Positions 1-64,000 of a stretch of DNA of 64,000 bases are shown piece by piece. Both the position numbers and the translations under genes were made by a program. Position 1 is the stretch's first letter. The number at the start of each line of letters is the position of its first letter. The stretch is from Hamiltosporidium tvaerminnensis FI-OER-3-3. Lineage: Eukaryota > Fungi > Microsporidia. The DNA is taken from positions 620,001 through 684,000 of the forward strand of contig CM061255.1 in the NCBI GenBank assembly GCA_022605425.2, read 5' to 3'. Below the pieces are notes generated by a model. That model was not told where the DNA came from. It searched no databases and worked only from the letters and a program-made list of their open reading frames with translations.

Positions 1-865
1 TTAAAAATTTTCTTAGTTTGAAAAAATAGCTTTTTTTATTTTTTTGATAGAAATTATTATCGTTTTTTTCTAAACACACACACATCTTTAAAAATTGGGT
101 TGTTTTTGTCTGTAAACTATTATTTATGATATAATCTATAATTTCTCGCCTTTCATTAATTTTTTTAATGTTTAAAAGGGGAAAATTTACCCACAACTTT
201 AAAAGAGATTTTCCCACGTTGGTTTGAGTGAAATCTATTTTTTCAATAACAGAAAAATCTTTTTTAGTTGAGATATTAATATTCTGATGTCTTTTTTCCT
301 TCAATAAATAGAGTGATTTCATTGTAGATTGCGAAAGAAATAGTGTTTCACGCAAATCAAGCAAATGAATATTATAAACACCGATAGATGTTATTAGTTT
401 ACTCATTCTAAAGTTATTTTGGCGCTCATCTTTGATTGTTTCTGCTGTTTTTACCTTCTTACCGACAAAAAAACGATTTTCGCAACTTACTTTTTTGTTA
501 TCGGCAATAATTTCCTTAATTATTTCTGGGCAATTAAAAAATATGAGTAACGATGATAAACACGAAATGGATAATTTATATTTGTCTTTTTCAATAAATT
601 GTTCTAAATGTTTTTTTACTGACGAATTCTCATACGTTTTTGTTTCTAGCATTTCAAATTCTATCTGGCATTCTTCTAGACACTCATATCGCTCCAAACT
701 TAAATCCAACGAATAAAAACATTTTTGAATGTCAAATGTATGAATAATGTTTTTTAAAATATCACATTCATGTGTATCGTAAATATCTTGTATAATAAAA
801 AGATCTTTCATATCCTGAATGCATACACCAAGAATATTCTTTTTATATAAAATTGAAATGTTCAT
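1..865 (-). CDS. MutS family protein, N-terminal part, probably MSH5/MSH4-like; runs off window start
   Basis: Manual translation from ATG at 865 is open to position 1 (MNISILYKKN...). Contains a MutS domain III-like segment LFLSQSTMKSLYLL...FSVIEKIDFTQTNVGKSLLKLWVNFPLLNIKKINERREII. Not in the ORF track because no stop lies in the window. Confidence 0.75.
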   Translation of the reverse strand, partial: MNISILYKKNILGVCIQDMKDLFIIQDIYDTHECDILKNIIHTFDIQKCFYSLDLSLERYECLEECQIEFEMLETKTYENSSVKKHLEQFIEKDKYKLSISCLSSLLIFFNCPEIIKEIIADNKKVSCENRFFVGKKVKTAETIKDERQNNFRMSKLITSIGVYNIHLLDLRETLFLSQSTMKSLYLLKEKRHQNINISTKKDFSVIEKIDFTQTNVGKSLLKLWVNFPLLNIKKINERREIIDYIINNSLQTKTTQFLKMCVCLEKNDNNFYQKNKKSYFFKLRKFL

Positions 866-2124
866 GCAAGAAAAAAAAATTACTATTAAATTTTTTTTAA
901 GAAAATTAAACAAAAGTATAAAAACTTGATAATTTGACAAATCACAAATATAAGAATACAATCGATTTAATCATTCTTTTTTTGTCGAAAATAACTTTAA
1001 AATTTATAATCAGCTATGATAAATACATATTTTAACCTCATTTTCATCGTTTTATATATTAAACGATATATTTTTAAAGATTTGTATACATGTCAGCAAT
1101 TAACAACAACTAAGGAAAATGTTTATCCTGGTTTTTAGTACTTCTTAATATTCATTATTTTACAAAATGAATTGATAGTACAAAAATGAAATCTCTAATT
1201 AATAACAAAAGAGAAACATTATTAAAATCGAACTCTGAATAAATAATCGGTTGCAATCTTACTGTTAAAAATTAGCACATTGATAGTTACTTACTACCTT
1301 TAAAAATTATAAGCTTTAAAAATATTTTTTTTACAACGTACTATTAAGACGTGCATAGATACATTTCAAATAATTTATAGAATACCATCAATCTCAACTA
1401 TGATCAATTCTAATGAATCAAGAGCGTATTTGTGAAGTAATAAAAATTTTTAAATTAATATAAGTTATTTGAAATCAAGGCTTTTTACAATACATATGGC
1501 GGTTCTGTAAAAGTAAATAAAATTATATAGTGCAGACAACCTGATTATTCTATACATTATGAATAAGGCTTGATAAAATTAGTAATTTTAATAATTTTAC
1601 GAAACTAACATTATTTATTACATAACCTGATTAATATTAATACAAGTATAACTTCTATAGTCATTTTAATAACTCGATAAGTATTTGGAAAAATGTGCCT
1701 AGTTTAATGTTTGTAGTCAAATCAGCAATGCTTAAAGGTATGTTGTTTGTACTACCCTAAACTTCAAAAAGTACACGATTATTTTCATAAAATTTTTTTT
1801 TTTAATTTTGATTAGAAAAAAATTGTTGCAGCTATTTCTTTATAAATGTTCGTTGGTTTTCTAAAGAATAAAATTCGGGAACCGAAGTAAACTGATCTAA
1901 GTGATATGAAGCATCTTTTGGAAGAACGCCTGAATGTATCGTGATTACAAAAGATAAAATACAAATTGCAACAAGTTGCGCATTTTATTCCTATCTATAT
2001 TCAAAATTCCCAAGCAATTAGAATATTTTTATTAAATTTATCATTTTGTAACTTTCCATTAGTTTACCTCTTAAATTGCCCAGGCATTATGAATAATTCC
2101 CAATTATTTTAATTGGCTGTAATT

Positions 2125-5100
2125 TATTATATTAAAATTCTAGGCTAACAAATTTTCTCTTTTTTAAATAATTCTTTCCATCATTTTAACCACTTTTGTC
2201 TCTTCTTCCAAATCCGACTCATCGTTTATATTTATTGTCGGTTCCTTAACTGTGGTTCCTCCTTCTGAAATAAGGGGTGTGTCATTTTTTCCTTTTAAAT
2301 GTTTTGCACCATCTTCCTAGTTGTTTACTTGGTTTAAAGGAGGTGAGGTTGTTTATGCCTCTCAGCTCATAAAATATCACTTAATTCGGCTCTCTCATAG
2401 CTCTCTTCGGCATAAAGTCTTGGCTCAAGTTATCTTCGTCAAACAGAGGAAATTGTTTCGACTGTTTTCTTAAGTACTATAGACTGAATGTATGTCTCTG
2501 CATTTATTAGTATTTTTAGTCTTCTAATATATGTCTTATGGATTTTGTCACAATACAGTCCCAGGTCATCACATAAAGGATTATCTCAACATTACACTTA
2601 TAAATAAGACCTAACTCATTTGCTAATAGGTTATACTTCCTAAGTTTTTCAGTTTCAACTATTTGAAGTGAATCTTGGGAAGTGATTCCTACTTCAATGA
2701 GGGTTATCTTGTTTTTTATCTTATCTTAAATAAATATATCGGGTCTATTAAACCAGATCTTGACATCCGTTTTTATTCTAGTGTCCACTCTTATCTCTGC
2801 ATACTCATTATCAAGAATTTCTTGAACTGAGTGACTCCTTATTCGTTTTGAAGACTTAAACTTATATCTATTTAAGAGAAGTAAGTGTAGGCATCTAACC
2901 ACCTCATTATGCCGTCTGGTGTAGTCAGGACCTAGAATTTTTTCACATCTAGTTGCTAGATGATCTACAGTCTTACCAGACTTCCCGCATTGTTGACACA
3001 TACCATCTGCTCCCCATAATACATTTCTATCCTGGATATAGCAGAACACAGCTTAATTGCGTGGCCTAATATTCCCTTTCTTTAGCCATCTTGAAGAGTT
3101 ACTAATACTTACAAGCTCATTTTTCCTTGCATTATATAACTTTGAATGGAGTTTTCGTTTTTCTATTTCGTTATATAGTTTTGCAAGTTGAGCTTCTTCT
3201 AAACTCTTCTTGGAGACTTCTTCTACCAACCTATACTTTACTTTTAAGAAGCCTTTTATTAGTGCAAGATGGGTTTTATTATTATTCTCCACCCTGAGGA
3301 TTGCTGCTCGTCTAGTTGATATTTCTTTACTTTTTTCCAGACAATCCAAGAGTTGCAGAAGCATATGTTCGCTTCGCAACTCAACACTATGTAGGCCTCT
3401 TCCAAGTTCTGTTCTAGGAAGTTATAAACGCTCTTTACATCCTGGGCGGAGATGTATCTTATTCTTCACCAACACCGCACGCACTGCATCATCTAACTTA
3501 GAGAAGTCAGCCATTCAAGTCGAAATACTCCTATGTGATAATTGATCAACATATCGAGTGTTGATTGATTGCAGAAAATAAATTTTTCGCATTTAATCTA
3601 GTCTGACAAAAACTTTAAACTCTTGATATAAGTTTGCTTTGTACTTCTTCAAATGAGCTACAGTTTGGAGCTTCTCTGCTGTCTTCTATTAGTCCTAAAT
3701 ATTTGTAAACACTAACACCTTCTAGAAGAGTAGCAGTATCTTCACAACACTTATCATTTGTGGCTGACTTCTCTTTGTTAATCTCCAAGCCAATCACCTC
3801 TAAAAATTCCTTTGCCTCGTCTGTCATAGCACTCAATGTCAAACTGTCTTTAGCAAGGAGCTTGAGATATCAAGAAACAAGAGATGATTAGTAGAATGGA
3901 ATTCTACATCTGTTTGTACTGTCACCTTTGTGTATTTTTCAGTAAGCTTTTGGCTTAATGGATCCATACACAACACAAATAACAAAGGTGACAAACCATC
4001 TCTTTGTAGAATCCCTCTCTCAATCTTCTTGCTCATGATTTTTTCAGGCCCTACTGATATATCAATTTTCCATTTTGATATTATAATTTGAATAAATTTC
4101 AGGATCCAATCAGGTAAATTAAGGTTTTCAATGCATTGAGTTAAATAAGCATGATCTATTGAATCATAGGCTTTTTTAACATCAATCCATGTTGCCTTAA
4201 GATTATTTCCATACTCTTTATTTAAGGCAATATTCAGTAGAGCCTGCTCTTTTGCTCCCTGCCCACCTCTTACCGCCCCTAATTGGTTCTCTGCAAGCAA
4301 CCCTCGCCTTTCCACTTCAAGTTGAACGACTTTGTTACACACTTAGTCGTTAACTTGTAGAGGTTGGACATAAAAGTGATTGGCCTGTAGTCAGAGCCTC
4401 TTTTTGAAATTCATTTGGGTATCAAATAAGTAAGCCCCCACAAAAAACAATCAGCTTGAGGTGTTCCTTCTAAACATAAAACCTTCACAATATCATAAAG
4501 ATATTTGTGAAGATTTGTAAGTTTCTTGATGAAAAAATTATAAATACTGTCAATTCTGGGATCTTTAAATTGGGAAGCAAATTAATGATACTTACAAATT
4601 CATCAAGTGAAGGAAACGTGGTTGGATGATTATCTGATAGAAAAGGAATCAAATAGTCATTATACGTGAGTGTGTCATCATTTTTGTTCCACATTGTAGA
4701 CCAAAAACTCACAATTTCATCACGACTGACCACATGCTCGGATTCCACACGCTCAGATAACCACGATAAAATAGACCTCGGAAAAGCTCAAACATACGAT
4801 TCTCTTTTCAGAATTTTTTCCTACTTTCATGCATTGTAATTTTTTTCTGGTAAGCATTCAAAGACTAATTCTTTTTAACTAAAGCTTCAGAAAGATCAGT
4901 TTCACTTTTCAAGTTCAAATTAAATCCTCGCATGATTTTCTTAGGCTTTTCGTCTTCGAAGTGGAAAGCTTTTCCTGCTTACGAGCTTTCTCGAGGAGAT
5001 CTTTGGAAAGTACTAACTTAGACATTTTACTTTCTATGTTTTCCTTCCAAGCGAATCTAGGCATTTCTTTACTTTTTGCCTCTTCATAGCATACCTGCGC

Positions 5101-5905
5101 AGCTTGCTTGATATACGCGGCTTAGCTAATTGTCCCAGGTACATGAGCTCTTGCATATTCACCGACTACTCGATTAATGAGATCCAGAATTTTACTATCA
5201 ACCAATTCATTTGGATTTTTTCTAGTTCGACCACTACTTTTCCAATTTCTTTTCCCGAGATTTCTTTGATTTTACTCAAAAATTTATCTATCAGGTTTAT
5301 GTACTCCGTGGTTTCGGTCAGGGTGCTTGTATCGGCGAGACAAGTGGCGATTCTACGTCGCCCTCCATTCTTGTCTGATATTACCTCCATTCACATCTCA
5401 CTTTGTGCTAATTTTTTTAGCACTTCGAGAGTTACAGCGCAGCCAAATTTCTCATTTTAGAACCTGTGAAGCTCTGTCCAGCAGTTTCTTGGCATTCTTT
5501 CACACATTTTCTGTACTACAAAAAAAAACAATCCGAGGCGATTTCTTTGAGTGGGCTGTTACTTAATCATATATCGTCCGCAATGCAACATGCCTGTTAC
5601 CTTCAGGAATATCTAGAGTACAGATGTTTGTCATGTCGTACGATAGTTCGCACGCAGAACTTCAACTGAAGAAGGAAGTGGGGTATTAGGCGAAGGTAAG
5701 GTGAAAAGCCCATTATTTTGCATGTTTGGCTTGGTGGTAAATGTGTAGTTGTTGTGTAGGAGGAGGAAGGTAGGGAATTCGCCGGTGGGTGTATCTCGCA
5801 TTTTTGTATGTCACTTTCACTTTTATTCACCTCATCGGCGTCGTTTGCAGCCTTTATTTTATTGTTTTTTAATGTTTAGCTGCTAACATTTTTCTTTCTA
5901 CCCAT
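2125..5905 (-). mobile_element. Non-LTR retrotransposon (RLE type, R4/NeSL-like), copy 1, degenerate full-length
   Basis: Fragmented ORFs with RT motifs (QLGA, DVKKAYDSI, GILQ..LSPLLF, YKYLG), CCHC (CQQC..TVDHLATRC), YTRRHNEVV and RPDI. Starts ATGGGTAGAAAG at 5905. 3' stem-loop at 2134-2156. No clear TSD. Confidence 0.93.
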
Positions 5906-7699
5906 GATATTCAATTATACATTTAAGCATTATTATGTCAAAATAAACTAAAATCTGAATTTAACCAATAAAGATAAAAAAATTTCAATTAAAAGATCTA
6001 CTAAATATAAGTATTTAATAAATTATCAATTGGATTTTTTACTATTTATAATTTAAAAATATATGAATTCTTTTTTTCGAAAACACCATGAATAAACGCT
6101 TGTTCTATTTTTAAATCTGACTTAATTGCAGACTTTTTAGCTGATACTTATTTTAGATCTAACAATTAGCATATTTATATACTTATGTTTCTTGGACAAA
6201 CTAAAATCTTACAATTAGAATACAAATATGTCATATCCGTAAATTACTAATCAATACATTACTTACAAATAGGGTGTTAAATGACATTTGAAGCAAAATA
6301 AAGCAGAAAAACATCACAAATGACATAAATTAAAGCTAATTATGTAGTTTCAAATTGTTTCCTATTTTCCGAAAATTTGTAAAAAAAGATCTCGTAAACA
6401 GAACAGAAACTGTATAAATAAATTGATTAGACAATAAGACAGAGGATTTATTTAAAATTATCATCAATTAAATGTATTTGTGTTCTTTTTTTGGATTAAA
6501 TTATTTTTTTCAGATATTTCATTTATCAAAAACTAAAAAAAATAAAAGTAAGAGATCTATAATATTTTTTTTACACAATAAACTTTTCATTATTTAGTTT
6601 GGGATGAAAAAATATCAATCAAGAATATCAAATATAGTCAAATAACAGGCTAAAACATGGTATTATATCTTCTTTATATTTTTTTTTGATAAAGCTCTTT
6701 TGAAAACGGGAATATATTAAGCTAAAAACGCGATTCGTTACAATCACCACAGGATCGCATTTCATTTTAAAAAAATACTTAGTTGTATTCAAGTCTATGA
6801 CTGGATTGAATTAATTTCGTTCCTTTGTACTAGTCCATACTTACAGACACAGCAGAGTTGCTTTATGTTGCCGCAAAATGTTTTAAATGTTTTCAGTTCG
6901 CTAAATATGTCCCCCCAATTCTCGAGTTTAAAAAAATATTTTTAAAGCCCCTTTAAATTTATCGATTGCTGTCGGGATTGCATAGCTCATTTAGCATTGT
7001 TTTCTACAAAGTAATGGATGGTCTGAGTTATGGATGGGGTTGGATTTGCGATACCTACCACTGATTTCTTTCAAGGCAAATAAAACATTACTGTGAAAGA
7101 CAAATTTATTTAAAATCTACGTATATTAATATCTATACGTGACCAATAATATAACTTATCATTAATTAGCAATTCTCATCAATGTTAGATAATTTAATGA
7201 AGATAATCTCATCAAGTAACTTAGTCATATTTGAACCAATTATATAGCTTCATGATGCTCCGTTCAACCGAAACGACAATATATAATTGAATAAAAAAAA
7301 ATTCTATCGTATTAAGATCTATGTCGAATTTATGAAACCTTTGCAATGAAACGCATCAAATGTTTTACACCGCTCAAACCTTCCGAATGATATATAATCA
7401 CAGGCGAAAAATTCTTTACAGCAAAAAAAAATATACAAATACATTTTATTTTTTGAACCTGCAGCTTTGAATTTGACTAATGAATGGAAATACCTAAAAC
7501 AGCAGATTTTTATTTGCGAGATAAATTATTCAAACATAAATAACCGCCACAGGTATATATGTTTTGAAAAAAAAAATTGCACAAAACACAGAAAAGGCTA
7601 TTGATTGTCGAACCCATCATTCCACAATCAAATCAAAAAAAAAATAAGACTGAATTTAAATGTATAAAGCTCCCTTAGTTAAAAACTCGAAGATATTGT

Positions 7700-7866
7700 T
7701 AAACATGTCTAAACAAAAATTAATCAACCTAATATAAAAAGGGGAGGAACAAACAATAAACATAAATGAAGAGTCGGAGTTAAAAGAGGAAAAAATAGTG
7801 GTACAAGAGGTAGAAGGAAATGCATAAAGATGTGAAATTGGTTTTAAAAAAAATTTTTATTAAATA
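7700..7866 (+). mobile_element. 3' terminal fragment of the same LINE family
   Basis: Translates EEQTININEESELKEEKIVVQEVEG, matching the LINE C-terminus (EEPTIDINDKSDVEKENKVVKVMEE), and ends ttttattaaata like other copies. Left boundary approximate. Confidence 0.7.
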
Positions 7867-7903
7867 AACCTCTATAGAATGTATCTTACTTCTTAAATTT
7901 AAA

Positions 7904-8625
7904 GATGGAGGGATGATAATCAATAAAAAAACCATCTGCTTGGTAATGAGTATGTGAAATTGGTGTGGATATTATTGTTTGGACCTTTTGAGAATAAAAC
8001 CACACCCTAATTTCTGTTGTTTCATGGGATTTTTATGAGGAGGAGGAGATCTATAAAATTTTGAAACTTTTTCCACAATTATATTTTGTAGTTTTTTATA
8101 TAGCTAGATCAAAGCCCAAGGCTGAACCTGTATTTAATTTCTATATAAAAGCATGGAAACATGGGATTGATCACTCGGGTTAGAAGACTGCGCGCCTACG
8201 AGATATAATTACAAACCTCTTTACAGCCAGGTGAGCTAAGTTGCGGGTTATACATGTTGGTTTAGCTTGTACTATCTAGGGACACCTCAAGTAAGGCTCT
8301 TAATATATATTGGCTAGAATTTTACGAGAATCAGAAGGTGCAGAGCAAGTGCGAATCCTCTATATTATGATTTGGCTTAAGATGGCTTCAGTCTTCGGTC
8401 AAACTCCATGCAACAGTCATCAAAGAACACTGGGTAATTGCCTCGCTTATATAACGGTTCTAAATACCTTTTAAATGAACTGCTTTGGTATGTAGGTATC
8501 ATAGGGGATACCGATAGAGTATCAGGTAACAGTTATTTATGTTAATTCTAAAACTGTGTACATTTCATCAACGATACAACACTTGCCATCGTTTCTTTTA
8601 AAAAAGATTTGATATTTTTAATAAA
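7904..8625 (+). mobile_element. ~730-nt structured non-coding repeat (SINE-like), diverged copy
   Basis: Colinear with 35999-36729: gatggagggatgataa, ctgcttggtaatgagt, aaaagcatggaaac, cactcgggttagaagact, ctccatgcaac, cagttatttatgttaa, acacttgcca, aataaa. Confidence 0.88.
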
Positions 8626-9313
8626 ATTTCTTTTCTAGAATTTACTAAATTAAAATTATAAATATAATTTTTATATTTTGTATAAATAATACCACAATTG
8701 CAACAAATGTTTGGCATTTCAGACCCAATTTAAAGCGAAATGTTATTTTCACGTACTGCAAAGAAACGACTATTCCATTTATTTGATTTAAGAAATCGCT
8801 TATCAACGTTTAATTGAGATGTATGTGTATAAAAAGGCATATGTGTGTATTTATAAAGTCTGGGATAGAATCGGTTACATATTACACAAAACTGATGATA
8901 GATTGTGACAAATTTAAATAAATTTTTATGTTTAGAATCCTAAAATGTCAATAGAAGTATTGATTTAAAGAATCGATCCAGAATACAAAAGAATAATTAA
9001 GCAGACTTTCGATATAATGGAATTAAAAATGAAAAAGAAATAATTTTGTGAGTTATTTTTATCAAAGAGTCGATAAACCTGTTTTTTTTTCAATATATTT
9101 AGTGGACAAAGCTACTCGTCTATGAAAAATAAATTTTCAAAGTATAATTCTAATAAAAGGTCAAATGTTTTTTTTAATTGATTTTCATTGGGTATTCAAT
9201 GAACTTCTAATTCCAAAAAATATTCTTAAGAAAACTCCTTTTACATGATTGATTCTTAAATTTAACTACAAAATTTAAATAGTTTTTAAAATTTGTAATT
9301 CTTAACCGTTCAA

Positions 9314-9808
9314 ATGACTAATAGAAACTGTAAATACACAGAAAGAGTTCAATTAGAAAGTAGAACACATTTAGGAAAATTAGAAAAAAGAAAAGATGCA
9401 TTATTAAGACTTAAAGAAATCAAGGAATACCAAGAAAATATACAAAAAGTAAAGAATAATATACAAGAAAAGACCGGTAATGAATATTTTCATGATATAA
9501 ATAAATACAAAGTTGAAAATGGTAATTTCATAAAAGTAAGCATAGATTTAAATGTTTTAAAAAAGAATTTACTTCTTATAAACAATGAAATTACCAGAGC
9601 AGAGAAAAAAATCAAGAAATATATTGTAAAGCCAAGCGGCAAGCATATTTATTTCGATAAACAAGTTAGTTCTGATTGTAAATTAACCGAGACTATCGAT
9701 TTCGACAAAAACAGTAATATTTTAAAGAAATACACAAATTATATTCAAAAATTAAGAAATACTAGAAATGAAATTTTACAAAAAATTGAAAATTGTAAAA
9801 ACAAGTAA
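9314..9808 (+). CDS. UTP11: U3 snoRNA-associated protein Utp11
   Basis: YTERVQLESRTHLGKLEKRKD...EKTGNEYF resembles the Utp11 N-terminus (ERxQxxxRxxLGxLEKxKD...NPDEF). Confidence 0.75.
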   Translation: MTNRNCKYTERVQLESRTHLGKLEKRKDALLRLKEIKEYQENIQKVKNNIQEKTGNEYFHDINKYKVENGNFIKVSIDLNVLKKNLLLINNEITRAEKKIKKYIVKPSGKHIYFDKQVSSDCKLTETIDFDKNSNILKKYTNYIQKLRNTRNEILQKIENCKNK

Positions 9809-10176
9809 CTAAAATTAAAAATAAATCAAAGATTTTGATAATTTTTTTATATTTTTGCTTTTAAATTTTTCTGCTAAAATAAATTAAATCAAATTCTATA
9901 GTCTTCCGGCTTGCATTATTCGATTTTTTGAAGATTCAAAATTTCTAAATATTTAAATTATAAATTTCTTAAACAACACGCCTATATAAAAATCAAATTA
10001 AACTTATTCCTCTATTTAAACAAATTAATTGCATCTATTATTTACCATATAATTTCAAAAAAAAAATTTTTATTTGGCACTTTTAAAATTTTAAAATAAA
10101 AATCTTTGTATAACTTAAAAGTTATGAATTTTGTAAAAATTTTCTTAAAATAAAAAAATATTTTTTTTATACCCCT

Positions 10177-10371
10177 ACCTCTCAAGCCAACTGGCTTTGA
10201 TCAAGTGTAGTATCTGTTCTTGTCAGTTTGAAAGCTGGCATTCTCCCCAGAGAAAGCGATTTCAAACAATCATTGGAAAAGCACTGCGTATGATGATATG
10301 TGGTGTTCACATCACTATTACATACTTCTTTGTGCTTTAGGGTGGTGGCATTTTTTATTTGCTGCCACCAC
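10177..10371 (+). ncRNA. U2: U2 spliceosomal snRNA
   Basis: Stem I agcc-aact-ggct followed by the invariant GATCAAGTGTAGTATCTGTTCTT branch-pairing region; stem IIa tgtcag/ctggca; 3' stems aaagcac/gtgcttt and ggtggtggca/tgctgccacc; CCCC immediately upstream. Ends approximate. Confidence 0.93.
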
Positions 10372-11154
10372 TTTTTAAATTAATTTTTTTCTTTATTTTT
10401 CCGTAAATTGGATAAAAATTGTTTATATTTTTTTACTATGAAAGTATTTTTCTATTTCCTATATTTATAATATCATGGCATGAAAATAAAATTTAATTCA
10501 AAATGAAATTACTTTGAGAAATAAAATTTAGTAAAAATGAAAACTAGAAATGAACAGGAGTATTGATTTTCATACATCATATATTAATATTAAGATAAGC
10601 TACCGATTATGTTTTAATTTCAAACTTTTTTTACAAAATATCTCAAATAAACTATTAAATCTTACTTTTGAAAATTTAATTTAAAAACCGTTAAAAAGAA
10701 GTAATTATATGAAATTTATTCGAAGTTTAAAATTTTTCTCAATAAAGGCAATTTAAAATGAAATATTTTTACAGATTATAAATCCCAATCGGTATAATAA
10801 AGGAATATTTTTAAATATAATAAGTTTGCGCATTTTTAGAAAATGTTAAACATAGAGATTAACTAATTTTACTTTCTTTATTTAAAACTAAAATTATTGT
10901 ATTAATATTTTTTAAAAGAACTAAAATGTTTGAAAATATACGAAAATGGATGTTTATAGATAAATCTGAATATTTACTTTGTAATTTCTAGAATCTTTTT
11001 AAATAAAATAAATCTTTTAAATATAATTCAATACCAATTTAGAATTGTATTAATATCTATGGTTTTTGCAGAAAAATGAAAAAAAATTCAGAAGTAAAAT
11101 TTTAACTCCGACACCTCGAATTTCAATGCATTATATTGATTCATCTTTATTATA

Positions 11155-11866
11155 AACGATGATGAAAATAAAGACTTTAAGAACTTTCTACTTGCCTTAT
11201 TGGGGTAAATTGACTGAAAATATTTTTTTAATTTTGGTAGGATTTAAACTAAACCACATTTATGGTTTTACAAGAAAATTTTTACAATAAAAAAATGAAT
11301 TTAGAATAGTAAAAAATTTCACAAGAAAAGTTTGTAGTTTGTTATATAACTAGATTGTAACCCACGGTTGAACTTGTTGGTAATTAATTTCATGCTAAAT
11401 TTGGAAAACTAAGTTTTTCGCTAGAGTAAGAAGACTTAGACTCTGAGAAATACAGAAGAACATATTCTAATAGAGTCATGAAAGTAAATAGCAGGTTATA
11501 CCTGTTACTATAACATATTAATCTCTGGTAGTATCATATAAATCACAATATATATCTTAGCTGCGAGTTTATTGGTTTCGAAGTGTGTGGAGTAGACTAA
11601 AATGCTGCTAGGTTTTTTTATGTCAAATATATTTTTCAACTTTCGATCAAACGCAAGAATATTTAACATTGAGGAAAGCTGGGCATATTCTCTGCCTTTT
11701 AAGTTGCCATTCAAACTTTTTGGATAAAATTATTTCGGATTTAGGTATAAAAAGAACAATGAAAGAATGTTTAAGAGAAATATCTGTCTATAATCAGGAA
11801 GTATGATCCGGTATCGTGAAATATAAATCGACTACTTTTTTTAAAAGGTTTGATTTTGAAATAAGG
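11155..11866 (+). mobile_element. ~730-nt repeat, highly diverged full-length copy
   Basis: Anchors in the expected order: aactttctacttg, tttgtagttt, agaagacttag, tagcaggttatacctgtt, atatatcttagct, aatgctgc, ttcgatca, gggca, aaggtttgat...aaataag. Confidence 0.75.
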
Positions 11867-12000
11867 AAATGCCCTATATCTCTATCACAAATATACAGCC
11901 GCACACGAAACTGAAATACAGTTTGTTTTAAAATAAAAAACCTGTTTCATAACTTATGAAAATGCAAAATATATTTTGATTTCTTCGTTCAATATATAAA

Positions 12001-12180
12001 GTGAAGAGAAGATAGCTCCGTTAAAAACTATTTGATTGTCAACGAGTACGTATATTTGGTGATCAAATCAATTTTGCAATTTTAGTGGGATATAAACCAC
12101 ACTTGTCTATAGATCGACCCTCTATAGTCTCGAGTTGGGCAGATTAAACGAAACACATAGAAAAATTTCATTTGTCATCT
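12001..12180 (+). mobile_element. ~730-nt repeat, degenerate 5' fragment
   Basis: gtgaagagaagatag...aaaaact...gagt...tggtgatca...gtgggatataaaccacact matches the element's first ~110 nt. Right boundary uncertain. Confidence 0.55.
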
Positions 12181-14219
12181 TGGGGACCAAAATATTAAAA
12201 AGTAATGGAATAAAATAGTAATTTGGATATATAGCTCGTTTGACAACATTTTAAAAGTTTAATTTGCAAGTAAATTTAATTTTAAATTTCGATTTTTTTT
12301 ATTTAAAAAGCTAATACGATAAGCTGCTATATCCCAAACATAATAATTAGCAAATGTTTTCAAACTTTAAACCTGGTAAATTTTATAGTCTAACTGCTGG
12401 AAGCTAAAAAAATAAATAAAAATCATCTGCTAATCTCAAAAAATAGATCAATAAAAATATATCAAGTTTTGAAATTTGACATCTACAAGTTATTCTAGTT
12501 TAAAATGTAGATAAACCCCTAATTTTCACCTTTTTTCAACACACTGTAATAAAATATGCTTTTGTGTATAATTTTGAAATTGAGTATTTTTAATACATAC
12601 AATATTTTTGTTTTAAGTTCAACTTCAATTTGTTTTTTTTGTGTAGTTTTTTAAAAATCTTTAAATATGGAATGTAAAATTATCTTAAGCGATTTTAAAT
12701 TTCCTGACGCATGTATAGTATGTTTTTGATGAAAAGTTGGCGCAAATAGTATTTTTTAGAAATATTTAATTTTAAATTGTAAATTTTGATTGATTTGTCA
12801 AAAGCACATAGAAGCATAACTTCCGCAACGTATACCAATGTAAAATAATGTAGTGCGTAAATAATTAAGGCTTAGTATTAAAATAAAAACTCAATCGAAA
12901 TTTCCTATAAATATTTAAAGATAAGAGTATGTAGTGTATTTATAAAAAAAACATATTGAGAGTAAACGTATTTCTTAATGATGATTTTGGAAAATAATAA
13001 TTTATGAAATATAAAAACGCACCTATCCTATTCCAAGATACTTCAAGAATTTTTATTTCCAAATTTTTAGTGCACTTTCACCTTCTTTTTTATAATTATT
13101 ACTTTATTTGTTAAAGTCACAAATTATGATATATCAATCCAACACTATATATTTCCAATAAATATCTTAAGCAAACGATCGATTTATTTTCTTTTGATAT
13201 TTCATACAGCATGTTAACTTTTATTTGAATATAAAAATTTTTAAAAGTATCTCGCTTATTTTAATCTTTGATTTACTTTTTTATTCGTTAAAAACCTCAG
13301 TCCAGTTTATTTAAAAACTGTATGTATATTGACTGCATATGTGGAAGTGTTATATAAGCATTATCAGTTGTATATCATCCTTCATATAATTGCAAAACTT
13401 AATGTTAATAATATTAAAGAATATAACCAAAACATTTTCCAGACTTTTTTATATATTTGCTGTTAATTTGTATCAAAATATTTAGTTAAGTGTTTTTTGC
13501 TAAAATTACCGCAAAAAATGTTTCTAAAAAAATATTTAAAAAGCTATTAAGTGATTGCCTATATAATTTATATATGCGTTATAGTGTATATATACTATAA
13601 TCTAATACCCGATCTCTAAGTTGCTTATATAAAATGCAATAAAGTATTCTGAAAATTTATATTAATATACTTTTTTACAATTTCTTAAAAAAGATTTCAA
13701 TTCTGGAAAAAAGTCAATCTTAAGGAATTACTTGATTCCTTAAATGTCGACTTTTATAAAATTATTATTTAAACATGCCTATCTAAATTTAAAATTATAT
13801 ATCAGAATAAAATCTTATTTTTATCATTATTAAATAACGATCCTAGGTTTCATAAAATGGAATTATTAGCCTGTAACTATTCGATAGCAGAATAAAAAAT
13901 TTCATTTTCGGAATTAATATAATCTTTATATTATTCTTTAGGATAACATATTTCTAAGAAATATAATCCCATCACGTAAGTATTTAATATATTTTTCATC
14001 CTGGAAATCTTTATTTTGTCTATTAAAATTAATGAAATATATAAAAACATTTAAGTATCAATTAAAAATCACCAAAAGTGTATTTTATAATCAATAAACA
14101 AAAAAAAATTCAAAATCTACCAATTATTTTGTTATTAAGATTAAATTCTCGTTTTTGATTGTCTAGTTAAATGCACTAAGATTCTATTTTTTATAATAAA
14201 AAAAATATATTGTTTCAAT

Positions 14220-17200
14220 TTATTTAATAAAATTCTGGGTTAACAAATTTTCTCTCGTTTAACTAATTTCTTCCATCACTTTAACCACTTTATTCTCTTT
14301 TTCTACATCCGACTTATCATTAATGTCTATCGTCGGTTCCTCTGGTCTGGTTACGTCATCTAAAATAAGGGGTAAAATATTTTTTGAATATACTTGTTTA
14401 ACACTATCTTCCTCGTTCTTCACTTCTTTTAAGGGGAGTGTTGGCTGTTTATGCATCTCAGCTCCTATAATAACACTTAATGACGCTCTCTCCCAGCTCT
14501 CTTCGGCACTTGGTCCTGACTCAATTCCTCTTCGTCGATCGAAGGAAATCATTTCGACTGTTTTCTTAAGTACTATGGACTGAATGTATGCCTCTACATT
14601 TATGGGTATTTGTAATCTTTTAAGATAAGTCTTATGGTATTTTGTCACAATACCGTCCCATGTTATCACATAAGGAATTATCTCTACACTACATTTGTAA
14701 ATAAAGCCCAGCTCATTTGCTAATAGGTCATACTTCCTAAGTTTCTCTGTTTCAACTATTTGAAGTGAGTCTTGGGAGGTGATTCCTACTTCAATGAGGG
14801 TAATCTTATTTCGTCTCTTGTCTAAAACGAATATATCTGGCCTATTATTTCGAATTTTGACATCAGTTTTTATTCTGGTGTCCACTCTTATCTCTGCATA
14901 CTCATTATCAAGAATTTCTTGAACTGAGTGGCTTCTGATTCGTTTTGAAGACTTGAATTTATATTTACTTAACAAGAGCAAATGTATACATCGTACCACT
15001 TCATTGTGTCGTCTAGTATAGTCATGACCAAGCATTTTTTCACATCTCGTTGCTAAATGGTCTACTGTTTTTCTAGACGTGTTGCAGTGTTGACACACAC
15101 CTTCTGCTCCCCAAAATACGTTTCTATCTTGGATATAGCAGAACACTGCTTCATCACGCGGTCTTACACTTCCTTTCTTTAACCATCTTGAGGAATCATT
15201 TACACTTACAAGCTCGTTGTTTCTAGCATTATTAACTTTGAATGTATTTTTCGTTTTTCTATTTCGTTATATAAGTTAGCTAGTTGAGCTTCATCTAATT
15301 TATTTTTAGATACCTCCTCTGCCATCCCGTATTTTACTTGTAAAAAGTCTTTTATTAGTGCAAGATGGGTTTTATTATCATTCTCCACCTTAAGGATTGC
15401 TGCTCTTCTGGTCGATGTTTCTTTAGATTTTTCCAGACAATCCAAGAGTTGCAGAAGCATATGTTCGCTTTTGAACTCAACACTATGAAGACCTCTCCTA
15501 AGTTCTGTTCTGGGAAGCTACAGACGCTCTTTACATCCTGGGCGAAGATGTATCTTGTTCTTTACTAAAACTGCACGTACTGCGTCATCCAACTTTGAGA
15601 AGTCGCCAGGTTCAAGTCGAAGTACACCTATATGATAGTTTATTAGAGATATCGCAGGTTGATTGATAGCTTGAAATAAATTTCTTGCATTCAATCTCGT
15701 GCGGCAAAGTCTCTCTACCCTCGCTATAAGTTTGGTTTGTACTTCCTCAAACGACTTACGTGTTGGAATTCCTCTGCTATCTTCTATTATTCCGAGGTAT
15801 TTGTAAACACCTATTCCTTCAAGAAGAGTAGCAGTATTCTCACAACACGAATCATTTGTGCCGACTTCTCTCTGTTTATTTCTAATCCTGTATTTTTCAT
15901 AAACATTTTTACCTCCTCCGTCATCTTTTCAAGCGTTGTTCCATCTTTGGCAAAGAGCTTAAGATCATCAATGAACAAGAGATGATTGGTAGAGTGGGAT
16001 GCATCCTCCGTTTGTATTGTCACCTTTGCGTATTCTTCATTGAGTTTACGGCTCAATGGATCCATACACAGCACAAACAATAAGGGTGACAAACTATCTC
16101 CCTGTAGAATCCCTTTATCAATCTTCTTGTTCATAATTTTTTCAGACCCTACCGAAATATCAATTTTCCATTTTGATATTGTTACCTAGATAAATTTCAG
16201 GATCCAATCAGGTAAATTAAGGTTTTCGATGACTTGTGTCAAATAAGCATGATCTATTGAATTATACGCTTTTTTGAACTCTATCCACGTTGCCTTAAGA
16301 TTGTTTCCATACTCTTTATTAATAGCAACATTTAGCAGGGCCTGATCCTTAGCTCCTTGCACACCTCTCACTGCACCCAATTGATTATCTGCTAGTAACC
16401 CTCGCCTTTCTACCTCAAGCTGAACAACTTTTGTAACACACTTTGTCGTCAGCTTGTAAAGGTTTGACATACAAGTTATTGGCCTATAGTCGGAGCCTTT
16501 TTGTGGTACGCTTTTTGGAATGAGATACGTTAGCCCATGATAAAACCAATTAGCTTGTGGTGTTCCTTCAAAACATATGGCTTTCACAATATCATAAAGA
16601 TACTTGTGAAGAGTCGTAAGTTTCTTGATATAAAAATTGTAGATCCCATTAATTCCGGCAGCTTTCCAGTTAGGAAGCCAATTGATAATATCTACAAATT
16701 CATTAAGTGAAGGAAACGTGACCTGGTGAGTATCCGGCACGAAAGGTATCAGATACTCATCATACGTAACTATTTCATTATTTTTGTTCCACATTGTGGA
16801 CCAAAAACTTACAATTTCGTCACGATTAACCACATGCTCGGATTCCACACGCTCGACAGGCCACGATAATATCTACCTCGGAACAACTCAAACATACGAT
16901 TCTCTTTTCGGAATTGCTTCCTACTTTCGTACATTGTAAGTTTTTTTTCGTAAACAGTTATCAGCTCATTCTTCTTAACTACAGCCTCCGATAGATCATT
17001 TGTTTTGTTTAGGTCTAAATTAAACACTCGCATAATTTTTTTAAGACTTTTAGTTTGAGAAGAGGAGAGTTCTTCCCGTCTACGTGCTTTCTCGAGGATA
17101 TCTTTTGAAAGTTTTAACACTGAAATTTTACTCTCAATGCTTTCTTTTTACGCTGATCTTGGCCTCTCTTTACGTGTTTCATCGTCATAACATACCTGTG

Positions 17201-18011
17201 CTGTCTGGATAATTCAGGCAACGTCTGTTATCGTCATAGGTACATGAGAGACAGCATATTCACCGACTATTCGATTAATAAGATCAAGAACTGTAGTGTC
17301 AACCGATTCATTTGGAAGCTTTCGAGTTCGGACTACTACTTTTCCGATTTCCTCCTCAGATATTTTTTTGATATTACTCAAGTATTTTTCTCTCAGGCTT
17401 ATAAATCGAGTAGCATCGGTCAAGGAACATGGCTCGGCGAGACAAGTGGCGATTCGACGTCGCTCTCCATTCTCTTCCTGCCTAATTTCCTCTTCCGTCT
17501 TATTGTGTGCCATTCTTTTTAGCACATCGATAGTTTCGGTACATGAGAACTTCTCATTATAGTAGCTCTGTATCTCTTTCCATCCATTTCTAGGCATTCG
17601 GTCAAACCTTGTTTGTACTGCAAAAAGAACACATCGAATAAATTCTTGACTCTCGGCCTCTATAGATCTGAGTATGGATCGGAGTACAACGAGCCTTTCG
17701 GAAATAGGTATGGTACAAAGGTTTGGCCAACTAGCAGCTATATCTGGCCTAGGGGTCACGGTGCTTGAATGCATAGGGTTAGATGGCGAGTGTATGGTGT
17801 TAAGCAAGCATACCTTTGTGTTTGTGTTTGCTTCGCTTGGTGGTATAGAAATGTTATTTATGATGGTGGATGGTGTGTATGAGCTTGGCTGTGGAATTCC
17901 CTGGTCGTTTTTACACTCTCTAATTACCCCATCCACTTCACTTGCCCTGTTTGCAGCCTTTATTATTTTTTCTTTTTGTTTTTCGCTGCCTACATATTTT
18001 CTTATACCCAT
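14220..18011 (-). mobile_element. Non-LTR retrotransposon (RLE type), copy 2, full-length, frameshifted
   Basis: ORF pieces give WKAAGING, YRPITC, QLGA, GILQGDSLSPLLF, LFIDDL, CQHC..HLATRC, RRHNEVV, RPDI..IEVG..KLRKY. Direct repeat tattgtttcaat at 14208-14219 and 18012-18023 (TSD). Confidence 0.96.
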
Positions 18012-18144
18012 TATTGTTTCAATATTTTTATATCATTTTAATTGCTTATTATAAAAAATAAGTAAATTTCTTGTTGATTTATATAGTTTTTAAAGGTAAA
18101 AGCGAATTATTTTAAATCCATCTTTCTAATTTATAGAGTTGAAA

Positions 18145-18875
18145 CTTTATTTAAAAGTATCAAACCTTCTTTAAAATAGTGGCAAGTGTTATATTTGTTT
18201 TCATGACATTAACGCAGTTCTAGGTTTAACATAAATAACTGCTACCCCAAAACTCCATCAGTAACCCCTGCGATACCTACGTCTCAAAGCTTTTTATTTA
18301 CTAGGTGAGTAGAACCTAATTTCTACGCGAGGAATTTGCCCGGGTTCCGTTATGTTCCGTTGCATGGAGTGTGATCGAAGGCCGAAGCCCCCCCTTGGGC
18401 TCCCCTAAGACCATGCAGCATTCTTACTTACTCTACACTTTCTGAACCCAATAAACTTCTAGCTAAGATATATTTCAGAGATTTGCATGGGGTCCACCTA
18501 GATAGTGCAATGTCATACCAACAGGTATAACCTGCTACTTAGCTTTCCTGGATTAAATGGTTTTTTGTTTTGTATCTCCCAGGCGCTAAGTCTTCTAACC
18601 CGAGTGAGCAAGGCTAGGTTTCCATGCTTTTACATGGCAATTACCTACATGTTCAGCTGCGCTATGCAATCTGGTTACGTAAAAAAACTACAAATAAATT
18701 TATAAAAAAGGTTTCTTCATTTCGTAGAATTCTTCTCTTCATAATAACTCCCATGGAACAACCGAAGATGTAGTGTGGTTGTATTCCCACCAAAAATCCA
18801 AACAATGATCTTCACGCCAGATTCACACACTCATTGCCAAGCAGAAAGTTTTTTATGTGGTTATCCTCCCTCCAC
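18145..18875 (-). mobile_element. ~730-nt structured non-coding repeat, well-preserved copy
   Basis: Reverse complement closely matches 35999-36729 end to end. Confidence 0.95.
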
Positions 18876-19024
18876 AATTATTTCAACAAAAAAATTTATT
18901 TGTAAGTATCTGACTTTAAAAGTTTAAAATATAATTATAATAAAAAAAATATTTCTCGCAAGTTTAATGTATAACCAAGCTCGATTTTCAATTTATTTGA
19001 ATGTTGAAAATATCTAATAATTTC

Positions 19025-19040
19025 TTACCCATAAAGTTAA
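19025..19040 (+). promoter_or_regulatory. Microsporidian-type CCC motif upstream of start (representative example)
   Basis: ttaccc before GPI8. Similar CCC/GGG motifs within ~20 nt of the starts of U2, NSE2, RFC, eIF5A, SPF1 (ccc) and SUN (ggg), all in AT-rich context. Confidence 0.65.
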
Positions 19041-19841
19041 ATGAAATATAAAATCTTTTTTCTAATTAAATATGTTCTTACAAAAAATATAGCAATTCTA
19101 ATAAATGGATCTCGCTATTTTCACAATTACAGGCATACCTCGAACATCTTAGCATTTTATTCCGCATTAAAACAAAATGGATTTGAAGATACTGAAATAT
19201 TAATTGTTTCTTATGAAGATATCACGAAAGATCCAAGAAATATTTATGACAAAATATATTTTAACCCAAAAAAACATTTTGAGAAAATAGATATTATTCC
19301 TTTCAATTTAACTATAAATAACATTTTAAATGTTCTTTACTGTAAAAATAGCAAACTCTATGACTTGAATGAAACTTCGAATGTATTTATTTATATGTGT
19401 GGGCATGGCGGAGAGGGATATATTAAATTATGTAATAGAGAATATCTTTTATATCCAGATATAAAAAAGGCAATAATGTATCTATGCAAGAGGGTTGGTA
19501 AGGTTTTGTTTATAAATGATACCTGCCAAGCCGAAAGCATCTTCGATAGTTTATATCAAATTGACAATCTTTATTTGGTAGCTTCTAGCGAAAGAAATGA
19601 ACCATCAATATCTACACAAAATTGTTCTAATATTGGACCTTCTTTAATAGATAATTTTCCTTATAAGTTTCTAGAGATCATTGATAACTGTATAAGTTTA
19701 GACTTAAATGTTTTTTTTGATTTGTTTGATTTTGAAAGTGTAATGTCCCATGTAATCCATAGCAATGATTCAAGATTTAAAGTCAAAGACTTTTTTGTGC
19801 AAAGAAGAGAAAAAGAACTTTTTCTTTTTATGGATGTATAA
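19041..19841 (+). CDS. GPI8: GPI-anchor transamidase catalytic subunit (peptidase C13)
   Basis: Signal peptide, SRYFHNYRH, catalytic YMCGHGG and DTCQA motifs; ccc motif upstream. Confidence 0.92.
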   Translation: MKYKIFFLIKYVLTKNIAILINGSRYFHNYRHTSNILAFYSALKQNGFEDTEILIVSYEDITKDPRNIYDKIYFNPKKHFEKIDIIPFNLTINNILNVLYCKNSKLYDLNETSNVFIYMCGHGGEGYIKLCNREYLLYPDIKKAIMYLCKRVGKVLFINDTCQAESIFDSLYQIDNLYLVASSERNEPSISTQNCSNIGPSLIDNFPYKFLEIIDNCISLDLNVFFDLFDFESVMSHVIHSNDSRFKVKDFFVQRREKELFLFMDV

Positions 19842-22800
19842 ATTTATTTTTCTTACTAGATAATTAAATTATTAAACTATTTTCAAATTGTAAAACAAAA
19901 TTTTCTTTGCTTGAATTGCCAGAAGTTGATTTTAAGAGATTTTTTTTATAAGTAATTCAAAAAATAATTTTTGAAATAATTTTACCCTTTTTAGGAGTTC
20001 AAAATTTTTTAGATTATCTTAATGCATACCTTGGAGCAATTTGACTAGGAAAAAGTATATTTTTGTTAAACATGGGTAGTATTTGCAACAATCTTTCAAT
20101 AAAGAAAATATACCCTGTTTTGAGGCGCAAAATACATGTTAGCAAAAAAAACTTAAACAGTTTATTTCTGATACCATGAAATTTTTTCTGCATTAAAATA
20201 ATATAAATATCAGTTCAAAGATATTTTTTTGCAACTAGTATATTAAAATTCTATAAATATAGAAAAGATGCCAAATGTCTAGTGGTGAGGATATCGAAAT
20301 TTACTTCCGAATAGTCGGGTTTGATTCTCCGGTTTATGCATTCTATATCCTCCGTTTGGAAAGTTTGCGTGAAGCTGACAAACTAACCAATCAAAAGAAA
20401 ATTGTATTTAAACGCCTACAACTTGACGAAGCTATGATTCATCCTTGGATTGTGTTTTATCCGCAGGGAAAGAGCGAGCTATTAAATAAATATAATATAC
20501 AGAAAGGTGCAAGATTAATCTGGCTTTTTCAATGGTAAAAATCACAGAGAAATGCAATATTATGAAATTAATCCGCACATGTATTCAACTAAGTCGGGAA
20601 TGAAAGGGGTAAAAAACACATCTCTTAGAATTAAAATTAAAGTCAAACAAGAAGTACAAAGTTGGTAAAATGTGAACAATATAAGAGAGATCGTTAGGAA
20701 AATAATGTAAAATCAAGTTGTTTTGATAATTTGATCTCTGAAAAAATGATTTATATATCCGTTATTTGTTTGACTAAGCCACTAGAAACAATTTATAATC
20801 TATTGTTACGAGAATATAATTGCATCTCAGCATATATCTTAGATTGATTTACAAAGAGATATTGTTATTTAATTTTTAATTAATTCAGGGTGTTTCAAAC
20901 GTCAACCGCATGCCCACTCTGACCTGCTGATACATTTTATCCGACCTGATACGATGTATCGGGCATTGTTTTCATGTGTGAAAGAACATTTTCATTTATT
21001 TATATTTTGTTTTAAAGGCCACAATTAATTAAAAGTAAATAAATTATGCAAAACTTATTATTTGGTTTCGACTATTTTTTTATTAAATTATTTATATTTT
21101 TGTACCATTTTATACGGAACAACTACATGATATGACACAAAATGCGAGGCATAATTTATTGTCTATAAGATTGATATAGTTGGGGTTTTTATCGATTAGG
21201 TTATGACATTGTAAGTATAATCTACCGTATAAATTATACAAAACGACTTCAAGAGTTTATTTGTAAATTTGTCATTAATTTTTTTGTGTATTTCATTTTA
21301 GAGAATCTTTTTTTCATATAGTTAGGCAAATTTTAAAAGGAAAAAAACTTTCGAGCGAACTAATGAATTAATTTAATTAATGGTTGAAAAACCCTGATAA
21401 TTCTGGCATTGATTTTATACTTACAATAAAAATATTGAAACAAAAGATTTTAATTTTCTTGAACATCTGGATGATATTTAAATATTTAATTGACATATTG
21501 ATAATTAAGATTGAAGAGATATTTTTCAGTGCATATAGATAAATTTATTTATTGTTAACCCTCGAGATTTTTAGGAAAGTTTATATGACCAGCAGAAAAA
21601 AATTTGACAACTTTTAATATAGAATACTAATTTTGGAATCTCAATATCACCATTTATTGTTTGATCGGCGCAGCCTATTAAAATAAAATTAAGTTTAAGG
21701 CATATAAATATAATATAGCTATGTTACAAGATGTAACTCTTTTTGTAGAAAACGTTCTTTCAGCTATTTATTTATCGATGCCTCATCTCTAGCAACCAAA
21801 TATTTAGTTAATTTGCATTTAAATATTTTTTTTAAAATATTGGTTTAGATAATTAATATTTTAGCTTTGATCTGTCTATGCCTTAATTACGATACACATA
21901 TTTCGATTTTTGGCAATAGACGTAAATACGTCACATAATAGCTGTTATTACTTCTTTTTGGCAAAATATTTAATTGAAACTTGTATATAGGGTACCCTTG
22001 CGGTATTCAATATCTTTCGGGTTCGTATTGTTGGCCTAGATATATTTTTCTATGTTTCCATTCGTATATATAACAAGTGGTTTTTATTGTGGATGTGTAA
22101 CGGCTGGATGATTACGTGTACACTTGCCACCTTCCGTGTGGGCTGTATACAGTGCATGTCTTTTAGAATCAACGAAAAGTTGCCAGTCAATTCGGCCTTT
22201 CGTCTGTTTTCTAAAGGTACACATTGTTCGGTTTTCTAACATTGTGTATTTGCGAGTTTATTTGCACAAATCCCTGTCACCTTATCTATCTTTTATTTTC
22301 CTTCAAGTTCTCATTAAACTTGTTTGTTTTTTTTGTGAGTTTTGAATTTTTTTAAATCGAGCATACATATCTGGAGTTTTGTATATATTACGTTTGACGG
22401 CAAAAGTAATGGTGGATTTAATGTTGTGTGTTTGCCATAAAAGTTATGTGGATTATAGAGTATGAGTATCTTAAGCGTAGTATAATTGTTGAATTGATCG
22501 TTTGGTTTAATTTAAGAAATGAATTTGAATGAGTGTGCCGTATAATGAAGCCCCCTCATCTACTTGAGTAACTATGTTAAATTTGATTCATGGTTTGCAA
22601 AAAAACACAATGATATGTGTAAATTTTTGTTTATAATTATGTATTTGTACATAAAAGGCAAAAAAAATCTATTATGATAAGTTGCAAATGAATGCAGATT
22701 GTATATGTATTTGGCTTAGATATTATAGAGAGGTTTATTTGGGTTTTTATTTGAGCAAGCCAGATATGATTTGTGGCATAGGCGAAATTACCTAGACTGA

Positions 22801-24195
22801 TACGAATAACTTCGGTGAGTGCAAATATTTAAAGGTGAATATAGGAATGATGAATGAGTTTTTAGAAGAATTAAGATAAATGAATACATGATTCCCTTAT
22901 GTTTTTGTAAAAACGAATCGAGTGATACTTTTAAATATACAGCGATTAGTCTACCGAAAAAGGCCATCTTCTCAGATAGTCTGAAGTCTTATGATATCTC
23001 AAAATATGAGAGAGTAGCATTTGACGCTCACCTATTCTATTTTTTAAAACCTAAAGACCGATGTACATCCAAATTGCATCAAAAAACTATGGAAAGCCGT
23101 CAAAAAAGGTATTCTGGGCCACTGCGTGACAGTCAAGTTTAATTAGAACTTTGGCAAGTTTCGTTTTCTTAAGCCCCACATTTGAGGCGACTGTTTTGAG
23201 GAATCGTTCTTAGATGATATAAAGAAGCGTTTGTTCTAAAGAGTGGAAAGTTGGTTTGAAGCGCATGAAGGAAGAAAAGAAAAGTTGGATGAAAAAGTGG
23301 AAGGCACAAACCACGATTAAATTTAAGGTTTTTAGCTTCATTGTTAGGCTTTGATTCTTATCAAGGAGAAGGATTTAATAAATAATGGAAAGTTTTTATA
23401 ATCGTACAAATATTCTAAAAAAGTATGTAAATGTGTATTTTGGCTAAACACTGTTATTTTATTCAAATTAGATGTATTATATCACTACTGGCCGCATGTT
23501 CTTTTGATATATTTGACCGGTTGTGTTATATAGATTGTACAAAAGAGGTATACTAGTGCCGAATTTTACTAATCTCTTCTATTTAGAACATATATTCAGC
23601 TTTAATTTCAATGAATACTAAGCTGACAGATTTAAAATTTTATATAAACTTGATTTGGACTTTTTTTCGATTCATAGTCTTTTTATTTGTAAATTATTCT
23701 TGTCTTCATCATATGATATCTTTAATGTTACTGTAGCAACAATTTTTTCATTAAAATATCCAGTGATACATCTTTGGAATAACCGTTATTCATATTAATG
23801 AGTTAAGAACTTATTGCCTAAAAATTTATTTGGTATTGATCCCCAAGTATTAATTTTAAACCTAAAGTGCACGAAATTATAGATTAAAAATTGAACCATA
23901 ATTTATTTATTACCTTTGACCAAATATGAATTTTGATTATTCATCTTTCGCTGTTTTGTTCGATATGATTTGAAAAAAAAAATTTGGTATATTTTTTATA
24001 ATATAAAATATTATGATAGGATATGAAACTTACATCTGGGTTAATGTTTGAAACACGTTAGACTAGAATTTAATCCAAGGTCTTAATACAAATTATCCTG
24101 AATAATAATTGAAAAAGAATATGTTAGGGGAAAGTGAAAGTATAATTGATGGAAGAAAGTAAGTCAAAGAATATAAATATTAGAAAAGTAGTTTA

Positions 24196-26451
24196 TTACG
24201 ATTCGATATAATACGATTCGAATTTTTTCAAATTGTTTTTAACCATTACAAAAATATTTGAATGGTTCGTATAAAACGCATAAGATTTTTTTTTTAATGC
24301 AATGTTCCAGATTAACTGCCATAAATATATATTTCTTAGCGGTGTATTTTTTTTGGAAGACATTCCAGCATCAGAATCTGGTACTTCCTCTAATATTTTT
24401 TTAATTCTTTTCCTTAATTCCTGAATTTCTGGGCCTTTATCGCTTATTTCTCCGTAGTCCTTTATGAATGATTTGATACATTCCGTTACAGTACTAAAGG
24501 AATCAATATTATTTTGAATAAAATATTCAAATTTGTCATTGTAAAAATCAATTTCGTTGTTTTTCCGACATTTTATGATATATATAACGAAAGAAGCAAA
24601 TTCTTTAAGTTGGCACTCATCGAATGAAAATAAATCGTCTAATACTATGGCTATTAAAGCAGGTATTTGTATGCTAAACATCGATCTCCGGTAATAGTTT
24701 AAACTATTAGTTTTAAAAAAGTAACGAAGAAAATTTAGCAATCCATAACTGTCTGCTTTAATTTCGTGGTTTTTTAAATTCCGTAAAAGTTTCTCAAACA
24801 AAAGTCCAACATTAAAAGCCGCGGTACTAATTCGCTCTTTTGAATTATCATAATATGCATAGTTAGGATCACAAAAGAAATCATCATAATTCGTTTTGGG
24901 TAAGTATACGCATAACGCGTTTAAAAGAAAAATAGTAGAAACTACATAATGTTGTATAACCTCTACCTTATTTTTTTCATATAAATCCATAAAAAACATT
25001 ATTTCATAAACTGTATTTATTTGCATACATTCTTTAAGTTTTTTGAACAGGTTTTCTATTTTAGGTAATTTCAAAGTTTCCACTATTTCAGTCATATTTT
25101 TATTGCCAAAAAGTTTTTCTTCATAGTTTACAAAGCTTAAACATGTATTAAATATAAAAGATATATCATCAGAGCTATCAATTTCAACTTGAAAAATTGC
25201 TTTCTCAACTAAAGCCTTAAAATCATTGGTTGAAAAATTCGAATCGTAGAAATTTAATTCGTTTTGTGTATTTGAAGTTCCATTTTTCGAAAATATTTTT
25301 AAAATTATGCTTTTTATGCTTTCTATGGCAAATTTGTAAAGCACAATGACTTTTTTTATATTTCCTGATGATTCACTCTCGAGTAGACTGGTGGAACTGT
25401 TACCCATATTTGGAGAGAATATTTCTCTTAGATTGCCTTCATCATTTAAATCGCTTTCCTTTAGAAATTTTAGAAGGTCTTCATATTTTCTTTGCATAGA
25501 ATTTAATTTTTCTAAAGATTCAATTTTAGTTGGTTTAAATCGCCGCATTGATAATTCTCGTTTATATTTTTCTTTTTTTATTCTTAATCTAGAATTTAAG
25601 TCAAGTGAATATAATAATTCTGAATTATCAGCAACAGCAATATATTTATCTGTACAGTGGGAAAATGAAGAAGCAGTATTTTCCACTTCTAAGTATTCTT
25701 TAGGCGAACTCACTTCAGTGATGTTTTGATCTGAGTTACTGCTCACATCTAAAGATTCTGCCCTGCATGGTACATTTTGGTCTTCTAAAACGCTTAAAAT
25801 TGGAGGGCTTAAATTAAAGACGTCAATATCATCTGAATTATTATCAACACTAATATATTCCGATTCACTATCGTTGGTAATATTTATTTGTGAGTAAGAA
25901 TCTTGTTGTTCAGAGAGGGAACATATCATCTGGGAATCGTCGTTGTTTCCTTGTGGAAGTGTTACCTCGGTAGTAGAATGTGTAAATGACTCCACCTGAC
26001 CATGTGAAGCTAAATCTATACTTTGTAGAGGCTGATTTGTGTGTAGGGGATTCGTACTACTTCCTATGAATAAATTGCCGGCTGTAAATGTTGAATGCGT
26101 AAAAGAATTAAAAGGTTGAAGAACATGATTTTGCCCGTACAATGTTTGCACTGAAGGTGGATATAAAAATTGATCATAAGTGGTATAGTATGGAGGCATA
26201 CCATGTACTAACGTTGGCCATAAATCTGAATGGTATGGATAAACTGGCATGATTTGGCCTAGAATATTCTGATAAATCAGCCCATTGTTCTGATCGATGT
26301 AAAAAGTATTGTTTCCTATGGAATTTGCTGGTAAAACCGATTCAGCGGTCTGATTTTGATCGAAATCCGGTTCCCTATATGATGCTATTACAATCTTCAA
26401 TAGAACAAATGAATAATAACGGAAAAAATATATTTTGCGACTCATAATCAT
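24196..26451 (-). CDS. Hypothetical secreted protein, 751 aa
   Basis: Long ORF with hydrophobic N-terminus, a Q/P/Y-rich then S/D/E-rich region, and an apparently helical C-terminal half. No family recognised. Confidence 0.8.
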   Translation of the reverse strand: MIMSRKIYFFRYYSFVLLKIVIASYREPDFDQNQTAESVLPANSIGNNTFYIDQNNGLIYQNILGQIMPVYPYHSDLWPTLVHGMPPYYTTYDQFLYPPSVQTLYGQNHVLQPFNSFTHSTFTAGNLFIGSSTNPLHTNQPLQSIDLASHGQVESFTHSTTEVTLPQGNNDDSQMICSLSEQQDSYSQINITNDSESEYISVDNNSDDIDVFNLSPPILSVLEDQNVPCRAESLDVSSNSDQNITEVSSPKEYLEVENTASSFSHCTDKYIAVADNSELLYSLDLNSRLRIKKEKYKRELSMRRFKPTKIESLEKLNSMQRKYEDLLKFLKESDLNDEGNLREIFSPNMGNSSTSLLESESSGNIKKVIVLYKFAIESIKSIILKIFSKNGTSNTQNELNFYDSNFSTNDFKALVEKAIFQVEIDSSDDISFIFNTCLSFVNYEEKLFGNKNMTEIVETLKLPKIENLFKKLKECMQINTVYEIMFFMDLYEKNKVEVIQHYVVSTIFLLNALCVYLPKTNYDDFFCDPNYAYYDNSKERISTAAFNVGLLFEKLLRNLKNHEIKADSYGLLNFLRYFFKTNSLNYYRRSMFSIQIPALIAIVLDDLFSFDECQLKEFASFVIYIIKCRKNNEIDFYNDKFEYFIQNNIDSFSTVTECIKSFIKDYGEISDKGPEIQELRKRIKKILEEVPDSDAGMSSKKNTPLRNIYLWQLIWNIALKKKSYAFYTNHSNIFVMVKNNLKKFESYYIES

Positions 26452-27439
26452 AATAAGGATTATATATTTTGTGATTTTTATTTATCAAAAAAATTGAAAA
26501 AAACCAAAAAAAATTAAATAAATTAAAAAAAATTATAAAATTTAAAAAAATATAAATTTGATGGAATTCTGAGTGAAGTTAATTACTTCTTTAAAATAAT
26601 CTTTTCAAAATTCTAGCAACTTGCTTCTCTTCCTCGTAATTTTCCAAATTATTTTTTTATATTTATTGTAGGCTCAACTTATGTGATTCGATATAGAATG
26701 ATGAGATATACCATTTTTTACGATTTCAACACCATCTTCGTGGCTACTTATTCGTTATAAAGCGGTTATCGTTTTTTCATGTTTTCAACTCTTTAAATAA
26801 CACGCTTAAAAACCTATTGTTCACTTCGGAAGTTGATCTCGATTAAAATCTATCTAGATGATCCAAAAGAATTGTTTTGACAGTCTTCTTAGGTTATAAA
26901 CAAAATATCCTCTGTATTCCTAAATATTTAAAGTCTTATACAGTATTTCTTACAATATTTAATCATAAAATAATCCCAAGTTATCACATAGAACCTAATC
27001 TCAACACGTTAAATAAATATTTTATATTTTATTTTATTGTCATAAAATTGTTAAAGTTAGTTGTTTTTTTATACAAATCCCTTCCTATTAAAGAAAAAAT
27101 AGTAGCTATCATGATTTTTACAATATTTTTTTTTAATTTATAAATTTTTCTTTCTGGTGTATTCGACCAATTTTCCAATAAACAAAATATAGAATTAAAT
27201 TCTTTAAAAAACCTAAATATTGATATTAACGCCAATAAAACACACATATCTTATTCGCCATGCAATATTACTTTTTAAAAAAGATTTATAATATTGACGG
27301 CTTTGTTTTCTTAACTTAAAATTCTGTATTCCTTGTTTCTCACCTGATTAAAAACCAGTATAACAAAATTAATTCCTTAAGAAATATTTCTAGCAGAAAA
27401 TCACTAATTTTTAACATTTTTTTAATTTAAAACACACAC

Positions 27440-27907
27440 CTATTCGTTCCTTTCAACCTTTTCTCTTAAAACTTTACTACATCCTACAACGGGACATATT
27501 CTATTTTGTTTTCTAAGTTCTGAAACAGCAATTCTTTCAAATTTATGTCCACACTCACCTACATACAAATCCACTATCTTTTTTAGTGTAATAGGACATA
27601 CATTGTTACTTTTAATCCCAGAAATTTCTATTCCACATTCTTTAAAATTTTCTACAACATTTTTATATTCTCTACTTTTTTCAATAATACTATATAAATA
27701 CTTAGTAAGATCTTTTTTACTTGAATTTTTTATTTTCTGTTCATCAAATCGATCAACATTCTGTTTATTATTTATATGTTTATAGACATTCTCGCTATTT
27801 AGCATTAAATATTTCTGTGATAATATTTCTTTTACTGTTTCTTTATCTTTTACTTCTTTTAATATTTCTTCTAATAATCTTATTCTTTCTAATATTGACT
27901 CTTCCAT
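27440..27907 (-). CDS. NSE2: SMC5/6 SUMO ligase Nse2/Mms21-like (SP-RING)
   Basis: CPIT...ECGHKFER...CPVVGC at the C-terminus; accct motif upstream of the ATG. Confidence 0.8.
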   Translation of the reverse strand: MEESILERIRLLEEILKEVKDKETVKEILSQKYLMLNSENVYKHINNKQNVDRFDEQKIKNSSKKDLTKYLYSIIEKSREYKNVVENFKECGIEISGIKSNNVCPITLKKIVDLYVGECGHKFERIAVSELRKQNRICPVVGCSKVLREKVERNE

Positions 27908-28305
27908 TTATAGGGTAAAGAATTTAACAGATTAAATAAGGAAATACAATATATATAACGTAATTAAAAATAACCATAAAAATCATGTTCTTTATTATGA
28001 TAATCCTACATTACTTAGTACAGTAATTAACACTTATATCCAAGAATACTCTGTTTACTCTTCATTACACTTTTTTGAATACAAGTGCTTTTATTAAAAT
28101 ATGTTATCTTATAATGTTATATGTCTTATTAAATAACACCCTTATAATTACCACGACTGTTATTAACACCTATTATTTTACAGTATTCTGTTTACTATTA
28201 GCCAACACCCCTTTAACACCATCCTTTATAACAACACCCCCTTTATTTACCCACAATATACATTATTATTACCCCTTCAAAAATACAAAGATTTCGATTT
28301 CTTCA

Positions 28306-29739
28306 ATGCGACTAAAAAGACACAAATTTTACAAAAAACAAAGACGAAACACAAAAAAATCAACCAACGAAAAACAACCACTCCTCATACAAACACCTAA
28401 TTATCATACATATTCACTTTTAAATACAGAAGAAATACTTAAAAAAGAATTTTTTCCTATTAATTTCTATACCACTAAGTACAAAAACTTCTATTCCAAA
28501 AATAAAAAATATATTTTTAATTTCAAAAAAAATGTTGAAAATAAAAATTTAGAAAGTAAAAAATTATTTGCTAAAACCAATTTAGAAACCAAAAATGTAG
28601 AATTTAATAAATATTCTCCTAAAAAAAATATAGAAAATAAATACATAAACACTGCTTTATCTACACCGCATATCACACCAAATACTTCTACTACAATATT
28701 TATAAATAATTCTTATTTAAATACAAAATACTTTTCTCCTTTTACTACTTGGACCAACTGTATCTATATTTGTTCAAAATGCATGTTAAATTATTCAGAT
28801 GAACATGCGTATCAAAGACATAAAAACAGATGTGTAAAAGAAGTAGGAAAATGTATTTATAAAGAAAATTATATAAAAATATATGAAATATATGGAAATA
28901 AAGATAAACAGTATTGTAGAGACCTTTGTTTGTTAGGAAAAGCGTTTTTAGAAAATAAAACACTCTACTACGATGTAGAACCTTTCGTTTTTTACGTTCT
29001 TTTTTTTAAAGAAAATTTTGTTGGTTATTTTAGTAAAGAAAAAATATTAAAAAATGAAAATATTTGTAATTCTAAAATTGGTAAATCAGAAACTAGTGAA
29101 TCTAAAATTGGTAAATTTAAAATTAGTAAACCGGATTTTAATGAAACAGATTCTAATAAGACATATTCCAATAAGACAGATTCTAATAAAACAGATTCTA
29201 ATGAAACAGATTCTAATAAATCTAAAATTAGTGAATTAGATTCTAATGAATCAGACTCTAATGAAACAGATTCTAATAAAACAGATTTTAATAAAAATAC
29301 TCAACAAATAGATTTTAATAAAACAAGTTCTATGAATTTTGATACCAAAGTATTGATATCAGGTAAATATAATTTATCTTGTATCGTTGTACTTCCTACG
29401 TTTCAAGGACAAGGATATGGATTTATGTTGGTAGATTTAAGTTATAAATTATGTGTACAGGAAGGAACGGTAGGAACACCAGAAAAACCGTTAAGTGAAG
29501 CAGGAAATGCCTGTTATAAAAGGTATTGGAAATATATTGTATATAAAAATATAGAAATGTGTGAGGATTTGGTAATTGAAGAATTGGCATTTAGATTGGG
29601 GATGACTGTTGATGATGTGGTGTACGCATTAGAAATGTTGGAAATTCTGAAAAAAAATGACGATGGATACTTTTTGGAAGGTAAAGAAATTGAAGTGCAA
29701 AAGGTTAGAATATTAAATGAAGAAGGATTCATTATTTAA
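28306..29739 (+). CDS. MYST-family histone acetyltransferase
   Basis: C2HC finger (YICSKC..H...C), KTLYYDVEPFVFYVL, GYFSKEK, YNLSCI..LP.FQGQGYG, GTPEKPLS. In-frame ATG at 28306 preferred over the TTG at 28075. Confidence 0.93.
   Translation: MRLKRHKFYKKQRRNTKKSTNEKQPLLIQTPNYHTYSLLNTEEILKKEFFPINFYTTKYKNFYSKNKKYIFNFKKNVENKNLESKKLFAKTNLETKNVEFNKYSPKKNIENKYINTALSTPHITPNTSTTIFINNSYLNTKYFSPFTTWTNCIYICSKCMLNYSDEHAYQRHKNRCVKEVGKCIYKENYIKIYEIYGNKDKQYCRDLCLLGKAFLENKTLYYDVEPFVFYVLFFKENFVGYFSKEKILKNENICNSKIGKSETSESKIGKFKISKPDFNETDSNKTYSNKTDSNKTDSNETDSNKSKISELDSNESDSNETDSNKTDFNKNTQQIDFNKTSSMNFDTKVLISGKYNLSCIVVLPTFQGQGYGFMLVDLSYKLCVQEGTVGTPEKPLSEAGNACYKRYWKYIVYKNIEMCEDLVIEELAFRLGMTVDDVVYALEMLEILKKNDDGYFLEGKEIEVQKVRILNEEGFII
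29070..29335 (+). repeat. 15-bp coding tandem repeat ([E/K]TDSN, SKIxx) inside the MYST domain
   Basis: Repeated acagattctaat[g/a]aa and tctaaaattggtaaa units. Confidence 0.85.
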
Positions 29740-29925
29740 GTGTTTTTTTTAATAATGAAGTATTTAATTATTCTAAATGGTTTTAAGAAGGAAAAATTAG
29801 AATATTAAATGAAGAAGAATAAAAAAATGAACAGATTCCTTAAAATGAAGTATTTAATTATTCTAAATAAGTTTAAACATTAAGAATTAGAATATCAAAT
29901 GAAGAAGAATAAAAAAATGAAAAGA
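29704..29925 (+). repeat. ~90-bp tandem repeat copying the MYST gene 3' end
   Basis: ttagaatat[t/c]aaatgaagaag three times; aatgaagtatttaattattctaaat twice. Confidence 0.8.
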
Positions 29926-30470
29926 TTTGATAATTTAAAATTCAAATTACAACTACTTTTTATGGTAATACATTCTATATTTTAAGAATTGAAATATTTT
30001 AATTTCTTTGATTTTTAAATAAAATTTTGATTTAATTTGTAAAAAAATAACGAATTTTTTAATTTTTAGACTTAAAAAAATGTTTCAAAACGACGAAAAC
30101 TGTTGGTTGGTTTTAACTGAAACAAAACTATAAAAATATATTTTTATGTTAAAACATGAAAAGTGGCAATGAAAAAGACACAATAAAAAAAGCTGAAGAT
30201 GAGGAAATTATAAATGTAAAGATTAAAAGATACTTAAGAGAGAAAAGAAAATGTGAAGAGGATCTTGAATACGAAGAGAATACTGATCATTAGTGGTTTG
30301 AATGTAAATATTTTGCTTGGTTTTTATTGGTGATTTTACTTTTTGTATATAAAATTATACTTTAATTTATCTTATATGTTTCAAATTTTGTGTTATTCTT
30401 GTAAAAAAAGAAATTTTGGGTTTCAAATTAAAAGTCTACCAGAATTTAAAAACACTTCTATTAAAATTCA

Positions 30471-31180
30471 GGTGAAAGAACGATAACCATATTGGAAACA
30501 ATCTGCTTGGTAAAGATTAGGTAAAATTGTGTATAAATAATTGAGCTGATTTATATTTTAATAAATATCGACTTCTATTTCGGTTATTCTATAGGGATTT
30601 GTATAGAGAGGAGAAAAATTCTACAAAATAATGAAAGCTACTTTCAAATTTATGTTGAAGTTTCTTGTGTAACTAGAGTATAAAATACGATCGAATTTGT
30701 AGGTAATTACCATGTAAAAGCATAGAAACCTAGCCCTGTAATTAAGGTTTGAATACTTGGCGCCTAAAAAACCGAAAAACATAGTTTTAAAAAGCAAGTA
30801 ACAGGTATACCTCTGATATTACATTGTTAAATATTGTTTGCCTCTATGTGAGTAGACGATATCTATACCTTAGATAGCCGTTTATTCTATTTGAAAAGCG
30901 TATGGGAAGTAAAGAAATGTTTCATTTCTTTAAGATCAAGGTGATTTCAACTTGTAATCATACACAGGGCAATAGTGTTGATGCAGTCTGGCGAGTCTGC
31001 ATCGTTTAAACTGCTTCTACGTCTTCTTTGGTGGAATATCTTTGAAATTTGGGTATCTAAGACCCAACTATGGTAAATCGGATAGAAGTTATCTATGTTA
31101 AACCTAGAACTGTGTTAATGTTACAAAAACAAGATATCATGGGTTATTTTTAAAAAAATATTTAAAACTTATTCATAAGA
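30471..31180 (+). mobile_element. ~730-nt repeat, diverged copy
   Basis: gataaccat, tctgcttggtaa, gtaggtaattaccatgtaaaagcatagaaacctagcc, caggtatacct, tatgttaaacctagaactgtgttaatgt. Confidence 0.85.
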
Positions 31181-31868
31181 TAAAATCTTTAAATGACAAA
31201 AATAGAAATTCATAGAATAAGATTTTACAATAAACGTATTAGATAAATTTTACACAAAGTAATTATCAGTCGAGCTAAAGTATTACTTAAAACAGATAGT
31301 AAGTTATAGTTAGGAAATATTTTTTTTCCATTGATAATATACCAAAAAAAGGCATCAAACACGTTGAAATATAAATTACAAAACGGTAATACATTTCTGT
31401 ATTGTGTGTTTTTGACTTAAAAATATTATAAGATGTATATATCAATATTATATTGCACGATATATTCCAATGATATTTTGATTTTGGTGTGGAAACTTTG
31501 TATTTAAACGTGTATAATAAAAACATTAATTCAAATAAAAAAAAGTGGTTTGGTCTTTATAAATCTAATAAATTTTAAATTACAAAATTATAAACTCTTC
31601 AAATATCTTAGTTGGTGTATTTATGATAAGAGTGTTGTATAAAATTCTTGGTACCTAATATATCCACTATTTATGATTAGATACACTTGAAGTGTTTATT
31701 TATTCAAAGAATGAGTTATCTACGAAGAAAATCAAACTTCAACCGATTTAACTTATATTATTGCTGTCTTATAATTCAAAGCAATAAATATACAATTTGA
31801 AATGATCTAAAAGAATGAAAAAAGTCTAAATTAATATTTTTACAAACCTAATAGTGGCTTATATAAGA

Positions 31869-34800
31869 TTATATTTAATAAAATTCTGGGTTAAAATATT
31901 TTTACCATTTTTATATGTTTTCTTCTACCTCTTTAACCACTTTTGTCTCTTCTTCCAAATCCGACTCTTTATTTATGTTATTGGTCGGTTCCTCTAAAGT
32001 GGTTCCTCCTTGTGAAATAAAGGGTGCTTTATTTTTTGGTTTAAAATATTTTGCACCATCTTCCTCTCTCTTCTCTTCTTTTAAAGAAGGTGTTGGTTAC
32101 TCATGCATCTCTGCTCTCATAATAACACTTATTGACGCTCTCTCCCAACTCTCTTCGGCATTTAGTCCTGACTCAAGTCCTCTTCGTCGATCAAAGGAAA
32201 TTGTTTCGACTGTTTTCTTAAGTACTATAGACTGAATGTATGCCTCTACATTCATGGGTATTTCTAGTCTTTTAAGATGAGATTTATGGTATTTTGTCAC
32301 AATACCGTCCCAGGTCATCACATAAGGGATTATCTCAACACTACACTTATAAATAAGACCCAACTCATTGGCTAGCAGGTCATACTTCCTAAGTTTTTCA
32401 GTTTCAACTATTTGAAGTGAATCTTGGGAAGTGATTCCTGCTTCAATGTGTGTTATCTTATTCTTCTTCTTATCTAAAATATATATGTCGGGTCTGTTAT
32501 TCCGAATTTTAACATCAGTTTTTATTCTGGTGTCCACTCTTATCTCTGTATACTCGTTATGAAGAATTTCTTGAACTGAGTAGCTTCTAATTCGTTTCGA
32601 AGACTTAAACTTTTATTTATTTAGCACGAGTAAATGTATACATCGTACCACTTCATTGTGTCGTCTAGTATAGTCATGACCAAGCATTTTTTCATATCTC
32701 GTTTCTAAGTGATCTACTGTTTTCCTAGACTGATTGCAGTGTTGGCATATACTTTCTGCACCCCAGTAATACATTTATATCCTGGATATAGCAGAACACT
32801 GTTTCATTGCGTGGGTTAATATTACCTTTCTTTAGCCATCTTGAAGAGTCACTAACACTCACAAGCTCATTTTTTCTTGCATTATATAACTTTGAATGGA
32901 GTTTTCGTTTTTCTATTTCGTTATATAGTTTTGCAAGTTGAGCTTCTTCTAAACTTTTCTTAGTGACTTCTTCTACCAACCTGTACTTTAGTTTTAAGAA
33001 GCCTTTTATTAGTGCAAGATGGGTTTTATTATTATTCTCCACCTTGAGGATTGCTGCTCGTCTAGTTGATATTTCTTTACTTTTTTCCAGACAATCCAAG
33101 AGTTGCAGAAGCATATGTTCGCTTCGCAACTCAACACTATGTAGGCCTCTTCCAAGTTCTGTTCTAGAAAGGTATAAACGCTCTTTACATCTTGGGCGAA
33201 GATGTATCTTATTCTTCACCAACACCGCACGCACTGCATCATCTAATTAGAGAAGTCAGCCGGTTCAAGTCGAAGTACTCCTATGTGATAGTTGATTAAC
33301 GATATCGCATGTTGATTGATTGCAGAAAATAAATTTTTTGCGTTTAATCTAGTGTGACAAAGTCTTTCAACTCTTAATAGAAGTTTGCTCTGTACTTCTT
33401 CAAATGAGCTACGTGTTGGGATTCCTCTGCTATCTTCTATTATTCCTAAATATTTGTAAACACTAACACCTTCTAGAAGAGTAGCAGTATCTTCACAACA
33501 CGTATCATTTGTGGCTGACTTCTCTTTGTTAATCTATAAGCGAATCACCTCTAAGAATTCCTTTGCCTCGCCTGTCATAGAACTCAATGTGGAGCTGTCT
33601 TTTGCAAGGAGCTTAAGATCATCAATAAACAAGAGATGATTAGTAGAGTGGGATTCTGCATCTGTTTGTACTGTCACTTTTGTGTATTTTTCATTAAGCT
33701 TTCGGCTTAATGGATCCATACACAACACAAATAACAAAGGTGACAGACTATCTCCTTGTAGAATCCCTCTATCAATCTTCTTGCTCATGATTTTTTCAGG
33801 CCCTATTGATATATCAATTTTCCATTTTGATATAATTACCTTCATAAATTTCAGGATCCAATCAGGTAAATAAAGGTTTTCAATGCATTGAGTTAAATAA
33901 GCATGATCTATTGAATCATAAGCTTTTTTAACATCAATCCATGTTGCCTTAAGATTATTTCCATACTCTTTATTTAAGGCAATGTTCAGTAGAGCCTGCT
34001 CTTTCGCTCCCTGCACACCTCTTACCGCCCCTAATTGGTTCTCTGCAAGCAACCCTCGCCTTTCCACTTCAAGTTGAACGACTTTCGTTACACACTTAGT
34101 CGTTAACTTGTAAAGGTTGGACATACAGGTGATTGGCCTGTAGTCAGAGCCTCTTTGTGGAATTCCTTTGGGTATCAAATAGGTAAGCCCGCAGTAAAAC
34201 CAATCAGCTTGAGGTGTTTCTTCTAAACATATAACTTTCACAATATCATAAATATATTTGTGAAGAGTTGTAAGTTTCTTAATGAAAAAATTGTAAATAC
34301 CATCAATTCCAGCAGCTTTCCAATTGGGAAGCCAATTAATGATATTTACAAATTCATCAAGTGAAGGAAACGTGGTCGGATGATTATCTGATACAAATGG
34401 AATCAAATAATCATCATACGTGACTGTGTCATCATTTTTGTTCCACATTGTAGACCAAAAACTCACAATTTCATCACGGCTAACCACATGCTCGGATTCC
34501 ACACGCTCAGATAACCCACGATAAAATCGACCTCGGAAAAGCTCAAACATACGATTCTCTTTTCGGAATTGCTTCCTACTTTTATGCATCGTAATTTTTT
34601 TTCTCATAAACGTTCAAAGACTCATTCTTCTTAACTAAAGCCACAGAAAGATCAGTTACACTGCTCAAGTTTAAATTAAACTCTCGCATGATTTTCTTAA
34701 GGCTCTTCGTTTCCGAAGTGGAGAGCTTTTCCTGCTTACGAGCCTTCTCGAGAAGATCTTTGCAAAGTACTAACTTAGAAATTTTACTTTCTATTTTTCC

Positions 34801-35671
34801 TTCCAAGCGGATCTAGGCTTCTCTTTACGTGTTGCCTCGTCATAGCATACCTGGGCTGCCTGGATTATCCGTGCCACTGCAGTTATCGTCATCAGCACAC
34901 AAGAATCAGCATAGTCACCAATAATTCGATTAATAAGGTCCAAAACTTTACTGTCAACCAATTCACTTGGAAGCTTTCGAGTTCGGACCACACTTTTCCG
35001 ATTTCCTTCTCCGAGATTTCTTTGATTTTACCAAAAATTTTATCTCTCGGGTTTATGTACTCCGTGGTGTCAGTCAAGGTACATGGCTCGGTGAGACAAG
35101 TGGCGATTCTACGTCGCTCTCCATTCTCTTCTTGCCTTATTTCCCTTTCTGCCTCATTTTGTGCGAGTTTTTTAAACGCATCGATATCTAGTGTGCAGAT
35201 AAATTTCTCATTATAGTACCTCAGAGTAGCGGGCCAGCCATTTCTGGGCATTCTCTCAAACCTCTTTTGCACTGCTAGAATAGCAGATCTAGGCCATTCC
35301 TGCTCTACGACTGTGACAGAGTCAAGTATTGAGTGCAGTACCATCAGTCGATTCCCTTCTAGAATGGCATCTGTATTGAGGTTTTTCATGCCGTTGACTG
35401 GTCCACAAGCAGTGGCATCGGTACCAGAAGACGAGGGTATGGTGTCAACTAAGCAGACTAGACTAGTCTGGCAACTACTGCTTGGTGGTTGGTGGGTGGT
35501 GTTATGGAAATTCGGTGGAGGTGGAAGTCTCTCGGATAACATTGCTACATCTACATCTACATCACACATCAAAATCTCTCCTGCGCTGTTCTCCAAGTTG
35601 TTTACAGCCTTTATTTTTTCATTTCTTATATTTTCGATGTCTACTTTTTTCCTTCTACCCATTATGTATTT
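31869..35671 (-). mobile_element. Non-LTR retrotransposon (RLE type), copy 3, full-length, frameshifted
   Basis: RT (WKAAGIDGI, YRPITC, DVKKAYDSI, GILQGDSLSPLLF, LFIDDL), GRGL, RPDI, KLRKY. 15-bp TSD gtggcttatataaga at 31854-31868 and 35672-35686. ATG at 35662. Confidence 0.97.
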
Positions 35672-35998
35672 GTGGCTTATATAAGAAAGAATAAAATTTA
35701 CAATTTAAAAAAAGTAAAAAAATAAGTTTTGTATAACTCTATAGAATTAGAAAAATAATAATCAACTATTAGATTAAAGTAAATTAACTGTGTATGTTTC
35801 TAGCGATTGGTACTTCAACACAAACCATATTTGTTTTCAAATAAATATTTATGTTCAAAAAGTTTAAAAAAATTTCGGGAATTATATACAAGATTAAAAA
35901 ACTTAGAATGTTTCGATTGTATAATATATATTCATTCTTAAAATTGAAATTTTTGTTATATGTAAATTAATCTCAAATATAATATTTGTTATTATAAA

Positions 35999-36729
35999 GA
36001 TGGAGGGAGGATAACCACATAAAAAACTTTCTGCTTGGCAATGAGTGTGTGAAACTGGTGTGAAGATCATTGTTTGGATTTTTGGTGGGAATAAAACCAC
36101 ACTACATCTTTGGTTGTTCTTTGGGAGTTGTTATGAGGAGGAGAGGTCTAAGAAATGGAGAAACTTTTTCTACGAATTTATTTGTAGTTTTTTATGTAAC
36201 CAGATTGCAGACCGCGGCTGAACATGTAGGTAATTGCCATGTAAAAGCATGGAAACCTAGCCTTGCTCACTCGGGTTAGAAGACTTAGCGCCTGGGAGAT
36301 ATAAAACAAAAACCATTAAAAGCCGGGAGAGCTAAGTAGCAGGTTATACCTGTTGGTATGACATTGCACTGTCTAGGTGGACCTCATGTAAATCTCTAAA
36401 ATATATCTTAGCTAGAAGTTTATTGGGTTCAGAAAGTGTAGAGTAAGTGGGAATGCTGCATAGTCTTGGGGGAGCCCAGGGGGGGCTTCGGCCTTCGATC
36501 ACACTCCATGCAACGGACATTAACGAACTCCGGGCAACTGCCTCGCCTAGCAATTAGGTTCTACACACCTGGTAGATGAAAGGCTTTGGGACGTAGGTAT
36601 CGCAGGGGTTACTGATGGAGTTTTGGGGTAGCAGTTATTTATGTTAAACCTAGAACTGCGTTAATGTCATGAAAACAAATATAACACTTGCCACTGTTTT
36701 AAAAAAAGATGTGATACTTTTAAATAAAG
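35999..36729 (+). mobile_element. ~730-nt structured non-coding repeat (SINE-like), reference copy with TSD
   Basis: Flanked by tgttattataaa at 35987-35998 and 36730-36741. Begins GATGGAGGGAGG, ends AATAAAG. Many pairable segments including a C(UUCG)G hairpin at 36481-36496. Confidence 0.95.
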
Positions 36730-39699
36730 TGTTATTATAAAAATATAAACTAAGAGTAAATTTCTCTGAAATATAAAATGTTTTGATAACATTCAAATTT
36801 ATCATGATTGAAAATACATAGAATACACGAGAATATACATTTTAGGCTTAAGACTAGTTTTACAAAGCTAAGATGATTTAACTTGAAATAACAGCATTTG
36901 TACTATTTTAGATAATCAATGCATATACTTGAGAAGAAAATATTAGAAATGTTGTAAGAAACCACTACTATTTTTTTTAATAAAATATTCCTTGTTAAAA
37001 TAAAATGATTATATAATTAGATTTAAATTTTAGTTATAATTTATATACTATTATTAGGATTTCAAGCTAATTGAATTACTACTGCCGTATCGTTCATTTT
37101 GAATTATATTTTATGAATTTCAAAAATATGATTAGACATTATTTGAAGCATCAAAGAGGTCAGTTTATAAACACATAGCAAATATAAATAGTTCTATGAA
37201 TGAATAAATCTTATAGGTCGAGAGCGCTTCGGGTAATGAATGAAAAAACAGATACGGCAGAAAATAAGTAAGACAGCAGAATTAAAAAGAAATCACCTTT
37301 TCTATTTCATTATACATGAAATTTAGAAGATTATGATGCTTTCGAATATCTAAGAATGCTAATGCCTGGTATGAGAAATTTTTTTGAAGAAGAATTCCGG
37401 AGAAACACGATAGAAGCAAAATAAGCTATTTGTTGCACGTACAATTGAATTCAATTGAAACATAGCTGTTTTAATAATGCTAAATTCACCGAGTTTAAAG
37501 CCGAATTGCTGATGTTTTGGCTTTTAAATACCCTGTTTGGATAAAAACCAGGGGTATAAGAGTTGAGTGAATCAAATTCGCATATAATATAATTCTCTTA
37601 GGAAAAATAAATATAAAATTTATATTTGTTGAAATTCTGCTTTAGAATTATTTTGAAATATTTTAGCTCTAGCAATCTCTTTTTGGTAAAAAATTATAAT
37701 TGAAAATCCAGCTATTATGGCCTTTATTCTTCCTAAAAAAGAGAATTTTGTATTTAGAACCAAAAAAACCGATTCAATATAAAAATTTATGAAATTTCTC
37801 AAGATAATACAAATTTAAGAAGAGCATTGGATGATTTGTAAAAATCTACGGTAAAAAAAATAAAAAAAATATTTTTAGCAGAAATTTAACAAAAATAGAT
37901 TTCATTATAGATAGTTCGATATATTTTAGCATCTAATTTTTATATCTGATATTTTTTTTAGATCATTGGAGTAAGTATAAGTACTGTAGTAGTTTCGGAG
38001 GAAAGTTACACGTTTTTAAGACATAAATACAGAAAAAAAAAATTTAAAAGGACAAAATATTCATTTTTTAAGTTAGTTTCTATCTGAGTGATGTTCATAA
38101 ACCCCATGAATATTTACCTAAGAATTTGCTAGTAAATAATAAATACGTATTTTCATTCGATATGTTGTATCCACAACAAATTTATACCTTAAAAAACAAT
38201 CGTACTTGAAACTCGATTAAATACACTAAAGACTTAGAAAAAATATGTGTATAGATTATTGAAATAAAAGAAGCAAAACGCGTATATTTCAAATATTTGT
38301 ACAGCTATTTAAGATTAGTCTTTCGAACACAAATACTATTACACAGAAAATTTATACTTTAAAATTATTTACAGAATCGTTAACACTTTAAAAAATAGCT
38401 TTTAAGCACAAATTAGTAAATCTAGAATGTTAAATATAAATTGGAAAAACCTGATAATGTATATGATTATATAGTCATAAATATAAAGACTAAAAAAATC
38501 AGGACAGTAAAAATTTCAAAAATCTATTTAATATGTTATCATATTTTAAAAAATTAGTTTGTTTGTAATGGTTTTATCAATAAAAAAAATGATTTCTGGC
38601 AGAGTATGTCTAGAATATAATCTTAATATAAGTTTAAAATACCTTTTTTTATTTTTTCTATATATCACGTTCATATATTTTAGCTGTTTTTAGAACCTAG
38701 TTACTGGTCATATTCTCTTCGTATATCCTGCCATAAAATTTAATATGTAAGCATATATCTTTTGTAAGGTATATGTAGCCTCATAGAAGTCTCATAAAGT
38801 ATTTTATAACATCTCATTATTGGTAATTCAAAAATTAATCTTTTGGATACTTATATCTTACTATAAGTCTATAAGTATTTTCAAAGTTGTGAAATTCGTT
38901 TATTTTTTGGTTCTACTGCACGAAAAAAATCTTCAAAAATGCTTCTACATCGAATGCGTGCTTTTTTTATTAAATTTACTATTTAAATTGAATATACCAA
39001 GTCAATATTATGAATTCATAGTCGTTTTAATTCAGATGACTACTATATCTTTGCTGCTACTTAAAAGAAATTTTTGGATATATGACTCCAGATTCGTCAT
39101 GACCATTAATATATATTTAAAAAAACTAGCTTTAGATGAGAAAATTCACATTTTTTTGTCTGATATAGAATTTTTAAGGAGTTATAACTGTAAGTCCAAA
39201 CTAATCCTATAAATAGCAGAAAAGTTGAAACTGACAATTTTTTTTTTCTGCTTCCTTATAGATATAAATATTGAATAAAGAAAAAAACATTTATTAAATT
39301 CAAGAATACTCATTACATAACCTTTTTAGATATGTAAACAACACTGTTTAGCTTTTTTTGTGCCTTATCTAATCCTAAAGGTCGATTTAGTGCTGCAATT
39401 TTGTTATTTGTGTTTACTAGGGGAGTTTTTTTACAAAGTTTTACAAAAATCAAATCTTTTTTATGTTTAAAACTTCGGCTACGTCAGTCGCATTTTTCTG
39501 TTAATTTTGACGATTCAAAGGTCGCAAAGAGCAAATGTTTACTTCAAAACAAAACAAGTAAATATATTTCCAAGGGCTTTTTTAGGTAGGAAAAGGCTCA
39601 ATAGTTATGCTGTTATAGTCGACGACAAAAAAATGCCATACAGTAGTAAATTTTAGAAAAATATTTAAAAAATCAAAAATAGTAACAAAAAATTTTTTA

Positions 39700-41664
39700 T
39701 TAACTATAACATCCTTCCTCGCTTGCTTTATTTTCTATCTTTAAGACTTCGGCTACTTTTAAATAATATTCATATCTTTTCTTACTTTTATCATCATTGG
39801 AACCTGTACATTCTAAGGCACCATTTATGGCTTTGGTTGTAGCACCAAACTGGTTATCAGAAACACCGGGCGCATTTCTTACATTTTGTACCCAAAACCA
39901 GACGGATGTTTGAGCACCAATTTTAACATCTTCAGCAACCATTTCGGGTTTCATCACAAGCTCTTCGCCCATTCCAATACCTTCAGAAGCCGCCTTATAA
40001 TTTGCTGCCCATGAAAGTTGCATGAAACCTCTCCCATGGTATGATTTATCAGGTTGTCCCGTCCCATCATCGTATTGTGAAGCACATGATGTTCCCCCCT
40101 GACAAGCTTCTTCTTCAGTTTTTGTTAAACCGACTGATTCATGTATTATTTGTGCAACGAACATTGCGCCTTCATCTCGTTTGAAGGATTCTTTTTTCAT
40201 TGCTTCAGCTACTGCATCACAATTTTCTTGTGGTGGAGAAAATCCACATGCAGAAGCGCTTTCCATTATTTCCTGAGCCGAGATATCACCGCCAGATGAA
40301 GAAGATCCACCGGATGATCCTCCAGAGGAACCCTCATCTTGTTTTGACAATAATTTCTGAGATTTTTCGTAACTTTCATTCCTTAAAAAATAATTCTTTA
40401 AATCGGAATTTATATTTTTAGAGACCGATTCCCCAAGATTTGATTTGTTTTTTGCATGGATTTCATGATCGTTAAAATTATTTTCATTGAACTTTACATT
40501 CCCGTTTTTGTTGCTAGAATCGAATAAATTAGAATTGTTTTTTTCTGAATTATTTTTTGTTGCATTTGCTTCGATTTCTTTTTTCATAAATTCCGTATCA
40601 AAAATAACATTCGATTTGTTCACAATATTGTGATCTTTCTTCATATTAATATCATTAGACAAATTTTCGAAATTTATATTTCTGAAATTTGTTTCTTTAA
40701 CTTCTTTGTCATTGGATTCTATAAAATTGCTGGTTGCTGGAGAACTAATCATAGTAGGCAAGTTCATAGGAATGAGAGGTTTAATGCATTGAAGAGAAAC
40801 GGTACCGGGTATTACTTCACCGTTGCTCGTTTGTGCCGAGGAAATGCTTTGTGGACTTGGTGAATTCGATGTAGAAGACATCGACTGACTTGATATATTA
40901 GAAGAAGAAACATTACTTGATGAACCAGTTGGTATCCCACTAGTCTTAGTTATATTTATCGGAATAGGAATTATTTGATTGTTTTTTTGTATATTTTTTT
41001 TTGCAGTAACGATTTCGACTTTGATTTCAGACGGGGCCATTTTATTTGTAACTGTAACAGTTGTTGTTATTTCCTTGGTCTGTGTTTTGGCGTCTTTACT
41101 GGTTTTTTCTGTAAAATTTTCAGTTTGTGGTTTATTTTGAGAATTAATAATTGTTCGAATGAATGTTTCCGTTATTGTTCTAAGATTAATGTTCTCTTTT
41201 TCTGGCTTCATTATTAAAGTACTGAAAATTGTGGTAATGGATGGAATGACTTCTCTTTTATCCAAAAAACATCCATCACATTTACTCATAGTAACCTTTT
41301 CATCTTTATTTAATACATCCTTGTTCAAATTACCAATTCCATTTTTTGCATTATCGAAATATCTACCTTTTTCAATGGCTTCCATATCTTTGTTTTCGTT
41401 ATCAAGTACGTCGAAAATCTTTTCAATATCATTATGTTCAGTTTCTTGGTTAATTTTTCTTTCAATATTCCTTTCCTTTACACAGGTTAATCCACCATTT
41501 CTTAATTCGCATCTTGTATTTTCTGGACAATCTACAATAATCCAATTACCTTCTACATCACATACGTGCATTGAATTATCTTTACATTCCGAAGAACCCG
41601 GCAAGCAAATATCTCTTTGAATACTTATTCCTAAATATCCCAAAAGAATACCGAAAAACATCAT
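39700..41664 (-). CDS. Secreted GH19 chitinase with N-terminal Cys-rich (chitin-binding-like) domain
   Basis: Signal peptide, 6-Cys module, T/S/N-rich linker, GH19 motifs AQIIHES, YHGRGFMQLSWAANY, WFW, FGATTKAINGALEC. Confidence 0.92.
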   Translation of the reverse strand: MMFFGILLGYLGISIQRDICLPGSSECKDNSMHVCDVEGNWIIVDCPENTRCELRNGGLTCVKERNIERKINQETEHNDIEKIFDVLDNENKDMEAIEKGRYFDNAKNGIGNLNKDVLNKDEKVTMSKCDGCFLDKREVIPSITTIFSTLIMKPEKENINLRTITETFIRTIINSQNKPQTENFTEKTSKDAKTQTKEITTTVTVTNKMAPSEIKVEIVTAKKNIQKNNQIIPIPINITKTSGIPTGSSSNVSSSNISSQSMSSTSNSPSPQSISSAQTSNGEVIPGTVSLQCIKPLIPMNLPTMISSPATSNFIESNDKEVKETNFRNINFENLSNDINMKKDHNIVNKSNVIFDTEFMKKEIEANATKNNSEKNNSNLFDSSNKNGNVKFNENNFNDHEIHAKNKSNLGESVSKNINSDLKNYFLRNESYEKSQKLLSKQDEGSSGGSSGGSSSSGGDISAQEIMESASACGFSPPQENCDAVAEAMKKESFKRDEGAMFVAQIIHESVGLTKTEEEACQGGTSCASQYDDGTGQPDKSYHGRGFMQLSWAANYKAASEGIGMGEELVMKPEMVAEDVKIGAQTSVWFWVQNVRNAPGVSDNQFGATTKAINGALECTGSNDDKSKKRYEYYLKVAEVLKIENKASEEGCYS

Positions 41665-43725
41665 ATAACACGAAATAAAACAAGATATATTCCTTTATCT
41701 GATTCATTGTAAGATATTCATAATTAGTCATAATTATTAAATTTGAACTGGTTGATATACTACCTTAAATAGTTATTATATTGTCGATTGATCAAAAAAA
41801 ATTGTGTTTGTTTATCAATTAGCTCTATATAGAAAGTACTTAAGATTTTTCTTTTAATAGAAACCTATTTCATTACAAAAATAAATTAGTATGTGAAACA
41901 AAATATATGAGATATTATTAGGTAAGAAGATTAAAAAAAACAAAGAACCAAAATCTATTAGTAAGTTTCTGTATTAAGATTTGGAAAAATTGCTTTAAAA
42001 TAAATTAATTAAAAGATTGTATTTACTTGCTAATGATTTTAATCTTCAAATTTTTTTTAGTTTTATTAAATAGCTCTTTGATTTAAAATTTCCAAAAACA
42101 CAATAAGAATTTCATATAAATTTATTTAAATACTTTTAATGTGTTATATTTCTTTTTCTAAGACTGAATCAACATCAAAACGCATTTTATAATAAAATAT
42201 TTCATAAAAGTTTTTTTTAAAATATTTGTCAATTATCCCATTGTTTAGAAACCGTCAAGAATGAATTTCAATATAATCCTATAACTCATTTTTTTAAAGA
42301 AAATATTGTAAATATCCTTTAACTAATATTTTTGCTTTCTTTCAAAAATTAAAAATCATTAGATAAATTAAATATTTAATTCTGTAAATATAAAGTAAAA
42401 TTTAAATTCAATGACATGATAAAATATATTTAAGTTATGTTGAAATATTTCCTTAATATTTGCATTTAAATTTTTAAACTGTATTCACAAGTATAAAATA
42501 TAAATTGAGTATTTGTTACTAAAAAAGTAAAGAAATATGTATTTGTCCAATAATCTCTAATATCATTTTGACGGTGAAAAATGTATTCTTAAAAAATAAA
42601 TATATATAGAATAGGTATTCTAATGCCCGAAAAATATTTTTTTAGGGAAGAATAGATGTATCGTTATTGTTTCAATAAACTTAAATCCTCTACAGAATTA
42701 TTTAAAAATTTTATTGTAAATATTGTAAATCAAATAATTGAATTGAATAGACATTTAGAAAGAGATATTAGTAATTACATATTGTAACTAAATCTAGAAA
42801 ATAATTTGGAAATTATTTCTTAATATATTATTCATTGGAACAAAAATATAGATATTTTTGATCAAAGCTAGATCTAATAAGTTGGTTTGTTAATTTTTTT
42901 ATTACTAACCTGATTATTTATATTTTTAATTGATTTTAGTTTTTTCTCTAAAAAAATTATTAATTTTGTATCCGTAAAAAATCTAGTCAAACGTGGTAAT
43001 TTAAATTATCATAAGAAATAATTTTCTCGAAATTATTTTTGTAAATAAAAATATATTCCACACCAAAACATCTCAAATTCTGTCAAATCAATCAAATGTC
43101 AAATCACAATATTTTAGAATTTATGTTTACCACCAAAATTTATTTTAATCATGTATTACATCTATAATTAATACTAATGGTTAATTAATTATATCACAAA
43201 AAGATCAAGAAACCAAAAATAATCTGTAATTTATATATTAACATACAAAAATAAAATATTTAGAAAATTATTCAATCAAAAAAAATATCACAACTCTCTG
43301 GAAGCATGATTGTGAATAAAAGTGTTCTAAACACCCAAATTAGAAACTAAATACTGATTTGAACTACAGATTAATAAAAACAGTTATTAGATTACCTTGC
43401 TCTATAAAACCATGAATATTGGTGCAAATTTCATTAAAGCTATGCAAAACAGCTAAACTTAAATATTTTACACCCTAGAACAAAGGAAGCGAGATTCATA
43501 ATTTTAGTGTTAAACATGCTTTATTAAGTTTTCTTGAAATTTTTTTAAAGATATAAAAGAATGACAACATATAATATAATGGGAAATTTATTCTAACGAA
43601 ATTTTTCAAAAACACTTCATTTGGATGTGAAAAAGATATAATGGCATCCTTTTAATGCTACTTAAACATCCATATAACTAACAAGCCTTGGATATAAATC
43701 ATATATTTACCTTAATTATAATCAT

Positions 43726-45942
43726 CTAGTAACATCCTTCCTCACTCGCTTTATTTTCTATCTTTAAGACTTCGGCTACTTTTAAATAATATTCATATCT
43801 TTTCTTACTTTTATCGACATTGGAACCTGTACATTCTAAAGCACCATTTATTGCTTTGGTTGTAGCACCAAACTGGTTATCAGAAACACCGGGTGCTGGT
43901 CTAACTCTTTCAATCCAATACCATACAGAAACCTGGGCAGCAATTTTAGGATCTTCTGATACTAAGTGAGGATTATGAAGTAATTCATCGCCCATTCCAA
44001 TACCTTCAGAAGCTGCCTTATAATTTGCAGGCCATGAAAGTTGAATGAAACCTCTTCCATGGTATGATTTTCCTGCTCCACCAGTGCCATCATCGTATTG
44101 TGAAGCACATGATGTTCCCCCCTGACAAGCTTCTTCTTCGGTTTTTGAAAGACCAGAACTTTCATGAATTAATTGTGCGATAAACATGGCGCCTTCCTCT
44201 TTACTTTCAAATTTTCCTTTCATTGCTTCTGCCACTGCATCACAATTTTCTTGTGGCGGTGAAAATCCACATGCAGAACAACATTCCATTATTTCTTGAG
44301 CTGAGATATCCCCACCAGATGATGATGAAGAAGAACCACCAGATGATTTTCCAGAAGAAGAGCCACTTGAATTTGGGCTGCTCGATGACCCACCTGGCTT
44401 TGTACTACTACTGGATTCTGAACTACTTCCACCTGCACCACCAGGTGGCGTTCCACCCGCTGCACTTCCTCCGGTGCTTTTACTTCCACTGCTCCCACCG
44501 CTACTCCCACTACTGCTTCCGCTGCTACTCCCACTACTGATTCCGCTGCTACTCCCACTACTGATTCCGCTGCTACTACCACCGCTACTACCGCCACTAC
44601 TCTTACCTGAAGTTGCTCCTGCACTTCCTCCACTTGGACTTCCGTTACTTCCTCCACTTGGACTTCCGCTACTTCCTCCGCTTTTACTTCCGCTACCTCC
44701 TCCGCTGCTTCCTCCACTTGGACTTCCTCCGCTGCTGCCACCACTTTTACCTCCGCTACCTCCACCTGTACTTCCTCCACCAGCACTTCCTCCACTAGCA
44801 CCTCCTCCACTAGCACCTCCTCCACCACCTTTACTTCCGCTCCCTCCTCCTCCGTTGCTTCCTCCACTTGGACTGCCTCCACTAGCACCCCCTCCACCAC
44901 CTTTACTTCCGCTCCCTCCTCCACCAGCAGCTCCACTTCCTGCACCCTCCTGTTTGCTCCCATTTCCACCAGAACCTCCAATTCCGCCTCCCGCAGCCCC
45001 AGAACCTCCACTTCCTCCTCCACCACCTCCACCACCTCCACCTACTGGTTGCTGTAAATTATTTCCTACATTTATTGGACCAGGCATTGTGATTGTTGGC
45101 TGAATAAATGGACATACTACACCGCCAACACCACAACCCTTATTTTTATTATCCTGTTTCTCATGCTGTACAGAAGCAGTTGTATTTCCTTTTTCTCTTA
45201 TAATTTCAAATTTTATATTTGATGGTATCAAACGAGAAGTAACCGTGACTGTTTTTTCCCTCACTTGATCAATATTCTTGCCATTTGCATTGTTATTAGC
45301 TTTATCCTCTGTTTTATTGTCTTTACAATTATTATCCTTGCAGTCTTTGATCTCTTTTATCGAATTAGCTCCAATATTATCTTTACAATTATTATCCTTA
45401 CAGTCTTGAATAGCCTTGGTCGTAATATTATTCGGATTTTCATTCTTAGTATCCTTACAATTATTATCTTTACATTCTTTAGTCTGCATAATTGTCTTAG
45501 TCTCCAGAATAGCCTTATTGTCAGCATTACTATCCTTACAATTACCATTGCACTTACCATTACCTTCATTCATTCTATTCGTTTTTATTGCCCCACTGTC
45601 AACTGTTCGTGTCACAGTAGTTGTAACAACTTTGTCTTCTTTACTTCTATTTCGATCTTTAAAATTTTTAAATTTAAATTTTTTATTTTCTTTTTTGTCC
45701 CTTCCCTTATCATCCGAATACTCTTCTTCACTATAAGTATCTTCTTCTTCTATATCTTCCTTCTTTACGCATTTCGGTGTGGTTTCTTCTATTTCACACA
45801 CACTACCCTCTGGACAGTCGACAGATATCCAGTTACCATTAATATCACATACGTGCATAGAATTATCCTTACATTCTGATGAGCCTGGTAAACACTTGTC
45901 ACGTTGATATGTCGTCAGTAGCAGTAATAGGAACGTAAGCAT
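43726..45942 (-). CDS. Secreted GH19 chitinase paralog with Gly/Ser-rich linker
   Basis: Same architecture; AQLIHES, YHGRGFIQLSWPANY, WYW; CKDNNCKD repeats; ~245-aa G/S linker. Confidence 0.93.
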   Translation of the reverse strand: MLTFLLLLLTTYQRDKCLPGSSECKDNSMHVCDINGNWISVDCPEGSVCEIEETTPKCVKKEDIEEEDTYSEEEYSDDKGRDKKENKKFKFKNFKDRNRSKEDKVVTTTVTRTVDSGAIKTNRMNEGNGKCNGNCKDSNADNKAILETKTIMQTKECKDNNCKDTKNENPNNITTKAIQDCKDNNCKDNIGANSIKEIKDCKDNNCKDNKTEDKANNNANGKNIDQVREKTVTVTSRLIPSNIKFEIIREKGNTTASVQHEKQDNKNKGCGVGGVVCPFIQPTITMPGPINVGNNLQQPVGGGGGGGGGGSGGSGAAGGGIGGSGGNGSKQEGAGSGAAGGGGSGSKGGGGGASGGSPSGGSNGGGGSGSKGGGGGASGGGASGGSAGGGSTGGGSGGKSGGSSGGSPSGGSSGGGSGSKSGGSSGSPSGGSNGSPSGGSAGATSGKSSGGSSGGSSSGISSGSSSGISSGSSSGSSSGSSGGSSGSKSTGGSAAGGTPPGGAGGSSSESSSSTKPGGSSSSPNSSGSSSGKSSGGSSSSSSGGDISAQEIMECCSACGFSPPQENCDAVAEAMKGKFESKEEGAMFIAQLIHESSGLSKTEEEACQGGTSCASQYDDGTGGAGKSYHGRGFIQLSWPANYKAASEGIGMGDELLHNPHLVSEDPKIAAQVSVWYWIERVRPAPGVSDNQFGATTKAINGALECTGSNVDKSKKRYEYYLKVAEVLKIENKASEEGCY

Positions 45943-46505
45943 TATGTTTATATTTTTGTACTAAAAAAAATACTTTTTATCTTTTTTGTTTCATGTAGAG
46001 AATTTAAAACGAATGTTTTAGAAATGTTTTAATTGATTAAAAAATAGTATTTTATATTCAAATTAATCTAATATAGCAGTACTTTGTTTGTGCTAAAAAA
46101 AATATATTTTAATATTATTAATACTTTATACTTGATGCATTCTAATTTGCCTTCTTTAAATATTTAAATTTGTGTTTTAGTCTTTCTAATGAGTTTTTTT
46201 ACTTTCATTTATACACATATACTTCTTTATTTATACTTCCTTTGTTCTGCTTTCTTTCTTATACTTCACTATTTATATTTACCTTTCTTTCTTTCTTATA
46301 CTTCCATGTTTGTATTACTTATCATACTTACTTATATTTTCTTTAATTATACATCTTTTACTTCCACATCCACTTCATTACTTGTATTTACATTCTTTAC
46401 CAATTCATTCATTATTTGTGTTTCTTTAGTCATTAATTCTTTACATTCATATCTCTTCTTTTGAATTTGTATTTTTACAAAAAAAAATATGAAGAAACCC
46501 TAGAA

Positions 46506-47759
46506 ATGTCTCTATTAGTAGAAAAGTATCGACCATACTCTTTGACAGAAGTAATAGGAAATAAAGAAGCAATTAATACTTTGAAACTTGTATTGAGTTC
46601 TAACACACTTCCACACCTACTTTTTACCGGACCACCTGGTACTGGCAAGACCACATGCGCCAAAATATTAGGTAATCGGCTTTCTAAAGATTTACTTGAA
46701 TTAAACGCATCAGATGATCGAGGAATCGATGTTGTCAGAACCAAAATTAAAAACTTTACTCTTAGAAAAGTAGATCCCAAAAACAATTTAACAAATAAAA
46801 CCAACCCTAACCCTTCCCTAACCCCAAATACACGCATAAACAGTTATAAAATAATTATTTTAGATGAAGCAGATTCTATGACCACAGCTGCACAACAAGC
46901 ACTACGTAGAATAATGGAGACTTCTAAAGACACTCGTTTTATTCTTATCTGTAACACGTTTAGCAAAATATATGAACCAATACAAAGTAGATGTGCTGTA
47001 ATTAAATTTGAAAGAATATCTGACACAGAAATACAACAAAGACTTTCTTTTATAATTGAAAAAGAAAATATTCAAGTAGAAGAGGGTGTTATTCAAACAA
47101 TAAGTGATTTATGTGAAGGTGATATGAGACAAGCCATTAACACCCTTTCATCTGTTGTATTTACTAAACAACACCCCATTGAAAACCCTTTAAAAGAAAA
47201 GGAGAATATAAAAGCAACAAATATTACTAACAAGGAAGATACTACAAATATAGAAGTACCAATAATAACACCCTCTAAGGATGATAATGAAAACCATAGT
47301 AAATTAACACATTGTAATTATAATACCTGTAATTTAACACCCTCTAAGGATAATAATGAATTGGATAGTAAATTAACACATGTTAATCATAATACCTGTA
47401 ATTTAACACCCTCTAATAATAATAATGGAAACTATACTATTTTAAAACCCTTTAAAGTTACTACCGATTACATTACTAAAATAACGGGGGTTCCTTCTCC
47501 TACAAAAGTAAAAAGCATTTTAAATCTTTTATTACAAAAGAATGAAGAAGAGGCATTAAAAGAGTTTGAAGAAATATGGAATCTAAAATATGACCCTGTT
47601 GATATTATAAGTGCATTTTTTAGAACTGCAAAATATTTAGAAAATTATGAATTAATTAAAGCCATTGGAATGTGTCATGTACGTATTAATGAGGGTTTTA
47701 ACAGTAAAATACAGTTCTATGGAATGTTTTATGATATACTAAATATAAAGGGGTGTTAG
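46506..47759 (+). CDS. RFC4: Replication factor C small subunit (yeast Rfc4 / human RFC2 type)
   Basis: VEKYRP, GPPGTGKTT, LELNASDDRGIDVVR, ILDEADSMT.AAQQALRR, IQSRC. ATG at 46506 preceded by accct. Confidence 0.93.
   Translation: MSLLVEKYRPYSLTEVIGNKEAINTLKLVLSSNTLPHLLFTGPPGTGKTTCAKILGNRLSKDLLELNASDDRGIDVVRTKIKNFTLRKVDPKNNLTNKTNPNPSLTPNTRINSYKIIILDEADSMTTAAQQALRRIMETSKDTRFILICNTFSKIYEPIQSRCAVIKFERISDTEIQQRLSFIIEKENIQVEEGVIQTISDLCEGDMRQAINTLSSVVFTKQHPIENPLKEKENIKATNITNKEDTTNIEVPIITPSKDDNENHSKLTHCNYNTCNLTPSKDNNELDSKLTHVNHNTCNLTPSNNNNGNYTILKPFKVTTDYITKITGVPSPTKVKSILNLLLQKNEEEALKEFEEIWNLKYDPVDIISAFFRTAKYLENYELIKAIGMCHVRINEGFNSKIQFYGMFYDILNIKGC
47265..47425 (+). repeat. 69-bp (23-aa) coding tandem repeat within an RFC insertion
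   Basis: TPSKDDNENHSKLTHCNYNTCNL / TPSKDNNELDSKLTHVNHNTCNL / TPSNNN. Confidence 0.85.
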
Positions 47760-47950
47760 TAATATAGATAGTGATGTAAAGGGTGTTAATACAACTACTA
47801 ATATATAACAGGGTGTTATTATTCAGTAGTAATTTAATGTGATATAAAGGATGTTAGTATTATAGATAGTGATATAAAGGGTGTTAATACAACTACTAAT
47901 ATATAACAGGGTGTTATTATTCAGTAGTAATTTAATGTGATATAAAGGGT
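47745..47950 (+). repeat. GGGTGTTA-containing tandem repeat at the RFC 3' end
   Basis: ~100-bp unit duplicated (aagggtgttaatacaactactaat...cagggtgttattattcagtagtaatttaatgtgatataaagg). Confidence 0.85.
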
Positions 47951-48339
47951 TTTATTTATTTACTATCTTATTTCTATCTTATTACTGTAATTAAATCCCC
48001 TTTATTTATTACTTTTCTTAATGTGTCTTATTTCCATAAAAATATAATTTTTTACTTCAATTTATACATTTAAAGACAAATTAATTCAACCCCATGTTTA
48101 ATCGTTTTGTAACTCTAAAAAAGAAAATGTCTGATTGCTGGAATTTAATAGAAATAAAGAAATTTAGAAACAGATCTGACATATTAATGGATGTAAGTGT
48201 TATAACATATAATATATGCATATTAGTTATTAAAAGAAATACAACATTTGGTTATTTATTGATCGGTATTGAAATGATATATTATTTATTTATTAGAAGA
48301 AATATATGTCACAAGAAAGAAGAAATACAGAAATAAGAA

Positions 48340-48720
48340 TGTTTATTTCTTATTGAGAATAGTATTATTATTTGTATTTTATATAGAATTTCATAGAATA
48401 CGACACAATCGATGAATATTTCCTTCTGAAATAGAATAGTATTTGTATTTGATATAGATAGAATATTATAGAATATAGACACAATCGATGAATATTTCCT
48501 TCTGAAATAGAATATTACTTTATTGATTAAAACTATAGAACAGTAATAGAAACAACACACTCAAGAATATTTATTTCTTATTGAGAATAGTATTTATTGA
48601 TTAAAACTATAGAACAGTAATAGAAACAACACACTCAAGAATATTTATTTCTTATTGAGAATAGTATTGATTGATTAAATCTATAGAACAGCACAAGAAA
48701 ATAAACACAATCTAAGAATA
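48340..48720 (+). repeat. Intergenic tandem duplications
   Basis: gacacaatcgatgaatatttccttctgaaatagaat twice; tattgattaaaactatagaacagtaatagaaacaacacactcaagaatatttatttcttattgagaatagtatt 2-3 times. Confidence 0.8.
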
Positions 48721-49331
48721 TTTCAATTTTTTTATAAAGCATAAATTTTTTAAGATATTAATTAAATTTTTTATGCATTCTATAATATAGCATTTTTTTC
48801 TTAAATAAATATTTTTTCTATAATCTTCAATTGACTTATTTATAGAAAATTATTAATTTATTTTTTTACAAATATAAAATTGTATTATATAGAAACATTT
48901 TATATAAATCTTATAATTATTCTAAAAATATTTTTTTTAAAGTAAAATATACATATTCTAATAAATATACTTTCAAATAACCAACTAAATAACCACTTAA
49001 TTAATATATAGCTCTTTACTAAGAAGCAATTAATTGAAATTATTTTCCCTTATAAAATAATTATAAAATAAACCAATTAGGTAATCCAATAGCTACAACA
49101 AAAACAAATGAATCAAAAATTTAATAAACACCCTTAACAAACAATTAAGTAATCCAATGACTAATACTTTGACACCTTTAATAAACCTCTTTACCCACCT
49201 ATTAACTAATCAACTAAAAAATAAATTAAATATAAATCAATTATTTATTATATATTCTTTAACACATCACATCTCGTAATATTTAAATAAAAATTTTAAA
49301 TTTTGAAAAACTTAATAAATTAAAATTACTT

Positions 49332-49826
49332 TTATTTTTTAATAACCTTTGAAATCTTAAGATCTTCAATAGCAAGATAATCTTTAGCTGTAACCGCAGT
49401 AAAAACAACCTCTCCTTCATTAGCAAGAAAATATTCTTTAATTTTAGAAAGATCAGATTCTTGAATACGATTAAGCTGTAAATACTCAATATCTTCATTA
49501 CCACCTGTGGTATTGGCTTGTACACACAAAGAATCGTTATCTTCGTCTACATCAACAAGTACATACGATTTCTTTTTAAGTTCTACTTTGTTAAGTTTTA
49601 TTCCTCCATTAAATTGCTTGGTAATGTTTTTGCCGCTTCCTAAAATTTGCCCTTCTAAAATTACTTTGGCAGCACCATGTTTACCAGTCTTTACTTTTGA
49701 AATATCTGATACTTTATAGTATTCTATTTTGTTGGCAGAATCAAGCATTATTATATTTCCGGATTTAACATCAGAAGCACATACAGATTCATAAGCTTGT
49801 TCTTCTTCTTCTAACAAAACTGCCAT
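49332..49826 (-). CDS. eIF5A: Translation factor eIF5A
   Basis: Hypusine-site motif KTGKHGAAKV. Start MAVLLEEE at 49826 preceded by aaccctt. Confidence 0.9.
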   Translation of the reverse strand: MAVLLEEEEQAYESVCASDVKSGNIIMLDSANKIEYYKVSDISKVKTGKHGAAKVILEGQILGSGKNITKQFNGGIKLNKVELKKKSYVLVDVDEDNDSLCVQANTTGGNEDIEYLQLNRIQESDLSKIKEYFLANEGEVVFTAVTAKDYLAIEDLKISKVIKK

Positions 49827-49969
49827 TGAAGGGTTTATAATTTTCACATTAAATATTTTAAAATTTTTAATTTTGACATAAATGAAAAAAAAAGAAATGG
49901 AAATGATTGACATGTGTTTGTTAATTAAATATTTATAATTTAATTATGTCCTTGTAATGAGCTCGGTTA

Positions 49970-50745
49970 AGACTATACTAGACGGTATAATGAAGTGGTT
50001 AGATTCCCGTACCTTATTCTTCTAAATAAATATAAATTTAAGTCTTCAAGACAAATTAGAAGTCATTCGGTTCAAGAAGTTTTAAAAACGAGTATGCGGA
50101 AATAAGAGAGACACAAAAGTAAAACCGTTTTTAAGATTCGGCATAATGGATCGAATATATTTATTTTAGATAAGAGAAAATATGATAACACTCACTGAAT
50201 TAGGGATTACTTCACAAGATTCACTTCAAATAATTTAAATTGAAAAACTTAGAAAGTATAACTTATTAGCAAATAGGTTGGGTCTTATTTATAAGTGTAG
50301 TGTTGAGATAATTCCTAATATGAACCTGGGACGGTATTGTGACCAAATACTATAAGACTTATGTTAAAAGACTACGGATAGTTATGAATATAGAGGCATA
50401 CATTCAGTTTATAGTAATAAGAATACAGTCGAAACCACTTACTTTGATCAACATAGAGGACTTATGTCAGGGTCTATCCCGAAAAGAGCTGTACAAAGCG
50501 TCATTAAGTGCTATGAAGGAGCTGAGATATATTAACAACTAACACACCATTCAAGGCAAGTAGATAGCGAAGAAGATGGTGTTAAAAAAGTAATAGATAA
50601 AATATCTTATCCCCTATTATTTTAGTTCCTTTAATTACAGTTAAGGAAAGACAATAAACATAAAGGAAGAGTCGGATTGAGAAGCAGAGAAAGAAGTGAT
50701 TAAAATTCGGAAAATAATATACAAAAGAACATAAATTAATTAAAT
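49970..50745 (+). mobile_element. 5'-truncated degenerate LINE fragment (endonuclease region to 3' end)
   Basis: gactatactagacggtataatgaagtggttaga (DYTRR.NEVVR), gggattacttcacaagattcacttcaaata (GITSQDSLQI), tgggacggtattgtgaccaaatac (WDGIVTKY); ends attaaata. Confidence 0.9.
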
Positions 50746-51450
50746 AATATGTCTTCGCAATTGATTATGTATATTTTATTTACAAGGAAATAGAAAACTA
50801 CATTCAAGGTTATATAAAGCACGAAATAATTATCTCATTTGGGGGTTCATTCTTATGGAATACAAAGAAATTACAAATCAAAATATGTAAACATGTTTTG
50901 ATATATTCGGAAAATTATTGCATTTTATTTGCAGGAATGGTAAGATGAAAGATAAAACAACATGATCATTCTAAAATGCCAATAGACAAACCAAAAATTT
51001 CAAGAAACAAATTTCAAACAAGGCATAAACTTCATATTGAAGCGTGCGGCTTTTGTATCTACTTATTCTCTATATTAATATTTAAATAATTAAAATAAAT
51101 TAAGAGTTACATATATAAAAAATCCAAAAGCATATAATTACAAATAAATATGACCATAGATTTAAAATTTCTAACTCAATTAAATTGTTGAAAAAAAAAT
51201 GTTAAATGTTTACAAAATGTGTGAAAAATTTTATAATTTTATTTGTTTAACAAAATGAAAGTAAAAATAAATCCATTAATTGTTTAAAATACATTTTAAA
51301 CACATATGTACTACTTACCTATATTAAGAACGTTTAAACCATACAATAAAAATATTTATTACGGGTAACAATCAAAGACAAATATTTTAACTCTAAAATA
51401 AAATAAAAATTTTTAAGAAAGTTGTTAAATAGACATTTTTATATAAATGT

Positions 51451-51726
51451 TTAATCATCTTTTTTTCTGTTCATAAAATATATCACTATACCAATAATGG
51501 CTAGAATAAGTATCGCACCACCTATATACCACATTTTATGCTCTTTAATATGATTCATAAACCCACCTTTATCATCTTTATTCTCTTTATTCTCTTTATT
51601 CTCTTTATTCTCTTTATTCTCTTTATTCTCTTCACTTTCACCTTCGGTACACTTTACATTACTTCTAAATACAATTGCAGACAATAAAACAGTTTGAAGG
51701 AAACGAGCAAGATTAGCGAAATTCAT
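51451..51726 (-). CDS. Small type-I membrane/surface protein with ENK repeats
   Basis: Signal peptide, (ENK)x6 from a 9-bp repeat, TM helix WYIGGAILILAIIGIVIYF, basic tail. Confidence 0.8.
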   Translation of the reverse strand: MNFANLARFLQTVLLSAIVFRSNVKCTEGESEENKENKENKENKENKENKDDKGGFMNHIKEHKMWYIGGAILILAIIGIVIYFMNRKKDD

Positions 51727-52249
51727 AAAACTTAAAATTTTAGTTCTTTTATATTTTTACAAAAACTAATTACCAATCAAATAATTCATAAAATCACATT
51801 CTGGTCTTCGTTTTTTAATTTACTCCTTTAATTGATTTCAATAATTTTAATACTAAGAACCAACAATATATTACGTAAATAATATAATTTATTATAAATA
51901 CATGTTATTGGTTCTTATCTTATCAAATCATTGGTAATTACATTACCAATAATATATTATCAGTGTTTAATTTAAAATATGAATTTCAACTGACAAATTA
52001 AAATCAAGCTAAACATCAGATCATTTAAATAAAATTCAATAAATCTCTTTCAACAGATTAAAAAAATATAGTAAATAAACAATTTTATTAAATTGTAAAC
52101 CAATAACTTAAAAGTACACTTGTATAACAAATTCTCTTTGATTATATTTTTATTAAAAGCGTAAATTAAACAATATCTTATGAAATTGGTATCAATTAAT
52201 AGTTGATTGTCATATATTTCTAATACAATGTAATATAAAAGATATTTAA

Positions 52250-52350
52250 TGATATTAGAAAGATATTAGAAAGATATTAGAAAATTATTCGATAATATTA
52301 GAAAATTATTAGATAATATTAGAAAGATATTAAAATGATATTAAAATGAT
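52250..52350. repeat. 11-bp minisatellite (gatattagaaa)n
   Basis: Direct inspection. Confidence 0.75.
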
Positions 52351-53536
52351 AATTGTATAAGAAAATATTAGAATGGCATGATGGTGATATTAAAAGATAT
52401 CAAAAATTGTAAAAATATATGAAAAAGAAACAAAGAGGATACAAGAAAGACATTATAAAGATATAAGAATGTTACAATAAAGAGATAATAAGTCTTTGAG
52501 AAGATATTAAAATATACGAAAATTATATTTTTTTAGTTTGTATTATAATTAAAAACTTAATACGATTTTTATTAAACTGTTTATTCAAAATAATGTCTTT
52601 ACTTTCGGTAAATTTGTTACAAATTAATTTTAAATTTCAATCTTTAAAAAAAATCTGGGTTTTTCCAGCAGAAAAATCGATAAAATCAATTGAACATCGA
52701 AAAATGTTTTTTTATTAACATTTGTGTGGCTTGGTATTCTTATAGATGAATTATATATTACAATTGAAAATTAAATGAGTGTAAATAAGTTTTAAAATAT
52801 ATTTATATTTTGATTTTAGACAGTTTTTTATTTGTTTAAATTTAGAAGTAAATTATCATTTATATAAAGTTTAATTAAAAATGTTTTAAAGAATAAAGTT
52901 ATTTGTAATGTAATAAATAAGTCTATTAAATATTTATACTTCTAACTTATTTATTAGAAAAAAGAAAAAAAATTTCTAGAAAAATACTAAATTTCTAGAA
53001 ATATTCGATTTTGATCTGACAACCTGAATAAATTCTATAATTTTACAACAAAATAGAAGAATTTAAAGAAATGTTTTATAATTCATTCTCTAATGATACA
53101 AATAAATAATATAAACCGTAAATAAATTGAGAATATTAAGAAATTTTTAATTCATTCACCCACATAAATACGAATTATAATATAAGTCTCAAAGCAAAGA
53201 GTATACAAAACAAGTTTTTTAAATAATTCTCTCACATAAATACGAAAAAATACTATAAGTCTCAAAGCAGAGAATTTGAAGAAATGTTTTATAATTCATT
53301 CTCTCATATAAATTTAAATTCATACTATTTTTTTTTCCTAAGTACAAAGTAAAAATATAAGTTGCAAAATGATCATTTAGTCTTTATATTCATGCCAAAT
53401 CCTTTTTTGACACATTTTTTTAAAATAATTAAATATTTATAAAAAAAAAAGTATTTCTCTTCTAAATCTGTCTTCTTCTCATTTTATAAAAAAAAAATAA
53501 TTTTTAATATAAACACACAAAAAAAAAGAAAGGGTT

Positions 53537-54433
53537 ATGGATAAAAGAAAGACACTTAAAGTAATAAGAACACCAGATAACAGTTTCAATCTCAACCCAG
53601 ACGACACATTGTTTTTAGAAACACCAAACATAAAAAGTAAACAAAAAAAGAATGTAAAATACTACGACACCACCGACATAAACATACAAGATACATTCGA
53701 ACAAGACGAACCAAATACATTTTTAAATAAATGTACACGTATTTTTGAAAAATTAATCTCTACATCAATATTTCTATGGAATATAAATTTTGTTAAATTC
53801 TTTTTAATATTTTCATGCGCATTTTTTTTCGAGAATTTCTTGCATAAAAAAAACAATTTTGATTCTGAAATTTTAACAGAAATAAAAAAAGACTTTTTAA
53901 ATTTACAAGAAGAAACCACCAATTTGTCTCTCAAACTCACCCAAATCCTCCAAACACCCACCAAACCCAAACAACCAAAAATCACACAAAATTACGCACT
54001 TCCTGAAACAGGCGCATCAATCTGTTACACTGAAACTTCACCTATCTATAAACACTGGCTATTCAGATTCATCACAGGAAAAGACCCACTCATCCTACTC
54101 ACCAGCAACCTTCTACCCACCCAGTGCTTCTCTTTCAACGGCACCACAGGAAAAATACGCATAAATTTCAAAAAACCCATAAAAATTTCACATTTTTCCA
54201 TTTTTCACCCAAACACAAAAAACAAAACCTCCGCTCCAAAAGATTTTGAAATCCAAACACAAAACACCACATTACACACATACAAATACGACATAACCAA
54301 CACACAACTACAAACATTCAACCTTCATACTCAACCCACCACAAATAATATTATTTTCCACATAAAAAATAACCATGGAAATACCAAATACACTTCCATC
54401 TACAGAATATACATATTCGGAGAAAATATTTAA
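53537..54433 (+). CDS. SUN-domain (Sad1/UNC-84) nuclear envelope protein
   Basis: TM segment, coiled coil, then NYA...GA, CFSFNG, SAPKDF, NNHGNTKYTSIYRIYIFG; ggg upstream of the ATG. Confidence 0.88.
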   Translation: MDKRKTLKVIRTPDNSFNLNPDDTLFLETPNIKSKQKKNVKYYDTTDINIQDTFEQDEPNTFLNKCTRIFEKLISTSIFLWNINFVKFFLIFSCAFFFENFLHKKNNFDSEILTEIKKDFLNLQEETTNLSLKLTQILQTPTKPKQPKITQNYALPETGASICYTETSPIYKHWLFRFITGKDPLILLTSNLLPTQCFSFNGTTGKIRINFKKPIKISHFSIFHPNTKNKTSAPKDFEIQTQNTTLHTYKYDITNTQLQTFNLHTQPTTNNIIFHIKNNHGNTKYTSIYRIYIFGENI

Positions 54434-54439
54434 AAAATA

Positions 54440-54800
54440 AATATTTTAGTAATTTAATATTTTCAATGGTTCTTTAATATTTTAATATTTGTAATTTAGT
54501 ATTTTAATATTTGTAATTTAGTAATTTAGTGTTTTAGATGGTTCTTTACTATTTTCAATGGTTCTTTACTAATTTAGTGTTTTACTATTATTTTTAATAT
54601 TTTACTATTTTCAATGGTTTTTTACTAATTTAGTGTTTTACTATTATTTTTAATTTTTAATATTTTACTATTTTCAATGGTTCTTTACTAATTTAGTGTT
54701 TTACTATTATTTTTAATTTTTAATATTTTACTATTTTTAATGGTTTTTTACTAATTTAGTGTTTTACTATTATTTTTAATTTTTTAATATTTTTTTATTT
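54440..54800 (+). repeat. ~58-bp tandem repeat after the SUN gene
   Basis: ttttactattttcaatggtt[c/t]tttactaatttagtgttttactattatttttaat about 4 times. Confidence 0.85.
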
Positions 54801-54825
54801 ACTATCACACTTTTTTTAAAAATTA

Positions 54826-55990
<1,165 letters not shown>

Positions 55991-56104
55991 AAAATTTTAT
56001 TAAATAAATTACTATCACACTTTTATATTTTAATATTTTTTTATCTTACCATTATATCTTTATATTTAATTTAAAAATTAAAATTAATATCCCAACAAAC
56101 TTTA

Positions 56105-56317
56105 ATAAACCCCTAACCCTTACTAACCTTACTAACAACATACTACATACTACATATTAACACCCCCCCTCACTTAACAACATACTACATACAGTACTAA
56201 CAACATACTACATAACAACATATTAACCCTTACTAACAACATACTACATATTAACACCCCCCTCACTTAACAACATATTAACACAACCTACATATTAACA
56301 CCCCCTACTAATACCCC
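56105..56317. repeat. C/A-rich tandem repeat beyond the P5 ATPase stop
   Basis: ctaacaacatactacatattaacaccccc(ctcactt) units. Confidence 0.8.
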
Positions 56318-59300
56318 TCACTTAATACACCTCCCCCTTTTCATACCAAAAACCTTAAAAAAAAACTTTTCCCCCAAAACGCATAAAAACAAATCCAAAC
56401 AAACAACAAAAAATATAAAATTTCGAAAAGAATCCTCAATCCTTACAACCTCCATATACCGACTAAAATCCTCATTTACTCTAAACAACAACATAACAAA
56501 CACACAACTCACACCAACCAAACAATTTCTTAAATGAAAATTTTCACTTAAACTTTCTCTAAAAGGTCTACCAATATAATTTACTATAAACGTTGATATC
56601 TGTTGATAAACAGATATAAGAAATAAAGAAGTATTCATCAAACTCGGTACAAACTTTTCATTATATACAACCTTCTCATACTTCTCTGATTCCCACATCA
56701 CAACTAAAAAAGATAAAATATGCACTAAAACTTGAAATATTACACTTCCCATCACATAAAAATTAAAAATGTTACAAACAGGTCTCTCAACACTTATTTC
56801 CTCTAAACTCTTACTTCTTGTTAAAAACATAAAAGCAAAAGCAATTAACACCCCACTTATCACCATCTGTACATCTCCAAATCTAACACCCATAGAATCT
56901 AAAAAACTTAACCCAAAAGCTGTTATTAAAGAATTTAAAGCTAAAATTTTATACATTTGAATTGTAGTTACTAAAGTAGATCTTCCTTGTTTTATAACAT
57001 CTACAACACTACCTATAGAATTAGTCTTAGCAGTAAAATGAGCAGCACAACTAGCATCACCTAATCTAACCTTTCTCTCATCCCCCTGGACAAAGGGGTT
57101 AGTGATAGTATTAGGGTTGTTGTTAGGGTTGTTGTTAGTATTAGAGTTGTTGTTAGGGTTGTTGTTAGTATTAGTATAAGTAGGGTTATTACTAACACCA
57201 CCCTTACTACCATCCCTATTACTAACACCACCCTCCCTATTACTAACACCATCCTTATAAACACCATCCTTACCACCACCCACACCCTTACTACCATCCC
57301 TACCACTAACACTACTATAACACTCCACTAGTGCTACTCCTATGTCTGCACACTTCAATGCCCCTACATCATTAGTACCATCACCACACATAAGAGTAAC
57401 ACACCCTTCTTTCTTATACCTCTCAATAATACCCTCTTTATGTTTAGGATCTGCTCTACTAAAAACACTAAAACTTAAAAAATTATTATTTTTTAAAACT
57501 TCTTCAATTTCTTCTCCATCACACACATTACCATTATAAAACCCTAATTTACGTGCTACACAACATGCTGTCATCTTATTATCTCCTGTAATCATAACTA
57601 CTTTCATACCACCTTTTATTAGATTTTCAACTGCTCTCTCACTTCCTTCTTTTATTTTACTTTCAAATAACACAAAACCACAGAAATTTAAATCTGACTC
57701 TAAATAAGACCTATCATTTAAAGGGTTATAATTAGAGAGGGTGATATTATTATTGTTGTTGTTATTGTTGTTAGTGATAAGGGTGTTACTACTCTTATCC
57801 CTACTACTACTCTTACTACTACTATCCCTACTACTACTACTCTTATCCCTACTACTAATATCCCTACTACTACTCTTATTACTCTTATTACTATCCCTAC
57901 CACCACACACCCTACCACTACCCCCACTACCACTACCACATATATCCTTATACGCTATACTTATAATTCTATACCCTAACCTTGCATACTCCTCATACAC
58001 ACTATCATACCACACAGGTACTTCTTTCAAATAACACTTAACTACCTCTGGTGCTCCTTTCATACCAACATATACATTACCTTCTTCATTCTCTCCTATA
58101 ACAGTCATTCTTCTTAATTCACTACAAAAATCATATTTCTTAATAATTTTATATAATATATTATTATAAATAACACCCTTTTTACTTAAATACATATTAA
58201 AATAAGAAATTATTGTTGTTTCTAAAGGATCACCTATTAAAGTACCTTCTAAGTCAACAACACTATGACACGTAGCAAGGACCTTAGCAATATTTGTATT
58301 TATTGGTGAGGGTGTGTTAGGGGTAGTAATAAGGGTTGTATTTAGGGTTGTATTTAGGGTAGTGTTTAGGGTAGTGTTTAGGGTAGTGTTTAGGGTAGTG
58401 TTATTATCCTTTATATCCCTATTACTACTATCCCTATTACTACTATCCTTATTATCTAACATATCCCTACCACCATCCCTACTAATATCCCTACTAATAT
58501 CCCTACCACCATCCCCACTACTAATATCCCCACTACCACCATCCCCACCCCCCACTACTATACCACACATCCTTAGTCCTGTCTCGGTAAGTGTTCCTGT
58601 CTTATCAAAACATATAACATCTACTTTACCTGCTGTTGGTATACGATATGCTTCTAAACAAAATATACCTTTTAATATTAAAGATTGTATAGAATTATTA
58701 ATAGCAATACTAAGTTCTAAAGGTAATTCAGGTGGTACAACATTAGTAAGAATAATAATTGTTTCTAAAAATAATTTATAATTATTTTTAATATTAAAAC
58801 TATTATAAATATTATAAATACTAGAAATTATAGCAAAGAAAAGAAGAAAAAGAATAAAGAAAAACGGTTCTTTTTCATGTCTTATTTCTGTATTTGTCAT
58901 TTTCTTTATCAGTTTACCTTGTTGTGTACTGAAAGAGGTTCTTAAGACATATAAGGTAAGAGAAGTACATTTTATTATTTTAGTACCACTGAAAAGGACG
59001 AATTTTTTATGATTTATAAGGCAGAAGGAATCATATATATTGGTATTAGTAGTATGGTTGTTGGTATTAGGGTTAGTATTGGTATTAGTATTAGTATTGG
59101 TACTGGTATTAGTATTAGTATTAGTATTAGTATGGTTATTGGTACTGGTATTAGTATCACTAGCGTTAGTATCACTAGCGTTAGTATCTATATTACTTAT
59201 GTCTAAGTCACTAGTATTATCTATATCACTATCACTAATGCTTAGCTTTGTTGATGGTGTTGATTCTCCTGTTAACATACTCTCATCTACTACACATGTA

Positions 59301-60547
59301 CCTTTTAATATAAGAAGGTCTGCTGGTACTTGACAAGGGTTATCTATAACAATAATATCACCAGGATAGATATTAGCAGTATTAACATAAGTAGTATTGG
59401 TATTCTTATTACTGGTATTGCTGGTATTATTACTGGTATTCTTGTTTTTATTCTTATTACTGGTATTCTTGTTTTTATTCTTATTACTATTCTTATTATC
59501 TAACATATTACTATTCTTATTACTATCCCTATTACTATTACTACTATCCCTATTATTACTATCCCTATTACTATCCCTAAAATCCATATTAACATCACTA
59601 TTACACTTAACTTGCTTTATTGCTTTTACTTCAAATGTCTCGTGGTTCATAGATTGGAATTCTTTTAAATTTCTAAGTCTTTGGAATACAAGAGTAATTT
59701 CAAATATAACAAGTAATGCCATAGTAAGTAAAGAATGATAAACATATTCATCTAAACACCAAAGAATAGAACAAAACATTTGAAATACAAAGAATGGAGA
59801 TACAGCGTGTTCAAGGAATAGAGAAGTAAAAGAAGGATGTGGAAATGTAAATATGTTGGGTGGGTGGTGGTAAAGAAGAAGAGGAGATAGAATTGGTGTG
59901 TGAGTGGTATAGAAGGAGAAAGGATGTGTGGTTTCTACTTTTATTTTTGTAATTTTATAATCTTTTTTGTTGAATTCTACGATGAAAGGTGTTTTGTTGT
60001 GTGAGAAAGTAAAAATATTATTTTTAAAGTTTGATTTGAAGAGTTTGTAAAGATTATTTTTAAAGAAAATATATTCAGGGGTGGGGGTGTATTGTTTGAT
60101 ATTTGGTTTGATATTAGTATTGGTAAGTTTGATATTAGTATTTTGTTTGCTATTACTATTATCATTAGTAATATTATCATATTTTTCATTATCATATTTT
60201 TCATTATTAGTATTGTATTTATCATTATTCTTATCACTACTAATATCACTACTAATATCACCACAAATATACCCACTATTATCCTCTCTATTATCCTCTC
60301 TATTATCATCAGTATTATCATCAGTATTGTTATCTCCCCTACTGTTGGGTGATACTGAGGTTAGTGATACTGCAATGTAACACTTAGGTGACCAAAAGGT
60401 TGTAAGAAACATAAAAAGACTAACAAGTAAACAAAAGAAAGGAGCTATGTGGTATGAATTAAATACTTTTATAAGTATAGGGAGTATAAGTATAGGGATT
60501 GTATATAAACGTGTGAATATGTTTCGGTGTTTGTAGAATGTTTTCAT
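56318..60547 (-). CDS. SPF1: P5A-type ATPase (Spf1/ATP13A1-like) with six low-complexity insertions
   Basis: PFFVFQ.F...LWCLDEY, LTGES, VVPPELPLEL, CFDKTGTLT, KGAPE, MITGDN, MCGDGTNDVGALK, QGRSTLVTTIQMYKILALN. Confidence 0.95.
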   Translation of the reverse strand: MKTFYKHRNIFTRLYTIPILILPILIKVFNSYHIAPFFCLLVSLFMFLTTFWSPKCYIAVSLTSVSPNSRGDNNTDDNTDDNREDNREDNSGYICGDISSDISSDKNNDKYNTNNEKYDNEKYDNITNDNSNSKQNTNIKLTNTNIKPNIKQYTPTPEYIFFKNNLYKLFKSNFKNNIFTFSHNKTPFIVEFNKKDYKITKIKVETTHPFSFYTTHTPILSPLLLYHHPPNIFTFPHPSFTSLFLEHAVSPFFVFQMFCSILWCLDEYVYHSLLTMALLVIFEITLVFQRLRNLKEFQSMNHETFEVKAIKQVKCNSDVNMDFRDSNRDSNNRDSSNSNRDSNKNSNMLDNKNSNKNKNKNTSNKNKNKNTSNNTSNTSNKNTNTTYVNTANIYPGDIIVIDNPCQVPADLLILKGTCVVDESMLTGESTPSTKLSISDSDIDNTSDLDISNIDTNASDTNASDTNTSTNNHTNTNTNTNTSTNTNTNTNTNPNTNNHTTNTNIYDSFCLINHKKFVLFSGTKIIKCTSLTLYVLRTSFSTQQGKLIKKMTNTEIRHEKEPFFFILFLLFFAIISSIYNIYNSFNIKNNYKLFLETIIILTNVVPPELPLELSIAINNSIQSLILKGIFCLEAYRIPTAGKVDVICFDKTGTLTETGLRMCGIVVGGGDGGSGDISSGDGGRDISRDISRDGGRDMLDNKDSSNRDSSNRDIKDNNTTLNTTLNTTLNTTLNTTLNTTLITTPNTPSPINTNIAKVLATCHSVVDLEGTLIGDPLETTIISYFNMYLSKKGVIYNNILYKIIKKYDFCSELRRMTVIGENEEGNVYVGMKGAPEVVKCYLKEVPVWYDSVYEEYARLGYRIISIAYKDICGSGSGGSGRVCGGRDSNKSNKSSSRDISSRDKSSSSRDSSSKSSSRDKSSNTLITNNNNNNNNNITLSNYNPLNDRSYLESDLNFCGFVLFESKIKEGSERAVENLIKGGMKVVMITGDNKMTACCVARKLGFYNGNVCDGEEIEEVLKNNNFLSFSVFSRADPKHKEGIIERYKKEGCVTLMCGDGTNDVGALKCADIGVALVECYSSVSGRDGSKGVGGGKDGVYKDGVSNREGGVSNRDGSKGGVSNNPTYTNTNNNPNNNSNTNNNPNNNPNTITNPFVQGDERKVRLGDASCAAHFTAKTNSIGSVVDVIKQGRSTLVTTIQMYKILALNSLITAFGLSFLDSMGVRFGDVQMVISGVLIAFAFMFLTRSKSLEEISVERPVCNIFNFYVMGSVIFQVLVHILSFLVVMWESEKYEKVVYNEKFVPSLMNTSLFLISVYQQISTFIVNYIGRPFRESLSENFHLRNCLVGVSCVFVMLLFRVNEDFSRYMEVVRIEDSFRNFIFFVVCLDLFLCVLGEKFFFKVFGMKRGRCIK

Positions 60548-60889
60548 ATTTGTTTTTATGGGTTGTAAGTAAAATTTTATATAAAAAATATTTGGGAAAT
60601 TAGAAAAAAGGTTTTTATGAAAATATTTGGGAAATTAAGAAATTAGGAAATTATTTTGGAAAAATAGAAAAGGATTAATAAGGTTTTTGGAAATTAGAAA
60701 ATGGTTTTAATCAGAAAGGTTTTAATAGGAAATTAATAAGGTTTTTAGAAATTAGAAATTAGAAAATTATTTGGGAAAAATATTTGGGAAATTAATGTAT
60801 TTTATGAAAAATAGAAATAATTAGAGAAAAATTAATAAGGTATAGCAAAATTATAAATAAGATAAAAACATAGATAAATGAAATTAGAG

Positions 60890-61050
60890 AGAAATAAAAT
60901 AAATGAAAATATAAAGAATTAATATTACTGAGTAACCTTGAAGTATAATTTAATATTTAATATATAATTATTTTTTAGTTTGATAAAATAAATGAAAATA
61001 TAAAGAATTAATATTACTGAGTAACCTTGAAGTATAATTTAATATTTAAT
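60890..61050. repeat. ~90-bp direct duplication
   Basis: ataaaataaatgaaaatataaagaattaatattactgagtaaccttgaagtataatttaatatttaat twice. Confidence 0.85.
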
Positions 61051-61324
61051 CCTTTATATTTAATATAGAATTATGTTTCTTTTATTGATAAAATATTTGA
61101 AAATATAAATTAATAATTTAAATAAGAGATTGAATATATTAAAAGAAATTTGATGAAAGAAAGGTAAACAAATGTATTTGAGGATAGGGTTAAGTATATA
61201 TAGGGTTAAAGAAGTATAGAAATTATTTTAAATTAAGAGATTTATAATTAAGAGTTATTGTGTGAATAAGAAATATTATTGGATATATTGTGAAATTTAT
61301 TGTTTACTTTACTGTTCGAATCAT

Positions 61325-61578
61325 ATGTTTAAAATTACTTTTGAACTTCTAATAGTTATTAGGTTGAAAATTACTTTGAACTTCTAATAGTTATTAGTAT
61401 TAAAACTTACTTTGATGTTCTATTAGTTATTAGGTTGAAAGTTGACTTTGATATTCTAATAGTTATTAGGTTGAAAGTTGACTTTGATATTCTAATAGTT
61501 ATTAGGTTTAAAATTACTTTGAACTTCTATTATCTATTAAGTTTAAAACTTACTTTTGAACTTCTATTAGTTATTAAG
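61325..61578. repeat. ~40-bp tandem repeat, about 6 units
   Basis: tactttgaacttctaatagttattaggttgaaaa variants. Confidence 0.85.
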
Positions 61579-61621
61579 CTTGTGTTATTGATAAGGAATT
61601 ATTGAATATTAGATTTATAAT

Positions 61622-62342
61622 TTTATTTACTAAATAACCCATTTTTTTTAAAATATGTAGCTCTTAAATATAGTTTTTATGACATTAACGCTGTTCTAGG
61701 TTTAACATAGATGATCTTATTTAATACATCATAAGTAGTTTTTAGGTACTCATGAATAAAAGCTTTTAGGTAAAAGAATGTGTGAAATGGATTAAATTCC
61801 AGTAACTAATGAAATTTTTTTTTGAATAGGTTTTCTGGGATATGATGCCGGGGCCGAAACAGTCTTGTATAAAAATACGAGTATTTCTCTGCTTATACTA
61901 CATAATTCAAATTAAATAGACATTCGGATACGAAATATCTCGGTGACTTATATTGATTAACATATATGTTACAATGTCATAACAATAGGTATAATCTGCT
62001 ACTTAAGTTTCTTTACTTTTTGAAAGAGAATGTTTTTTTTGTATTTCTCATGCGAAATCTATTGTAATTCGAGAGAGAAAGGCTAGGTTCATATACTTTT
62101 ACGTGTCTAGTATTTAAAATAAAACTCTATTTTATAATCTGATTAAATAAAAAATTACAAAAATAGTTCTTAAAAGAATTTTCAAATTGTGTAAACCGTT
62201 TCTCCTCCTTACTTAAATCTCCTTGGAACAAGTGAAAATTTTGTGTTGATTTCTTTCCACCGAAAATTCCTAAAATAAAATTAAAATACACTTCACACAT
62301 ATGTATTAAATTGATAGATTTTAATTTGATTACTTCTCTTCA
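61622..62342 (-). mobile_element. ~730-nt repeat, highly diverged copy
   Basis: + strand anchors atgacattaacgctgttctaggtttaacata, ggggccgaa, caatgtcata, aggtataatctgctactta, aaggctaggtt, ctcctc, ccac. Confidence 0.8.
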
Positions 62343-63456
62343 GAACAATGTATATAAGACAAATGGTTAGTAAATTTAATTCTTTAATATATTTATCTGA
62401 ATATATTGGTGTTGTTTTTTGAGCAAAAGACCGAATGCAGATATGGTGGCTATATATAACGGGTCGGTTTACAAAAAGTCGTGTTTGTTTATTTGCTGAT
62501 CTTGTTTAATTGTCTAGATTGTATCATTTTTACCCTTTTTATATGTGTCGTTGTTCTTATATAAATTATTTTCAAAATAAATATAATAATTATTTTAAAG
62601 ATTGTAAAATTCCTATATATTATAAAAGCAATTAACCACATATTTTTTGCTTAAGAATGTTTTAAAAACCAACGTATTATTTAATTCCGACTTAAATTAC
62701 ATTTTACGATGATTTTACCTATCTTTTATCTTTAAAATGAGTTTATATAAATTATAACAAATATAATGGCTAATATCTATGAATCCATTCAGTTAAAATT
62801 AACTCTAGATGTAGAAAATATATTTAAGTAGCAAAAATGAGGTTTATTTATATATTTTATTAAGACGTCTGGCATGCTTATTTCAAAGTATACTTTAAAA
62901 ATTTCTATTTATTTAAACCATTCAAATACTATAAAGCTATTGGTATTTTCCTCAATTTTTAAATGTATATTTTTCGTCTGCTTTATAGTGAAAAATCAAA
63001 TTACACAACTCAAATTGATATATAAAGCATAAATGAATTTTATTTTTTTATATCTCTTTCTAATATAATAAAAATTAGAAGATATTAGGAAATGCGTTTT
63101 TTTTAGATACTTATCCTTTAAGTATTCTGATAAACTAGAGAAGAATATATTGTGTATAAATACTGACTGCATATAAGATTATTTTTAGAACTTTTAAATT
63201 GATTTATCACTCTATTCGCATTGCTTTAATACTTAAAGAATAGATGCTTTCTATCTAATTAAAATAATAATATAATTAAAAAGTAATCACTTTGTAAAGT
63301 AATCTAAAAAATTGATCAAACAAATTCTTTTTAAATAATATAAAGCATCAAGATTTGAATTACTAGAAGACACTTTAAATCCAAAAAGTCTTTTCTGAAA
63401 TTATTAAAGTATAATATAAATCAAAAAAAAATATAATTATGACAATAAAATGTTAA

Positions 63457-64000
63457 GTGGAGGGAGGATAACCACATAAAAAACTTTCTGCTTGGCAATG
63501 AGTGTGTGAAACTGGTGCGAGATCATTGTTTGGATTTTTGGTGGGAATACAACCACACTACATCTTCGGTTGTTCCATAGGAGTTGTTATGAGGAGGAGA
63601 GGTCTAAGAAATGGAGAAACTTTTTCTACAAATTTATTTGTAGTTTTTTACGTAACCAGATTGCAGACCGCAGCTGAACATGTAGGTAATTGCCATGTAA
63701 AAGCATGGAAACCTAGCCTTGCTCACTCGGGTTAGAAGACTTAGCGCCTGGGAGATATAAAATAAAAAACCATTTAAAGCCGGGAGAGCTAAGTAGCAGG
63801 TTATACCTGTTGGTATGACATTGCACTGTCTAGGTGGACCCCATGTAAATCTCTAAAATATATCTTAGCTAGAAGTTTATTGGATTCAGAAAGTGTAGAG
63901 TAAGTGGGAATGCTGCATAGTCTTGGGGGAGCCCGGGGGGCTTCGGCCTTCGATCACACTCCATGCAACGGACATTAACGAACTCCGGGCAACTTCCTCG
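63457..64000 (+). mobile_element. ~730-nt structured repeat, young copy, cut by window end
   Basis: Nearly identical to 36001-36545. Confidence 0.95.

Follow-up and report, generated by a model that had tools for sequence, protein, structure and literature searches.

The window analysed here is a 64,000-nt stretch of DNA (contig C10:620001-684000) from the microsporidian Hamiltosporidium tvaerminnensis, part of a genome of 21,638,905 bases in 17 contigs. The published assembly of this species comprises 21.64 Mb in 17 contigs, with interspersed repeats put at 39.56% and an "other" class at 25.45% (PMC10542269). The window is AT-rich, with a GC content of 28.5%, and its gene content is eukaryotic: a U2 snRNA, a MYST acetyltransferase, an RFC subunit and GH19 chitinase-like genes. 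The chitinase domain lies at the C-terminus of two paralogous ORFs of 654 and 738 aa, at 39700-41664 (-) and 43726-45942 (-), the second of which carries internal tandem-like repeats at about 44457-45046, in the most GC-rich and most strongly skewed part of the window. A P-type ATPase ORF of 1,409 aa occupies 56318-60547 (-), and the bin at 56001-58000 has an extreme GC skew of -0.61. The U2 spliceosomal RNA gene, at 10175-10376 (+), matches RF00004 over the full model length with 72.4 bits and is the sole match to Rfam at gathering threshold in the whole window. Copies of the element described below lie about 1.5 kb upstream and about 0.8 kb downstream of it, and we saw no insertion into the U2 gene itself; Utopia, a LINE clade with a restriction-like endonuclease (RLE), targets U2 genes (PMC4640811).

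Interspersed with these genes are three copies of a LINE, all on the minus strand (2121-5527, 14217-18011 and 31872-35662), and eight copies of a much shorter repeat, of which the one at 35999-36729 (+) is our query. A reading made from the sequence alone had listed eight copies of this element, and searches with nhmmer and BLAST using 35999-36729 found all eight to be real, on both strands, at identities to the 731-nt query from 97% down to 57%. The query itself is recovered by nhmmer as 35999-36728 (+). A young copy, 96.7% identical, is cut by the window edge (63458-64000, +; BLAST and nhmmer). A full-length copy at 18145-18874 (-; 18146-18874 by nhmmer) is 92% identical; it has the orientation of a LINE whose start codon it precedes by 134 nt. 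The full-length copy at 7904-8625 (+; 7904-8622 by nhmmer) belongs to a diverged lineage, with 75% identity to the query by BLAST, and has a 99%-identical relative at G000:C10:551343-552064, so that this lineage was itself recently copied. Three further copies, found by nhmmer, are old: a decayed one at 11170-11747 (+) and a full-length one at 30475-31168 (+), both about 61% identical, and one at 61622-62346 (-; 61638-62276 by nhmmer) of about 57% identity, whose lineage includes two relatives at 94%. The eighth, at 12003-12121 (+), is a 5' fragment covering element positions 4-123 (nhmmer, E 2e-5).

The query copy begins (A/G)TGGAGGGAGG and ends AAATAAAG, as the sequence-only reading had described. 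Its conserved 5' head, at 36000-36021, has the family form GTGGAGGGAGGATAACCACATA, with A as first base in this copy. Three thymine runs on the sense strand, which would act as Pol III terminators, lie between 36079 and 36193: a T5 at 36079-36083, a T5 at 36165-36169 and a T6 at 36188-36193 (element positions 81, 167 and 190). The alignment shows the T6 run kept in nearly all diverged copies, and T4 runs follow at element positions 623, 699 and 720. Near the other end, a conserved 3' box, ATGTTAAACCTAGAACTGCGTTAATGTC, spans 36641-36670 and is retained even in copies of 57-61% overall identity; within it lies GTTAA(A)CCYAGAA, a motif that resembles the LINE. An AATAAA hexamer of polyadenylation-signal type, at 36723-36728, sits right at the 3' end. 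In H. tvaerminnensis, A[A/U]UAAA averages 20 nt upstream of mRNA 3' ends (PMC10542269). The element has no coding capacity: its first ATG meets a stop at codon 5, as had been claimed, the plus strand holds no ATG-started ORF of at least 25 aa, and the longest ORFs with alternative starts reach 58-69 aa.

The exact limits of the element are set by its absence elsewhere. We compared contigs from three public DNA runs over 35300-37800: X1, whose organism label is that of the best-matching runs; X12, with that label too but from another isolate and study; and X17, from a related organism with a different label. In X1 the site is filled, with one contig spanning the left junction and another the right, at zero differences from the window. 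In X12, a 3,375-nt contig covers 35638-35987 and then continues unbroken through 36731-37800, and in X17 a 3,205-nt contig has the identical 35987-to-36731 joint. These empty-site contigs skip 743 nt, which equals the 731-nt element plus one copy of a target-site duplication (TSD), and retain a single TSD copy; the joint thus places the element boundaries at 35999 and 36729. The family similarity stops just upstream of 36001 in all three runs. The TSD, TGTTATTATAAA, had been proposed as a 12-bp repeat at this copy: it is found on both sides, at 35987-35998 and 36730-36741, and comparison of the flanks shows it to be the only direct repeat of the region. The flanks of X12 and X17 have variants in common relative to the window, and the insertion is therefore confined to the reference lineage. 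We take the 35999-36729 copy as a recent insertion, exact loss in two lineages being less parsimonious, and the search for filled and empty sites that had been suggested has found both. The left flank at 35638-35987 differs from X12 and X17 at 24 of 350 positions and the right flank at 8 of 1,070; the left-flank variants, common to the two runs, mark an unusually diverged haplotype block beside the 5' end of a LINE.

Genome-wide, the 731-nt element is one copy of an abundant non-coding mobile family that numbers many hundreds of copies. Allowing at most two mismatches, the 22-nt 5' head matches 530 places in the genome and the first 22 nt of the 3' box match 742, each with zero matches to the reversed pattern, which bears out the suggestion of a possibly very high copy number. 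A first-look DNA search returned 1,448 candidates, of which the best 40 are all full length at 96-98% identity. The summed word depth of the element relative to its flanks, 2,500-3,400x in X1 and X12, is not a copy number and agrees with very many copies. Mean pairwise identity among 32 young copies is 97.4%, the family as a whole spans 98% down to 57% identity, and length is nearly constant, at 680-732 nt even in the oldest copies. The GC content of copies drops with age, from 42% to 26%, and that of the element is well above the genome background. A few copies in our sample of loci are 5'-truncated; these truncated copies, and the larger count of 3' boxes than of 5' heads, are what reverse transcription beginning at the 3' end would leave behind.

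Some copies lie close to one another. Some contigs of X1 and X12 over 36001-36730 leave one element at its 3' end and, after a spacer of 5-31 nt, enter the 5' start of another, so that head-to-tail neighbours must exist elsewhere in the genome. At G000:C15:321064-322565, two copies in opposite orientations lie 52 nt apart, and at one sampled locus (L023) a full-length copy is directly preceded by a second copy of the first ~22 nt of the head, so that the 5' end is partly duplicated at the junction.

The junctions of the family tell how it inserts. Scoring TSDs across the 32 copies with recognisable ends, we found that 25 reach a score of at least 9, against 11 of 306 mismatched-flank controls in which the upstream flank of one copy was paired with the downstream flank of another. 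Independent TSDs number 23; their median length is 14 nt (range 11-23), and they tend to begin with T and finish with A. The ...AAATAAAG end is separated from the 3' TSD by 0-9 extra bases (0-1 in most copies), and 0-2 extra bases precede GTGGAGGG on the 5' side. A poly(A) remnant was seen in only one of about 50 copies, L016, where 10 flank-like nucleotides and then A15 stand ahead of the TSD. Junction features of this kind are the anatomy of target-primed reverse transcription, as established for non-LTR elements. The TSD statistics, the exact empty site and the copy counts together support the earlier proposal that this is a long non-autonomous retroelement, devoid of coding capacity, with a route of insertion like this one.

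The same junctions bear on two other classes of mobile DNA. An LTR origin, be it as a solo LTR or as some other end of an LTR retrotransposon, would be compatible with the size of the element and with a family form that begins (G)TG, but the element ends in ...AAATAAAG instead of ...CA, its TSDs vary from 11 to 23 nt where an LTR element would have a fixed 4-6 nt, and the empty site sets the boundaries with a 12-nt TSD. Across about 347 kb of sampled genome no copies are paired around gag-pol, and the Ty3-like element at L043 is unrelated, save for a partial element copy at the edge of that locus. The copies are neither paired LTRs nor the fixed UTR of a longer element, and most young ones have TSDs; we regard this explanation as extremely improbable. 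A non-autonomous DNA transposon, MITE-like or Helitron-like, would likewise be non-coding, abundant and at home in AT-rich intergenic DNA, and we give it an equally slight chance: the element lacks terminal inverted repeats, as had been noted, the TSDs are long and of variable length, the 3' junction carries variable extra bases and in one case a poly(A) stretch, some copies are 5'-truncated, and recognisable 3' boxes outnumber 5' heads. Both classes are excluded by junction features that hold across the family.

The element had also been called structured, and this description did not hold up. Relative to dinucleotide shuffles, the minimum free energy (MFE) of the whole element has a z-score of -1.22 on the plus strand and 0.10 on the minus strand. 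The RNAalifold consensus of 18 copies contains 14 pairs at -1.15 kcal/mol, which is near random, and a column-shuffle test in 120-nt windows over six moderately diverged copies gave sense-strand z-scores from -1.6 to +1.5, none significant. Long-range inverted repeats are mostly pairings of A-runs with T-runs, with unconvincing compensation. Two 100-nt windows of a young copy are locally stable, at element positions 271-370 (z -3.6) and 571-670 (z -2.6), the second of which folds the 3' box into a hairpin. On the alignment, the local helices have 79% paired cells and 19 double-change pairs, against 13.2 +/- 2.7 after shuffling (10 of 500 shuffles reach 19), in a test where the sequences are related and the structure was taken from one of them; support for covariation of the two hairpins is weak. 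Old copies retain 50% of GC positions against 74% of A/T positions, and this neutral decay limits the power of all such tests, which still reveal no exceptional fold.

These results also weigh on the idea that one master gene, encoding a cellular structured ncRNA with a host function, gave rise to the copies as processed pseudogenes. The length and several blocks of the element are conserved across deep divergence, its GC content exceeds the background and the two local hairpins have MFE z-scores below -2, all of which such a gene could explain. Against it, several diverged lineages have each been copied recently (the 99% pair of the 7904 lineage and the 94% relatives of the 61622 lineage), the element has no Rfam match even at E <=10, and the comparative fold statistics are near random. 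We consider this origin very unlikely, if somewhat less so than an LTR or a DNA transposon.

As to how the element is transcribed, no tRNA-, 5S-, 7SL- or rRNA-type head was recognised by ARAGORN or by Rfam at E <=10 over the element, where matches were at chance level only; the sequence-only reading had recognised none either. The best matches to A and B boxes carry two mismatches and fall at unrelated places. With such A- and B-box matches and with the internal T5, T5 and T6 runs, full-length transcription by Pol III is unlikely, and we rejected a canonical Pol III SINE as a candidate on the grounds of the missing tRNA, 7SL or 5S head, the mismatched boxes and the internal terminators. The label "SINE-like" therefore stands in its loose sense, whereas the stricter one fails for want of a Pol III-type head and with three T runs inside the first 200 nt. 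The terminal AAUAAA and G, together with the L016 copy and its transduced flank plus A15, favour Pol II as the putative polymerase of the element, with a transcript that would be cleaved in the flank, a few bases beyond the element end.

A non-autonomous element needs enzymes from elsewhere, and a young LINE family with long ORFs resides in the same genome. Sequence comparison shows that the copy at 31872-35662, next to the query, is degenerate but recognisable by its RVT_1 domain; it starts at the ATG, ends ...ATTTTATTAAATA and is flanked by a 14-nt TSD, CTTATATAAGCCAC. The copy at 14217-18011 belongs to a different subfamily, and for the third the coordinates 2121-5527 give the aligned part only. 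Across the genome, RVT_1 had 466 first-look candidates, and of the 150 scored ones, some 50 fall within open frames of at least 1,190 aa. Fourteen LINE loci fall into three subfamilies that are 83-85% identical to one another and 97.6-99.5% identical within. The LINE is about 3.8 kb long, and its one ORF encodes about 1,250 aa. Similarity between copies starts at the ATG, in the context ATGG, or within 76 nt of it, and stops about 40-45 nt past the stop codon at ...TT(T/G)TTAACCCAGAATTTTATTAAATAA, so that copies end in AUUAAAUAA, without a poly(A) tail. The TSDs, scored by eye, are about 9-15 nt long and the flanks are diverse and AT-rich. The main LINE (14217-18011, 31872-35662 and L031-L039) is essentially devoid of a 5' UTR, its similarity and its TSDs beginning at the ATG (ATGGGTAGAA...) or a few bases before, and its first ~100 codons are far more variable across subfamilies than the remainder.

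The reverse transcriptase of the LINE occupies residues 504-743 and matches the structures of L1 ORF2p and R2 with E-values from 1e-18 to 1e-13. Towards the C-terminus follow a CX2CX8HX4C motif and then RPD...IEV, and the N-terminal 500 aa have no match to an APE domain. The RPD region has sub-threshold matches to two Pfam PD-(D/E)XK families (E 0.05-0.1). A phmmer search of the nuclease region against the PDB returned no nuclease match and did not reach the R2 nuclease domain, its look-alikes in the ESM Atlas were only generic C-terminal pieces of the "reverse transcriptase family", and a single-sequence AlphaFold model of it has a pLDDT of 31. The LINE looks R2-like, with a candidate restriction-like nuclease by motif.

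Element and LINE resemble each other in several respects. Both end in A[A/U]UAAA plus 1-3 nt without a tail, both start RTGG, both are young, and they share their TSD range and the motif GTTAA(A)CCYAGAA. Beyond this, BLAST of the element against the three LINE copies finds only words of 11-16 nt and no extended LINE-derived segment. The stretch at 36390-36424 (+) aligns locally with the 3' UTR of LINE subfamily A at a score of 26 that is suggestive only, as 5 of 500 dinucleotide shuffles score as high (about 0.01, uncorrected) and the site is internal, outside the 3' box; for subfamilies B and C the same comparison is not significant, with about 250 of 500 shuffles as high. From these likenesses, we infer that the single-ORF LINE of about 1,250 aa probably supplies the enzymes to the element.

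The element might instead be a non-autonomous retroelement moved by another reverse transcriptase, either that of an APE-type LINE (ORFs of 914-1,068 aa, L040-L042) or that of an LTR element. The genome does hold several further RT lineages, the similarity of the element to the favoured LINE is merely suggestive and the one A15-tailed copy is more typical of poly(A)-primed, APE-type mobilisation. On the other hand, BLAST of the element against L040-L042 yields only words of 17-24 nt, these families look far rarer than the ~1,250-aa LINE among the scored RT matches, and it is the favoured LINE with which the element agrees in end type, RTGG start, TSD range and young age. We judge another enzyme source unlikely, although it is the most probable of the alternatives considered here. 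L040 itself (G000:C4:3200-13100) is a different LINE, with a 914-aa ORF, a weak APE match alongside the RT and an A-run past its 3' UTR, and LINEs of this type lie within a few kilobases of contig ends (C4:7827, C9:2559, C9:6055 and C1:1029), as a telomere-associated family would.

Our main reading, to which we assign a probability of about 0.8, is that these ~730-nt repeats are non-autonomous non-LTR retroelements, inserted through target-primed reverse transcription in trans by the single-ORF LINE and probably transcribed by Pol II. In this model, a source copy would be transcribed from its own first base, the G of GTGGAGGG, most likely by Pol II, and the terminal AAUAAA would set the 3' end of the RNA a few bases into the flank. 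The RNA would then be captured in trans by the LINE protein, with its RT, its C-terminal CCHC motif and its PD-type motif of a putative restriction-like nuclease; the 3' box at 36641-36670, retained in the oldest copies, is a candidate for the part of the RNA that is recognised. The protein would nick AT-rich DNA and reverse-transcribe the RNA at the nick, usually exactly from the ...AAAUAAAG end, and a cut of the second strand 11-23 nt away would give rise to the TSD.

A bolder and much more tentative proposal is that this is the first SINE-like family described in Microsporidia and amounts to a cassette of a Pol II-type promoter and a poly(A) signal, which together with the LINE that lacks a 5' UTR might now account for several percent of the genome. 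Intergenic regions are very short, and every new copy would bring into one of them both a start site for transcription and a signal for polyadenylation; the pair could possibly be a major driver of expression change and genome expansion in large-genome microsporidia. We consider this less likely than not.

Published overviews of transposons in microsporidia report LINEs, LTR elements and DNA transposons and no SINEs (PMC4202319, PMC7313128), and our text searches of the literature, with Dfam and Repbase outside this comparison, turned up no account of an element like this one, be it from Hamiltosporidium or from another microsporidian. The family is new, and its kind, the non-autonomous non-LTR retroelement, is already known; for the phylum Microsporidia the element is apparently new. 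Large-genome microsporidia serve as a model of parasite genome expansion, and part of their unclassified repeats, as reported for this assembly, would be accounted for once one abundant family is named, its ends exactly set and its likely LINE partner given. Its filled and empty sites offer presence/absence markers for population studies of the Daphnia-Hamiltosporidium system. If transcripts are confirmed, the element would also lend itself as a natural reporter of transcription start and end sites in an organism for which genetic tools are lacking.

Several known systems can be set beside this one. Like the Pol III SINEs Alu and B2, the element is non-autonomous, non-coding, flanked by TSDs, present in high copy and, on our reading, dependent on a LINE, but its 731 nt lie at or above the usual size limit of SINEs. 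RIME with ingi, NARTc with L1Tc and SIDER in trypanosomatids, and Eg-R1 in powdery mildew, are non-autonomous partners of LINEs that are several hundred nucleotides long and either Pol II-type or promoter-less. RIME is built of the two ends of its LINE, whereas no extended LINE-derived segment is detectable in the element described here. The LINE of this genome in turn resembles R2-like elements in its single ORF, central RT, C-terminal CCHC and PD-type motif and want of an APE domain, but differs from them in that it is not target-specific.

The closest described analogue, compared by anatomy and description, is the set of EhSINE1/2/3 and EhLINE1/2/3 in Entamoeba histolytica. An EhSINE is reportedly called an abundant polyadenylated transcript in a cited reference. 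The host phylum differs, being Microsporidia in our case, and the 3' similarity of LINE and element, which here comes down to a short motif, is statistically not firm. The EhLINE is 4.8 kb long, compared with about 3.8 kb, a single ORF and no 5' UTR for the LINE in this genome. EhSINEs are non-coding elements of 0.5-0.7 kb that inhabit the AT-rich genome of a parasite; they have TSDs and are polymorphic for insertion, with one TSD copy left at the empty site. The LINE on which they rely carries a restriction-enzyme-like endonuclease, and SINE and LINE together take up a sizeable part of that genome (PMC3716655). The element described here has likewise TSDs, filled/empty polymorphism and an empty site with a single TSD copy.
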